A stretch of DNA of 64,000 bases from Amoebophrya sp. A120. Lineage: Eukaryota; Protista; Dinoflagellata. The stretch spans positions 212,722 to 276,721 of the forward strand of contig CAJINV010000023.1 of NCBI GenBank assembly GCA_905178155.1, written 5' to 3'. Of this stretch, positions 1 through 64,000 are shown in pieces; the stretch's first letter is position 1; each line of letters begins with the position of its first letter. A program made the translations under genes and the position numbers. A model generated the notes under the pieces. That model was not told the origin of the DNA and ran no database searches. It saw nothing but the letters and a program-made list of their open reading frames with translations.

Positions 1-305
1 CAAGAAGAAGAAGTGGGATTCTAATTAAAAAAAATGGTGGTGGCAGCCGCGCGGCGAAAGCGCGGCCTGCAGGGCCGCGCTTTCGCCGCGCGGCTGGTTT
101 GGCTTTCGCGCTGGTTTGATTTTCGCGCACGCATTTGGTTACCAATATCGCCCTCCGGGCGCGATCTTCATACAAATCGCAATAGCAATACAAATTGGCT
201 CAGCATTACAAATTGAATCTGTAATGCGAATTTACCTAACCAGCTAGATTTGTAATGCATAGCTGCGATTACTACGAGTGCGATACTTTTGCACAGGATA
301 TTCAA

Positions 306-3113
306 AACGGCGTGACCACGTTTCTTGAGGGGGCCGAAGAGCTCATATCTGCGATCCACGAGTGTGACATTCAGAAGATTTTGGAGCGGACGCACTCGTA
401 TTTGCCGAAAAAACCGGAATTGCCGGACATGCGCGAAGACAGCGAAGAGACGAAGGCGGGCGTGCACAAATTTATGGCGCTCTCAAATGTTACATTCTCA
501 GCTGTTACATGATTTGTCATGCAAAATTCCAATCAGATTCAGAATCGACGCGACCAAGCTGCTGCGCATGACAAATTCCCGAAGGGACAAACAGGATGAG
601 AATCTGTGCCAAATCTGTCATGCAAAAGGCGCAATCCTCCCCCTTTCAGTTTTGCCATTCTTGCATCACAAATTCATGTAACAGTTGAGAGTGTAACAGT
701 TGAGAACGCCATAAAATTCAAGCCGAGCCTGTATCCTCAGCAACAATGTGGTTCCCACACCAGAGTTAGTGTTTATCATGCAGATTTGCAATGACAGGCT
801 CATTTGTTGTAGTGCGCATGATCTCCATGACAGACATTGCCATCCGTGTTTTGGCGTTTGTGGTGCTGTTGAAAAAAGGTTTATCTGTCCGGCGGCTCCT
901 CTTGCTGAATACCACAAACAGCACTACGTTGCAGAAAGATGAAACTTGTCATGCGAGACTCCCATAACTTCGAGAATTGTGTTGCAGACTTCCTATTTTG
1001 AGTCTGGGGTGGGGACGTTTTTCCACACAATAGCCAGCTCGGGGAGAGGGACTTAGGCCACTTTGACACGAAAAACTTCAAGAAGGCCGTCAGGGTGTTT
1101 CGAGACCGCAACGCAGCAGAGCAGGCGAGGTATATTGATGTGATATGCTTTTCATCATCGCAGGAGCATTATGTGCTGACTCTAGTAAGTTAGTCCACAG
1201 GACGAGCAATGTTACGCGTTCTGCCTATCTCCGGCCGGTAGGATAGAGAAGTAGCTTGCATTTTGCTTCTATACATTGGAATTGCGTGGCAGTGGCCACC
1301 ACCAAAATAAAGTTGTACTAGAACTCACTTGATGTTGATCCACCAACAGGCTCGCTCGCATCGCGGCCCGGCAAGCAGCCAAATCTGCACAACGGTCGGC
1401 GAGTCAAAAGTCCCACAGCGAAGAGGGCACCAAAAAGAAGCGCGCGAGACCGAAGCGCAAGGGGAAAGAAGAGATATCCACTTGACAGAGTGTGTCTGAG
1501 ACAGGTCTATATAGGAGCGGAGTAACAACTAGGGCAACTAACTCGGGATCTCAAGTGCGAAAGTTTTTCGGGCGGCCGAGACTGGTCGCCACGAGTTACC
1601 TAGCCACGTAACTCGTGGCGGCCAGTAGCGAGCAGGCAACTCGTGCTGGCAAGGGTCGGCGAGCGCAGCACAGCCGGTTGGTTACAGCAGAAAATCCTTA
1701 TGCAGATTTGTGCTTTTGTGCATACTATTTTTGCTTTTGGGCCCTTTTTTGAAAATCGGCGGGGCAACGTTTTCGCTTTCTTGGCAACGCACCCGGTGCC
1801 TGCTTTGTCATGGCGAAAATTCCTTGCCGTGAAGCTAACATTTTTTTATGAAGCCCAACAATTTTACACGCTTTCCTATGAAGCGAGTTTTTTACCGAAA
1901 GCACAAAAATTATGCACAAAACCGCGCGAATTGCATATGTTGTCAAGACGTTAACGTTTTCAAAGCACACCTCTGACCGGAGTCGTCGGCTCCGGTCACG
2001 GGTGTCGCTATATAGAAAAACTTTCGCACTTGAGATCCCGAGTTAGTTGGCCTAGTTGTTACTCCGCTCTAGTCAAAATCGCTCTTCTTAGTTCTTTTTT
2101 TGATGCAGACATTGAAAATGTAAGTGTAAATCAGTGTGCCAATTTTGACTAAGTAAGACCTCTATCCTGTGCAAAAGTATCGTACTCGTAGTAATCGCTG
2201 TCATGCATTACAAATGTCCCTCTTAACCTATATCCGCATTACAAATTCCAATTTTCATGCTGAGGGATTTTGTCATGCGATTTCTACTAGTACGATGCTT
2301 TTGCATTTCATAACCTCTCCAGATTTGTTTGCTTGGATTGCGAGAAACCAAAGTCGACGTGAAGCCGTATTGAGAGGAAAAATCCCCCCTCCGCATATCG
2401 AAAAGGTATGTTTCCGAAAATTTGTCTTGCTGATTTGAGACCACAAATCGCGTCTGTCTTGCAAGAAGACAACTCCGCAGGCTCTGCCGCATTATGCAGT
2501 CGGTTTGTGATGCTGTTGCGCCTACAGCATAGACGTTTCGCATGCTAAGCGCCTACGCCAAAGCCTCTCTAGTATTCAGGCGCAGCAGGAGCGTGCTGTC
2601 CTCTACTGCAAGACAAACCTGATTCGTATACGCAAATCCAGCATCAGAAACTTGCTTTTGATATGGGGAGGGGGGATCTTTCCTTGTGATAAGCCGGAAG
2701 ACGAGACAAAGGACCCCGAGGTATCCCAAGTTAGTAAAAACGTCCCCATTCCGTGGTTGTCATGCAATTCAGGAAACCTAAGCCTAACCCTAACACGTTT
2801 CTCATGCGCAGCCCCATGTTGTGGAGCATTTTTCAATGCTACCCGGGGGTTTGTCATGCTGGATTCGGGATAATGGTGCTCGATTTGTGATGCGACTGCG
2901 CAGTCTAAAGAACATGACTATGCTGCGAGCAGAAAAAATTTGTCATGCGCAACGCCCACACCCTGCGGACTTGTGTAGCTGCGAAGTTCCATCTTGACTA
3001 TGGGGACGTCCTCGTGGGGACGTTTTTCCTCAGGATACGACGAGATCATCACGAAGCCACTGATCCCCGCACAGAATGAATTTCAGAAGCTGCTGGGGTT
3101 TCCGGGGAAGTGA
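306..3113 (+). CDS. Hypothetical protein, 3' part of an introner-interrupted gene (5' end outside the window or lost)
   Basis: Exons 306-472, 719-731 and 1038-1129 join in frame across introners 473-713 and 732-1032. Exons 2158-2162, 2318-2367, 2697-2721 and 3043-3113 (TGA) join in frame across three more introners. A GT(1130)..AG(2157) link between the two blocks is in frame but unproven. Confidence 0.45.
473..713. mobile_element. Introner, family tatggcg..cgccata
   Basis: TIR tatggcgctctcaaatgttaca / tgtaacagttgagaacgccata; TSD aaatt/aaatt. Confidence 0.85.
732..1032. mobile_element. Introner, family D-like
   Basis: Right end ggggtggggacgtttttccacacaata; TSD gcctg/gccag. Confidence 0.75.
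1515..2069. mobile_element. MITE, PIF/Harbinger-like
   Basis: 55-bp TIR gagcggagtaacaactag...agtttttc with 1 mismatch, flanked by tag/tag. No coding capacity. Confidence 0.8.
2163..2312. mobile_element. Introner family B
   Basis: tatcctgtgcaaaagtatcgtac...gtacgatgcttttgcatttcata; TSD acctc. Confidence 0.85.
2368..2691. mobile_element. Introner family C
   Basis: tattgagaggaaaaatcccccctcc...ggaggggggatctttccttgtgata; TSD agccg. Confidence 0.85.
2722..3037. mobile_element. Introner family D
   Basis: tatcccaagttagtaaaaacgtcccca...tggggacgtttttcctcaggata; TSD cgagg/cgacg. Confidence 0.8.
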
Positions 3114-3197
3114 TGCGGGGTAAGTGCAACTCGTGGTGCTTGCTCCTTGTTGTAGCCCGGGTTGTAGTTCCCGTGCCGGGTGTAGTATCTCGTCATC

Positions 3198-5668
3198 TGT
3201 GTCTATCTTTCTAAGCACTACTTGTCATTTTGTGCTGCAGCATCACCTTGTACATAAATAAATCCGAAGAGCAAATGGATGTTTAACACAAACATCTTGA
3301 CATGCTGAGTTTCCTCTCGATCTCGCCTTCGTATGAGATGGCATGAGGGAACTCTTTCGAATTTGTTTTGCTTTTCGATTTTGTTTTGCTTTTTGTTTTA
3401 GTTGGATTGTGTGTCCATACCAGGCACCTATCCTGCCTTGCTCGTGCGCATACGTACGTAGATCTCTGGCACTTGTGCCTCGAGGTTTAGGGTCGGAACG
3501 TTCTCAGCACTGCTGAAGCTTTAGAACCAGAAGGGCGGGCCCGCCTAGACGGATCAGAGCAATAGGCTTTACTAGCGCTTTTTATGTAGTAGTCTTACTT
3601 TGCCTTCCTTTTGCTTGCTTTTCTCCTCCTGGGCCCTACTGGCACCAAGCAGTGTTTTTTTGGGTGGGTTGTATTATGGGATTTATTATATATTATTTTC
3701 AAAAAATGCTTATACTTTTTTTTTCAAAAATGTTGCTTCTACGCCTTTCTCCGCATTCCGCCATGTGCGCCTTCTTCTTCCCTTCCTCCGCGACCTCCGC
3801 TACACGTCCCGGTTCCGCAGCCTACGCAGCTCGTCCCTGTGCCGAGGCCTACGCGGCAAGGGTTTCAGGGTTAAGGGTTTGTTTAGGGTTCTTAACATGA
3901 TTTTATTCTAGAGGTCTCCTCCCCTGTCGCGCGAGCTATGGGTAGTAGTTAGAGCCTCTAATCTCCCTTGGGAAAGGGTACCATAAACGAGAAGCACGAG
4001 AAGCCTTACATGATCCAAGCCATTCGATTCTACTGCCGATTTAGCGGCCCAGCCACCATGTCGACACTCCACTTCGATGCTTGTTTCGGTTTGATTTAAC
4101 GATGGCACGGATTGGAATTTAATTTCGAAACATTAAACGGGATATAATTCGGATCAGGGGTAAAAGGTACACGTAATTGTAATTATTGCATATCATATGC
4201 CTATCGCTTCGGTCACATGACTCATGTCTAATGCCTACCATGCCATGCAAATCAAAAAACAAATGAAGACTTTGATCAGGAACTGAATCACAAGGGACTA
4301 AAACACAAGGGGCATCGTACTTCACGCATTTGTTTACCACATCAAAGTCGAGGATTGTTAACCACGGAGAGGACACCACATGGAGGGGATTTAAACCGAA
4401 TTTGTTACACAATCGGGATTCATTATTTTGAACCGGGGATGAGTGTAAGGCGAGATTTTACAAACGGGGGTGCACTTTCTGCAGATGCAGCTGGGGGTAT
4501 GCGGTACTTTCTTAGCATGTCATTATATGTGTCTATCTTTCTAAGCACTACTTGTCATTTTGTGCTGCAAGACGAAGCGCTCTTCCGCCTACAAGACGAA
4601 GCGCTGCCGCTGATGCGCGGCCTACCAGGGGATCATCGCGGTACAAACCTACAAAAAAGTGGCAGGCACTCCTCGGTCTTCTTGGAGGGCGCGATACACG
4701 CGCACGCCTAGACTCGGCACCAGAAAGATTCATACTCCTTTCATGCATGACAAAAAGTTTTCATTTGGAAACTTCGCAGCACAAATTTTTGCAATTTTAG
4801 GGGTTGGGGGCATTTTTCACTGTAATAACTTGGCGCAGAAAACGCTACTGCTTCTGCTTCTTCGTCTGACGCAATTAACTCCCAGAAACAAGTTGAGACC
4901 CGGAGCAAGTTATGCATTGCAAATATGTCTGCGTCTGGCTCTGGAAGAGTGCGCGATTTGTCATGCTCGGCTAGCATAACTCTCGAGCGGCCTGTCACTT
5001 TGTGCTGCAGCACTACTTGTCATTTTGTGCTGCAGCGTGAAGTTCGCGACAAGGAAATAAACGCTGATCAATAAAGTAATTCCTCCACACCTGAGCGGGT
5101 TATACCTCAAGCACCCAAATTCCCCCTACCGAGATCAGCCCCTATCCTGTGCAGAAGTAATATCGTACCAGTAGTCGTAATTGCATTACAAATTTGATGC
5201 TTGGCGTGGCAAATTGGATTTGTAATGCTGTTTTACCTTCAGGAAATGATTTGTAATGCATAGCTGCAATTAGGAGTACGAGTGCGATATTTTTTTGCAA
5301 TCCATAGCCCCCACTACCCGACCATTTCCTCAAGCCCTGCTCCAACACCTCCCCGATTCTCTACATATCAAATGCAAAAATGTCTGGGTCTGGAAGATTC
5401 CGAGATTTGTCATGCTGATCTGGCATGGCCCTCAAATCTGTGCTGCGTGACCACAAACAGCCTCTCTCGCCTGTCATGCAATAACGCAGTTCCTCATGCG
5501 GAATACGCAGCACAGAAGCACGAAGCAACTTGTCATGCTTGGCGGCGCAAATACAGTGCATTTGTTATTGACTGACTTGCATCACATGTTTCTAAGCACT
5601 ACTTGTCATTTTGTGCTGCAGCATCACCTTGTTCGCGACAAGGAAATAAACACTGATCAATAAAGTAA
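3198..5668 (+). repeat. Four dispersed copies of a 28-80-bp motif
   Basis: tgtgtctatctttctaagcactacttgtcattttgtgctgca at 3198 and 4528; overlapping or extended copies at about 5009 and 5589. Confidence 0.88.
5143..5306. mobile_element. Introner family B inside a copied gene fragment
   Basis: TSD gcccc/gcccc; the empty paralogous site is at 27191-27195. Confidence 0.9.
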
Positions 5669-6629
5669 GTAATTGAATTCCGCCACTTGCCTATGCCTTG
5701 TGGGCGAGTGCAACAACATCTAGTGATCTGGCACTACCGTGACCCGGCTCTTGAAAAAGAGCGCGGCACAGCTGTGTTACTGAATGAATGAAGAGGAAAA
5801 AGTGCACAGGAACAAGTTGTCAATGCATTTGCAACGAGAACAAGAACATCAGGCAGTTTCGTCCGCTACTAAAACGTCGAAAATTATCTACTCTAAAAAA
5901 ACAGCTGTGCTGTTCTCTTTCAACATCGAAACTGCTGCAAAAGTTAAAAAAAAAACAAAAAATGACCATCAAGATCCAGCATTTCGAAACGTGATTCGGT
6001 TTGTAGTACTACAGATCCTCCAACCGTTCTTTCTACTGACGACACGCTACGAGGATGAAAAATGACAAAGATCACAAGAACTTCGGCTGGAGAAATGATC
6101 AATAAGAGCACCACAGATGATATATGAAGCTCCTGCAACCTTGAATATTCTGTCGGGCGTATAACTAAGAAAATGATGTAGCTGTGCATTGATGAATGTT
6201 CCATTTTGGTGCCTTGGTTCTTGGTGATACAAGGTTCCAACGCAGGAGAATGTTCTGATGCGAATAGCAGTACAAACGCTATTAAGCTGATGAAAAAAGA
6301 ACATCCTGCAGGTTGCTTCTTACTCAGTTTTCTTCGCACCTCGCATCTAGCTGAGTGTTGTAAAATAACTGGCAAACATCAACTATAACATCTAACTACC
6401 TCTACGACTGTCACTCAACAAATATTTCGAACACCATAACTCTGCTTCTTTTCAAGCTCGACTAGCACACAGCATCTCCCTACAAGAGCGTCGAGTTCCG
6501 AAGCTTCTTGTTTAATGCAAAAAAAGTCAACAGTTTTTACATCTTCACGACATAAAAAATAAGGAGGCGAATAGTATCCTCTTCGTGGACAAGAACATTC
6601 AAATCTTTGAACCAATTGAAACCAAACCA

Positions 6630-9600
6630 ATGCTTCGCTCCACGGTTTTGTTGCTTGCTGCGGCAGATCATGTTGCGGCTGCGTCCTCTCATTTTGGTGC
6701 GGCTCCTGCTCCGTACGTGCATCTTCGAGGGGCCGGGGGTTCGCCCTGGTTGACGGACAGTTCCGGTCGTCGCGGCGGAGCCGACACCAGTGGTCCTGCT
6801 TTATCTTCCTACGGTAAAGAGATGGAGATGTTACAACGCCCCTCCGCGGTCACCAGCGTCGGAAAGCAGGCGCTCCGTGGTAGTCGTGGCCGCCCCAGTG
6901 CAACTCGTGGCGGCAGAAGTAAGCAACAGCGAGCCTCATCCTCACGTGGTCAACAAGGAGCCGGCGCATCGAGCCGCACTGGTTCCGCCCCGTCGGTCAC
7001 CGAGATTGCTGCTGCCAGTGCGGGGACTACTAGTACTCCTAACGAGCACGCTGTCTGGAGCAGCCTCGACAAAATTTTCAGTGGCATGCAGATGACGGAC
7101 GCGCAGGCAGCCGCGATGGAGAGCAGCTACGAAAAATGGGCGAAGTTCGAAGCCAAAGCTGATTTGGCCGCGATGGCGAAAGACGAACAGATCCTCAAGG
7201 TTCAGACCGACATTGAGAAGCAGCTCCTGGACCTCCAGGGGCAACAACAGCATGGATCTGTCACGCCCGACCTCGACCAGGTTTTCGTGGACGCGATCAA
7301 TAAACAGATTCAACTTGGCGCAGAAAACGCCACTGCCTCGTCGTCGGACGCAATTTTTAACTCCCAGAAACAAGTTGAGACGCGGATCAAGTACTGCAAG
7401 GCCTACTGGAATATCCTCTGCAAAAGTATCGTACTCGTACTCGTAGTAATCGCAGTCATGCATTACAAATCTCCATCCCAAGGTAAAAGAGCATGACAAA
7501 TTCCATTTGTCGCGCTGAGCTAACTTGTATTGCGATTACTACTAGCTACGATACATTTGCAGTTCATATGGAACTCTGTTTCCCCGACGGTGCGCTACGT
7601 GTGGTTGTCAACGAACAATGTAAACGAGGTGTGCACCAACTTCGGCGACCTGTCGGGGCTGCAGCACGGTGACACCCCGATGAAATGCACGCCCACGGGC
7701 AAAAAATTCGGGATTCCGAAGGAGCAGACGTGGGACACACAAGGCATATCAATTGCAAATGTGTGTGGATCTGGAAGAGTCATGCTGCTTTTGCATGACA
7801 CAGGAGGCCTGCCATGGAAGCTCTAGCATCACAGGTTTCGAGAAGCTTCCGCAATGCCGAGTCCGCATTACAAATGCCCCATTCTGGTGACAGAAAGTGG
7901 GCACCTTTTGCTGCCTGTGCATGAGAGATTTTTATGGGTTGCAAAATGCGCATCACAAGTTTGCATTCTTCCACCAGACCCAGACGTATTTGCAATGTAT
8001 AAGGCAATACCCTCCGCAACGTCTTGGGGTGGTTGCCGAGCCAGTGGCTGTGGGTTTCGGTTGGGTTCAATGTGCTGGTGAATATCAACGTGGTCAAAGG
8101 CCGTAGCCCGGAGGACCACGGCGTGGCTTTCCGGAATCTGATGCTGGTCCTCCCGTTGGCGGTCAGTGAGAAACTTATCAAGCCGGCGCTGGTAAAGACC
8201 CGTCTTTATCATGAGCAAAAATCCCCCCTCCCCATATCGAAAACGAAATTTGTGATGCTGATTTGTGACCACAAATCAGCTTTGTCTTGCAGTAGAGGAC
8301 TGCAGGCCCATATCGTGCCGGAGTCGAGAGGTTTTGGCCTAGGCATTTAGCATGGGAAACGTTTACGCCGTAGGCCCAATAGCATTACAAACCGCCTGCA
8401 TAATAGGGCGGAGCCTGTGGCGTTGCTTTCTTGCGTCACAGATGCGATTTGTGGTCACAAATCAGCATGACAAATAATTTTCTGAGTCAATATATGGGGA
8501 AGGGGGATTTTTCCTCGCAATAGTCTTGGACCCGCCACCATCCGACCGCCCGGAACCGCGATGTGCACGGAGACGGGACACCGGAAGCCCGGCCTGGTGT
8601 CTATGCTGTGTAAAATTGTCCCCACCCCGTAGTCAAGTTGGTAAATCTGCAACACAAATCTCTAAGTCTTTGGAGTTGGGCATGACAAGTTTCCATCTGC
8701 AGTGTAGTTCTGGTTAGCAAAGGCAGCCGCATGAGAAACCCGCTTTCTCATCCTGTTTACAGCATTACAAAGTCCATAAACACATTTATTGGAAATTGTA
8801 ATGCTAAGTAATGGCTCTCATGGCGATGCGCATTACAAATGTTCCTGTCGTTGCGCATTTGCATGACAACTCAGGGGTGGGGACGTTTTTCCTCAGGATA
8901 CTGTCGGGCCACTCCTTCGCCGCGGTCGCGGTCCTTATGCAAACGTTTTGGTTCAACTGGTTGCCCGCGTTCCGGGCTTTGAAGTCCTCGCCTTCGCGCG
9001 CCAAGAAGCACTTACGGAAAACGCTCGACTATTGAGAGGAAAGATCCCCCCTCCCTATATCGAAAAGGCGGTATGTTTCCGAAAATTTGTCTTGCTGATT
9101 TGAGACCACAAATCGCGTTCGTCTTGCAAGAAGACAAGTGTAGAGGCGGTCCGCGCCATTATGGAAACGATTTGGCATGCTGTTGGGCCTAGGGGGCAGC
9201 CGTTTCTAATGCTAAACAACTAGACCCTGACCCAAGCGCCCCTGCTCCCTAGGCTGAGGATCTGGCTGCGATGCCGTATTGCAAGACAGCGCGCATTTGT
9301 GTACGGAATTCCAGCATCAGAAACTTCGTCTCGATATGGGGAGGGGTGATTTTTCCTTCTGGTATCGACGTCATGGTGGCCATCAAGGTCGGGCTCAAGC
9401 TCGGGTGGTTTATCAAATGCAAAAATGTCTGGGTCGGGGAGAATCCGAGATTTGTCATGCTAATCTGGCATGATAATGATTCTGAGCTCTGTATTGCGCG
9501 GCCGCGAACAGCTGCTACTCCCTGTCATGCAAAAACGCAGTTTCTCATGCAGAATACGCAACTCAGAAGCATGCAAAAAACTTGTCATGCTTGGAAGCGC

Positions 9601-10468
9601 ATTACAGTGAGCTCACTCTTCCCTTCCTTGCATCACAAATTTCCCGACCCAGACATTTTTGCAATCCATATGGTTTTCCCAACGGCAAATCGTCTCCTGG
9701 TTCCAGGCGTACTACGAGAAGCATCAGCTACGCGGAGGTCCTCCCGGAGTTGTAAACATGCCGGCCGAGGAAGTGCATAGGCTGACGCTGGGCGTCCAAA
9801 AGAGCGGCGTGCTGGTCTTGCCGGAGGTGTTTTTCCAAAGCCGCAGGACGGTCGGAACTTGGGATTTTGAGTACGAGATCCGCGAAGACGGGAGCATCGA
9901 TCCCGCGCCGCGTCCTCTGCCCGACGAGGACGTGTTTACGCACGCGATGGAAGCCTTCGAGAACGAGTTTCTTTTTGCCGACACGCAGCGGGACGTGACC
10001 CACGGACGCGAAGTTGCCTTCGTCAGAGCAATCGGGTCACACCGGTGGACGCGCGACGGGAAGCGGGCGTTTGTTACAGCCATTCGCGTCTACAATATTG
10101 TCGATTTAATCTTCCTCTTAATGGTCCCGGCCGCTCGTGTGATAGACGAAGACCACACCATCGGGCAGGCGGTCAGTGGCGGTGCCGCTGGTCTCCTGTG
10201 GCTGCCGACGACGTGGTTGGTGGCGACAGGGGTGAGCGAATTAGTCCACCGACTCTTCCCAACGTTCGCCCAAGACGCGGCCGGCTGGTACCGCACCTGC
10301 GGGGAGCGCATGGACGGCTGCTGGACACGCGTCGTGGAAAAGATCACTCGAGCGGTCGTGCACGAAGATGGCCTGCAGGAGGAACTTCAGGCACCGGACG
10401 CCGGCAACGGCGCAGAAGGTGCCGGGCGGCGGGTTGTCCCTGCGGAAGTAGCAGCAGGGATGCTGTGA
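6630..10468 (+). CDS. PAP2-superfamily (lipid/dolichyl-pyrophosphate phosphatase-like) membrane protein, 7 exons, about 728 aa
   Basis: Exons 6630-7411, 7574-7746, 8007-8206, 8528-8601, 8906-9029, 9370-9410, 9676-10468 give 2187 nt of open frame. The PAP2 motif set is assembled only after splicing: K...RP (KTRLGPATIRP), PGLVSGH (C2) and ARVIDEDHTIGQAVSG (C3-like SRx5Hx3Q). Hydrophobic N-terminus MLRSTVLLLAAA. Confidence 0.72.
7412..7568. mobile_element. Introner family B (PAP2 intron 1)
   Basis: tatcctctgcaaaag...tttgcagttcata; TSD tggaa. Confidence 0.9.
7747..8001. mobile_element. Introner family A (PAP2 intron 2)
   Basis: TIR containing tctggaag / cttccaccagacccagac; TSD aggca. Confidence 0.9.
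8207..8522. mobile_element. Introner family C (PAP2 intron 3)
   Basis: Long imperfect TIR; TSD gtctt. Confidence 0.9.
8602..8900. mobile_element. Introner family D (PAP2 intron 4, splits the SGH motif)
   Basis: TSD gtgtc/ctgtc. Confidence 0.88.
9030..9364. mobile_element. Introner family C (PAP2 intron 5)
   Basis: TSD tcgac; similar to 2368-2691. Confidence 0.9.
9411..9670. mobile_element. Introner family A (PAP2 intron 6)
   Basis: tatcaaatgcaaaaatgtctgggtcggg...cccgacccagacatttttgcaatccata; TSD tggtt. Confidence 0.9.
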
Positions 10469-10798
10469 GTGAAAGCAAACTGACCACTCAGTCTTCACAT
10501 CTGGAAGGACCAACTTCACTCTTTTTGATACGCATGCCGGTGCGAGCAAAATAGAAGGCTGCTGCTACGTGGAAAAACCAAGACTCCATGTCTTGAGCCT
10601 CGTTCGTGCACCAATTATTTTTTCTTTTATCGAACAGGCACTGTGGCGACTTGCTTCAGAACGCCAAAGCGCCGCGGCTAGGGTTTTTCAGGTAATGTGG
10701 CATAGATTTTATCAAGCACTATGTATGATATTATTGCTGTACATGTACAACCAGTGGTCGTCGACACTAGGATCCACTTGTCGTACTAGTGGTCGACA

Positions 10799-11077
10799 TA
10801 TCAAATAAAAAAATGTCTGGGTCTGGAAGATTCTGAGACTTGTCACGCACGTTTTGCATGTGGTATGATGTCCGTGATGCATGCCCTAGCGTCACAGACT
10901 TTTTGAGGGCTTCGTGATACTTACCTATTCCGCATGACAAATGCCCTCTCCGCGTAGCCAAGAACAAAATTGCATTCCATTACTTGCTGGTCATGCGATA
11001 CAGATTTTTTTGGAATCCAAGTGCAGCATCACAAGTTCGGATTCTTCCAGATGACCCAGACACTTTTGCATTTGATA
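10799..11077. mobile_element. Family A element outside CDS (3' UTR or intergenic)
   Basis: Family A TIRs; TSD cgaca; 330 bp downstream of the PAP2 stop. Confidence 0.85.
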
Positions 11078-12164
11078 CGACATCATGATGTGTAGTGATC
11101 TAAGTGCTTCTATATGAATTTGTTATCTGTTTCTGTACTATGCGAAAAAAGGAAGCGGAGAAGGTGTAGGAGTGGAAAACGAACGGTAAATTTCGGAAAA
11201 AAAAAGCATATACCACTGTACGAGAAAGTAACAAATGACCCTTATGTATTTGAAAAAAAATCTTTTGCTCGTTTTGACTCTGATGCCGCGTCAACAGAAA
11301 GTGCAAGAGGAGCTTCTGTGGTCAACTACAAGGGTGCTTTGCGAAACTACAAAGAACCACCGTAGTACTTCAACATCACAAAGACCACTTTTATGCAAGC
11401 AGCACTGGCCAACATACAAAACTACTTGTACCAGAACAGGATCAAGAAACGACTACCCGTTCTCTATGTATACTCGTCTTTTTCGTGTACTTCCACTGTT
11501 GTAGAATTGACTTTCTTTTATGTAAGGATATCTTAAAAAAAATTGATTGTAATTGATTTGATCGACGCATTATATGTCGATCAAAATGTTGACTTTTATA
11601 TCTACTGCAAATTATGACATCATGGTCAAGCGGTAGATGTACAATGTCAGTCCTCTAGTACTACGCAAGAAGAGTAAACCAAATCTTGATTCAAGACAAC
11701 AAACGAAGCTGGAGGAATAAAACAATAAAAGCATGCAGCACAGTAGTAATGGTACATCACGACCAAGAGCAGGGCACCACAGTGTGGACCAGTAGTAAGT
11801 AAGTTCATTTTAGTATCTATCTGTCCCTGCTGAAGATGTGTATAATGATGTTATACCCAACATGTATGATTTGACTTTTTCTTTTTGGCTCTGACGTCAT
11901 CCCGAAAAGCAACCAGATCGCCAAAGCCTTATGCCAATGAATCTCGAAAAAAAAAAAAATCTAACCATGTAGTTGAGCAGCTCCATCTGTATCCATGAGT
12001 TGCTTTCCGATGTTGTTGTTCCCTGTCGTGAAGATCCTCTGTCTGCGCGGCGAGGAGTAAAAGTTCTTTGTCGAAGCGCATGCCAAAACTGAGAGCGATA
12101 AGTAAAAAGATGAATCACTACAAAACAAGAGTGTCAAGTATATTTTTATCTGGAATAAAATGAG

Positions 12165-15100
12165 TAGCACGACAAGATCAAGATGGACCGCAAAACCAGG
12201 CACTCTTCGCTGTTGACGTTGCATCTCGAGCGGCAGCACGCGGATATCTGCCGCGAGGTCGAAGAGTACCCCTTCTTCACCACACGGCGATACGACCATG
12301 GGAGTAGGGCGATCGCGTCCGTGCGCTGCGTCTGCCAGGAGTGTCGCCAGTTTGTCTCGCGTCGTCAGGCCAGGGGAGCGAGGGCAAGAGCGGCGTCCGG
12401 GTCTTCTTCCGTTTCAATTCCAGACTCGATTGATGGTGATGATGTTGATGTAGGGTGCGAGTCAGATGAGGACTTCGTGCTTGAGGTTGGTGCTCGGGGT
12501 GAGCCCAGCCCGGTAGCTAGACTTGTCGTGCAAACTTTGAAATATTAGCGCAACTTTATCTTGATTCGTGTAACGGCACTCGCGTCTTGACCCTGGGGAG
12601 GTGAGGATGCTTCTACACAGGATACAAGTTCCAGCTGTGCAGCAAGGCCTTTCGGAGGAATCCAAAGCCGTTCTATCTAGCGCAAGTCATCTGCGCGACT
12701 GTTGGTATTCAGTATGATCAAATATCTCCTGTTTACTTGGTCACTTTTGAAGGCTGCATTGGTATCTGTCGCGCCTGAAAATCGAAAAGGAAAAGATGAC
12801 TGTGCTGAAAAACATCAAGGATGCCTTCGAGGTCCAGGAAGCAGCGGGAGCAAAGACGAGTATTCAGGTTCGCGTGCCGAGTGAACTGCACACCCTGCCG
12901 CCGTCCGACTTTCAGACCAAGCGGTTCTGCGTGCTCGGCGGCGGCAAGACGGGAATGGACGCGGTGGTCTGGCTTCAGCGCGAGAAGGGGGTGAAACCTG
13001 AGCAAATTTCCTGGGTGGTTGGGAAGGAGACCTGGATGCTGAACCGGGAAAACCTGGCATCCCCTGGCGTGCTGGCGGACACGGTTTTGGATGCGATGTC
13101 GAAATCTGGCGTGGCGGAGACCGGCTACCTCGAAACCGCATTTGACGAACTCGCCAGAAAAAATGAAATCCGCATGGTCGACCCGACGCATCGGCCTACT
13201 GAGTTCAGGTTCCCCATTACCGACTCCGAGGAGCTGACTTATCTCAGAAAACCGAGAATAACCAAGTACCGACAGGGCTACGTGGCAAAACTGGAGCTGT
13301 TCATCAATCAAGCATCGACGGAGGACGATGGAGGAGATGAAGGTCGTCTGCGTCTCTTCGAGGAAGGACGATAGCATCTTTCTTTGAACGTGAGCCCAGA
13401 TGAAGAAGTTGCGCGACTAATAGAAGATAGATTCCCTGTTACAATTACTACCAGACTAGATACAAATTGACATCTTTTTACCAGCTAGATACAAGCTGAT
13501 GCCAAAAGAGAGGAACAACATGAGAAATCCTTAAGCCTGATGCTCTTGCACGCTTAAGATGTACGATATAACTCACTGATCCTCTGCAGGAAGATGCTGA
13601 CGAAGGAGCAAGTTGCAGGCGCAGTTGTACTAGTAACATAACCATGAGTCGCACGATATAGAGGAGCACTCTCAGAATAAAAGCAGTCCTACAGAAATCT
13701 TGAAGCTGCGGGCAGTCGTTCTCCTCGTAAAACAGTCTTGGCGGTGCATTTCTTGCCATCGTAGAACAATCCTCTCGGCGGCGGTCGAGGAGGACGCAGT
13801 TGCGGTCGAGTCGAGGAGGAGTTATTTTTTTGTAGCTGCAGTAACACATTGTGAATTGTAGGTACTCTAAATCAAACACTGTAACAAACACCACTGTCGT
13901 GGTCGAGTGCAGTGCCGCACGACGTGCCATTATGGTGGCCCCGAACCATGTTGAGCTGCTCCTGTATCCATGAGTTGTTCTTTCCCGATGTTGTTGTTGT
14001 TCCCTGTCGTGATCCTCTGTCTACTCAGCGAGTGGCAGATTTATATAGAAGTGTGTCTGAAAAGGAAGCGGAGGTCAAAACTGAGAGCAATATGGTAAAA
14101 AGATGGAACAACACTCACAACTGTCAGCCACATACTCATCTGTAGCACGACAAGATCAAGATGGACCGCAAAACCAGGCACTCCACCTGGTATGAGGAAA
14201 ACGCGTCCCGTTGGACCGCAAAACCAGTATTTTGTATGAGGAAAACGCGTCCCGTCCTCCACCTGGGACGTCTAAGATGTACTAAAGCAAAAATTGTCCA
14301 CGCCCTACATTTAGGTTTTGTAAAAAGCAGTCGAGAGGCGTCTTTTTAGAGTTGTACTTAAGCTGAGTAACAGCATCAAGTGCTCCTAGTTGGTTACAGC
14401 AACACTCGCTCGTATTTCCCTTGACTTCAGCCGCACAATAGGCGCAGACCACGTTGATGCATCTAGTTTGAATAAATGCAGTTTATACAACCCCATCTTT
14501 CTCTCCTCCACCCCTCCCAATCCTCCCGTCGCCGCTCCGCCTACTCCGTACTACAGGAGCGCGGTATGTATTGTCGTGCAAACGAAGAACTTATTTGCCA
14601 AATGTATCCGGGGACTATTCTTTTCAGCATCATCAGAAGCATCTGGTTTTGTCACGAGCGGACACGTGGAAAAGTGGAGATACGCGGCGCCCGAACCGTC
14701 AGCATCGTGAACAGTCATGTCGGTAGCGCAGTCTGGATTTGGGGGAAGGTTGGTAAGCCCCAGCTTCCACTTCGTGGCAGCATTCGCAGATATGGGAAGC
14801 GTTGCTGCCTCTTGTGCCTCGTTGTATAGCAAGGCAACAAACTTGTTCAGGTTAGCCGCTGCACTGCTGAAGTAGCAGTTTGAAATTTATAAGTAAATGC
14901 AATTCACACCAGTACGATACTTTTGCAATTTATAACCCGTCGGCGCCGTCGCGGACGAAGGAACGAAGAGAGACGAGGACGAAGTGGCAATCTAGCACTA
15001 TCTGTTCTTCAGCGTGTGCCATAAATTTATTCGTGTACGATGACCGATTTCATCTTCTAAAAATCTTCTGTTCTCCGATACTACGGATGGCATGTTCACC

Positions 15101-15515
15101 TCCTGCACAAGTGGATTCATGTACGAATAAAAACGCGCGAGTCATATGCTATATCATCTTCATGGTGCGGTAGTCGTAGTTGCTTTTGAGCTGTGCAGCC
15201 AGGGCTCTTCTTGAGTCGGTGTCGGATCCCGCTAGACAGAGCGTACATTTCACCAGAAAACATAAGTACTCACAAAGGGAAACATCAGAATGCAGTTTCT
15301 CCTCCTGGTGCCAGGATCTCGAAGGAAATGTAGGACCACCAGCAGAACGCAACTCATCCCACGTGGATGACGAACAAGAATTTATTTATAGTAGTACCAC
15401 GATCCCAGCAACGACGCCGCGCCTCAGCATGACAAACTAAAACTTGTTCGCTGATTATACGATGGACACACGTTTAGCACGACAAGATCAAGATGGACCG
15501 CAAAACCAGGCACTC
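12165..15515 (+). repeat. Three identical dispersed 41-bp repeats
   Basis: tagcacgacaagatcaagatggaccgcaaaaccaggcactc at 12165-12205, 14143-14183 and 15475-15515. Confidence 0.9.
12796..13374 (+). pseudogene. Internal fragment of an NAD(P)/FAD-dependent oxidoreductase
   Basis: Rossmann-type motif RFCVLGGGKTGMDAVVWL followed by ISWVVGKETWMLNR. The ATG lies in a copied intron segment of the P-protein gene, and no upstream FAD-binding part is visible. Confidence 0.6.
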
Positions 15516-15879
15516 AAGCTCGTTTTCTCTTGATTTTATGGTCTAGTCGTGCCATTGATTTGCGCTTCTGACTGCAACACAGCTTTCGCTGTCTGCAGGA
15601 TTGTAGTTTTTGTGCTTAGTAGTGTGCTGGTCGTGCTGCACGACAAGGCAGAAATAAAAGAAGGAGCAGGCTAAGCAGGGGCATTGATATTGAAGAAGAA
15701 GATTCGAAATCTACTCTACGGGAGGCGACCTGCGAACTGCTAAGACTGCTCTGCCGCACCTCCAAAGCGGGCGCAGCTTCGTTTCGTCTAGGCGAGCGCG
15801 GGGACAGAAAACGAATTCCTCCGCGTCTTGCAGAAAACAACCTCCATACGAACAACAAGCCCCTCGTCATTGAATCACC

Positions 15880-18800
15880 ATGGCCGCTCCTGCTCCAGAA
15901 AATGTGGAGCACCGGCAGCACTACACGCCGCGACAGCCCGGCAAGCCGCAACCCCTGCCCCAGACCCCCGGATCAGCTCGAAGCAACCGTGGAATTCTGA
16001 ATACCAACAGGATGATGCAGCTCGATCTCCCAGAGCAGGCTCTCCTAATGCTGGAGGAAATTGCCATAGAGCGGGACGAAGTCGAGCGACAGGCAGCAGG
16101 AGGTGCTCAACTACAAATAACTGGCGCGACGGCATCCTATAGTACTGGCGCCAACAAGATGGTAACTACATCTGCTGCCCCGACGAGCTCCTCCTCGCAC
16201 CTCGAATGGTTTGAGTCTCTCCTGAAGGAGTACCACGCCCGCTTGCACACCAAAGAGGGCAAGACCTTCACCAAGGTGACCGCACGGCTGAAGCATATCA
16301 AATGTAAAAATGTCTGGGTCTGGAAACTTGTGATGCCGTGTGGCGTATCATGAGGAGGCGACAATTGCTGGCTCAGCATGACAAGTTTCTGAGCTTCTAG
16401 GTGTTGCCTATTCTGCATGACAAACTACGTTTCTGCATGACAGAAAAGTGGGGCTCTTTGGTAATGTGCATGACAGATCTAAGAGTCATGCCAAACAAGC
16501 ATGACAAACTTGCATTCTTCCAGGCCCAGACATTCTTACATTTGATAAAGCAGTGGGAGAGACAGAAGTCGCTGGCCAGGCTGACCGGGGCGATCCGCAC
16601 GTATGAACTGCAAAAGTATCGTACTCGTATGAATGCATTACAAATTTCCTCAGCATGAGAAATAAGATCTGTAATGCGGATTTCCCTATAGGGAAAAGAT
16701 TTGTAATGCATGATTACAGTACAAGTGCGATAGTTTTGCACAGGATAGCACGGCCGGCGGTGCGACGTCGCGAACGCCCAGGAGTGGACGGCACAGCGTG
16801 AAGTCACAATCGAGCTTTTTCGCCTCGTCAGACAACGATGAAGATGCGCTTACCGAGGGAGCGGCTACCCCCGGGTCTGGCTATGACGAAGCAGGGGGAG
16901 AGGGAAAGCAGAAATACGCCGAAGCAATCCGCACTGAAAGTAAGAACAGCACCAAGCGCGAAGTCGAGCAGCTGCGCAAGGAGATTTCCTTATGGATGTG
17001 TCAGGATCGAAATCGACAAAATCGAAAAACTTGTGATGCATAAAATGTAGGGCACTGAAGGCCTGTATTGGGGAGCAGGCAAATGAGGGCGATTGTAAGC
17101 CTGTTTAGAGGTATACAATGTGCTGCCAGAGTAGCATGACAGAAGGAGTCTTCTTTGCCCGAACAGCATGACAGACTGGATTTGGGTGCTCCCAAAATTT
17201 GTCATGCGCCACTTGGAAACTGAGGCTCCAACTGACATCAATTTTTTGCATCACAAATTTTTCGATTTTGTCAATTTCGATTCTGACACTTCCACATTCC
17301 TTCGCTCTCTTTACACGTGGAGGTGTAGCCACTCCCATATCAAGTGCAAAAATGTCTGGGTCTGGAATAAAGTTGGAACTTGTAATGCTGGCCTTACATT
17401 CTTGTGAAATCTGTATTGCATGACCAACAAAACAAGCGGCAGCCTCTCTTGTCATACAAGAACGCAGTTTCTGATGCGGAATGCGTATGAGAAAGCGTTC
17501 TGCAAACTTGTCATGCCTTGCTGGATAAGAAAATGTTTCCATCATGCACATTTTAGCATCACAAATTTCCAGACCCAGACATTATATTTGCAATGCATAT
17601 CCCACCGCGGGTAGCAAAAACGCTGCAGGTGCTGGCGAAGCCGGAGGCGAAGTCCTCGACGGTTTGGATGGCGTCGTCCTGCACGAGGATTCAAAAGAGC
17701 TCAGCAATGCAGGAGGGACGAAAGCACAAATGGAAACGAAACCACCGCAAATGAACTTCTTCGCCCCGAAATTTACGAAGCGAGAAAAACTGACCGCGCT
17801 TGCCGCATTCCTGGTTTCCATCTTTGCAGTGGTGCTGATGTGCGTGTGGAAACCGCACCAGCCGAGCGAGGTCCTGCACACCACGCGACTATGCTCTGCA
17901 AAAGTTGCGAGTAAGTACCTGAAGAAGAAGATCGGACGGATTTTTGATGTAATTTTTATTCTCGCATCATGGCAAATCATCTCGTGGTCCCATACAACCC
18001 TTGTGTCGCTGTTTTATCCAACATTGCACTTCCGCACCCGCCGCACGTTCATCTTTCGACCATGAGATTAGTACAGTAGATCTACTTTGGCCTTGCGACA
18101 ATGATTATATTTGTCATGCAGTTATTCCACCTGACTGATGTTGGTCCTGGTGCTCCCTGCTCTCCTTTTGCGCTGCATACCGGCTGACGAAGTACAACTC
18201 TTTCATCACCAGTCCAGTCTACACCATTTCGGAGTCGCAGCCACTGGTTATGCCTTTGGAAGACCACAACAACCACGACTCCACCCACGTAGAGGTGATT
18301 GATTTGAAGATGTTTGCGGCCCAGCAGCCGCGGACCGACAGCGACTCGGTCAAGGAGAAGGTGCAATTATGAAATGCAAAAGCATCGTACTAGTATAAAT
18401 CGCATGACAAATTTCTTCAGCATGAGAAATCGCATTAGTAATGCGGATTTAACTTGAGAAAGAAATTTGTCATGCATATCTGCAATTAGTACGAGTAGTG
18501 CGATACTTTTGCAATTGATAGCAGTGGAAGATTTACAATTCCCTCAACGAGGTCGTAAAGTCTGGGAGCCTATCAAGTGTAAAAATGTCTGGGTCTGGAA
18601 GAATGCGCGACTTGTCATGCAGATTTTCCATGACCCATAAGGTGTTGAATGCAGGGCCTAGCATGACAGATTCCGCGCGATCTCTGTCATGCCTATCCTG
18701 CATGAGAAACTCCCTCCCGACTTGGTCAAAACTGGACGACTTTTGGTAATCATGCAACACAGATTTTCACATGCTTCAGATTTAGCATGACAAGTTGCGT

Positions 18801-21800
18801 TCTTCCAGACCCAGACATTTTTACGTTTGATAGAGCCTGCTGCTTTCGAAGGACGAAGAAGTGGAGTATTTCGAGACCCTCGATGTGGAAAGTCTCCATC
18901 CCGTCAAAGCCGAATTCACCCTTACGCGCGAGACGACAGCCGGCGTCGCCCTGACGGGACACACCGACTTTCTCGGGTTGAAAGTGCAACTCGTCTGCTT
19001 CACCTGGTTGGGCAAGTGGCGACTGTACTTCGCCGTGATTTTGTTCCTCGGCACCTTCGCGCTGATCATCTCAGAGGTTGTCCACCGTGTGTACGTCACC
19101 TTGGTCGCGGCCACGATCGGGTTGTTTCTGAACTCCGTGGTGCACGAACAAATTCACTTGAAAGAAACCATAGCGATGATTGACTTCGGAACCCTGCTAT
19201 CCACTGCAACAATATGTGTCTGGGTCTGAATTTGTGATGAGAGATCTGTTGAAGAACGCCAAGATCATCTGTGATGCAGGAATACGAGTGGTCAGCGTCA
19301 GTGTGTGATGTTGTGAAACTTTCCTCTACCTCCGTGTCTGTTTCATATGACTTTTCCGAATGCATCTGCAATAGGCCTCTCGGAAAATTTTTCATGCTGT
19401 TATGCAGTACAAGGACAAGCCGCTTTTACAACCTTTGCGTTGATGCGATCCGAGCTTCGGCAGCAGAAATTTCCAGACCCAGACAAATTTCCAAATCATA
19501 CCTGATGCTCCTCTTCTCCATGATGATCAATGTGAATTTCCTCGCGCAAACGGGCTTCTTTCAGTGGTTCAGCTATCCTGGTGCAAAAGTATCGTACTCG
19601 TACTTCAATAAAATCCCAGTCATGCAAGGCAAAGCTCTTTTCGAAGCTAAATCAGCATGACAAGAATTCAGTTTGTCGAGTTCAGTTTGTCATGCTCCTG
19701 AGCCAATTTGTATTGCAGTTTTTACTACGTAGTGCGATACTTTTGGGTTGCATATCATCGTGAAAATCGTCATTTTTTCGAAATGTGACGTACGCAAGCT
19801 GTTTTTCCTCCTTGCCAACATCACGGGCATACTCTCCGCTTTCCTCGACAACGTTACCGTCGTCATGCTGATGGGACCGCTCACTTTATCCTGTGTAGAA
19901 ACGACCTCGTGGTCTCCCTGTACTAGGTAGCAGATTTGGCATGATTACTTATGGCGATTCGCTACCATATTACCAAGACCAATTATGATGCGTCTCCTTA
20001 ACATTTTTCATTTTGAGTGGCATTTCCCCGCTCCGCGGAGCCAGACTTGTCGTGCAAACTTTGAAATATTAGCGCAACTCTATCTTGATTCGTGTAACGG
20101 CAGTCGCGTCTTGACCCTGGGGAGGTGAGGATGCTTCTACACAGGATACAAGTTCCAGCTGTGCAAAGCCTTTCGGAGGAATCCAAAGCCGTTCTATCTA
20201 GCGCAAGTCATCTGCGCGACTGTTGGTATTCAGTATGATCAAATATCTCCTGTTTACTTGGTCACTTTTGAAGGCTGCATTGGTATCTGTCGCGCCTGAA
20301 AATCGAAAAGGAAAAGATGACTGTGCTGGAAAACTAAGTAATCCTATTCCTAAAAGTCCGCAACTACACGACTGCAGGTGGCACCTCGACCCTGATAGGC
20401 GATCCCCCCAATATCGTTATCGGCTACAAGCTGAAGATATCAAATGCAAAAATGTCTGGGTCTGGAAGAGTACAAACTTGTGATGCGCATTTCAAGACAC
20501 AGAAAGATCTCTCTCTCATGCATAGTTAGCAAAAGCTGTCCAGTTTCTGCCACCAAGATGGGGCGACATTTGTCATGCGGATTCGGCATTGCGAAAGTTT
20601 CTCGAAACCCGTGATGCTAGAGCTCCCATGCCAGACCTTCTGTGTCATGCAAAAACAGCATGACTCTTCCAGACCCAGACATTTTTACATTTGATAGAAG
20701 GTTGGCTTCGTCGATTTCCTGATCTACAACGCCCCCCTGATCGTCGTTTTGCTTCCCCTGTCTAGTTATGAACTGCAAAAGTATCGTAATAGTAGTAATT
20801 GCAATACAAATTAGCTCAGCATGACAAATGGAATTTGTCATGCTGTTTTGCCTTGGGATGAAGATTTGTAATGCATGACTCCTGCGATTACTTACTACGA
20901 GTACGGTACTTTTGCACAGGATACTAGTTACCTGCTGTACCGCCAGTTCCGGGAGGAGATTCTTGCCGGAGATATTCCGAGTAAAAACATCCCCATCCCA
21001 GAGTTGTCATGCAAATTTGCATGCCAAAAAAGTTTCTCATGCGAAGCCCCATGAGAAGCTTTTTCTAGTCGTGTTTTGGGATTTGTGATGCTAGAAATAG
21101 CATGATATGCTAGATCTGTGATGCTGCTGAACTAGCTAAACAGGACTCCACTACGAGGACAAACTTGTCATGCGAGACAACCAAAGTTGGCCGATTTGTC
21201 TAGCAGATTTTCCACGTTGACTCTGGTATGGGGACGTTTTTACTCAGGATAGGAGAGCCGGATGACGAGGTAGAGGATCAGGATGATCTACGAAGAATAA
21301 ATTTGCAAGAACAGGATGAAAACCAAGCGAAGCCTCCGCAGCTTCAGCCAGATGGTGCCATGGCTCCTGCAAAACAAGCCGATGCGATCGTGGTGACCAC
21401 TGCAACGGAGGATGAGAAAGGCCATATGAAGATGAGCGTGCGCAACTTCCTATACCCCTATTTCCTCAGTCTTCATGTCCAAGTCCAGTGTAAGTGACCC
21501 TTGAGCAGCAACGGAAGCACTTGTAAGAACACTACGAACACCAGCTAGTAAGTATGTAGCCTGTGCATAACGTGACTACATGCGGTGACTGCAGTACGGT
21601 CTGCAAAAGATCGCGCAGGATAAAGTCACGATTTGCCTTTTTTTGCATGACGAATGAGAGGCACGAACAGGGGGTGGATTTTTGCGCCGTGATATGCCAA
21701 GAACCCCTGCAACTTCCAATAACGCAAAGAGATCACGCAACATCATCAAACATCGCCGACGCGGCCGACTCCAGAACCTCTCAGGAGGCTGTTGGGCAGC

Positions 21801-24800
21801 GAAGCACCCGGAGCAACGCGAGCTATTCGTCATCCGCTTCCTCGAACGGGGTGGTGTTTGTCGACTTGGAAAAACTCAAGCGCGACAACCGGATCACCGA
21901 TCACTACATGCTCCTCAAAGTCACTGCGGTGTTTGCGGGCATTTTCCTGGCCCTCTGCCTTTCTATCAAATGCAAACATGTCTGGGTCTGGAAGAATGCA
22001 AGGTTTGTCATGCTTGTCTGGCATGACTGAACAGTTTGTGATGGTGCGTGTCCAAGAAGAGACACTCGTGCGTGTCATGCAACAACGCAGTTTGTCATGC
22101 GGAAAGCGCGACACTAAGCAGCGCAGATATTTCTCATGCTTGGCTGTGCATTACAGAGTCTGCGCTATTCCCCACCCAGCATTACAAGTTTCCAGACCCC
22201 ATTTTGCAATGCATACTTTCCCCGGTGCACCAACAAGAGGCAGCGTGGTTCACGTTCTTGGGAATGCTGCTGCTGTGTTATCAAAAGGAAAAATCCCCCC
22301 CCCTACCGAAAACGAAACTTGTGTTGCTGTATTTGAGCTACACAAATTGACTTGTATTGCTAGAACGCCAAGAGACGCAGTTGTTCCCTCTTTTGCAGGC
22401 AATTTGTCATGCTGTCTGCTTTTCCAGTTGCCTCCTGTCATTCTGAAGACGCAAGGCTTTCCTACGCCACTCAGCACTACAGTCCGCTTCTTTTGCCTTC
22501 TAGCATGACAAAATGATTTGTGGTCTCAAATCATGCTACACAAATCGCCGTCTCAGTATGGGGAGAGGGGATTTTTCATTTTGATATGTGTTTTCTCCTC
22601 ACCAGTCACGAAATCCACCACGTTTTGGAGTCCGTGGAGTATCCTGAGTAAAAACGTACCCACGCCAGAGTTGTAATGCAGATACAGATTCGCAAAGACA
22701 GGAAGACTTGTAAAAATGCGCATCCCCATGATAGCCATTTCCAATTGTGTTTTGGAATTTGTGATGCTGTGAACAGGATGAGCAGCTGGATTTGTGACGC
22801 GGCTGCACTTGCTAGCCTGCACTACACTGCAGTGCGTTCAACTTGTCATGTGTGACTCACAAAACTCCTAGGTTTGTGTTGCAAAATCCTCATTTTGATT
22901 CTGCTGGTGTGGGTACGTTTTTACTCAGGATATGGAGTGGGACGTGCTCATGTTTTTCGCGTCCCTTTTCGTACTGGTCGAGTGTCTATGCATTGCAAAA
23001 GTGAAGTCGCACTGTGCGTCGATTGCAATTACAATTTTTTATTTCAAGAAGAAATTCGACGTAAGTTCCCACGCCAAATTGATCAGGTAGGAGGGTTACG
23101 TTATGAAACTTGTCATGCCCATAAATTGCAATTTATTACATCTTCAAATGCGATATATGAACTTTTGCAGCGGATAGCGTCTCGCCGAGCTCGGTTTGAT
23201 TCGACTAGTTGGCGAGTGCATTTCGAACGTGATCTCGTCCATCGATGACGAAAGCGCCCGACTTCCGGTGGCGATGCTGCTCATCCTCTGGGTGAGCTCG
23301 ATGGGCAGCGCGTTTTTGGAATCCCTGCCGTACACGACGACGATGTGCTACCTGCTGCTCGCGCTGAAGACGGAGGAGGACACAACGAATAAACTGGGCT
23401 TCGAGGTTATGCAATACAAATAATTTTCCGTACATGTACAAGCGGCATCACAAATTTCACCAGTTTGGAGTGCTGTAAGTAACACGACGATAATTAGCCA
23501 AGTCGCGTTTTTTGCGACTTGGCTAATTCGAATTTCCGGGCTGTTTGGCTACTCGGGCCTGTCCATAGACAGCTTCTGGGCTCTCGAATTAGCCAAGTCC
23601 GGGAGATACTTAGCCAAGTCGCGTTCTTTGCGACTTGGCTAATTCAAATTCCCGGGCTGTTTGGCTTCTCGGACCTGTCCATAGACAGCTTCTGGGCTCT
23701 CGAATTAGCCAAGTCTGGGAGATAATTAGCCAAGTCACGTTTTTTGCGACTTGGCTAATTCGCATTCCCAGGCTGTTTGGCTTCTCTGACCTGTCCATAG
23801 ACAGCTTCTGGGCTCTCGAATTAGCCAAGTCCGGGGGATAATTAGCCAAGTCGCGTTTTTTGCGACTTGGCTAATTCGCATTCCTGGGCTGTTTGGCTAC
23901 TGGGACCTGTCCATAGACAGCTTCTGGGCTCTCGAATTAGCCAAGTCCGGGAGATAATTAGCCAAGTCGCGTTTTTTGCGACTTGGCTAATTCGAGTTCC
24001 CGGGCTGTTTGGCTACTCGGACCTGTCCATAGACAGTTTCTGGGCTCTCGAATTAGCCAAGTCCGGGAGAATGTCATGCTAAACTAGGATCGAGCCCCAG
24101 TTTTGTCATGCAGAGATGGCATTTGTACGTCGTGTACGGGAAATTTACTGTGGATAGTGGTCGAAAACTTGTCCTACGCGCTCTCGGTTGGCGCTTGCAT
24201 CGGGGGGATCGGGAGCATCATGGGATCTAGCGTTATGCTGTGTGGAAAACCACTCAATTTGCAGCTTTTTTATCTTTGCTAGTACTAGATCGGCGTCGGC
24301 GTACTCGAGGGCAAAAAAACTTTGTCTTCATCATCATCAAGAATCTCGAACGCAATTTCTCACACTGAAATGACTCAGTCCCACATAGAGAGCCTCTGCT
24401 TCCAGGATCTGACTTGAGCATGTTCGTCGACGTCCTACAACGCCCACTTCTAATCTACGACTTTTGATAACCATTGCGCTTCCTTTAGAAGTTGTTTTCC
24501 GACAGCTCGTGCATACTTGCTAACCTCGTGGCGATGGGGATCTGCTCCAGGTACCTTCCTATCAAATGTAAGTAAAAATGTCTGGGTCTGAGAGAATGCA
24601 ACTTGTCATGCTAAATCTGAAGCATGCAAAAATCAGTGTTGCACGATTGCCAAAAGTCGTCCAGTTTTGACCAAGTCGGGGGGGAGTTTCTCATGCAGGA
24701 TAGGAATGAGAGAGATCGCACAGAATCTGTCATGCTAGGTCCTGCATTCCAGACCTCATGGGTCATGGAAAAGCTGCGCGACAAGTCGCGCATTCATCCA

Positions 24801-25013
24801 GGCCCAGACATTTTTGCTCTTCCCTGTGCTGTACCATGGTCTTGCTTCCAGACAAAACACCAGACATTTTTGCACTTGATACTTCCCGCAGACGCCCCCC
24901 TGCACCACAAGATCCAGGGCAAGGACTTTTTGAAGTACGGCTTTCCCGTGTTGCTGATCTTGACGGCGGTCAGCTCGGTGTACCAGTATGTGATTTTTTC
25001 AGTGGTGCAGTAA
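15880..25013 (+). CDS. OCA2/P-protein-like membrane transporter (ArsB/NhaD/CitMHS ion-transporter superfamily), 23 exons, about 1032 aa
   Basis: Manual splice. Exons with element plus downstream TSD removed: 15880-16295, 16553-16601, 16753-16990, 17302-17337, 17605-17889, 18185-18367, 18526-18570, 18838-19197, 19506-19573, 19760-19886, 20154-20225, 20378-20437, 20702-20766, 20929-20972, 21257-21424, 21700-21963, 22221-22278, 22592-22639, 22938-22986, 23182-23407, 24162-24233, 24521-24559, 24887-25013. Total 3099 nt, open frame, TAA stop. P-protein-like motifs: SEVVHR, IDFGTL(M/L)LLFSMM, LSAFLDNVT, VGGTSTLIGDPPNIVI, VEWDVLMFFASLFVL, YALSVGACIGGIGSIMGSSANLV, FLKYGFP. Exact junctions can slide within the TSDs. 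Confidence 0.88.
16296..16547. mobile_element. Introner family A (P-protein intron 1)
   Basis: TSD aagca. Confidence 0.9.
16602..16747. mobile_element. Introner family B, reverse orientation (intron 2)
   Basis: tatgaactgcaaaag...ttttgcacaggata; TSD gcacg. Confidence 0.9.
16991..17296. mobile_element. Introner with long TIR (intron 3)
   Basis: tatggatgtgtcaggatcgaaatcgacaaaatcgaaaaa / tttttcgattttgtcaatttcgattctgacacttccaca; TSD ttcct. Confidence 0.9.
17338..17599. mobile_element. Introner family A (intron 4)
   Basis: TSD tccca. Confidence 0.9.
17890..18179. mobile_element. Degenerate introner (intron 5)
   Basis: tatgctctgcaaaag / cttttgcgctgcata; TSD gcgac/ccggc; frame restored. Confidence 0.75.
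18368..18520. mobile_element. Introner family B (intron 6)
   Basis: TSD gcaat/gcagt. Confidence 0.85.
18571..18832. mobile_element. Introner family A (intron 7)
   Basis: TSD gagcc; inverse copy of 24560-24881; same orientation as 59819-60094. Confidence 0.9.
19198..19500. mobile_element. Introner family A-like (intron 8)
   Basis: TSD cctgc/cctga. Confidence 0.85.
19574..19754. mobile_element. Introner family B (intron 9)
   Basis: TSD tcagc/tcatc. Confidence 0.85.
19887..20148. mobile_element. Introner (intron 10)
   Basis: Perfect 14-bp TIR tatcctgtgtagaa / ttctacacaggata; TSD cactt/caagt. Confidence 0.85.
20226..20377 (+). other. Canonical GT-AG intron (P-protein intron 11)
   Basis: gtattc...ctgcag; joins TVG-GTSTLIGDPPN in frame; no TIR. 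Confidence 0.8.
20438..20696. mobile_element. Introner family A (intron 12)
   Basis: TSD gaaga/gaagg; inverse-orientation relative of 7747-8001. Confidence 0.9.
20767..20923. mobile_element. Introner family B, reverse orientation (intron 13)
   Basis: TSD ctagt. Confidence 0.9.
20973..21251. mobile_element. Introner family D (intron 14)
   Basis: TSD ggaga. Confidence 0.9.
21425..21694. mobile_element. Degenerate introner (intron 15)
   Basis: tatg...gata ends with residual gcgcaa..acccc / ggggt..ttgcgc IR; TSD ggcca/tgcca; frame restored. Confidence 0.65.
21964..22215. mobile_element. Introner family A (intron 16)
   Basis: TSD ctttc. Confidence 0.9.
22279..22586. mobile_element. Introner family C (intron 17)
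   Basis: TSD tgtgt. Confidence 0.9.
22640..22932. mobile_element. Introner family D (intron 18)
   Basis: tatcctgagtaaaaacgtacccac / gtgggtacgtttttactcaggata; TSD tggag. Confidence 0.92.
22987..23176. mobile_element. Introner family B-like (intron 19)
   Basis: TSD gtgtc/gcgtc. Confidence 0.85.
23408..24156. mobile_element. Introner containing a tandem array (intron 20)
   Basis: tatgcaatac..ttttccgtaca / tgtacgggaaatt..ggata; TSD gaggt/gtggt. Confidence 0.8.
23490..24069. repeat. 5 x 116-bp tandem repeat with internal hairpin
   Basis: Units start at 23490, 23606, 23722, 23838 and 23954. Consensus includes aattagccaagtcgc-gtttttt-gcgacttggctaatt. Confidence 0.95.
24234..24515. mobile_element. 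Degenerate introner (intron 21)
   Basis: tatgctgtgtggaaaac / gttttccgacagctcgtgcata; TSD agcgt/cttgc; restores GSSANLV. Confidence 0.75.
24560..24881. mobile_element. Introner family A (intron 22)
   Basis: TSD cttcc; partly duplicated right TIR. Confidence 0.9.
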
Positions 25014-26168
25014 CTCTAACTTACTACATTGAGAGCGAATTATAACTCCAAGGCCGGTGCTGCGAGAAAAGAACTTGAAGATCATGGTGCTGGTGTTGAG
25101 CAACTCCTTTGGCAATTCTTCTGCGCCACTCCTTTGGCAATCCTAATTTTGGAAACAAAAGGAAAGAAATGGTAACTGTAGACGTAGAAATATCAAAATC
25201 AAACTGAAAGAAAACAATTGGATTTGCTTAGCGGTACTCGGATGTGAAGTGGTAAACAAGCGCCAGCAAGCATCAGCGTCATGATCCATAGCAAGAAAGT
25301 AGCTCGGTCGTAGAATGTAACATTGTGATTGTCTTGAGCGTCGTGGTCCCTCTACACCGACACCTTCTTGGTATGAGTATTTCTGTTTCTCATTCCATTT
25401 GGAAAAATAGACTGAAGGTGAAGATGTTATCGGGGTCCGTTGACCAGAATCCAATATATCGGTTTCTGTTTTTTTTTCTTGGCTTTCAACGTCGGGCTCG
25501 GGAGCGCAATGGAATATGGAGACGGTCTTTTTCAGCGCTTTACCCCAGAAATGTCGGTTGTGGGTGGTCGAGTCAATTTGTCGTGTAGTTTTCGGGTTAA
25601 ATAGAGTGGAACTAAAACCGACCTTCCTTGCAGTTCCTGCAATTGTATCTCCAGGTAGGTGACGATGAAATTCCCAGCAGTCGTCGATATAAGTAGCCCA
25701 CCACTTTCCCTCATCAATATTCCTCCGTGCCATTTTCAACATTCCTTGTTGTTTAGAAGCTGCTCCGGGACGACCTTGTAGTACCCGTTTTTTTTTCTGT
25801 ACGACCAGCTGCACGTGTCCTGGTGCAACAACTCGGGGTTAGTAGCTCCGGGTAATACAAGTGAGTGTCTCATTTTGGCGCATTATCGAGGCTCAAAACG
25901 ACGCTCTTGAGCCCCGCTCCGCAGTCTAACAGAGTAGGTAGGGGGAATTTGATTGCTTCTACGTTTATCGTTTCTGCGAGCCAGCTGCACTGCATTCTGC
26001 TCACCAAAAATGAAGTCATCTGTTTCCCCGTCCAAGGCCCCCACCTCCGGGAGGAAAACAAGCCACCACCGCGCCCCCTCCTTGGAGTTGCAGCGTGCGG
26101 GCCTCACCGCTTTGACCTCCGGCGGTGCAGCCGATGTGCGACACTGCTCACCGCGGTTGCAGAGGGCA

Positions 26169-27597
26169 ATGGCGAATTTCCTTGTGCCGGCGCTGCTCAA
26201 CAAGAAGGGCAGTGACCCGGAAGACGACGTGAGATACCGAAATCAAAACAGAAGGCTGAGGACCGACAAGCACACGGAGTCGGCGCCGGTCTTTCTTCCA
26301 TCATCAGACGAAAATGGATCTTCATCCGCGACCTCGAGCTACACTGGCGGTGGGCGCGCCGGTGGGGCACTGCTAGATCGAGGAGCAGGAGCAGCGCCGG
26401 GTAAAAGCAATATGCGAAGCAGCGGCAGTCAGAACTACCGAATAGGAGGTGGGAGCAAACACCTCTACCCCGTGCCGGAAACCCCGAATATGAAGATACC
26501 GTCGCCAGTATCAACCGGAATTAAAGTGTTAAAACGTTGAGAACTCGGAATATGTGATGCGATAAAACATTCAAAACCAAAAGCAAAAGGATGAAGAATT
26601 ATAGTACACTGTCACTGATATTTGTATTGCTGAGCACCCATGATGAAAGGAAAAATCTGTCATGCGTGATCGTACTTACATAGTGAAAGCATCAAAACCG
26701 TGAACGTTAAAACACCTTTGCGAGTGATAGCTGGCAAAAAGGGTAGATCTGGACGCGCACCAGAAGTGGATGCAGTATGCGGAGCCACCATATCCTGTGC
26801 AAAAGTATCGTACTCGTATTGCAATCATGCATTACAAATTTTCTTGTTAAGTCAAATCCGCATTACAAATTTTGTTTCTCATGCTGAGACAATTTGTCAT
26901 GCATTTATACGAGTACGATACTATTGCAGTTCATACACCACGTATAAAACCAATATGTGAAGAGGAGGACAGAAGTTTGATGGTTTTCTTGTTGCAGCTG
27001 CATGACAAATCGCTGTTCTGTTGCTGTTTCCTTTGTGTTTGTTATTCTATCTATCGATAAAGTGATCTTATCACACTACAGAGGGCCACTTCCCCCACCC
27101 CACGAAAGCGAACGAGAAAGGCTTGCCGTTTTCTCCGACCAAAAACGCGAGGGACCACCTCAAGCACCCGAGTTCCCCCTACCGAGATCAGCCCCCACTA
27201 CCCGACCATTTCCTCAAGCCCTGCTCCAACACCTCCCCGATTCTCTACAACTGCTTTCACAAAAAGGACACCACAGACGTGTACGAGTGGCAACAGCGCG
27301 AGTTTAATTGGTTCGTCGAGGCGCAGCATAAGTTCAACCAGGAAGTCAAGCACTTGCTAAACCCCAACTCAAACTGCCGCGCACCGAAAAATATCCTGTG
27401 CAAAAGTATCGCACTCGTAGTAATCGCAAACATGCATTACAAAGCGTGCTCTTAAGGTAAACCCGCATTATTTGTCGTGCTGAGGAAATTTGTAATGCAT
27501 TTATACGAGTGCGAAACTTTTGCACTGCATAAAAAACTACATGCACGCGACCACGTACAGATTTTTGCTACTCCTGCATGATCGCGCTTTGCTTTAG
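26169..27597 (+). CDS. Hypothetical protein, about 255 aa, 3 introners plus 1 GT-AG intron
   Basis: Exons 26169-26508, 26735-26790, micro-exon at 26941, 27082-27391 and 27537-27597 give 768 nt of open frame. No recognisable domain. The 3' end is uncertain. Confidence 0.55.
26509..26729. mobile_element. Degenerate introner
   Basis: tatca..gtgttaaaacgtt / aacgttaaaacac..tgata; TSD gccag/gctgg. Confidence 0.7.
26791..26935. mobile_element. Introner family B
   Basis: TSD cacca. Confidence 0.9.
27392..27531. mobile_element. Introner family B
   Basis: TSD aaaaa. Confidence 0.85.
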
Positions 27598-27662
27598 CTT
27601 TTAATACGCATGACAGATGCAATTGAAAACCGTATAGAGACGGTTCTTACGGTAGCACTTTT

Positions 27663-29380
27663 CACGGCGCAACATCCTCGGCCTCTAAAGATATCCCCGT
27701 TGCATTCGGAACGCAAAGAAAGGCTTTCCACATGTTATCACCTCTCGGCACTCGCCTAGCGGAGGGTTGGCGGAGGGCAAGTTGCAGTCGATCAGATCCA
27801 GAATTAGCTGGGTGGAGTAGTAAAAGCGCAAAGTGCTTACTTTTTGACAGCAGATGTCGTTTATTCTTAAACTTCTTCTACCAGGGCGGTACTGCGATTC
27901 TGCATGTGCCGTCTACACCCTCCGCCACCCCTCCGCAGTTGCTCAGCATGTTCCTCATAGCGTGCTGAATTTTGAAAAAATGCAAAACCGACAAAAAAGC
28001 GAAAAACAAAAGGAAAAACCCATAAAAAGCTTTTCAGCATGCTATCACCTCTTGACAGTCGCGTAGCGGAGGGTGGGCGGAGGGCAAGTTGGAGTCAAAT
28101 AGACCCAGCATCAGCTGCGGATAACACTAAAAGTGCAAAGTGCTTACTTTTTGACAACAGATGCCATTTATTCTTAAACTTCTTCTACCAGGGCGGTACT
28201 GCGATTCTGCATGTGCCGTCTACACCCTCCGCTACCCCTCCGCAGTTGCTCAGCATGTTCCTCATAGCATGCTGAATTTTGAAAAAATGCAAAACCGACA
28301 AAAAAGCGAAAAACAAAAGCAAAAACCCATAAAAAGCTTTTCAGCATGGTATCACCTCTCGACACTCGCGTAGCGGAGGGTGGGCGGAGGGCAAGTTGCA
28401 GTCAAATAGACCCAGCATCAGCTGCGGATAAAACTAAAAGCGCGAAGTGCTTACTTTTTGACAGCAGATGCCATTTATTCTTAAACTTCTGCCAGCAGGA
28501 CGGCACTGCGATTCTGCGTGTGCCGTTTACACCCTCCGCTACCCCTCCGCAGTTGCTGGGCATGTTCCTCGTAGCATGCTGAATTTTGGAAAATTGCAAA
28601 ACCGACAAAAAAAACGAAAAACTAAAGTAAAAACACATAAAGAGCTTTTCAGCATGGTGTCACCTCTTGACACTCGCGTAGCGGAGGGTGGGCGGAGGGC
28701 AAGTTGCAGTCGAATAGACCCAGCATCAGCTGCGGATAGTACTAAAAGTGCAAAGTGCTTACTTTTTAACAGCAGATGTCTTTTACTCTCAAACTTCTGC
28801 TACCAGGACGGCACTGCGATTCTGCATGTGCCGTCTACACCCTCCGCTCCCCCTCCGCAGTTGCTGGTCATGTTCCTCATAGCGTGCTGAATTTGGAGAA
28901 CTTGCAAAACCGACAAAAAAGCGAAAAACAAAAGTAAAAACACAACAAGAGCTTTTCAGCATGGTGCCACTTCTTGACAATCGCCTAGCGGAGGGGTGGC
29001 GGAGGGCAAGTTGCAGTCGATTAGATCCAGAATTAGCTGCGGATAGTACTAAAACTTCAAAGTGCTTGCTTTTTGGCAGCAGATGCCATTCATCATTAAA
29101 CTTCTGCAACCAGGACGGCACTGCGATTCTGCATGTGCCGTCTACACCCTCCGCTACCCCTCCGCAGTTGTTGGGCATGTTTCTCATAGCATGCTAAAAT
29201 TTGAAAACTTGCGAAACCGACAAAAAAGCGAAGAACAAAAGTAAAAATACACAAAAAGCTTCACGGCATGGCAACACCTCTTGGCACTCGCCTAGCGGAG
29301 GAGGGGCGGAGGGCGAGTTGCAGTCGATTAGACCCAGAATTGATAGCTGCGGATAGTACTAAAAGTGCAAAGTGCTTACG
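27663..29380. repeat. About 307-bp satellite array 1 (about 5.4 units) with a unique head
   Basis: Unit markers recur near 27731, 28038, 28345, 28653, 28960 and 29267. Confidence 0.92.
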
Positions 29381-31936
29381 ATATGACAATTGAAATTGAA
29401 AGCCGTATTATAGATTGATAGAACATTTTGGATAACTACAAACCTCTTACGGTGCGTCATTTTGATTTTCACAACTACTTACAGGAAACCGCTGGGGCGA
29501 TTGTACTTCGACAAGCACCGCCCCGCGTTTTTATCGAAAAGAAAATTATCGGTTTTCGCGGAGTTTTGGTTTTCATCTTCATCGGCAAACAGTTGTACTA
29601 GTGTTCGCGACTCGACATGTTAGTGCCTTTCATCTTGCATAAATAGACAGGTATGAAATACTAGAAGCAACAAGAATAGCTTGTGTTGCATCCCACGCAT
29701 GACAAACGAAACAGCTGAAACCTCACTGTCCCACATTTCCATACTTGCAGCTGAGCCAAGAGCAGGTCGACAAAATGATGCCGCCGGGGTACTACAGAAA
29801 ACGAAACGGGTATGAGGTATGGAATAGAAAAACTTCAGAGCAAGCGGCTACTGATGAGGGCCACAGATGCTCTTCGGCTTGATAGAAGAAATGCAACTCT
29901 ATTTTTGGCGTCATATAGTTCCTGATCGCATGATGGTTGTAAGTAGTGTGATTTTCAGTAGTGCTCTCGATGTTTTGAATACCCGTTCTTGCATTTCAGC
30001 AATGATTTTGTCCTGACTTAGATCATGTGCAAATGTCATCCTTCGGACAGCACACCGACAAGCTTCAAGAGCGAAGGCATGTCATTTCCAACTGAGTTTT
30101 TCTTTTCATACCTGTTCTGGAGATGATGTCGATACAAGTCGAAGTCCATCACTTACAACAAAAAGGAAAAACGCAAACATAGCAATCATGTCCTCTATTC
30201 CGTCTCGGTATTTTTCACCAAATGTAAGCAAAAAGCCATAAATCTGCTATCACCTGCAACTTCACAAAAACGCAGCATCTTGCTCTCAAGCTGTCTGTAC
30301 CTGTAGTAATTTATCATCCTGCAACGAAAGCTAACTGCATTAGCATTTGTTTTGTCTCTAGTAGTTGTAAAATGTGTACACGTAAGTACTAAAAACGAAC
30401 ACTGTACAATATTCTGAACTGCTACAACGCATGTACAAGAGAATGAAAAACTTGGACGAGTCAGTATGAACAGTAAAAAATAAAAAGAACGCCTAGTGTA
30501 TAATATCAATCGCTCAAAAAAAATTCATCGTACAATCGGGCTCCAGCATCGCCACGTTTATCTCATGATCCGAATCCGTTGTTCCTCATCATGGTAGGTT
30601 GTCGATTGCAACGACAACAGCAACACAGGAGAGTATCGGGCTACCACCCGTCGTGGTTTGTTTTATTTGGCATTTAATCTGAAAGCCTGACCCTGAGCCT
30701 GATTGAATGATTGGAGGAAGCACCAGAAAGCTTCAGGGCGAAGGAGTTCCAGCATTTGTGAAGACACAAGTTGAGCGAGGCAAGAGCTCAACCTCGAAGC
30801 CGAGGCAATAGTTCTTATTTTAGAGGCTTGTAGCTGTTTGCGCCTCTATTTCCGCATGAAGATTGATGATCATAATTCGTGAGCATAGCGCTAGGCGATA
30901 TAAGTACTCGAAGACAAAAACAATGGCAGCCGGCTCCTCTGTGTTCCTGCCGGACGGACGGGCGGCCCTTTCCCGAGTTCTGCAAGAGGCAGAGCATCGG
31001 ACGATCACAATGCTCCACACACTCAGTGGACCCGGTTGCGCGGGTGCTGACGCTGAGCGACCAAACGGCCCGCGCCGACCTGCTGCGTGATCTCGAGGGC
31101 CCGGAGAGCCCATCTCCGCGGGCAGATACTAGCCCCCCGACTATCGAAGGGCGACGCGTCGGACCCCGGTGCCGAGTGGCCGCCCGCCGGCAGGTGATGC
31201 GCTGCCGTGCTTTTCCCGAGACGGAGAGCGCCGCCGCCTGCAACCCCGGCAAGTACGTGCGTACTGCCGTGGCCAAGCGGCTATAACAATGGTCACCGAC
31301 TTGGCCGCCCTGGTCTTGCTCCGTCCTCGCTCAGCGTGGGCGGTGAGGGTGTGGGCGCCTTCTCAAAGTTGAGGCCAAGCGAAGTGGGCGGCGAGAAGTC
31401 CGCGGCCGTTGCCCTTGGGCCGTGCGCAAACTCTACCAGCCCGCCCTCACTCTTGCGCGCGGTGCGATTGTCCGGCGCCTTGCGCGCCGTGCGTTGGCCC
31501 GCTGCTTTGGTTTTTCTCGCCCGCGCGAGCGGTTGGGGCGCCCGCCCGGCCTCTAGGCCGAGTCCGCGCTCTGAGTGAATCTGTGGCACCCTCACGATAA
31601 CGAAAGGAGAGAAGTGCTAGAATGCCACTCTGGTAGCTTCTTCCTTCGAATGCGGGCACATTGGTTAGACAAATGGACGCCATGTTCCTCTTGCTAGTTG
31701 AGGCCTGTTTCAATTTCAAAGCCAGAGGGGCTGACCTGAGTGATTGGTGGCACCGTGAAGAGTCAGCGAAAACGAATTCCGGATGAGAGTTATTCAAAAT
31801 TTGCGGACACCCGGGCAGTGCGGTGGAGCTTGGTTTGTTTGAAGTAGGCAATAATAAAACCAGACTAACTTTTCTGCCTAGGTCACGACAAGGCCCCGGG
31901 CTTTTGGCAAAGGTGCGCTATGCAAACTTTGACATT

Positions 31937-34090
31937 CACGGCGCAGTATCTTCGCCCTCTAAAGATAGATACACTGCATTCGGAACGCATAGAAAGGGTT
32001 TCCGCATAGTGTCACCTCTTGACACTCGCCTAGGTAGCGGAGGGGAGGCGGAGGGCAAGTTGCAGTCGATTAGACCCAGAATTAGCTGCGGACAGTACTA
32101 AAAGTCCAAAGCGCTTACTTTTTGACAGCAGTCGCCACATATTATCAAACTTCTGCTACCAGGGCGGCACTGCGATTCTGCATGTGCCGTCTGCGCCCTC
32201 CGCTGCCCCTCCGCAGTTGCTGCGAATTGTTCCTCATAACATGCTGAATTTTGAAAACTTGCAAAACCGACAAAAAAAACGAAAAACAAAAGTAAAATCC
32301 CATAAAAAGCCTTTCAGCATGGTATCACTTCTTGACACTCGCCTAGCGGAGGGGTGGCGGAGGGCAAGTTGCAGTCGATTATATCCAGAATTAGCTGCGG
32401 ATAGTACTAAATCTTCAAAGTGCTTGCTTTTTGGCAGCAGATGCCATTTATTATGAAACTTCTGCTACCAGGACGGCACTGCGAGTCTGCATGTGCCGTC
32501 TACACCCTCCGCTACCCCTCCGTAGTTGCTGGGCATGTTCCTCATAGCATTTTGAATTTTGAAAACTAGCAAAGCCGACAAAAAAAGCAAAAAACAAAAG
32601 CAAAGACGCACCAAAACCTTTTCAGCATGGTGTCACTTCTTGACACTCGCCTAGCGGAGGGGTGGCGGAGGGCAAATTGCAGTCGATTAGATCCAGAATC
32701 AGCTGCGGACAGTACTAAAGCTTCAAAGTGTTTGCTTTTTGGCAGCAGATGCCAATCATTATTCAACTTTTTCTACCAGGACGGCACTGCGATTCTGCAT
32801 GTGCTGGCTACACCCTCCGCTACGCCTCCGTAGTTGTGTGGCATGTTTCTCATAGCATGCTGAATTTTGAAAAATTGCAAAACCGAAAAAAAACGAAAAA
32901 CAAAAACAAAAACATACAAAAAACTTTTTAGCATGGTATTACCTCTTGACACTCGCGTGGCGGAGGGTGGGCGGAGGGCAAGTTGCAGTCGAATAGACCC
33001 AGCATCAGCAGCGGATACTACTAAAAGTGCAAATTGCTTACTTTTTGACAGCAGATGGAGTTTATTGTTAAACTTCTGCTACCAGGACGGCATTGCGATT
33101 CTGCATGTGCCGTCTACACCCTCCGCTACCCCTCCGGAGTTGTTGTGCATGTTTCTCATAGCATGCGGAATTTTGAAAAATCGCAAAACCAACAAAAAAA
33201 ACGAAAAACAAAAGTAAAAACCCACAAAAAGCTTTTCAGCATGGTGTCACCTCTGGACACTCGCGTAGCGGAGGGTGGGCGGAGGGCAAGTTGCAGTCGA
33301 ATAGACCCAGCATTAGCTGCGGATAGTACTAAAAATGCAAAGTGCTTACTTTTTGACAGCAGACGCCATTTATTCTTAAACTTCTGCTAGCAGGACGGCA
33401 CTGCGATTCTGCATGTGCCGTCTACACCCTCCGCTACCCCTCCGCACTTACTGGGCATGTTCCTCATAGCATGCTGAATTTTGAAAACTACCAAAACTGA
33501 CAAAAAAAACGAAAAACAAAAGCAGAGACGCATCAAAAGCTTTTCAGCATGGTGCCACTTCTTGACAATCGCCTAGCGGAGGGGTGGCGGAGGGCAAGTT
33601 GCAGTCGATTAGATCCAGCATCAGCTGCGGATAGTACTAAAAGTGCAAAGTGCTTACTTTTTGACAGCAGATGCCATTTATTCTTAAACTTCTGCTACCA
33701 GGACGGCACGGCGATTCTGCGCGTGCCGTTTACGCCCTCCGCTACCCCTCCGCGGTTGCTGGGCATGTTTATCATAGCATGCAGAATTTTGAAAAAATGC
33801 AAGACCGAGAAAAAAAGCGAAAAACAAAAGCAAAAACCCATAAAAAGCTTTTCAGCATGCTGTCACCTCTTCGCTGTCGCCTAGCGGAGGGTGGGCGGAG
33901 GGCAAGACGCAGTCGATTGAGTTCAAAATTAGCTGGGGAAAGTAGGTAAAATTGCAAAGTGCTGACTTTTTGATAACAGATGGCGATTGTTGTTAAATTT
34001 CTGCTACCAGGACGGCACTGCGATTCTGGATATGCCGTCCACACCCTCCGCAACTCCGCCGCAGTTGTTGGGCATTTGCCACATGGCAGC
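31937..34090. repeat. About 307-bp satellite array 2 (about 7 units), same family and head as array 1
   Basis: Unit markers near 32006, 32318, 32626, 32932, 33240, 33548 and 33856. Confidence 0.92.
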
Positions 34091-35389
34091 ACTGATTATA
34101 TGCAATTTGCAAAAACTAAAAAAAAATTCAATCACGCATATACAAAATTCTTGTATTGCATTGAATCACGTGGTTGGTTTCGCGCAACGCGGAGCTGGCG
34201 AAGTAGTATTAGTTGATGAAGAAAAATTTTTGAAATTGCTCTGGAGGTGGATTCTGCCATACCTATCACTTGTAAGTAGAACTAAAAGCGGAAACTGCAT
34301 AACAGTGATTAGTATGTTTCTGATGCGTGTTTTCATCGATTGCGACTTCGAAACGAATCTGCGTATTATCGTGTAGCCGATCATTCTCGATTGTTTAGCA
34401 AACTTATCGAAATCTTTGTGACCCTGAGGTTGCGAATGAGAATGACAGCTGAAGACGAAAGAGGAAAACAAAAGCAACTCGACCGTAAAAAGGATCTCGC
34501 AGATTAGAACCAAGGGACCTCGTTCGAATCGATTTGCAAGTCCCTATTGGACGGAGATGGAGCTCGACGTATGAAAGCGTTGACGTTGTATTTTAGTATC
34601 GCGCTCGTCACTGAAGCAATGTTTATCTTGCTGAAGATCTAAATCCATATTGATACATAGATAAAATTGCGCACTCACGAAATAAAAGTGAAAAGAAAAC
34701 GTGTGGCGAAGTGTGTTCTTTTCCGTCATTATTTGTTGTTTTTACCACGACTGGGACCAGGAAGCGATGACGCAGCATAGACTTTGAGTACCGGCGATTC
34801 GTCGGATGTTTCAATTCCTCGTGTTGCGTTTGGTCGCCTAAAGATAAACTGAGTAAATTTTGACTATGATGGCCATGGCAATGCAAGCCATCGGTGACCG
34901 TCTCCGTCTCCTTTGTGGTGCATTGTCGTTCTACAGCCAGCTGTGGAGGTCTTTGAGCAACTACGTCATTACCGTCACCGACTCGATGGACGCCTGGCTC
35001 CGGACCCTACTCATCTGGTTAGCAGCTGTTCTCAGAACCGCTCTCGGGCATGGATCAAACCCCTCCTGGAAAGCAGTTCTGACATTGTTGCAACTGGCAT
35101 TTTACGTTCTTGCAAAACTCCGATCATGTCATTATCAAGACGTTGAACGAACATGCATTCCAAAAAAAGCTGTTTCACAACTAATCATGCTGGAGTGAAA
35201 TAATGATACGCATTTATTTGATTCTGCTTGTATCTAGTAGATTCTTTTGTTTCTGAAAAATCGGAATATCACACCCGCATGAAAGTTGCAGAAGCAGTAT
35301 CATTTTCCTTGTTACTGTTTTCTGTTCTTGATCTTGGAGGAAAAGTAAACGCACTACCGTTGAGTAGAAAAGCTGCCACCATTTGGTAA

Positions 35390-36885
35390 GAGCGGGGTCA
35401 CAAACTCATTCGTTAACTCCCCACCGGAGTTACGGACCAACCGGCCGGGTGGTCCTTAACTCCGGTGCCCCAAATGTTGCTTTAGAGAGAGGCAACAACG
35501 AAATTAATCCTTATGCGCCCCCCCGGCGGATAAGCCGGGGGTGGGCCCCATCTTATCCGCGCGCCGACGGGCCGTGCTGGTGTAGCCTAGGCAAAGTGAC
35601 CCGGCGCCCTCATTGCCTGGAGGGCCCGGATATGCCCACAGCATGCCGTCGGTCTTTGTGGTGTTTAAAAGTAACAGGCCCAACATTTGAAAGCGCCACA
35701 CTACCGGGGTTGCTTCAGACTAAAGGGCGACTGGGCAACATTTGGGGCGCGCTTGGGAAATTCGCCACGCAAGAAACTGCCGCGCAAGTAGCAACGGACA
35801 CGCAGTTGCAAGATCAGAGCCAGAATCTGCCCCGCAGAAACTGCTGCCATATGTAGCGCGAGGGCCAAGGAGCTTCCTCGCTTCGCGCCTTCAGGCTATT
35901 GGGTTACTTGCTAGACCATGTCGACGCCGCTTTGCCCTTGGGCAGTGGCCTAGGGTCCGAAGCGAGAGGCGCCGCGGGCTAAAGCTTTGCTCTAGCCTGC
36001 GCGCGCGGCCCCCTGAAGGGGGTTCGCCTGTGCAAACCGATGGCCATGGCTGCCCCTGCTTTTGCAATGGGTTCACTCAAAAAGACAGCAGGGCAGCAAT
36101 GCCCAGGGTTGCGCACCCAGATTCCTACCCACTCTTTTAAATGTGGAGCGCCGTCGTTGGTAAAATTCCCTCCGGTGGTGTGCTCAATTTATATCATCGC
36201 ACGGCAAACACGACCACGAGGGGGGGTAGCCATTTTCTGGGCCCCGGGCCGTGTTGTCCAATGTTTGTGGAAGCGCAAACATTGGCAGCGAGCGCAGCCT
36301 CCGCCGCGGCCGTAGTATTTATTTGGGCCGTGTAACTGACGGCCCCGCGCGGTCCACTTTTGTTTTCCGGCTTTTTCATGCCACCGCCGACCGACGTGCT
36401 TTAACTCTTCGCATCTTCGGCGCGGCGCAAGTGTTCCTTCGCCCGAAGTGCAGGAAGGCAGGCCATGGGGCCCAGTGAGGTTTTCTCGCCTCGCCCGGTG
36501 TTGCAGCCTACTTTTGGGAAACCCGCGCGCGCCCGTTTTGTGCGACGGGTTGTGACTCGCAGCCAGCAGTCGTCGCAAACCCCACACGCAGCGGAGTATC
36601 GCAGCCACGTAGTACGTAGCAGCGATGAGCTGGCTGTTCCCGGTTTTGGTGTAGCAGCGATGACAGTATCGCAGCCACATGACCGGGCTGTTTCCGGTGC
36701 TGGTAGCAGTGATGACCGGGCTGCTCCCGGTTCTGGCGATAGCACTTTATTCCGGGTTGTTCCCGGTTCTGGGGCTCACCAGATAGTACGTAGAGCAACA
36801 TTTTGGGCACCGGAGTTAAGGACCACCCGGCCGGTTGGTCCGTAACTCCGGTGGGGAGTTAACGAATGAGTTTGTGACCCCGCTC
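35390..36885. mobile_element. Non-autonomous PIF/Harbinger-like element
   Basis: About 92-bp TIR gagcggggtcacaaactc... with 1 mismatch; TSD taa/taa; GC-rich interior with short internal repeats; no transposase ORF. Confidence 0.88.
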
Positions 36886-39800
36886 TAATGACTTGATAAA
36901 AAAGCTTTTGCTATGTATGACAATACAGCCTGCTTCTACATCTTAGCCATCACGGTCGCCGAGAATACCATCCTGCAAGTTCCGGCGTCCTTGTGGTTTC
37001 ACCGAGGAAAATCCAAGCACGACGTGTCCATCCTGCGCGATGACGGTCTTCTCGTTTTTTTTGACGCACGTCGACAAGTACGGCGAGAAAGCTACGTTTG
37101 CCGAGCAACGATTTCGGAAGGCGCTGCTATGCTGGAAGAGAAACTTCATGATGACTTTTGGTTTACGAATTGCTGCAACTATGATATGCTCCTCTTGGTC
37201 AGGAAACGCACTCGATTTTGTCATTGATTCCGGTTAATGCATTTTCCATTTTTCACTCATATCTTATGCAGATCAGCACTATCTAGCTAAGTAGCAACCC
37301 AGAAGAAAAATGATAACAACGCATGCCGAAACAGAGGTCTGTAAAGCAGCCGAAGTCACTGAGTTGCTTCCTTGCAATACCTCCGCTGGCGATGGTTGCC
37401 GATGCAGTTTTGAGGGGATTGATATATGAATTGCAATTACAACACGTCGTGGTCTGATTACGAAGTGCGACTCAAATATTATACATGTTTGCTCGCGTTG
37501 TAACCTGACAGAAGTAGAACAATCATCGATATCCCTTTGCTTATGCTGCTAGTGCATCCGTCTGGAATCGACCACGACGTGAGGATTATCGTGGATACTG
37601 TTGCCCTCTGTCTCCTTGTGTTTTTCCAAGGAGCCCTCTGCTGCAGGACCGGGTCGGTGTGGCTCAGCCTCCACGTGGTGCCCATTGACCCGCCACGTGT
37701 CGTGGTCGGAGGGCTGCTCCGCACCGCTGCAGCGTCATCCTCGGCACAACTGCAGATCGAGTTTGCCTCCGCAGTGTTCCGGCGCCTCCTTCGTTTGCTG
37801 CGATCTTCCTGGGCCTGCAGTTGTTGTTTCTTCACCTTTCCCTACAAGCTGTTTTCAGTTTCACTCTGTGCCGCGTCCTGTTGCGGGAGAAGACGGAGGA
37901 TGTCTATCGCCAGCGAGACCACCGACATGACGTACACGCAACGACCTCGGGTGGCCGTCACCGACGGAAACATCAACAGGAACCGGCAACAGCACCTCGC
38001 TCCCCGTGTACGGAAAACAAGCGAAAAGTCGCAGTACCGGGGACCCGTCGACGTCGACTTCTATGCCGGAGGCGGTTGTTTATCCGGTGAACAAATAGAT
38101 GTTAAACAATTAGTCTTGCGGCTGGACTAACAATACAGAAACCTGCTGTCCATCCGTTAATTGCTGACTTTTCGTGGTACGGCTGGTTGTATCGTTCGGG
38201 CACAGTAATTGCCACGATAAAACTGCTACCACGGAGAGCAAAATACGTAGAAATGCATCACCGTACGACGCCATGCAGTTGCAACTTTTGCTATAAGAAC
38301 TACGTGTACAGAAACAGATACAGATGCAGACGAAGAAGATGTAGTACAGACAAAGTCACACAACGACCTGATTGATCAGTACGCATGCTTAGCTGCTTGT
38401 ACTTGCAACTGTTTTTAGGGAAGAGATGAAACCAATTTGAATTTGAACTTGTCTGGCTCTGAGTTCGTCCACGGAATGAATAAAAGAGTCCTCCTACCTT
38501 CTTGTCATGCGTTATCCTTATCGCTCTCGCTCACATTCTGCATGCGAAGAAGCGCATGATCCGGGCAGCAGGCTTCCTTGCTGTCGAAGCAGCGTCGAGG
38601 TCAAGATCGCGAGCGTACGTTATGGAGTTCTCAATTACTTACATTGATATGATATGTGATGCAAGAATAGCAAAATCGAAGGGCCGAGTTTGTCTTTCTG
38701 CTTGCACGTCTTGCATTACAAACCTGGAATGGCAGTGGATTTTTGCCATTTCATTCGGCTCTTCGATAACTACTTGTTATGCGAGCTACCTTGAACTTGT
38801 TCTTGATCTTGGCGTGAAGGCTGATAGGAACTGCGCATGACAAGCTATGTGCACAGCGGGCAGTGTAACCCTTGAGAATCCCATATACGTTCCATAAATT
38901 TTCTTGGGCAGTTTGCAACTCCCGGAGGACAGTGACGCGCTAGCTCCAGGGAAAGTGCTAAAGACGGGCGAGCCGACTGAGTTCGGAGCCTCGGGTCCCT
39001 GGCAGCAGTTGTTGGTCTCAGCGACACTGCAGGTTCCGATCGATTCAGCAGCCCAGCGAAATCTGGCCACAAGGTTCCAGGAGGAAGCTCTCTTCCGCGG
39101 CCCGGACGGGTAAGATAGTACGCATTGGAAGTGTGATGTATTTGCATACAGAAACAAAAAGAAAGATTTATTTTCTGCGCTTTAGAAATACAATCACAAT
39201 AGAAAAAAGTGAGATAATAAAAACGTACAAAAATACAGAATCAAGTACCGAGTCCTGCTGCTAGAAAAAATTCGGACGCTAAAGTCGGACCAGCGTTTAT
39301 GTCTTGCGAATCTTGAGTCAAGCAGGGTCAAAGCAAAAGTTTTTGCAAGAATTAGATAGATTGCTACATGGCGTTTAACCTTAACTAGTAAAGACGATTT
39401 TCTATACCGGATCCGGACTGCATTGCAGCCTAGAAACCCCAAACTGCAGAAACCAGAAGTCCATTGTCATGATTATTGACTTTCCAAGTTGGTTCTGGCG
39501 GCTCTGTTGCGTATACGTATTTGCAAGAAAATCTGATCATTTTTCGTTTGCTTTGGTCCCAACTCCAGAGTCTTTCACATCCATAGGGCCTACACGAGAT
39601 GGTCTACCGACCACCGGTGTCGTCTGAAAACTTTTTGGCGGAACAACGGGCACAGGAATCGGAGGCGGCTCTGTTATGATAGAAAATCAAAAGCAGCTAT
39701 CATCTGAAACAAATAATATAGGTTTTGGTATTGGTTTTTTGCGAATCAAAGAAAAATTTTGCGGCTGGATGATCTTCGGCAACCGATGCACTTGTATTGG

Positions 39801-39939
39801 GGCTGAATTGCGACTCCTCGTCGTGCACTGGAGTGCATGGGCACGCGTCTTCATGTTCTCTTTCTTTGTATGCCCGTCGCATTTGCAGGGCACGAGAGTC
39901 ATTTTGGAACATCGATAGCGCTGTTGATTTTCTACGTGA

Positions 39940-41291
39940 TTGCCGTACTGGCGGGCGTCTTCGTGGCAGCGCGTCTTCTCGCTGTGCGACAACGACTGCA
40001 GCGCGCAAATCAAGGAACAGTACGACAAGAGGATGGCCGAAATCGCAGATGACTTCTCGGTTCTGAATCACGACTACCTAATGGAAAAGGAGCTGCTCGC
40101 GAACTACGGGCTTCTCGAAGTCCGCTTCCTAGCAACGGGCGAGTTTCACGTCTACCTGGACGGGGAAATGCTGGGCAACCTGCGGGACTTGCGGTACTCT
40201 GACCTGTCCGTTGGCGCTATCGACGAAAAGTGGCCCGAGTTCGGAATGCAGCAGTTAAATGTCGACATCTTCAACCTCGCCGGCATCGAGCATCGACGTG
40301 GCTTCGACCCGGACCCGCATGGAGCAACATCGATGCCGGGGGAATCTGGCGGAAAACGGTACCTCACCTGCCAGCCAAGACACGAAACCCCGTCCCCTGC
40401 CAAGCAGTTCCGACTGCCCGGAAAGTCCTGGATCCAGCAGGGCAGGAACGAAGTGCAACACTCGGCGTTCTTTGAGAAGGACTGCGTCCAAAGTAGCTTG
40501 GCGACGTGGTGCCGGGCTGCAAACAAGAGTCTTGCCCAGCAGTACCGCCGTGGTTTGTCCGCGACGCCACTGTTAACGGAGAAGATGGAAACCTGTCCCT
40601 TCGTGAATCAGTACTACACGGAGCAAGAAGTGCGGCGAGCTCGCATTGAGCACGGGTATCCTGTGCAAAAGTATCGTACTCGGAAAACCTGCATCAACTA
40701 TGTTGCGCCGTAAGAAGAAGTTTTCTCATAATTCTCTAATTTGTTTTATCCTGGTCTAGCATGAAAGTTCCACAGACAGGCTACGTGTTTTGCACAAGTA
40801 TTTCGCGATGGATTTCTTCTTGACTTCGGATGCTATTTGTTGTACTAGGACTAGAAACTACGAGGAAGACGAATCTTTTGCAGTGCATACCATTCGGGCG
40901 ACGGCCAAAATCTTGGACGACTTGGAACCGCAGAGCGACTGGCTATTTTCGTCGAAATTCGGCATGGAGTGCAACCACCCGTACATACTGTTGACGCGTC
41001 AGCCCCCGGCTTCTACCGAGGACGAGCACCACACGATGAGCATCATGGCGTGCCTTACCCCCGAATCCAACCTACTGACCGTCAACGCGCTTACGAAGGA
41101 ACGGTTTGACGCGGAGTGTCGTCGGCGCCGCGAGTATGTGGCGGATCTGTTGAACGCGCACACGATGCAGTGGACCCCGGCGTTTCAGGGGCCCCGCCTG
41201 GATCCGGTCCGCGACGGGATCACCGAGGAAGACGTGCGCATCTTCAATGCCGACCTGCTATCCATGGTAAAGACGCGTGCACCGACTCAAC
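39940..41291 (+). CDS. Hypothetical protein or pseudogene exons (partial)
   Basis: GC-rich ORFs 39940-40656 and 40895-41291 join in frame when the element 40657-40889 plus 5 nt is removed. Ends unresolved. Confidence 0.4.
40657..40889. mobile_element. Degenerate introner family B
   Basis: tatcctgtgcaaaagtatcg / cttttgcagtgcata. The TSD is eroded (acggg/ccatt), but a 5-nt offset restores the frame. Confidence 0.6.
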
Positions 41292-42608
41292 TATTCCGAT
41301 TCTTTCTGTGGCGGAACACCCATTCCCATAGCATTAATTGCAACTGGACAACTTCATTGCAACACTTCTGGTTCTGCATAAAAACTGAAATGACAATTAG
41401 GAAAGTCGCATGTAGACGTGGAAGGCTTTTCTGGGTTGCGTAAGTATTACGTTCGCGTTGCAGACGAGCATAGAGGGTTGCTTTTCATCCTTTCTGCCAT
41501 GAAACGTTCTTTGCTTTGTGCAGACCGCTGCGAAAAGTATACCGTAGCAGAAACGAATGGATAAGATGATCATGCACCTATTTGACCATGGATATCCAAA
41601 CGCACAGTATCCATAAAAAGAATTCAAAACTCGATGCTAATCATTGACACAAAGTGGGTATTTCATTCAAGCCACACAAAGGCCTAGTGATACATAAGCG
41701 AACCCGAATAAAGCATCATTGTTCATTATTCGAACATATAGAAATTTCTGTTTTCTCAGCCTACGGCTTCATGTAGAGCGGGCAAAAATCCGAAGCTGGT
41801 GTGGAAATGATATGAATAATTTACAACTTTGTGTGGCAATGAACGCCCTGGGTTGGTGATATCTTTCTGACACGATAAGCAGCAAGCTGACCTGCAAAAT
41901 TTGAACGGCCCGCGCGAGTGGGAAGTAATTGCTGCGGGTGCCGGGGTCGACGCAAACAATCTGGTGTTGGTGAATCATCTGCTGGACAACGACTTGCTAG
42001 CCATGGACGTCGGCGACCATGGCGCCGTCGAAAATGGAGTGCACGAACTCTAGATCATCTGCTGCAACGAAGGAAGACCAAAACGCGGGCGTCTACGACT
42101 GCATCATGACGAGAAGTATAGGTATAGCTGACACTTTTGATATCATTTATCTGCACGAACTCGATGCTGATGTAAAAGGATAAGGAATAGGAAGTGACTC
42201 ATCTGATATATAGATACATCTGCATTTCTTTGTAGCTGCTCGCATGGTATTGGAACGGATGAGGACTGGTGATGACTCCGTCGCAAGTAGTTGCTTCTTG
42301 CATGATAGTGATGCAGTAGATGCCGTGGCTGTGCGCCGCATGGTTTTTTTTGTTGTTTTCGTAATTGTACCTATACGAGATTAATACCGTACGAACCGAA
42401 AACAGATCCGTTGCCGCTCCTTTCGCAAGTTGTAAAGGATCATGTACCTACGTACCATGAAAAAACTCGCTTGTGAATTTTCGCCACGACGCCATTGCCG
42501 GATGGTTCTTCGCGGCAGAGCTTACAGTAGTGCAGAGGAAGAGTTTTCGACGTCGAGCTCCTGGACAGTATGCCAAAATTGGGCATCCTATCATAATCTC
42601 GTTATCAG

Positions 42609-42954
42609 TATCAAGTGCAAGTATTTCCGGGTTTGGAAAGATGTCGAGTCTGTAATGCAGCTTTTGCATTTGCCCCCCGGCCCCGTCAGGTCACGTAGAA
42701 GATCCGGTTCCGGAGTATGCATCGTAGGTTTTACGTTACGTCTGTGAGGTAGTGTTATATTAGCGCCACACGTTCTTTCGGTTTTACGAGGGCCACGTAG
42801 TCCTTACTCCGCATGAGAAACAAGCTCACTACTCGCCTAGCAGCAGAAGAGTGATTTCTGCTTCTTCTTGTCGCGCAAGATAGATTTTTTTCTGACTGAG
42901 AGAGGGCTTCACAAGTTTGCATCCTTCCAGAGCCGGACACGTTTGCCGTGAATA
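42609..42954. mobile_element. Degenerate family A element
   Basis: tatcaagtgcaagtatttccgggtttggaa / ttccagagccggacac; TSD not clear. Confidence 0.5.
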
Positions 42955-45380
42955 TATGCCTATTGAGTTGACAACATTGTTAAAATCTTTTGTGGCATTT
43001 CTTGTCATAGTTTTGATTTTGTTTCTCGTTTCAGTTTCAGTTTCAATTTGCTTGTTTGTCCTCGGACCAGAACATTGCCAATCAGATCGAACCAGAACAG
43101 CAATCCAATCTCTGTCGTACTAAATGTACCCCCTCGTCTACTTGTAAGATACAGTTACAGCCCACCTGTTGTCAGATCAGTACAGAAACTTATTTCGTGG
43201 AATTTCATGTGTTGCGCCAAATAATCTTAATCTGCCGGCAGAGTTTTCTACTTTGCATCCGCCACAACGCGGCAGCTGCCCATGAACGAAAAATGACAAC
43301 GAGCCTGACTTTGAAAATCGTAGCCCCCCCTAAATATAGCAATTCGCAATTTTGTATGATCAATTGTTCGATTCCGCTTGTTGCTGTAGAGATACCTCGC
43401 TTTGTCCTTGTCGACCAACGCCCTCTGATATCCAATGCAAATGTGCCTGGACTTCGGCTTGCAGCGAAGGGAAAGAATACAATCCACGACCCTGGGTTTC
43501 AGTTCTAGCAAAAGCCAAGTGCCAGGTTTGGTATAGGTTGATTTTTGCATCTAGAACACCAACAACCACGTTCCATCTTTGTATCTAGACTGAGGGCCAA
43601 TTCCAAAAACGTGCTCGTCCTCGCATTTCTAACAGACTTTCAGCATGGCGAAGGAAGTTCATGATATCACAGATACATGCTTAAGAGAAGCGTACAGCAC
43701 TAGGTTCACAACTGTGAGCAGAGCCGGGCAAGAAAGTCCAAGGCATGTTTGCAATGCATAGCAGAGGCCTTGCAATCGTCAGAATACGGCGCTACTTCTG
43801 GATTGCCTTTGCTTAGAAATATGAATATCTTCTTGCATCTACAATTACCAAAATTCGAAATGCAACTGTACTTACGTGCTGATTTGCAGCAAAGAAGTAG
43901 CTTGATTTTGATATTTTGCAAGGCAGATAGCTGGATGATGGATTGAAATCGATGTCTGTGCTAGCAGTAGTAACTCCACCCCTTTACATAGTGACAGAAC
44001 TATTGCGCTACGCAATCAAATGACAGCTGCAATGTTCACGCAAAGCAAACAGGAATCCGCTTTGCTCGATGTAAGATAAAATGTATCACACGGCTTTGTG
44101 ACGTCCTCTTTTGCTGTACTTCAAGCGCAAGCCCTGCCACTGCTACTCGAATGATCCGCAGGGAAACGAAAAATACAAATCCTAGATGTGTATTTGATGT
44201 TGGTCGTGGCTCTTTGCCTCTAGTGCGTTGATTTTCAATCGCCAATAGCCGCTTCTTGCTATCTGCCCACAGAAAGGAGAATAGCTACGAAATAAGAGGA
44301 TAGCAAAATCTTCGCTCGGTGCGGCTGTCCGACAGCGGGCGCAGAATGTGATCGCAAGTTGCACACACCTCGACGCGTGATAGCTTCTTAATGCAGGCCC
44401 CGCAAGCTCTATGCGGAACTGCTCCCGGCACAGCTTGGCCGCTGTTTATTGAAGGCTCCCCGGCCTCTGTTTATGTAGGCCCGGCGGAGGAAAATCCGCG
44501 CTGCCCGCATTCGGGCATCACAATCCAAAAATGTGCCACGAAACTTAAACCGCGAAAAACTAAAGGGCAGGACAAAACAACGAACGACAAACGCTTAGAA
44601 GTTGCGCAACAACCCTACTTCATCTTTCCGCGGGCGGAAAGGGGAGGGAGGGGGTGCCCTCCACCTGCTTCGGATTTTTGGCCAGCACAAAGAACCGAAC
44701 TGAGGTCGCTTCTGCGGAAGAGGTTGGGGGGGCACTCCCCCCGTCCCCCGACCGGTGGAAAGGGGTAGGGCTGTTGCACAGCTTCAGCGACAAAATGAGC
44801 GCAAACCCTTCGCGTCATGCTGCTTGCCCTCTACTTGCGGCGCAGCTGCGATTGCCCAGATGAATAAGGCTACGGCAGACCCAAAGATACTGCCGAACGC
44901 CGACCGCGCTAGCTCCTTTGTGCTATTGGCGCCACCACTCAACAAAGCCAAAGCAAAAAAAAATGCATTGCATGAAATCGCCACTGCTTTGGTTCTCTAG
45001 CCAGCACTGCGGATCATCTTGAGACGTGGATGGCGTACGTGCTTCGATATTAAACTTTAGAAATACAGACGTCAGTGGCAGTGCAGTGCTCAAGGGAAGC
45101 GAACAGTGTCTGTGTTCAAGTACAACCAAAATACATGGATAATGGTGACGTGGCCTTTGGCTATTTTACACTCGTGTGACGGTTCGTGTTTGCGTTATTC
45201 TTTGTGGTGCTTTGTGCCTTTTCCATATTTTGGTTGTGCAACGTTGTTGTTACAGCACAGCTCCAGGCGGATCCACATTTTAGTTTTACACGACACAGGA
45301 GATATTACAACAAGTGTAGGACTGTGTCCTGGTCCTTCGAACGGGATATAATCCAAAAAGTCCAAATAGCGTTGCCATCA

Positions 45381-45650
45381 TATGGGATTCTCAAATGTTA
45401 CAGTTACGCTCTCAACTGTTACGACATGCACACTTCCTATCAACCCCCTCCATATGGACATGATCCAGTACTTCGCATGACAAGCTCTCAATGCGCCTAA
45501 CAACATGGAGATCGAGATCCGTTCCACCAACTTTGTAATGCAAAACGCGCAATCTTTGCATTCCCCTGTCCCTCTGAAAAATTCATGTATCATTTGAGAG
45601 CGTAATAGTTGAGAATCATTTGAGAGTGTAATAGTTGAGTTACATTTACA
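45381..45650. mobile_element. Degenerate relative of introner 473-713
   Basis: tatgggattctcaaatgttaca..ctctcaactgttac; right-end ttgagagtgtaatagttgag repeats; right boundary approximate. Confidence 0.6.
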
Positions 45651-47950
45651 TGTTGCCGTCGGCGCCAGCTTCGCGTTTTTTGCGGTAAACTTGAGTTCCA
45701 CAATTCGTCTACCGAAGCCGCCGCTCTGTTTCTTTCCACGAGTCAGTGGCCAGTGTCAATAGGGGACTGGAATTTTCCGGACGAACTCCAGTCGGCGTGT
45801 CTGGCGGGAGGAGCCAAAACCGATCGAGCCTTCACACGCGCAATGGGGGTCTCCAGGCTCTTCCATAATTTACTGGCCGCTTTCATACGGAACAATCAAG
45901 CAGAGTATTGATAGCGCACTTTCAACATTGAAGATGGCGCGGCGACCTACTTATCCCGACTAGCCCATCGAATGGGGCGGGTGCAAAGAACTGCTGTTGA
46001 AGCTTGTATGTAATTCGATATATTGCATGGCTCTTAATCTTATCTTTTTCCATGGTTTGTACTGCAGCGCGGACAAGTAGGAGAAGCAAGTAGCATGATA
46101 TATGTGCTCTTCGAATGGCCGAACCCGAAGGGCAAATTTGATTTGTCATGCCGCTCGTCTCCAGGAATGACATTACTTGGCGCCCCCTCGCTGCTCTGGG
46201 TGGGCAGAAAGATGTTTTAGCTCGGTATCTACCCGTGCCCGAACAAACCGGTTTTCCAATAGAATACATTAATAGCCTGCAGCACCACCAATACTCTGTG
46301 CATGCATAATGTGGCGATGCAGACCTCTTGTCTTTTATCGTTCTGCTGTTATGTTTGTGACATTACAGATACAGTTCTCGTCTGTGCCTGCGATTGTGCA
46401 GCGTTGTCCAGATGATGAGTCTCGACTTACTTGCAGCGCATTGGCCTCAATTTGCTAGTGTTTAATCATGTAGGAAAGGCAGAACCGCGTGCGCCACCGT
46501 CAGGGCCTCGCGATTCTGAGCCATCTGTGCTAGCGTATGAGCAGGATTTCCTCCTTGCGCAAATTTTTGGAAAAAATAGAAATAGAGTAAAACAGGATGT
46601 CGTCTATTGACAGTTTGTCTCTAATTCAACTCATGTTGAGTAGTGTTTTTATTTCATCCTGTAAGCATAAGCTGCAGCTGCTTATAGGATGAAATAAAAA
46701 CGAGCAGCTCTAACAAAGCCGAGACACTTCTTGCGTGCTACAGCTGAGAACGTCACATCTGAAAACCCATACTCCATCATTGTGCTTGTCGCTGCTTCGG
46801 TTCTGGGTTCGCTTTTGGGTCAGGCTCTGGGATATGGCAAGTTCCTCAGAAATCATTCGGCGGAGGACAGGAATCTCAGCTATCATATCCCCCATGATGA
46901 TTCCATTTGCAAATACTTTTTAAAAAAGCTGCTTGACGTGATTGGCTTTAGCGTGGTCCCGCCGTCCTCTTGCAATTTTTCCATCTATTCGCGGAGCCAT
47001 GAACGTCAGCGACAGTGTTGGCGCGACACGACATGAAAATCATCAACAAGAAACAGCGTATCACTCTCGCTGAAGATAGCTGAGTACTTATTCTCCGTTC
47101 TGATTCTGCATTTGATTTCTATAAGGGGCCGTGCTGCCTTTCTTCTTGCGCAAAGTATTGCAGATGCAACGCGCGCGCAAGTCGGGACGCTTCTTCCAGC
47201 GAAGAGAATGCTGCGCTGCGCGATAGCGATCGACGTCCTAATGCACTGCAACTCCTAAATGGGGCAACGAGCAACCTGGGTATCAGAGTGAAAACAAAAG
47301 CGAACTTACCCCAGAAGAAAGAGGCAACTGAAGAGGGGCGGAAAATGTATATTCAAGAATAGCACTCTCTCCATCTTGCGCAATGCAATAATGGTATGAC
47401 TCATGAAAATAACACGACCACCACCCAATGCAAATTCCAATTTGGCATTCGCAGTAAAGATTCAAATTTTGAAGATGGGAAAACTAGTATCATGACATAT
47501 TGAGTTATATTTTAAATTATTTGTGGAGGTAAAAATCGTTGCGTTTTGCACACAAACCGAAGTACCCCTCGGTCATGATGTGTCATGTTTCATCTACATA
47601 GTTCTCCTAGCATCGAGTTCGAAACAGAAAAAGAAAAACTTTGCAAGATTGTGATACAGAGAATTTGCAGTTGAAGCCTGAAACGCCTAAGTACGCTAGA
47701 AGTGTAACAGCTTTATTGCTGTAATCTGTAGTGAAAGTAGAGGCATTCTGGGGTCAGCGCGACTGTTTTCCTGCTGATATGGGAGGACAATGCGTCGAGC
47801 CGCGTCCTTGCAGCCGCGGCTCCTCCTCCTGGCAAACAACGCCTGACGGACATCCAGCAGGAGCACGAGAACAGCAGTGGTTCCGGTGAGACATCCACTC
47901 CTGAGGACCCATACGCAGTTCTTCTGGATCTCCAAAAGCAGCTGTCGGAT

Positions 47951-48260
47951 GTGAGTGCGTCGTTTGCGAAAGTCGACCACGAGAACCGCACCAAGGCACA
48001 ACGGGAGAAGACGATGTTGGACCAAGCGGAAAAACAGCGTGCCGCAGACCGTGCCACAATCGAAGCCTTGCAGAAAGACTTGGACTCGCTCAAACACGAC
48101 CTTAAGCAGAAAGACGATGCCCTCAAGAAGGCAGAACAGGAGAAAACCTATCTGGCGGGCCAGCAAACAAACGCGCACGCTCTGAACCTCGAGGAACAAA
48201 GAAAAAAAGACCGCGAAAAACTGCGAAGGGCGAATGAAAAAATTTTAGAAGTCACGGCGG
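47951..48260 (+). CDS. Coiled-coil-rich exon of a hypothetical gene
   Basis: Charged heptad-like ORF (EALQKDLDSLKHDLKQKDDALKKAEQEK) ending at introner 48261-48410. The frame continues after removal. Confidence 0.4.
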
Positions 48261-48410
48261 TATGAACTGCAATAATATCGTACTCGTATAAGTGCATGGC
48301 AAACTTTCTCAGCATGACAAATAAAGTTTGTATATGCGGACTTTCTTCAAGAAGAAAATTTGTCATGCATGAATGCAATTACTACGACTATGGTACTGTT
48401 GCACAGGATA
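48261..48410. mobile_element. Introner family B, reverse orientation
   Basis: TSD ggcgg/ggtgg. Confidence 0.85.
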
Positions 48411-50099
48411 GGTGGAAAGAGATACCTTGGGTGCCTTTTGGAACGACAAAGAAAAGTGTCAGAGTGCACAACCCCCCTCGCCCTCGTTCTTTGTATTTTT
48501 GCACAAACAGGAATCAATGCAACCACAAACACCTCCGACACGCGCACGTGTGGAGCCTGTGAACGACCAGCTCAGGCACCGTGTCTAGTACTGTTTGAGC
48601 TTTTCAAGGAGTTTGTTATGCAAACAGTGCCACAGGGCAATTCAATAACCAGACTTCGCATGAAAGATGAGGGGGGGGGAGTTGTGCACTTTCATGAACA
48701 AAACTGGGAAAAAGCCGCAAATTCTTACGAAGATGAATTAGAAGAAAAAAGTATGGGGATGGAGGTGATTAATTTTCCCGACGTCTGCTGGCCCTCATTA
48801 AAAAATCTGGTTTGTCAATTGTCATTGTTATACGAGTTTCTCTGCAAAGTGTGCAGCACGATCGCACGAAATTTTTGATGAGATAGCTATCTCAAAGAGT
48901 GGGCACCCCACTCTTCATCCGTCCCGCGGCCGGGGGGGTGGAAAGCGACACGAGCCCCCCTTTCCTCGGACCACCGAACCGGCCTTAATTTTTTTGCGCC
49001 GGTTCCCGTTCCCCTGGCCTGACGGTGGCGGATCTGTCCCATCGTTCACTCGCCCGGCCAAGCGGATGCCTACTCTTTGGGGTGAGTTGTTACCTCGCTC
49101 AAAAAGAGCGGGGCAACAAAATAAAATAGATATCAAAAAAGACGGGCCTACTAACGTGGAGAAACTCTGGTCCGCCCGGCCAGGTGGACAAGAGTTCCCT
49201 CTCTTTTGCTCCCGGAGTTGACGGTTCGCAGAGCTGCCCCCATTCCTCGCCGCGTCAGCGGATCGTCGGCTGCAAGCTCCCCATGTTGCTTAGCTTTTCT
49301 TCATCGTTCATCGTGGCGGATGGGGGTTGCAAATTGAACCAGGATCAGGTTTCCGTGGTCGCCGGAAAAGTGTGACGGCCCATCGTGCACCGTGTGGTCG
49401 CTAGATTCAGTGCGCGGTTGCGGATTTTGCGGTTGCGAGTTAAACGAGGCGCGCAACCTGCGGGCAAGGCCGCAGCGGAGACCTGTTCCCACGCTACTCA
49501 CCTCTACGAGGGGACACTGAAAGCTCGCGGGTGTACCACCACACCCACCTCGACGAAGGGGAGCTGAAAGCAATGTCTTCGTCGACAGGAGGAACTTGCA
49601 GTCGACGATCCGCTGACGCGGCGAGAAAACGGGGGGCACTCTGCGAGCTGACGTGTACCAACGCATGGCAAGTCCCCAAATAAGTAGGCATGTTGTAGTG
49701 GGTTATCAGTGGGCCAGCAATGCTCCACAATTTTACCAATCACCTCCCTGCTATAACGAATAAAGAGATTGAATCTCTGAGGCGGAACGCGGCGACAGCA
49801 GCACCGGAAGCGCGGCGTGACGGTAACCCCGAAGGCGACGGACAAGCTCGCGCCCGAACAAGCCTGGATGGTCCGGGTACACAGGAGCAGCCATCGTATG
49901 AAAGTGCACAGCTCGGACCGTCTTTCGTCATACAAAAAAAGGCGCAAAACCAAAAGAATCTGTTCTGTCCACCCTTTCCCTTTCTTGGCAATAAAATACT
50001 GATATTGCGTACACGTTGCAGCAACCTCCAGGTGGGGGCGATCACTGACATGCTTCACGAGAGGTACAAAACGAGCGAGCATTTGTCATTCAGATCTAC

Positions 50100-50585
50100 A
50101 TGCACAAAGTCTACTTGCTGCTTTGCAAAGTAAGAAGAAAAAGGGCGTCGACTTGTGCGTTTTATACGCCGGCGTCGACGACCGCCAACAACGGGTCAAC
50201 CCAAGACGAACCTGCGGAAGCGGGTGCCAACAACGTGCCTGCAGTGTCAACAATCACCAACGGGACCGCTGCGTCAGCAGCGGGGGGCAACACCGACGCA
50301 GAACTTGTCGCGCTCACAACGCTATCCGCCCAGTTCCAGACCCTCGAGAACCTTCTGAAGGATCTGGAAGTATGCTCCAATGACGAAAAGGAGAAGGATT
50401 GCAGGCAGAAACTGGACTCCCTGATGAACTTCTGCGCGAAGAAGCTGGAGGATTTGGAAAGCCATGACAAAGTCGCGGAGGATTTGGCGCGCGAGCAGGA
50501 ATATCAGGAGGCGATCAAAGGGCTCAAGCGCCTGATCCAAAGGGCGGAGCGCATCTTCTGGCTGTTGTTGTACTTTCGGGACGTC
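50100..50585 (+). CDS. Exon of a hypothetical helical protein
   Basis: GC-rich ORF ending at introner 50586-50890 (TSD acgtc). The frame continues as DVLKEYGG. Confidence 0.4.
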
Positions 50586-50890
50586 TATACATTGCAAATA
50601 AGTTCTTGGGGTCTGGCTCTGGGCCGATGCTGACTGTTATATATGATGGGCACTACTTCAGATTTCTCAAAATCTTCTTCGCCCAAGCACAGCAAAACCA
50701 GTGCTCTGTCTACTTTTTGTCGTCGAAGTCTGAGCGTTGTTATGCAGGACCCTAGGAATCGAGCGCGCCAACGTCTGAAAGTATATGGACCGAATGCTTA
50801 CATACCAGGGCTGCTGGTGCTGCATGGACCGCATGACAAACTAACACCTCCACCCATTTCCAGACCACCCAGAAGTATTTGCATTTCATA
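50586..50890. mobile_element. Introner family A-like
   Basis: TSD acgtc. Confidence 0.85.
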
Positions 50891-51175
50891 ACGTCCTGAA
50901 AGAGTACGGCGGGCTCAGTCGTTGCAATCACTCATCTGCTTGTGCTGCGCGAGCTTCTCTAGCCTCATCGTGCTGCGAAAGAAAAACGATTCGTGCACCC
51001 CTTACGGTTTCAAGCAGGAATACAACTTGTAAGTACGTATTTTCCTGCAGCACAGTTTTGGGCTCTGCTCTTCTAGTACATAGGCATAATTATAGCAGAG
51101 CCCAAAACTGTTAAACAGTTGGCATTGTTGTCTGATTGTAGTGCCTGAGCACCCTACACACACTTGCACAAGTTA

Positions 51176-52035
51176 GGGAAAAAAATTTCTGTGATTGCTT
51201 CAAAAATTCGACCCCGCCAGAACACGCAAAAAAAAGCGGTTTTTTGGGGGTTTTAAGCGATTTGGCAGCCCGCCCTCGGGCCCCGGAGCCCCGGCGAATT
51301 TGGCTGGCGGCTGTTGCGTTTCGCATAGTAGGAACTGCGGCCGAATGAAGCCATTGGGCAGGAGCGAGCGGCGCCGCCGGGCGCTCGTCCTCGCGTGTTT
51401 CTCAGGTTCCGAGGGCGGCCACGAAGTTGGCCCGGCCCCACCCCCGACGCAGCCCGGCGGGCGCATCAGGTCCAGGCCTGTTGTGGCCCGACCGACCGAG
51501 AGGGAAGCGTCAGGCCCCGGAGCTCACACGCGCCAACAGCAAGTAGGAGCCCCAGAACCCACCCCGAAAAACGATTCCCAAAAGCGACCCCCTTTCCCCC
51601 AGCAGAGTCCGGCGACTTGAAACACCCCCAAAACCAACTCCCCCTAGCCACCTCCCTTCGGGGCCGGGCAGGGCGAAATCTGCGGGAGCTTTCTTGTCCT
51701 GTGCAGCACTCCCGCCTTGGGGACCCGTAGGCGCCGTCGACATTTTCCATGAGCAGAAGTCTTGAAGCCTTGCCGTGAGCTGCGCGCCCGCAGCTGAGAT
51801 TTCCTGCCCTCGCGCGACCGGTTCATGTAGAGCACGACTGAAGGGCTCCCCGCGGTTCGAAGGAGTCACACATCACGGCTGCCCAGGCGGGCCAAAACGA
51901 TTCGGGTGGTTTTTGCGCAGTCGCTGACGGCGTAAAAAAGCGAAAAGCCTATTTTCCCAAAAAAAACAGTCTTCTTTTTTGCATGCTCTGGCGGGGTCGA
52001 ATTTTTGAAGAAGCAATCACAAAACTTTTCTCCCC
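51176..52035. mobile_element. MITE with about 75-bp imperfect TIR
   Basis: gggaaaaaatttctgtgattgcttcaaaaattcgaccccgccag and its inverse at about 51957-52035; flanks tta/taa (TWA or TA TSD). Confidence 0.8.
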
Positions 52036-54625
52036 TAAACAAGCTCGGCCGCATCGCCGATGATAAAACAACAGACAAGAACAAGTACGTGAGGATGCAT
52101 GTCGAGGTAATAAAACCTATCCAGGGGGACCGGAAAAACAAACTGCAAAGCCGCATCAGAACAAGCGAAGTCGGTCGAGCAGATGAAAAGAACGAGCTCA
52201 GCACGGTGTGTTCTTCTGCGGTCATATCGATCCTCAACACGCTTTACGTCGCCAACTCGGAGTCTACCAAATTGAAAAAGGCTCTCGCAGAAAAATTGAC
52301 GGAGCAACCGGAGAACGCGGCTGGCACCCGCACGGACACGGAGGAGTCAGCCACCCAGGGGCTGCATACAATTGTGGATACTGTTGCTAGCGCCACTCGT
52401 ATTAAATGGTAAACCTAAACTCGACTAGGCCTTCGCATTCCGTGCACAATGGCCTACGACTTCTGTGTGGGGTCGTCGTGGGGCATGGAGAGGAAAGAAA
52501 AAAGAAAACGCGATGCATGAAAAGCCTTGCTCTTTCTTGTTGTGTACAAGTTCCAGTCAGCGCAGTGTCGCACGAAAATCAACCACGAGCAGAATGCGTT
52601 GCTTTGATATATATTTTGACAAGCCGGCCGTCTTGTGGGCCAACAATATTTTTACTCGGTACTGGTTCTGTACATAGTTAGTTTATTGCTCTGCGTGAGG
52701 AGGTCCAGTCGGGTTTACTTTTCCTACGGATGAACCCACACTCAACGTAGCAAGGGGCTGCATGCTGCAGACGGTGTTGCTGTTCATAGCATTTCAGTGT
52801 GTTGAAAAGCAAGAAAATGAAATAAGGAGGGCAATCGGTGTGTGATGCGCCAGAGAAATAAGAATTATGAATGCAGAAGTTGTACTTATTAGCTGCTCGG
52901 TTGCCGTTTATTTTAGTTTTCCTGGACCTGAAAGCCATTTCTTTGATACGGCGTTGTCTCCTGCATGCTCGGAAATCCGGAAACGCAGAAGGCCGCCAAA
53001 TAAAACCAACTTTATGCATGGGCCGTGTCGATTTTGGTAGTTTCGTTCGATGTTGCTTTAGGATTGTAAGCGGAACTTCAATGCTGGGCACGCAAACGGC
53101 AACCAATTTTAGTTTTGAGTGTTATGCATTGAGAATAGAAGTTGTAGTCGGGCTTTGGAAGAGTCCAAGTTTCTATATGCTGATTTTGATTTGCAGTAAT
53201 CAGAAATCTGTATAGCGTAAGTGCTAAAAAGAAAAGCGCCGCTTTTCGGTATTAAAAAAGCAAGCTTTGTTTTCATGCGGGGTGAGCATCAGCAAGCCTT
53301 CGCAAAGCTTACAAAAATGCGCTGCGTGCATTACAGCTTATCTAGCTGCTCCAGAACCAGAACATGCATGATCATGACAAAAAAGCGCACTCTTGCAGAC
53401 CCGGACAGATGATTTTCAATTCATAAGTGTTGAGAGGAGCTGTAATTTTCCGCACGAGCAGCTCTCTTGCTACGCCTCCGCAATCCGGAACGCCTGCGCC
53501 GGAACAAAGCACAGCGACATCAACTGTGCCTGGCTCCTCCGGGACTACGACTGGCACTGGAGGTGAACCTCCGTTCCCTACTGCTGCATCGGTGACACTT
53601 ATCACGGGAACGCCTAGCGCGAGCACGACCACGAACCCGGCGACCAAAAGTACGGCCACGAACCTCTTCAAGGACATCAAACTGCCCCCCGTACGGGTCC
53701 CCAACGGCGGCGCTCCGTCCCAGGATACCCATACCTCAGTGAAAAACTATATCCCGGCGGAGCAAGGAGAAGGCGAGCAGTAAATGTGCTCTCTTGTTTT
53801 TCCCAGTGGGACACACACACAGCATCAGCATGAACTATTTTACAACAATTGTTTCATGTCATTCGGGAACTGAATAAGAATGGCACACAGAAGCAACTAC
53901 GGCTCGTTGGTTGGTACCGTACCTATCGGCTGTAGAAGCAACTTAGCAAAAAGAAAAAGATTTTTCATATATCGAATTCATAAAATATTTGTTCATTTTT
54001 GCCGGGCGTTTTTTCACTCCGAGCAATGCAAACGGACAAGAACCGTCCTCGTCCATACTAGCTGCAGGTGACGAGGATCGCCAGGCGGAGGTGAAAGTCA
54101 ACAAGGCTGACACACAGTGTACGGAGGAAAACCAGCTGAACGATCAGGACGGCGAGCGTGGAAACGCGGAAGACTCGCGCGGCGAGGACTCGGTGGACCC
54201 GGCGATCTCGCCGCCGGCCAACTCGCCGCAAGAGGGCGCGTCCACCACCGAAGACGAACCCGGTGCGGAGCGAGAGCCGCAACAAGGAACATCGCCAGAG
54301 GCGTAAGTCTACCGCGACGACGAGGGTGACAATCTCTATTTGGACCAATAGCACCGTCAGCATTGTGGTGCGGGGGCGTGCAGACTTTTTTATAGAAAAG
54401 GACGATAAGAAAACGACTTTTCTCATACGAGATCGATGCTCTCAATGCCGGCCAGAAACACTTTTTCAAAAGTCTAAATCTTACTTCAACTTGCGTCAAG
54501 TTCTCGATCACACGAATGCATCTGGCGGCTTAGAAAATATTTGCAAGTACTTCAATACTGTCTATGGCGTTGTTGACAAGATATGCTGTTTATTAAGAGT
54601 CTTTTTGAATCAACGACATCGGAGC

Positions 54626-54918
54626 TATGCTGCGTGAACACGTCCCCACCCTAGAGTTGCCATGCAGATTTGCATGCTCAGAGTCACCATCGAATGTCTG
54701 TCATGAGCAGCTCCATGGGGACCTTTTTTTCATGGTATTTTGGAATTTGTCTTGCTAAAGTCAGGATAAGCTCAGCGATTTTCTACTCGGCTTTAGTGCT
54801 AGCTAAACACGATTACATTGCATCCCCAAACTTGTCATGCGCCACAGCCAAACTTTGTCGATCTATGTAGCTAAGTACCCATCACTTGCCTCGGGTGGGG
54901 ACGTTTTGACACAGGATA
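54626..54918. mobile_element. Introner family D
   Basis: tatgctgcgtgaacacgtccccaccc / gggtggggacgttttgacacaggata; TSD ggagc/ggggt. Confidence 0.8.
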
Positions 54919-55209
54919 GGGGTAGCGGGATTTTGAATTGATATTATTATAGGGGTTCAACGAATACGAATGGCAATTAAGCGTTATCATACGACTTTTT
55001 AGAGTGTCAGCATATATCATCTTATCTTGATGTAAAGTTAAAAAGGAGACTGCTCTGACACAAGCAAGCCCTGGCGAGTTGGGCTACGTACTGACTTTCC
55101 GCCGTGAGCCAGGAGCTAGTTAAGGCCCACAAAGATGCCAGCTCTTTCTATTGCTCATGCTCTGGTTCACGCGAGATGTACAGCCTAGAAAAAATCTGAT
55201 TACAATGAG

Positions 55210-55533
55210 GGGCGGGGTCACGAAATGTGCGACTAGGTCCTCAACGGAACTTTGACCCACCCAGCTGGGTGTGCCTTAGGTTCCCTGACCCAAGAACTAA
55301 GCTATGAATCCACGACAGCTCCGGATCGCGAGCGTTTCAATTTTCTTGCCTTTGTTTTTTATTTTTTTATTGCGTCTAGATTTCCAACTTTGCGCCGGGT
55401 GTATTAAAATGAAAAGCAGCGAGGAGCTGTGTTGGGTTCATAACTTGATTTCTGGGGCGGGGGACCTAAGGCCCACCCGGCCGTGTGGGTCGATGTTCCC
55501 CTGAGGACCTAATCGCACACTTTGTGATCCTCC
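55210..55533. mobile_element. Old MITE with about 110-bp imperfect TIR, related to the TIR of 35390-36885
   Basis: Arms about 55210-55322 and 55423-55533; shares gcggggtcac and ggccgggtgg.cctta with the 35.4-kb element. Confidence 0.7.
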
Positions 55534-56389
55534 AAAGAATTACGCCTCCACTTTCCAATGGAAATAGGATCGCTTTCGTTTGTTTAAAGTAGTTTTTCCT
55601 CATCAAGTTCAATGAAGTAGTAGTATTCGACAACGATGTGGCTTAGATAGATTACAGACGGCTCGGACTACCGCGTCACGGAGTCCCCAGCTGAAAAATG
55701 TAATTTTCCTGGAAACGGTGACGGGTTCTCGGAAGCAGCGCCCAACAAGAACGCAACTTCGAGTGGAGGAAGCAAGCACTTGAATTCCTGGTCGTGGCAA
55801 GAGCTCGGTGTCGCCCAACGCAACAGGAGCGACCGCAAACGTGATTGGAGAGCCGCTGTCTGGCGTCAGTGGGCAAGATCCTGCTGTCGCCATTATCCGA
55901 TTAAATTCTGGCCACTTTGGCAACAAGCACGATACTTGGACCAGTTGCGCGAGTACAAGGCGCAGGGCGGAATGAACCTCGTTGACATCTTTATTTAACA
56001 TATCGGGTGTTTTTCTCATCTGGAAAGAGAACATGCTGCTGGTGGTGGACATCTTCTTCTTCACGTAGAAAAAAGATAAAATCTTCGAAGAGGTGTATGC
56101 TAAGTAGGGGGCTGAACAGCTTCCGCCAGGTTGGGACGAAATACGATTTGTCGTTTTCTGTTGGAAAAATAAGCATTGCAAATCCCACTTCCAGGAAAAA
56201 AATTCAAAAAAAGGAACAAACACGGCACTGCGCATTTCAAAAGGCGCAGCGGAGGTCAACGCGCAATATATCATAGCCGGAAACACGGCGCAAAAAAGGG
56301 GAAACAGTAATGGGGCTTAAGGGGTTTTATATATTACAATGAAACATAAAAATTCAAATTTCTGCACGGTGGGCTGGACTCGGCGCACC

Positions 56390-57690
56390 TCATGAAAGCT
56401 TCCGCTACCCCTGCGGAATGGCCACCAAAGACAAGCGCAGCCTGCTGAATGCACTGTTTTTGATTTTGATTTCAAATTGTTGAAAATCAACCCTGAAATC
56501 AAAAACAACATTCGCCGCATGGTACGGTGCCAGTGGTCGAGCCCGGCGGAGGGGTAGCGGAGGCCACATGGCAGAAAGTAATAGTCCAACTTAGGTCGCG
56601 CAAAAAAATACTTTCGCGCATTGTGATTTTTTGGGCCAAAATCCGCAACAAAACAAAATAGTCATTTTCCCCACGCTACGCTGATTTCGCCGGACCTCCC
56701 CGACCCCTCCGCTGCCCCTCCGCAGTCTAGGCCAATGTCTACCACAGCATGCCGAATAGTGGTTTTTTTGATTTTGATTTCAAATTGTTGAAAATCGACC
56801 CTGAAATCAAAAACAACACTCGCTGCATGGTACGGTGCCAGTGGTCGAGCCCGGCGGAGGGGTAGCGGAGGCCACATGGCAGAAAGTAATAGTCCAATTT
56901 AGGTGGTGCAAAAAAATACTTTCGTGCATTGTGATTTTTTGGGCCAAAATCCGCAACAAAACAAAATAGTCACTTTTCCCACGCTGCGCTGATTTCGCCG
57001 GAGCTCCCCGACCCCTCCGCTGCCCCTCCGCAGTCTAGGCCAATGTCTACCACAGCATGCCGAATAGTGGTTTTTTTGATTTTGATTTCAAAGTGTTGAA
57101 AATCGACCCTGAAATCAAAAACAAGATTCGCCGCATGGTATGGCGCCAGTGGTCGAGCCCGGCGGAGGGGTAGCGGAGGCCACATGGCAGAAAGTAGTAG
57201 TCCAATTTAGGTCGTGCAAAAAAATACTTTCGCGCATTCTGATTTTTTGGGCCAAAATCCGCAACAAAGCAGAATAGTCACTTTCCCCACGCTACGCCGA
57301 TTTCGCCGGACCTCCCCAACCCCTCCGCTGCCCCTCCGCAGTCTAGGCCAATGTCCACCACAGCATGCGGAATATTGTTTTTTTTGATTTTGATTCAAAA
57401 TTGTTGAAAATCAACCGTGAATTCAAAAACAATACTCGCCGCATGGTATGGTGCCAGTGGTCGAGCCCGGCGGAGGGGTAGCGGAGGCCACATGGCAGAA
57501 AGTAATACTCCAATTTAGGTCGTGCAAAAAAATACTTTCGCGCATTGTGATTTTTTGGGCCAAAATCCGCAACAAAACAACATTAGTCACTTTCCCCACG
57601 CTGCGCTGATTTCGCCAGACCTCCCCAACCCTTCCGCTACCCCTCCGGAATGGCCATCAAATACAAGCACAGCGTGCTGAGTGCATATGA
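56390..57690. repeat. 308-bp satellite array 3 (about 4 units), second family
   Basis: gcatggta markers near 56517, 56825, 57133 and 57441; bracketed by a 35-bp direct repeat at 56221 and 57751. Confidence 0.9.
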
Positions 57691-59558
57691 TGCACTGTTT
57701 GCTTTGGAATATTCGCAAACGACCGAAAAAAATCTAAAAAGAGCAGCAAGCACGGCACTGTGCATCTCAAACGGCGCAGCGGAGGGCTTCTCTTGTTGTA
57801 ACAGTGGGGATTGCAATGCTTGTGCATGTCATGATGTCATAGTGTAGTAACCTGTTGCGCCCGCTCTCTGGTTGCGGCGCAGTGTGCTCGAGAACCGCGG
57901 GAAGGAGTACGCGAGCTACTCTCCGGGCAAATTCGTATTCTGCCCTGAACCAAACAACGGCTTGTTAACAAGGACTGCGCCTAGTGCACGATATGGCGGA
58001 GGCAGAGGACATCTTGGACAAAGTGTGGGCCTTCGCTTGCCATGTGTTTCCAGTGCTCTTCGTCGCGATCATCTATGGCGCTGTCAAGCGTTACCCTGTC
58101 CCTGATCGCTTTTGTGCGGTTTTTGCTTGGTAGGTTTGCCATGCAATATCAGCAGAAGCAAGCTGGGCTCAGGAATGTTGAATAGTGCAAGATGATTAGC
58201 AGGTGCGAACTCTGTTTGCGCGGTTTGTGATGGAAGATTGAATGGCATAAGGAAGCAGAAGTGTAGACTCTCTGTGTGACAAGTTTAGCATGGATCTCTG
58301 ATGTGCTGTTCAGCGCAAAATAGGTAGCTCTAGCTTGATCGTGCGTGCAAAATGTCAAAAAAGATTCTGTGTGAAAGATCAATAAAGAAGCCAGCACCCG
58401 CACCCCCAGCGATCAATATAACGCTTGAAAGCACCATAGTTTCCTCCTGCATGATGTGGCAACCTTGTCGTGGTCCTGGGACCTCCTGGGAAGCATCTTC
58501 CTCTTGGCGTGTGGAGTCGCGCACCTGTATCTTATCGAACGCACATACTGGCTAGAGCTTTTATTCATGTGCAAACGCTCCTTAACCCGTAAGTAGAGTG
58601 GCTGCATGTTCGCGACTTCTTTCAGAGAGTCTACTTTCGCACCAAGCCGTGTCCCCATCTGTCAGGCTTTAATGAACAGTCGCACAGCCAATCAGATAGA
58701 AGGGCTGGCGTCTCTTTGACAACTGCCGGTATGGCACAACCCCGCTCGAAGTGAGCTTGATGCGATCCAGCACCAGATGCTGCAGTGTTGTAGTGAACGA
58801 AGAGCACGCAAGAAACTTACACCCGACGTTTCGCCGCTTCGCAATCTTCCCACATTCTCGCGGGGTAAGAAAAGTTGCGCTGAATAACGGGAGTGCAGGA
58901 ACGTAGTTTGTGATCTCCCGCGCAAGGATTTGCAGAAGCTTCACACCGCGACGAAAACTCGGGAGTCGCAGAAACCAAAACAGGACAGCCGGGAAACAAT
59001 CGTCGAGAGCATCATTGAGCACGTCGCGCCGGCAGTTTCTACAGCAGCAGCTGGTCTTTGCCGTTCGCTTCGCTGGAGTGGGTTGCTAACAGGACTTTTT
59101 TTTGGTCTGGCTGCCCGGCCGTTGCTCAACTTTGTCGTTTTCGTCGCTGTAGCGTGGCTGCAGGCCTCCGACGATGTGCCGCCAGCGACAGGGGGCGCTG
59201 GAACCAACTCCACTAACTATTTCCGCTATTTCGATGGGGAGTTTGGTAAGCTGCATATCGGATTAAACAGCAGTACCCGCTCACGGTGTCGAAAAGCTGC
59301 GAAGTACGGTTGTATGTGGCGTAGAGTCACTGGCCTGCGTTTTATTGCGAGAAGATTAAGTAGGATAAACAAAGATTTCTTATGCGTTGCCAAAGTTTAC
59401 GTGGACTCGGACTGTTCTTGCATTTCCTATAATGCTTTCTCTTGTATCACAAACAGGCAAAAGATATGGCGTAATTGACAACAGAACAACTGGCTATTTT
59501 GTTCTGGCAATGCCACGCCTTCGTGCGGGAAGCTTCATAATACCCAACGGCGCTCTCA

Positions 59559-60280
59559 TTGATTCTAGTTCTACGCCAGATTTATACAAAAAACCAGTTC
59601 GCAAGAATCAGAATTCAAGTGCACTTCGTGGCAGGAGATGTAATTCGTGCCTTGGGCGGGCAAACCTTTTTGAACGCGATGCAGCCACTTGGGGAGCAGT
59701 TCGGAAACGAGACGCACGACTTCCATGATGGCACACAGGAGATGGATCCAATGCTTGAAGTGGAGGCGCGCATTCATGACTTCTTCGCTTTGCTAAAGGC
59801 AGCGTCGGACCGAAGTTCTATCAGGTGTAAAAATGTCTGGGTCTGGATGAAATATGCAAGATTTGTGATGCAGGTTTTCCATGACACATGAGGTCTGCGT
59901 CTGGAGTGCGAGGCCGGGCATGACAGATTCTTGGAGGTCTCTAACTCTATCATGCCTTTCCTGCATGAGAAACTCCCTCTCAACTTGGTCAAAAGCGGAC
60001 AGCTTTTGGTACTCACGCAAAAGAGATTTTGCATCATTCAGATTTAGCATGACAAGTTCTAATCTTCCAGACCCAGACATTGATACATTTGATAAGTTCG
60101 CTTCTGGAACAATTGAAAACGGCTCGGCTTGCCGTTATAGCACAATACACAGTCTCTGGGACGACTGGACAAAACATGCCCGCGACGGCATCATCCTGGT
60201 CTAACGTGTATCAGCAATTTAACGCCCCCTGGCTCCTGCCGAACACCAATACCACAGCACTGGCATTGTTACCCTGTTGA
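59559..60280 (+). CDS. Hypothetical protein exons (partial)
   Basis: ORFs 59559-59818 and 60100-60280 join in frame (DRSSLLEQLK) after removing introner 59819-60094. Confidence 0.4.
59819..60094. mobile_element. Introner family A
   Basis: TSD agttc. Confidence 0.9.
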
Positions 60281-63200
60281 GAGTTGCCCGCTTCGCAACA
60301 ACTATACATGCTGTAGCTGCAATCCACCTCTTACAGCCATGCGCCATGGGGTCACCAGTCCTGGTGCGAGCACATTATGTGCTCCCTCGACGGCTCGCCG
60401 TCGCGCCTTGAATCAGCTTAAGCCAGTGACGAATGAGTGTGCGGGAGGCAAAAAAACTGCAGCAGCAGCAGCAGTAAAGTGGTTTTATATAAAGTAATTG
60501 TATTTGCACGGTTATTTTTCATGATTTCTTTTTTCCACACGGCAGAAGAAGGGCCGGCTCTTCTAAGTCAGCCTGTGTGCAGAGCATGTTTACGCCTTCA
60601 AAAAGAAAACGCAAAAAAATGGCGCGGCGCACATTCTTGAAAAAACCAAAAAAGCCTTCGGCTTTGGTCTTCTGAAAGCGCGACCCTCCCTGAAGGTGAT
60701 ACCTCAGCCACTTCAAAGCTGGCGAATTTTCAACGTTCAAAAGCGCGCACGGCCCGCGCCAATAGGATCAAACGCAAGAGACGCCCGAAGGAAGGTCAGA
60801 CCCTTCTGATTCTCGTTTCCCTTTTTTTCCAGAGTCTGTTTTTTTTTTCGTCAACCAAAAAAGCTGTGACCTTCTTTAGAGACTCGTGCTAGTCTTCGGA
60901 AGGGAGATCTACTGTTTCTGTAGGGGTTTTTTGGCCATGAGTCAGCGGTTGACTTTTCTGTACAGTTGGCATCTTCTTTCGAAGCTTCTGAGTGAAGCTT
61001 CAGAAGATGCGTTTTCGCTGCAAAATAGCAGCTCAGGTTGGACCAGCTGGGGGTGGAGGCTAGACACGGTGACGCCATACCCCTCTCGAAATTGCGCCTC
61101 TCCCATGCGAAACTGTTCCTGGGTGTCGCTTGCGTTTCGTCTATTCGAAAATTCCGCCTGCCCAGGCGTCCGCGCTGAAAACAAAACTTCCAGAGAATTG
61201 CAAGCGCAGTCATAATACCTCGAGTGATATCTTCTGTGTGGAGCGGGGCCGCGATTACGTTATGCGCCGCACTAGTCGCGCGAAAATTAAAAACCGCCGA
61301 AATAGTTACTTCACAGCAATAAAAAAAGGAAGATCGGCGCACGCTTTTCCCTCTTGCAGACCTGCCTCGATTTCATCTCGTGGCCATGTCTTTTTCTCAA
61401 ATTTTGGCACGCCCCGCCGACAAGCACCACTGCCACCTTCGGATAAGTTGGGGCACCGTAACGACGAACTGCGTGCCGCCGTATTCTCCGAAAAAACGAC
61501 GAAACCGAAAAAAGGAAGCGAATACAAACTCTACCTCTTTTGCTATTTATGACCCGGCCCCGCCCGGAAGTGGTGTTGCAGCTCAGTATCTAGTTCACAG
61601 CAATGGCAAGTCTCCCCTCAATATCCGCCGATGGAAACTACACTGCCGCCGTTTTATGCAGCTTGTAAGGACCCCCTGCCAGCTTTTCTTGATGTAGGTT
61701 TTGGCCGGGTGCCAATCGAGCCCAAGGCAAAGTGATCTTGTCGCGTCCGAGTCGGGGTCCGGTCGTTGCACACGCTGGCCCCAGCCGCCGGAAGGCCAAC
61801 GGAGGCGGCACGTCCGTGTCGTGAATTGCATTGCAGATCGCACTACGACTGTAGCACGCGTGCGTGCGCTGAATTCATCTTTGACCCGGGTCAGTGGCCT
61901 GGCCGCCTTCGATTATTGTGCGCGGGGCCGAAGATAAACATTCTTGGAGGAACTAAATAAGCATACTAAACTTCTACTAAACTGGTGCAACTCAAAAAGG
62001 AAACCAAGAGCCACTCCTTCCCGCACAGAGCGGCGACATACTCATCTCCTGCCCGCACAGACTCTGTAGGGCGAATGTGGTGAGCCCTCAGCCCAGAGCG
62101 CGACCAAGATTGCCTGCTCTGTGGCCCGAGCCAGCCGGAATGAGCACCTCGCCGTGTTGGTCCGCGATTCTGTTGTGGGCGAACCCCTGCAGCTGTCGAA
62201 GGCGAAGGCGGTTGCAGCTCCCCGTGTTTTGTTCCCTTTTGTCAGTGCCAGCACTATTGCCGCCGCGTTGACTTGGGTCCGCCGCGCGCCGGCGTGTACG
62301 AGCGGTGGATATTCGAACACATCGCAGCCCACGTGCGACGCAGGCATACCTACTTCAGCGCACTTAAGTTCGTATGGCTGACTGAGTCAAGCGCGCGCAC
62401 GGACTAAGGCGAAAATGTTCGAGCGAACGACGCCCCGCGCAGGTGCCCTGCGTCGCTCCGGATTTAACAAGCTTCTGCGATGTTGCCTCCACCCTTTGCC
62501 GCGAGAACAAAAGGCCGGCCAGTGTGCCCCACCCGAGTAGCCGCCCTCAGGAGAAAATGTAGCGGCGGGCATGCGACACCGCCGGCGCGCTCGTTTTCGC
62601 AAGATTGTGGCGTGCGGTGGTCGCGCTTGGGCTTGCGAGTGGCAAAAGCGCGGCCCACTGCAGCGGCGCTGCGCACCAGCATCGTTGCTGCGGGCCGGGG
62701 CGCGCTCTGATGTGCTGCGCCCCCCTCGGCTTCGCGCCCGCTCCCACCTTGGCCGGTAGGTTGTGTTTTTTGTGTATATGCAAGGCCGCCCCGCCCCCTG
62801 GGGCACGCTCGTGCCGAGACCCCGGCACATGAGTCAAAGTATCAAGAATGAGCAGGGGGCCCTTTTCCTTGCTCATAGTTGACTTCCCGCGCCAAGCTGT
62901 AGCACGCGAGGATCCATAGGCCTTGCGGCCTTTCTCCGGTGCCATCGGTACAAAGCAGTCATCCGCAGCTATCGACTTCTATGAATGTGCAGAGAGCCCT
63001 GCAAACCTCAGAAAAGCATGAGTCGGCCCCGCATACAGCTGCGCACGTTGCAGAGAAGTACAGTGCAGCTGGGTGCTTTTTTTATATGTGTGCAGGCTGG
63101 AGAAAGCAACATCCACAAGAGCGCCGCTGCTGGGGTTGCGGGCTGTTTGCCTTGTATTTTTAGTAGACATGGTAGCGGCTCAGCGTGTTGGCCTCATGTC

Positions 63201-64000
63201 CGCCGCCTAGTGAAGAATGCCTTGTGGTCTGTCAAAGTCTACGCGGGCGCTTCCTATTGCGTGGCTTTTTGACGATTTCCCACGCGAGAGAATCGCTGTA
63301 AATAGCCGCAGGCTCATACTGTATGTAATGCCCTCATATCATAGCTGTGGGTGGTGCTAGGAGGTTTCGTTTAGCGCGCCCATTGTGTATCAAGTTGGAA
63401 CTCCTGGGAAGTCAAACTGTCATGCAAAAATGGAGAAGGTCTGGGTCAAGTAGAAGAACCTCGGCCTGCGGCTGCTCGTTGGAGCCCTTTTGTATATGCT
63501 TGGCTTCAGTCGCAAAAAACCACACAGCAGATGCTCGCGCAATGTTTGAGAAGATCTTCAGCGCAAAGCACTATTCCTCATCCATTGTGGCACCCTTTTC
63601 CTCGTGAGTGTGATGTATGAACAATGTAGGGTTTCTATTCGAGGACAGCACTATGAAAAGTAGGGACGAAGAGGACAGACCTCCTGCGGCCTCCTCTAGT
63701 TGTCCGGCGCTCTCGTCGGAATGGATGGCAGCTGGACATAAGTGCACCCCTCCTGTTGGACATTGGCCGACGCTGCTGCGGCCGTTTCCGCTGCATAGCT
63801 GCATCCTCGACGAACTTTTCTCGTCGCTACGCAACTCCCACTCCACCCGCCAAGGAAGCGTCGCGCATTACAGTAAACGAAAACACGAGACGGCGAAGGC
63901 CGTTGCCCTCGTGTATCTTTTTCGCCCTGTAGCTGTAACCAAGACGCAGAATAGGGACGCTCCAGCCTTTCGCGTGCGCTTTTTTCTTACAGCGGGCGCC

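Follow-up and report, generated by a model that had tools for sequence, protein, structure and literature searches.

Introner elements in a transporter gene of Amoebophrya sp. A120 are removed in one fixed register

Introner elements of Amoebophrya sp. A120 have been described with inverted repeats (IRs) that start with TAT, continue through seven variable bases and then run into As, and with direct repeats of 3–5 nt that overlap the exon border (Farhat et al. 2021, PMC7789003). A120 introner families of the terminal inverted repeat (TIR) DNA-transposon type, about 150, 250–260 and 300 bp long and present in tens per gene, have also been reported with their superfamily unassigned, in a survey whose text combines mixed mechanisms with TSDs of 2–5 by automated calls (22 of 58 A120 rows) and states no single register (Gozashti et al. 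2025, PMC12130899). Nonconventional introns of euglenids and hemistasiids lack GT–AG ends, pair at their termini, carry TSD-like repeats and stand alongside canonical introns (PMC11282704, PMC11170887, PMC12621601); those of euglenids have CAG at +4 to +6 with CTG at −8 to −6 and give circular products (PMC11282704). In Fritillaria borealis, TIR/TSD-derived introns with preferred ends AG–AC and AG–AT are cut by an adapted U2 spliceosome in which U1 is conserved (PMC11282704; PMC13326754).

Here we analyse a window of 64,000 nucleotides of A120 DNA in which a transporter gene is interrupted by 21 inserts. They belong to the A120 introners already described (Farhat et al. 2021, PMC7789003), and the feature itself is known: their signature is the published one, and the host gene encodes a protein identical to one annotated in A120. 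The earlier note on this DNA, which named non-canonical introners with inverted and direct repeats as reported from Amoebophrya, understated this link. Like those introners, the elements have TAT-start IRs, border repeats, host genes mixed with canonical introns, RNA-supported removal and repeated families, and they resemble the families of Gozashti et al. in length, number per gene and TIR structure. They differ from the first description in a repeat that is uniformly 5 bp, a single register and an invariant T at +2, with all of which Table S4 of that paper is consistent, and from the second in having one register. With the euglenid and hemistasiid introns they share non-GT–AG ends, TSD-like repeats, the company of canonical introns and, in young copies, predicted terminal pairing. 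Unlike in euglenids, TAT at +2 to +4 faces ATA at −7 to −5 and U+2 is kept, and the CAG/CTG pair did not occur in the position tables of 42 window introns. F. borealis offers a precedent for the mechanism that we favour but differs in its preferred ends and in its U1, as U1 snRNA is undetected in A120.

Neither a fixed register nor lariat data for Amoebophrya was found in the literature passages searched; the single-register rule is the part not found in print, although figures of Farhat et al. 2021 may already show some of it. The register recasts variable borders as a single testable rule, derived here from introns of the window, that would apply to tens of thousands of them; it points to U+2 as the key base and to the vicinity of −7 as a branch candidate, and discriminates between spliceosome, stem-nuclease and DNA models.

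The transporter gene and its introns

When each element is cut out with 5 bases, 3099 nt remain and read in one frame, free of stops, as 1032 aa that match a public, annotated A120 protein exactly; this reproduces the earlier proposal that removal of the element plus one repeat copy restores the gene. In a profile search the product matched PF03600 (CitMHS) over profile positions 1–336 of 336, with an E value of 2.8e-67 and 227.7 bits against a cut-off of 31.9. The name P-protein was the earlier note's own; the closest named model was MamN, below cut-off. All 21 TIR elements and the only GT–AG intron lie where they had been reported, and retention of any single one of these 22 introns truncates the protein. 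Intron ends are listed in the register N|TAT…ATA-NNNN|, that is, one base 5′ of TAT and four bases 3′ of ATA (k=4), followed by the element core and its two repeat copies.

15880..25013, plus strand: transporter gene, CitMHS (PF03600; ArsB/NhaD/P-protein-like), 1032 aa, 23 exons, CDS 3099 nt
16295..16551, plus strand: intron 1, element 16296-16547, AAGCA/AAGCA; contig spacing
16601..16751, plus strand: intron 2, element 16602-16747, ~150-bp family, GCACG/GCACG
16990..17300, plus strand: intron 3, element 16991-17296, ends ACA, TTCCT/TTCCT
17337..17603, plus strand: intron 4, element 17338-17599, TCCCA/TCCCA
17889..18183, plus strand: intron 5, element 17890-18179, GCGAC/CCGGC; contig joint 17888-18184, k≥4
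18367..18524, plus strand: intron 6, element 18368-18520, GCAAT/GCAGT; contig piece ends at 18366, k≥4
18570..18836, plus strand: intron 7, element 18571-18832, GAGCC/GAGCC
19197..19504, plus strand: intron 8, element 19198-19500, CCTGC/CCTGA; k≤4, no predicted terminal stem; contigs and public protein
19573..19758, plus strand: intron 9, element 19574-19754, TCAGC/TCATC; orientation opposite to element 6, k≥4 from public protein
19886..20152, plus strand: intron 10, element 19887-20148, CACTT/CAAGT; k≥3 from public protein
20226..20377, plus strand: sole GT–AG intron of the transporter gene, GTATTC…ACTGCAG; model and transcript-like contigs
20437..20700, plus strand: intron of element 11, 20438-20696, GAAGA/GAAGG; contig joint, k≤4
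20766..20927, plus strand: intron of element 12, 20767-20923, CTAGT/CTAGT; contig joint
20972..21255, plus strand: intron of element 13, 20973-21251, GGAGA/GGAGA; contig joint
21424..21698, plus strand: intron of element 14, 21425-21694, GGCCA/TGCCA, decayed TIR; contig joint
21963..22219, plus strand: intron of element 15, 21964-22215, CTTTC/CTTTC; contig joint
22278..22590, plus strand: intron of element 16, 22279-22586, TGTGT/TGTGT; contig joint
22639..22936, plus strand: intron of element 17, 22640-22932, TGGAG/TGGAG, perfect 20-bp TIR; contig joint
22986..23180, plus strand: intron of element 18, 22987-23176, GTGTC/GCGTC; contig joint
23407..24160, plus strand: intron of element 19, 23408-24156, GAGGT/GTGGT, contains five 116-bp tandem repeats; contig joint
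24233..24519, plus strand: intron of element 20, 24234-24515, AGCGT/CTTGC, repeat 1/5; contig joint 24231-24519, k = 3 or 4
24559..24885, plus strand: intron of element 21, 24560-24881, CTTCC/CTTCC; 90% like element 7, reversed; contigs

Element ends and insertion

The TAT…ATA ends, with one ACA, stood as first described, as did the 5-bp direct repeats, which are perfect in only 11 of the 21 elements and agree at 4/5 bases in seven, 3/5 in two and 1/5 in one. TIR identity ranges from 6/20 to 20/20, and pairs with a TIR of at least 12/20 and a repeat of at least 4/5 number 15 in the real sequence as opposed to 0–1 per shuffle over 30 dinucleotide shuffles. At TIR positions 11–14, A occupies 63, 61, 67 and 56 of 74 element ends. 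A perfect 5-bp repeat flanks 182 of 239 elements, with other repeat lengths at chance, and the filled site at 5143–5306 has an empty counterpart near 27190; exactly 5 bases are duplicated on insertion.

Copies within the window are 66–90% identical to one another and at most 96% identical to copies in a second assembly. Judged by frame length, 42 elements examined hold no transposase, their longest Met-started frame encoding 125 aa, and with their TIRs and fixed-length TSD the elements appear to be non-autonomous TIR DNA transposons (MITEs). One TIR pattern, searched in viral contigs for an autonomous partner, gave no match, and among 53 pattern matches in metagenomes no orthologous locus was confirmed.

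Removal from transcripts

The elements are absent from transcript-like contigs, whose RNA nature is a guess and which come from one sample, and these contigs set the removed length at the element plus 5 bases; the frame alone leaves that length undecided, because removal of the element with 2, 5 or 8 bases is stop-free for 19 of the 21. One contig bridges the GT–AG intron and elements 11–21, bearing out the suggestion that the elements are removed precisely in the same transcript as a normal intron. Raw RNA runs X9 and X10 placed 63 and 8 reads, all partial, on element ends and none on exons, so that the gene is uncovered there.

That most elements lack GT–AG, as had been stated, proved too cautious: none of the 21 has GT–AG or GC–AG at any equal shift from −3 to +8. 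GT stands at two of the 21 intron starts and AG at five of the ends, never both together, and the contigs agree with the model in leaving GT and AG unused. Cryptic GT–AG or GC–AG splicing was rejected on this agreement and on the outcome at every equal shift.

Excision from DNA in some life stage, in the manner of IESs, would make the element-free contigs either that DNA or its transcripts, an option that the earlier note had kept open. It draws on the fact that runs X4–X7 are RNA by guess only and that the DNA-like sample is a single one. The DNA-like run X1, however, is colinear with the window over 39500–59400, with elements kept and depth flat near 26, and it shows none of the 15 joints listed over that span (one sample, with the transporter outside the span and contigs that drop rare variants). 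The element-free contigs, moreover, also skip GT–AG introns and leave silent stretches uncovered, and the cut is asymmetric on a two-fold symmetric element while being indifferent to its orientation. We consider DNA-level excision extremely improbable.

A single cut register

In every intron whose cut can be located, the break lies inside the direct repeat, at a fixed register that does not depend on how far the repeat has decayed, on the coding frame or on the way the element is oriented. In a tally compiled by hand from contig joints and comparison with the public protein, with 37 joints left out, k=4 agrees with 30 of 30 informative introns, ten of which are pinned to it exactly, whereas k=3 would account for 17 and k=5 for 13. 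The k=4 introns include UTR introns and both element orientations, and the public protein is recovered in full agreement only when k=4 is applied throughout. Elements 6 and 9 belong to one family and lie in opposite orientations, yet both require k≥4, so the polarity of the cut comes from the transcript. Supporting introns in other genes of the window, each pinned exactly, are as follows.

40656..40893, plus strand: intron in a different gene, register pinned by contig joint
41258..41598, plus strand: intron followed by an 8-nt micro-exon, 41599-41606
42608..42958, plus strand: 3′ UTR intron, 3′ of the stop codon, repeat 0/5
46349..46775, plus strand: intron with repeat 0/5 and predicted end-to-end pairing of 0.0
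58561..58890, plus strand: intron with predicted end-to-end pairing of 0.09

Base conservation and the terminal stem

Within the register, +1, −2 and −1 are free and T+2 is invariant; the base at +1 is evenly spread (10/10/11/11 of 42 introns). When 48 window introns were pooled with 163 elements of a second genome, whose strand was called by a codon model without transcript support, T+2 showed no change compared with eight at its mirror position −5 (binomial p 0.008), +3 showed two compared with eight at −6 (p 0.11), and +4 and −7 showed six and three (p 0.5), without asymmetry. A preset rule of U+2, A+3 and A−7 was concordant in 8 of 12 second-genome cases on codon-model strands (p 0.39). 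Because a protein homology search found no homologue for a minus-strand gene of the second genome, the strand flip there is assigned by the codon model alone.

The earlier note held that a base-paired terminal stem, rather than splice dinucleotides, guides removal. This is only partly supported, because one splice-signal letter is kept and four introns are almost without a stem: GT and AG are indeed unused and young copies are stemmed, but conservation of U+2, and usually A+3, is one-sided. Nine of the 21 elements have a predicted end-to-end pairing of 0.8 or more, and stems are strong in young copies. Four of 42 introns, older ones that are still spliced, reach 0.09 at most; of these, the ones at 46349, 52366 and 58561 are pinned exactly.

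These data bear on an endonuclease and ligase outside the spliceosome, akin to those of tRNA splicing or to what has been proposed for nonconventional introns of euglenids, that would read the terminal hairpin and make a staggered cut one base 5′ and four bases 3′ of the stem. Such an enzyme would suit the strong end-to-end stems of young elements (rough z-scores down to −22, 12 shuffles each), the constant offset from the TIR ends, the dispensability of GT or AG, the failure to detect U1 snRNA in A120 and A25 (PMC7789003) and the euglenid precedent with its circular products (PMC11282704). It is harder to reconcile with the four spliced introns of least predicted pairing, although folding predictions can miss weak stems, and with T to C changes at +4, which went uncompensated at −7 in all five window cases. 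Conservation of the terminal triplet is, furthermore, one-sided, at the 5′ U, which a sequence-reading nuclease could still fit. We judge this alternative unlikely.

An A-tract at +12 to +14 and a T-tract at −15 to −17 are kept in 30–35 of the 42 introns, weak-stem introns included. A putative protein that recognises the TIR motifs, such as a domesticated transposase or a novel component of an snRNP, could tag the two ends, whether in RNA or in DNA, and direct a spliceosome or nuclease, with pairing and classical signals secondary. It would explain why the tracts persist where the stem is weak and would account for a ruler-like 3′ cut, and a divergent protein subunit has been suggested by Farhat et al. 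(PMC7789003); however, a T-tract close to the 3′ end may just as well be an ordinary pyrimidine tract. This alternative seems to us distinctly improbable.

A proposed relaxed spliceosome

We propose, with a probability of roughly 0.55, that A120 introners are removed by a relaxed U2-type spliceosome that reads nUA and finds the 3′ end by measurement. Measured against canonical U2 introns, the element introns lack GT/AG and have U at +2. Both element ends read TAT, so that either orientation yields a 5′ nUAU resembling the GUAU of the two GT–AG introns, both transcript-confirmed and both beginning GTAT. In the yeast P complex, U+2 pairs with A51 of U6 and G−1 with G+1 (bioRxiv 10.1101/212811); in A120, 83 of 89 spliceosomal proteins were found along with U2, U4, U5 and U6 (Farhat et al. 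2021, PMC7789003). In Table S4 of the latter, the nine leading motifs of A120 all read NT-NN and the nine leading motifs of A25 all read TT-NN, the A25 IRs beginning with TTA. Strain AT5 is reported to have canonical introns.

In the proposed mechanism, U+2 (and A+3) would be held through U6, the spliceosome would no longer require the G+1:G−1 and A−2 contacts, and the 3′ cut would be placed by distance from the element end. With less confidence, the hairpin may aid young copies by joining the ends, perhaps substituting for the undetected U1 snRNA, and the A at −7 may serve as branch point. That the Amoebophrya spliceosome needs only a 5′ nUA and a ruler-set 3′ cut, with neither G+1 nor AG, we hold tentatively, at somewhat under even odds.

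If the spliceosomal reading is true, exon ligation is possible without the G+1:G−1 and AG contacts thought to lie behind the GT–AG rule, and the cheap spread of these transposons through genes is explained. If nUA and a ruler suffice, the 'huge variety' of splice sites would be one rule viewed through random target duplications, and any transposon ended by TAT or TTA would make a perfect intron in either orientation and at any site. Set against the relaxed spliceosome, exon ligation in the P-complex structure depends centrally on G+1 and AG (bioRxiv 10.1101/212811), both of which are dispensable here, and a strong stem would hide the 5′ site together with whatever A served as branch.

The branch A at −7 is putative and has exceptions. 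A stands there in 42 of 42 first-set introns; G takes its place in element 9030-9364, which is removed in frame in agreement with a public protein, and in two elements of the second genome. A strict requirement is weakened by these three G exceptions and by the lack of +4/−7 asymmetry, which leaves the branch A as a hypothesis only. The A at −7 is also the TIR end.

At the 3′ end, AG is mildly enriched, at 18 of 163 compared with 7–11 at other repeat positions. A drift of old introns towards G+1 was rejected, exon and intron copies being much alike (8 versus 10 of 42) and G+1 standing in 51 of 163 where the antisense control gave 49. Against a fixed U+2, Gozashti 2025 Dataset S2 (PMC12130899) gives GC and GA starts for families of A120 (for fam12, 44 of 331); we tentatively read these as annotation sliding within the repeat.

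An already known transporter gene carries 21 element introns

The CitMHS gene at 15880–25013 contains 21 elements with TAT…ATA boundaries (ACA at the end of element 3), against one conventional intron:

20226–20377, single GT-AG intron of the transporter

Removing each element with five bases gives 3,099 nt in a single frame (1,032 aa), reproducing the 21 elements, one GT-AG intron and 3,099-nt open frame of the earlier note. That note described most elements as lacking GT-AG; the absence holds and extends to all, with GT-AG or GC-AG in 0 of 21 at any equal shift from −3 to +8. Eleven elements have a perfect 5-bp repeat, seven have 4/5, two 3/5 and one 1/5, and the real region holds 15 strict pairs versus 0–1 per shuffle (30 shuffles). 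The protein is truncated if even a single intron of the 22 is retained; it matches PF03600 (CitMHS) across the whole profile, DASS, ArsB and NhaD more weakly (all below their cut-offs) and VcINDY-type structures (E 2e-8).

Searching with one exon gave two proteins out of 963 candidates: P0001 (1,032 aa, Amoebophrya sp. A120, 100% over the query) and P0002 (1,067 aa, Amoebophrya A25). The introner elements described in A120, with 29,850 copies, have inverted repeats of TAT, seven variable bases and at least three As, carry direct repeats over their borders and share genes with canonical introns (Farhat et al. 2021, PMC7789003, in part); the window's elements fit this signature. Many are classed as TIR DNA transposons, and a single gene can carry tens of introns (Gozashti et al. 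2025, PMC12130899, in part). Given P0001 and the fit to both descriptions, the elements and the gene are already known. Though a rediscovery, it supplies a single precise, testable rule on an unsettled question: a fixed cut register with invariant U+2. We found no statement of this register in the accessible parts of the literature, including PMC9860276 and PMC11453091; published figures may show part of it.

A second gene of this kind lies upstream:

6630–10468, upstream gene with six elements, its model equal to public protein P0004 (728 aa)

It has a weak PAP2 match below cut-off, and its element at 9030–9364 ends in GTA. Thirteen of the 21 internal transporter exons are 36–73 nt and none is shorter (random placements: under 1 in 20,000 and 0.002); element spacing in a second genome, a metagenome-collection assembly, likewise peaks at 30–90 nt, and element length is most often 130–170 bp. 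Local hopping or chromatin spacing may be the cause.

The 5-bp repeat arises by insertion

One duplicated stretch carries an element at 5143–5306 and is empty near 27190; once the element and one copy of the repeat are set aside, 90 of 92 bases match between the two. One TIR pattern recurs at 149 loci of the second assembly; the 148 compared had no unique sequence in common with the window. There, 182 of 239 elements, called without a repeat filter, have a perfect 5-bp repeat, and repeat lengths of 2–4 and 6–9 are near chance. The 5-bp repeat is thus made by insertion.

The surrounding 4860–5670 is a mosaic of captured pieces of exons, copied from ~7340–7400 and 27158–27249, whose elements occupy sites empty in the source copies. 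Separately, 12515–12813 is a 97% copy of 20039–20334, which in the transporter runs from the end of element 10 through one exon into the GT-AG intron.

Elements are removed, most likely from transcripts

Contigs of X4 and X6, transcript-like runs from one sample whose RNA status is the tool's guess, match the transporter exons with no other letters. Among the transporter joints listed (15 of 42), 13 are the GT-AG intron, element 5 and elements 11–21, and two are repeat-born; for elements 1–7, exact removal fits the piece spacing within one contig. The proposal of precise removal alongside a GT-AG intron is borne out, one contig joining across the GT-AG intron and elements 11–21.

Over 39500–59400, all joints listed (15 of 25) sit in three transcript-like runs that leave silent stretches uncovered. 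The DNA-like run X1, possibly the sample from which the window was built, has none of these 15, with flat depth of ~26 and colinear contigs; the transporter's share of its sampled words (0.69) exceeds the exon share (~0.34). Elements are removed, most likely at the RNA level; IES-like excision from DNA, which the earlier note had left standing, is very improbable given X1 over this stretch.

The cut has one register

We denote by k the bases of the left repeat that stay in the exon; transcripts limit k only where the two repeat copies differ, and perfect-repeat elements, being uninformative, are excluded from the register table. Element 5 requires k≥4, element 11 k≤4 and element 20 k=3 or 4. 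Of six uniform-k models, k=4 alone reproduces P0001 and the remaining five are off by 1–6 residues; this agreement is not independent, as the annotation was probably RNA-guided. Over 39500–59400, joints without slack fall at k=4, among them:

42608–42958, no-slack joint at k=4, intron after the stop codon
46349–46775, no-slack joint at k=4, intron with a 0/5 repeat

The register table was compiled by hand, with two rows drawn from the protein and eight from piece ends, loose ends or intervening letters. All 30 informative introns are compatible with k=4, compared with 17 for k=3, 13 for k=5 and no more than eight for any lower k; ten are pinned exactly to k=4. For two decayed introns ending in AGC, the inner TIR set the element end. 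The cut has one register, and with k=4 throughout the intron is N-TAT…ATA-NNNN. Elements 6 and 9, one family in opposite orientations, both have k≥4, so the asymmetry of the cut is not built into the element.

U+2 is conserved

In 42 supported introns, +1 is even (A10 C11 G10 T11), +2 is T and +3 is A in 42/42, +4 is T37 C5, −7, −6 and −5 are A (42), T (38) and A (38), and the final two bases are free. We pooled these with the six of the upstream gene and the 163 of 288 second-genome elements orientable by a codon model (22/22 confident strand calls right in cross-validation). Changes at +2 versus its mirror −5 number 0 versus 8 (p 0.008), at +3 versus −6, 2 versus 8 (p 0.11), and at +4 versus −7, 6 versus 3 (p 0.5). 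Among terminal positions, conservation of U+2 alone is a firm result; a preset test of a fuller positional rule gave 8/12 concordant (p 0.39). The TAT scan that first yielded some window elements biases toward T+2. This bias does not extend to either complete gene, to the depth-ranked joints or to the scan of the second genome.

T at +2 agrees with Table S4 of Farhat et al., where all top A120 motifs are NT-NN and all top A25 motifs TT-NN, while in their text the borders are variable and a clear signature is absent (PMC7789003, in part). Counting against invariance, Dataset S2 of Gozashti et al., of which 22 of 58 A120 rows and 30 of 60 A25 rows were covered, lists GC and GA starts (PMC12130899). 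The contigs skip an 866-bp element at 51173–52038 that has TTA…TAA ends and a perfect ACAAG repeat; k=4 and k=5 each retain its T at +2. The TTA triplet is described for A25 (PMC7789003, in part).

Terminal stem and candidate enzymes

Predicted end-to-end pairing is ≥0.8 in nine of 21 transporter elements and ≤0.09 in element 8 and the introns at 46349, 52366 and 58561. By these predictions young copies do form the stem, which any TIR would provide; the predictions do not demonstrate that it sets the cut. The earlier proposal of guidance by a base-paired stem keeps its stem and loses ground on guidance: the same three introns are pinned to k=4. Changes of T to C at +4 are uncompensated in 5/5 window cases. 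A stem-guided nuclease plus ligase, with euglenid and diplonemid precedent (euglenid: PMC11282704, in part), is rather unlikely, and a TIR-binding guide protein less likely still.

We favour, at roughly 55%, a relaxed spliceosome that would remove the elements while holding the U6-facing U+2. In yeast, the post-catalytic spliceosome has U+2 paired with U6 A51, G−1 with G+1 and A−2 with the branch A (bioRxiv 10.1101/212811, in part); by analogy, element introns would keep the U6-facing base and drop the mutual end contacts. The two GT-AG introns confirmed by transcripts both begin GTAT. A120 has a nearly full spliceosome, with U1 snRNA undetected (PMC7789003, in part), and an adapted spliceosome is the mechanism reported in Fritillaria (PMC11282704, PMC13326754, in part).

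Other loci

Micro-exons of 8–10 nt between adjacent elements (41599–41606, ~50895–50903, 51163–51172) are precisely joined in transcript-like contigs. The old 1,098-nt intron at 52366–53463 contains two nested younger TAT…ATA elements (52400–52788, 53123–53425). Satellite arrays (307–308 bp, 4–7 copies each) lie at:

27719–29379, satellite array
31999–34075, satellite array
56457–57647, satellite array

In the second assembly, locus L062 (7,643 bases) holds a minus-strand gene carrying 13 or more elements like those of the window, and L072 one gene with five elements, by eye presumably calpain-like.

Follow-up and report, generated by a model that had tools for sequence, protein, structure and literature searches.

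Introners of Amoebophrya sp. A120 are removed in both orientations and are likely cut at a single register

The window analysed here, a stretch of 64,000 nt of Amoebophrya sp. A120 DNA, carries copies of the same introners in opposite orientations within one gene. This raises the question of which signal allows an element to be removed from a sense transcript regardless of the way it points. The elements as such are already known; they were described as A120 introners by Farhat (2021) and do not form a new system. Deposited A120 proteins are encoded in the window, and two of its exons match them at 100%. The parts of the genome paper drawn on here (PMC7789003) describe repeats consisting of TAT, seven variable bases and AAA, direct repeats at the borders, lengths of ~240-300 nt, predicted hairpins and many families. 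Correspondingly, the window elements have an A120 host, a TAT-type repeat, a direct repeat of 3-5 nt, removal at other than GT-AG borders, and families. According to the same parts of that paper, non-canonical introns make up about two thirds of all A120 introns, splice positions are variable or unknown and the removal mechanism is left open; on orientation these parts are silent. What the present analysis adds to these parts is a likely fixed cut register, which fits all informative junctions, together with counts of both orientations.

In the 27 supported introns of the window, the terminal inverted repeats start with TAT at the 5' end in all cases (27/27) and finish with ATA at the 3' end in 25. 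An A at repeat positions 11-13 is present in 23-25 of the 27 per end. Elements were counted in the window and in 144 loci of one other assembly, using a detector that required at least 3 of 5 matching duplication bases. The target duplication matched at 5/5 bases in 281 of the 344 detected elements, at 4/5 in 55 and at 3/5 in 8, and shuffled sequence yielded 0 elements in 318,504 bases. The elements are short and non-coding, with terminal inverted repeats, a target duplication of fixed length and a high copy number, as is typical of MITEs, and they probably originated as non-autonomous DNA transposons. In X5, a DNA-like run whose contigs were compared with the window, the depth summed over elements exceeded the depth of unique DNA by a factor of hundreds to thousands, a figure that does not represent a copy number. 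Neither a transposase nor an autonomous partner with the same ends was found in the window or the 144 loci. A 4.2-kb candidate partner in L063 turned out to be two elements flanking a host exon, and the hits of a transposase search in long elements were chance pairings. An Rfam search of the window gave 0 matches, as did a search of viral contigs with a family B end; of 25 proteins compared with Pfam, P0001 (CitMHS) alone scored above the cut-off.

P0001 is a single plus-strand gene with 21 introners and one GT-AG intron, and it holds the elements at 18571, 24560, 19574, 20767, 20438 and 16602. The original prediction had named two pairs of inverse copies, and both were recovered by alignment. 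Within P0001, 18575-18824 matches the reverse complement 24821-24572 (90.4% over 250 nt, E 1e-94), and 7747-7994, located in the second gene P0003, matches 20696-20445 (82% over 255 nt, E 7e-66). The 24560 copy measures 322 nt, not 262, because it carries ~56 extra nt at its 3' end, in which the subterminal repeat occurs once more. The peptide QKSSSFDQVG(R/G)EFLMQDR does occur in both copies, on the minus strand at 18571 and on the plus strand at 24560, and is without coding meaning. Family B had been said to start in two ways. Indeed, 16602, 20767 and 48261 align to it in reversed orientation, as does 18368, but the start given for 19574 was one base short (tatcctggtgc).

Transcript-like contigs were taken from runs X1-X4, presumed to be RNA from one sample. 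Among the matches listed, they bridge at least 15 of the 16 elements located in 18300-25000. Fourteen element joints and that of the GT-AG intron were found in all four runs (Table 1). The 19574 element was bridged in X4, where pieces 19501-19572 and 19759-19885 adjoin in record 12. For 19887..20148 the joint is not among the matches listed, and the P0001 protein allows a cut after 3-6 bases. In all bridged cases removal was exact and comprised the core plus five bases. Both members of the inverse pairs 18571/24560 and 19574/20767 are among the bridged elements. With 18571, 24560, 20438, 20767 and 19574 all missing from the contigs, the claim that both orientations are tolerated in sense transcripts was confirmed. 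A GT-AG intron at 21490 in the P0001 model was discarded: it breaks the frame, and the contigs place the introner 21425-21694 there.

Table 1. Host genes, introners and the canonical intron of the window; "cut after" gives the number of duplicated bases retained on the left.
Feature	Position	Strand	Target duplication (left/right)	Joint	Remarks
Second gene P0003	6630-10468	+			holds 7412 and 7747
Family B introner, TATCC end first, P0003	7412..7568	+			removal from deposited protein only
Family A introner, P0003	7747..8001	+			removal from deposited protein only
Host gene P0001	15880..25013	+			1032-aa CitMHS-domain (PF03600) membrane transporter; deposited Amoebophrya sp. A120 protein
Family B introner, TATGA end first, P0001	16602..16747	-			removal from deposited protein only
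Family B introner, TATGA end first	18368..18520	-	GCAAT/GCAGT	18366>18525	cut after 4-5
Family A introner, core TAT...ATA	18571..18832	+	GAGCC, perfect	18565>18833	4/4 runs
Degenerate introner	19198..19500		CCTGC/CCTGA	19192>19501	cut after 0-4
Family B introner, TATCC end first	19574..19754	+	TCAGC/TCATC		cut after 4-5
Introner	19887..20148		CACTT/CAAGT		first four bases of the left copy retained; contig piece stops at 19885
Canonical GT-AG intron	20226..20377	+		20224>20377	no end-to-end stem
Family A introner, inverse of 7747 and 18571	20438..20696	-	GAAGA/GAAGG	20432>20697	cut after 0-4
Family B introner, TATGA end first, inverse of 19574/7412	20767..20923	-	CTAGT	20761>20924	
Introner	20973..21251		GGAGA, perfect	20967>21252	
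Degenerate introner	21425..21694		GGCCA/TGCCA	21420>21696	cut after 1-5; fold z -0.3
Introner	21964..22215			21958>22216	family of 16296-16547, opposite orientation
Introner	22279..22586		TGTGT, perfect	22273>22587	
Introner	22640..22932		TGGAG, perfect	22634>22933	
Introner	22987..23176		GTGTC/GCGTC	22983>23179	cut after at least 2
749-nt introner	23408..24156		GAGGT/GTGGT	23404>24159	five 116-bp tandem copies inside; cut after 2-5
Oldest-looking introner	24234..24515		AGCGT/CTTGC (4/5 differ)	24231>24519	cut after 3-4; fold z -1.0
Family A introner, inverse of 18571	24560..24881	-	CTTCC	24554>24882	4/4 runs
Family B element, TATCC end first	26791..26935	+			host strand plus, by codon model only
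Family B element, TATGA end first	48261..48410	-			host strand plus, by codon model only

Orientation relative to the host strand was counted for 289 elements with an inferred host strand, 265 of them from the other assembly, where the count uses DNA sequence only. The count supports the same claim: all 12 sequence families with at least four members occur both ways. The orientation splits of the six largest families are 41/47, 28/14, 20/15, 12/14, 11/3 and 10/4, the largest family being without orientation bias.

To describe the cut we used k, the number of bases of the left duplicate that are kept. Each junction only bounds k and none alone fixes k=4; the perfect duplications of 18571, 24560 and 20767 are silent on the register. 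Taken together, k=4 fits 9/9 informative junctions, while k=3 and k=5 fit 6/9 each, and with independent cuts one common register would arise with a chance of 0.022. In addition, translation at k=4 agrees with P0001 throughout 744 aa (0 mismatches), which no other register achieves (1-6 mismatches). A codon-score comparison of registers at 47 single-mismatch duplications of the other assembly singled out none of them. Since only one register fits all nine informative junctions, the intron is, by parsimony, likely N-TAT...ATA-NNNN, with one cut lying 1 nt upstream of the 5' TAT and the other 4 nt downstream of the 3' ATA. The predicted introns of the inverse pair are 18570-18836 and, in the plus-strand transcript, 24559-24885. 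With these offsets the mRNA would contain four bases from the left duplicate plus one from the right, which would restore the coding sequence at any target. This asymmetry of the cut had been overlooked in the original prediction and appears to follow transcription, not the element.

Excision had been predicted to be independent of a strand-specific branch point or pyrimidine tract, and no such signals were found. YTRAY occurs at -45..-15 in 29 of the 289 elements on the sense strand and in 32 on the antisense strand, and the pyrimidine fractions are 0.575 and 0.582, respectively; the branch consensus, pyrimidine tract and AG of U2-type introns are not enriched on the sense strand. An acceptor AG at duplication positions 3-4 was found in 22 of 236 perfect duplications, compared to 9-27 at neighbouring positions. 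An AG enrichment at these positions (5/27 in the window) was therefore rejected, and the predicted intron ends of the 236 have no G or AG preference. Rejected as well was a selected YTRAY with A at -7 (104 sense, 132 antisense); this A is a G in the protein-supported 9030-9364 intron. With no strand motif, and no AG or G taken from the target, the signal sits in the symmetric termini. In this respect the prediction of a symmetric signal was right, but neither a hairpin in particular nor a non-spliceosomal chemistry follows from it, because signals inside the terminal inverted repeats, including a branch nucleotide, occur both ways by construction. Introners that work in both directions with ordinary splice sites are on record for Polarella and Aureococcus.

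We noticed that under this register +2 is U and +3 is A, the letters that GUA donors have there. They are also the invariant end of the transposon, so no splicing explanation is needed for them. The 5' end is slightly closer to the consensus (TATYAR only 5' in 54 elements, only 3' in 26, p 0.002), and among 273 elements its first T is invariant while the mirror A varies in 4, variants read from DNA only; these tests are post hoc on non-independent family members, and strand-biased mutation could yield an equal skew. The last A of the 3' end is present in 27/27 supported window introns.

Three explanations have to be weighed against spliceosomal reading of the termini. Without any RNA splicing, the contigs would derive from DNA from which the elements had been excised or in which they had never occurred (a different allele, strain or life-cycle stage). 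X1-X4 are indeed presumed RNA of one sample, and the raw RNA runs X9 and X10 gave only 3 and 2 reads, too few to count for or against splicing. Against this, the contigs also lack the GT-AG intron 20226..20377, as expected of spliced mRNA, contain nothing but sequence matching the exons, have mosaic junctions whose bases come from the left copy up to position 4 and from the right copy at position 5, and yield the deposited protein exactly, whereas X5 contigs run through elements, e.g. 18808-20072. We regard a DNA origin as very improbable. Just as improbable is ordinary co-option of the Aureococcus/Polarella type, where copies survive only if element or target supplies GT/GC and AG. Two-orientation introners of that type are published (in the part of bioRxiv 2020.10.14.339549 used here), and at k=4 AG ends 5/27 supported introns while 7/289 elements are GT-AG. 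The end bases already contradict it: the first intron base is T in 9, C in 9, A in 7 and G in 2, 22/27 introns end otherwise than in AG, AG or G is not enriched in the perfect duplications, and 0 of the 14 element joints, read at the listed position, are GT..AG.

A stronger competitor, though clearly behind the reading that we prefer, is a hairpin ruler independent of the spliceosome, of the kind proposed for the nonconventional introns of Euglena. Here the ends would pair, a separate nuclease and ligase would act at sites 1 nt upstream and 4 nt downstream of the stem, and the intron would leave as a circle. In line with this, all folded introns (26/26) retain 9-30 expected pairs between their ends, compared to 0.14 in the GT-AG intron; the shuffled-end control is noisy (mean 6.7 pairs, maximum 18.9), so the stems of the weakest cases are not set above chance. 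The young copies 18571 and 24560 fold strongly (z -12.0 and -6.2), G, AG, branch and pyrimidine signals are all absent from the ends, U1 was not detected in A120, and an offset signature of like type, N3CDG-/-CH'GN5-6|R, is reported from knock-in in Euglena (PMC12501133, in part). Other data point away from it. Three removed introns fold no better than shuffles (z -1.0, -1.7 and -0.3), and the terminal TAT:ATA is predicted to be unpaired (P 0.01 or less) in 4/27 supported introns, three of which are removed in the contigs; in 19198..19500 folding leaves the terminal 20 nt unpaired. On the sense strand, G-U juxtapositions are rarer than A-C (174 and 230, sign-flip p 0.007), a skew opposite to the G-U enrichment looked for as a sign of selection on an RNA stem. 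The strength of the sense duplex does not exceed that of the antisense duplex (124 vs 141, p 0.2), and T at +2 is common to two strains with different repeats.

We therefore favour, at a probability of roughly 0.55, that A120 introners are likely cut at one register and that a likely relaxed, U1-less spliceosome reads their mirror-image ends. The 5' terminus would be read as a donor, with N-U-A at +1..+3 in place of G-U-A, the end-to-end stem would replace U1 and the acceptor-defining factors, and the 3' cut would be measured from the terminal AUA. With the same terminus at both ends, orientation would be irrelevant. Of the A120 snRNAs, U2, U4, U5 and U6 have been found. In the sections of PMC7789003 considered, Farhat Table S4 has T at +2 in 18/18 predominant non-canonical splice pairs, with splice starts TT in A25 and GT, CT, AT and TT in A120. 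There, A25 repeats start with TTA, which would put T+2/A+3 in both strains from different offsets, and such repeats are present in 15% of A120 canonical introns. A more far-reaching version is doubtful, namely that the transposon terminus would be the whole code of the U1-less spliceosome, with an N-UA donor, the reversed AUA as branch and the 3' cut four bases on. If it were true, any copy in either orientation at any target would be a seamless intron, the genome would be immune to this class of transposon, and A25 would have arrived at the U+2/A+3 code from another terminus. A single register blind to orientation and target letters predicts the site of the lariat or circle junction and the bases to test, guides the annotation of tens of thousands of introns, and would explain the spread of the elements through genes at almost no cost.

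Similar introns are known from other eukaryotes, as described in the parts of the papers cited. In Polarella glacialis and Aureococcus anophagefferens, transposon-derived introns have target duplications and several classes give introns both ways (bioRxiv 2020.10.14.339549). There, the element or the target supplies GT/GC/GA and AG, and several frames are often used. One orientation prevails in the simple classes that occur both ways, whereas the largest A120 family is unbiased. The A120 elements need no target letters, fit one register and lack the canonical or near-canonical donor and AG acceptor of that type. Nonconventional introns of Euglena likewise have no GT-AG, carry paired inverted motifs at unequal cut offsets and have direct repeats that blur the borders, and a MITE origin is suspected (PMC12501133; PMC11282704). 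They leave as circles; their motifs are CDG/CHG at offsets of 3 and 5-6, and the base that follows the cut is a purine (PMC12501133). The A120 offsets are 1 and 4, with TAT/ATA. A120 ends do not follow the Euglena signature, and a purine bias is absent: after duplication position 5 there are 57 A, 71 C, 57 G and 51 T in the 236 perfect duplications, the counts at position 5 itself being 75/54/70/37 (A/C/G/T). MITE-derived non-canonical introns of Fritillaria borealis share inverted repeats and target duplications and are removed by an adapted spliceosome; they prefer AG-AC/AG-AT and a fixed TAC target, whereas the target in A120 is free (PMC11282704).

Contigs of four transcript-like runs (X1-X4), a single sample taken as RNA by guess, were mapped on positions 18300-25000 within the gene of the transporter P0001. 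Among the joints listed (15 of 19), 14 skip an introner and one skips the GT-AG intron 20226-20377, each in 4/4 runs. The inverse family A copies 18571 and 24560 (elements are named by start coordinate) were both skipped (joints 18565>18833 and 24554>24882), as was family B copy 20767 (20761>20924), all in 4/4 runs. Family B copy 19574, in the opposite orientation to 20767, was bridged in a single X4 contig whose adjacent pieces lie on either side of it. Among the rows listed for this region 15/16 elements were bridged; of the sixteenth, 19887, these rows cover the upstream edge. Both orientations are thus tolerated in one gene, as originally predicted, the inverse copies of families A and B being absent from transcript-like contigs. 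A 749-nt introner (23408-24156), swollen by five 116-bp tandem copies, was still exactly removed. Introners 18571, 20438, 21964 and 24560 carry near-identical ends in neighbouring introns; end pairing across an exon was not seen among the 15 joints listed (of 19). Two recent raw RNA runs bearing the species label of the DNA-like run X5 gave 3 and 2 reads on 7300-27200, all at repeat ends, and therefore probably represent another lineage or contain little A120. Exon 18834-19193 matches the 1032-aa A120 protein P0001 (CitMHS domain) at 100% and a protein of the second strain A25 at 66%; exon 7101-7406 corresponds to another A120 protein, P0003.

The introner core starts with TAT and ends with ATA; its inverted ends carry a run of A at positions 11-13, and a 5-bp direct repeat flanks it. 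These elements are the A120 introners of Farhat et al. 2021 (PMC7789003), whose available text gives a TAT-N7-AAA repeat with 3-5 nt direct repeats, terms splice positions variable or unknown, and reports U2, U4, U5 and U6 snRNAs found in A120 and U1 not. Self-comparison of the window bore out the claimed inverse pairs (18575-18824 vs 24821-24572, 90.4% over 250 nt; 7747-7994 vs 20696-20445, 82% over 255 nt). Copy 24560 is longer on the right by ∼56 nt, which include a second subterminal repeat. The seven family B copies align after reversal of four, and the noted peptide-like strings do sit on opposite strands, with no meaning as protein. A pattern scan of 19/64 parts gave at least 144 loci, all from one other assembly; with the window these hold at least 344 distinct elements, compared to 0 in 318,504 shuffled bases. 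Host strand was assigned by a codon model for 289 elements (55 dropped; 265 of the 289 from loci, RNA checks being limited to the window), and 262/283 strong calls agreed with the locus majority. Counted against host transcription, each of the 12 families with at least 4 members has copies in either orientation (41/47, 28/14, 20/15, 12/14, 11/3 and 10/4 in the six largest; the 28/14 case is family B, p 0.044, uncorrected). Element pairs of at least 85% identity were same-way in 164 cases and inverse in 147, the nearest inverse pair reaching 97%.

Mismatched target duplicates reveal which copy is retained, k being the number of bases from the left copy. Only k=4 is compatible with 9/9 informative elements (k=3 and k=5 with 6 each), also without 19887; under independent cuts a common register has a probability of 0.022. 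P0001 is mismatch-free over 744 aa at k=4 only. Since no individual junction fixes k, a single register is the most parsimonious reading. Each family B orientation permits k 4-5, and the perfect duplicates of 18571/24560 are uninformative. The predicted intron is N-TAT...ATA-NNNN, consistent with Table S4 of Farhat et al. (PMC7789003), where T is second in all 18 predominant non-canonical pairs; the available text reports no clear signature. At duplication position 5 in 19193-19197 and 20433-20437 the intron copy encodes the A25 residue (L, I) and the transcript copy M and V, whereas in other junctions it is the retained copy that agrees with A25 (positions 2-4).

No strand-specific branch motif or pyrimidine tract was found inside 289 elements, as had been anticipated: YTRAY occurs at -45..-15 in 29 sense vs 32 antisense, and the pyrimidine fraction is 0.575 vs 0.582. 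The motif GCATNACW recurs at 13.8 per kb within elements (1.4 per kb outside), 502 times sense and 499 times antisense, and is more likely a transposase site than a splicing signal. Single positions 4-30 did not differ between 5' and 3' ends (all p > 0.09). TATYAR occurred at the 5' end alone in 54 elements and at the 3' end alone in 26 (p 0.002), and over positions 4-16 the 5' end was nearer consensus in 153 cases vs 113 (p 0.011). Terminal triplet changes by position were 0, 1, 7 (5') and 4, 2, 1 (mirrored 3') in 273 elements of a relaxed detector (Fisher p 0.010, post hoc), an asymmetry weakened by two protein-supported introns which that detector missed, 16991-17296 ending ACA and 9030-9364 ending GTA. 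The latter also shows that the A at -7 is not essential; the 5' TAT is invariant among supported window introns. The small residual skews toward the 5' end could stem from family structure or strand-biased mutation.

The signal must be symmetric, as predicted; this symmetry comes with the terminal repeats and does not select the machinery, a hairpin included. We favor removal by a relaxed spliceosome without U1 (probability about 0.55), because the k=4 register would place U at +2 and A at +3, A25 repeats beginning TTA would reach the same letters from another offset, and the register would yield an ordinary GT-AG intron where the target happens to provide the letters (7/289). A fixed short distance between branch and 3' cut has a precedent in Entamoeba invadens, where the part of a preprint consulted places the branch at -8. 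Co-option of canonical signals, apart from those chance GT-AG introns, is hardly credible: AG at target positions 3-4 was not enriched (22/236 perfect duplications vs 9-27 nearby), nor was G at position 5 (70/236 vs 57-86). Absence of the elements from the DNA is just as improbable, and contigs of the DNA-like run read through them.

A hairpin ruler with separate enzymes, as described for Euglena in the accessible part of PMC12501133, is the main alternative, possible but less probable. Whichever way they are oriented, young copies form an end-to-end fold. All 26 supported introns folded (23408 excluded for length) have 9-30 expected end-to-end pairs, with a noisy shuffled-end control, vs 0.14 in the GT-AG intron. 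TAT:ATA is predicted unpaired in 4/27 supported introns, and folding of three removed introns is not above the level of shuffles. Sense-strand stems hold G-U less often than A-C, and as duplexes they are no stronger than their antisense counterparts. The stem probably helps removal; these strand comparisons give no sign of selection for it as RNA.

Polarella introners function in either orientation according to the part consulted of a Roy preprint (bioRxiv 2020.10.14.339549), which cites Aureococcus likewise. As far as the accessible texts go, Gozashti 2022 used a method permitting opposite-orientation matches, Gozashti 2025 ascribes the introners of A120 to various transposons, TIRs and integrase-like homology being present in some, and the Mikina review repeats Farhat's account. 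In the available Farhat text (PMC7789003) 'strand' is absent and 'orientation' passages concern genes. The literature searched, covering few subscription papers, and this text gave no statement on Amoebophrya orientation balance or the 4+1 register (k=4), part of which may be in Farhat's figures 3 and S19-S23 or in the supplements of the Gozashti papers. The introners are thus a known system and the orientation observation is correct; the register is one useful new rule.

Register ranges and further features of the window
Feature	Position	Property
Mismatched duplicates	18368, 19574, 19887	k 4-5
Mismatched duplicates	19198, 20438	k 0-4
Mismatched duplicates	24234	k 3-4
Mismatched duplicates	21425	k 1-5
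Mismatched duplicates	22987, 23408	k 2-5
866-nt element	51173-52038	perfect 5-bp flanking repeat ACAAG; inverted ends begin TTAGGG
Long-armed element	35389-36886	inverted arms 96 nt at 98%
Long-armed element	1515-2069	inverted arms 55 nt at 98%
299-nt copy, 97%	12515-12813 and 20039-20334	introner end, one transporter-gene exon, start of its GT-AG intron
Arrays, ∼308-bp units	27719-29379, 31999-34075, 56457-57647	

The ends of the 866-nt element resemble the A25 TTA-purine-purine type, unlike the A120 TAT type; should this element prove to be an intron, the register used could tell sequence reading from stem measuring. The two long-armed elements share GAGCGG ends, with apparent TAA and TAG flanking triplets, and form a putative second transposon class, perhaps PIF/Harbinger-like. 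The upstream 299-nt copy lies 7.5 kb from its counterpart. The first two arrays are related (∼86%), and the third has only short motifs in common with both.
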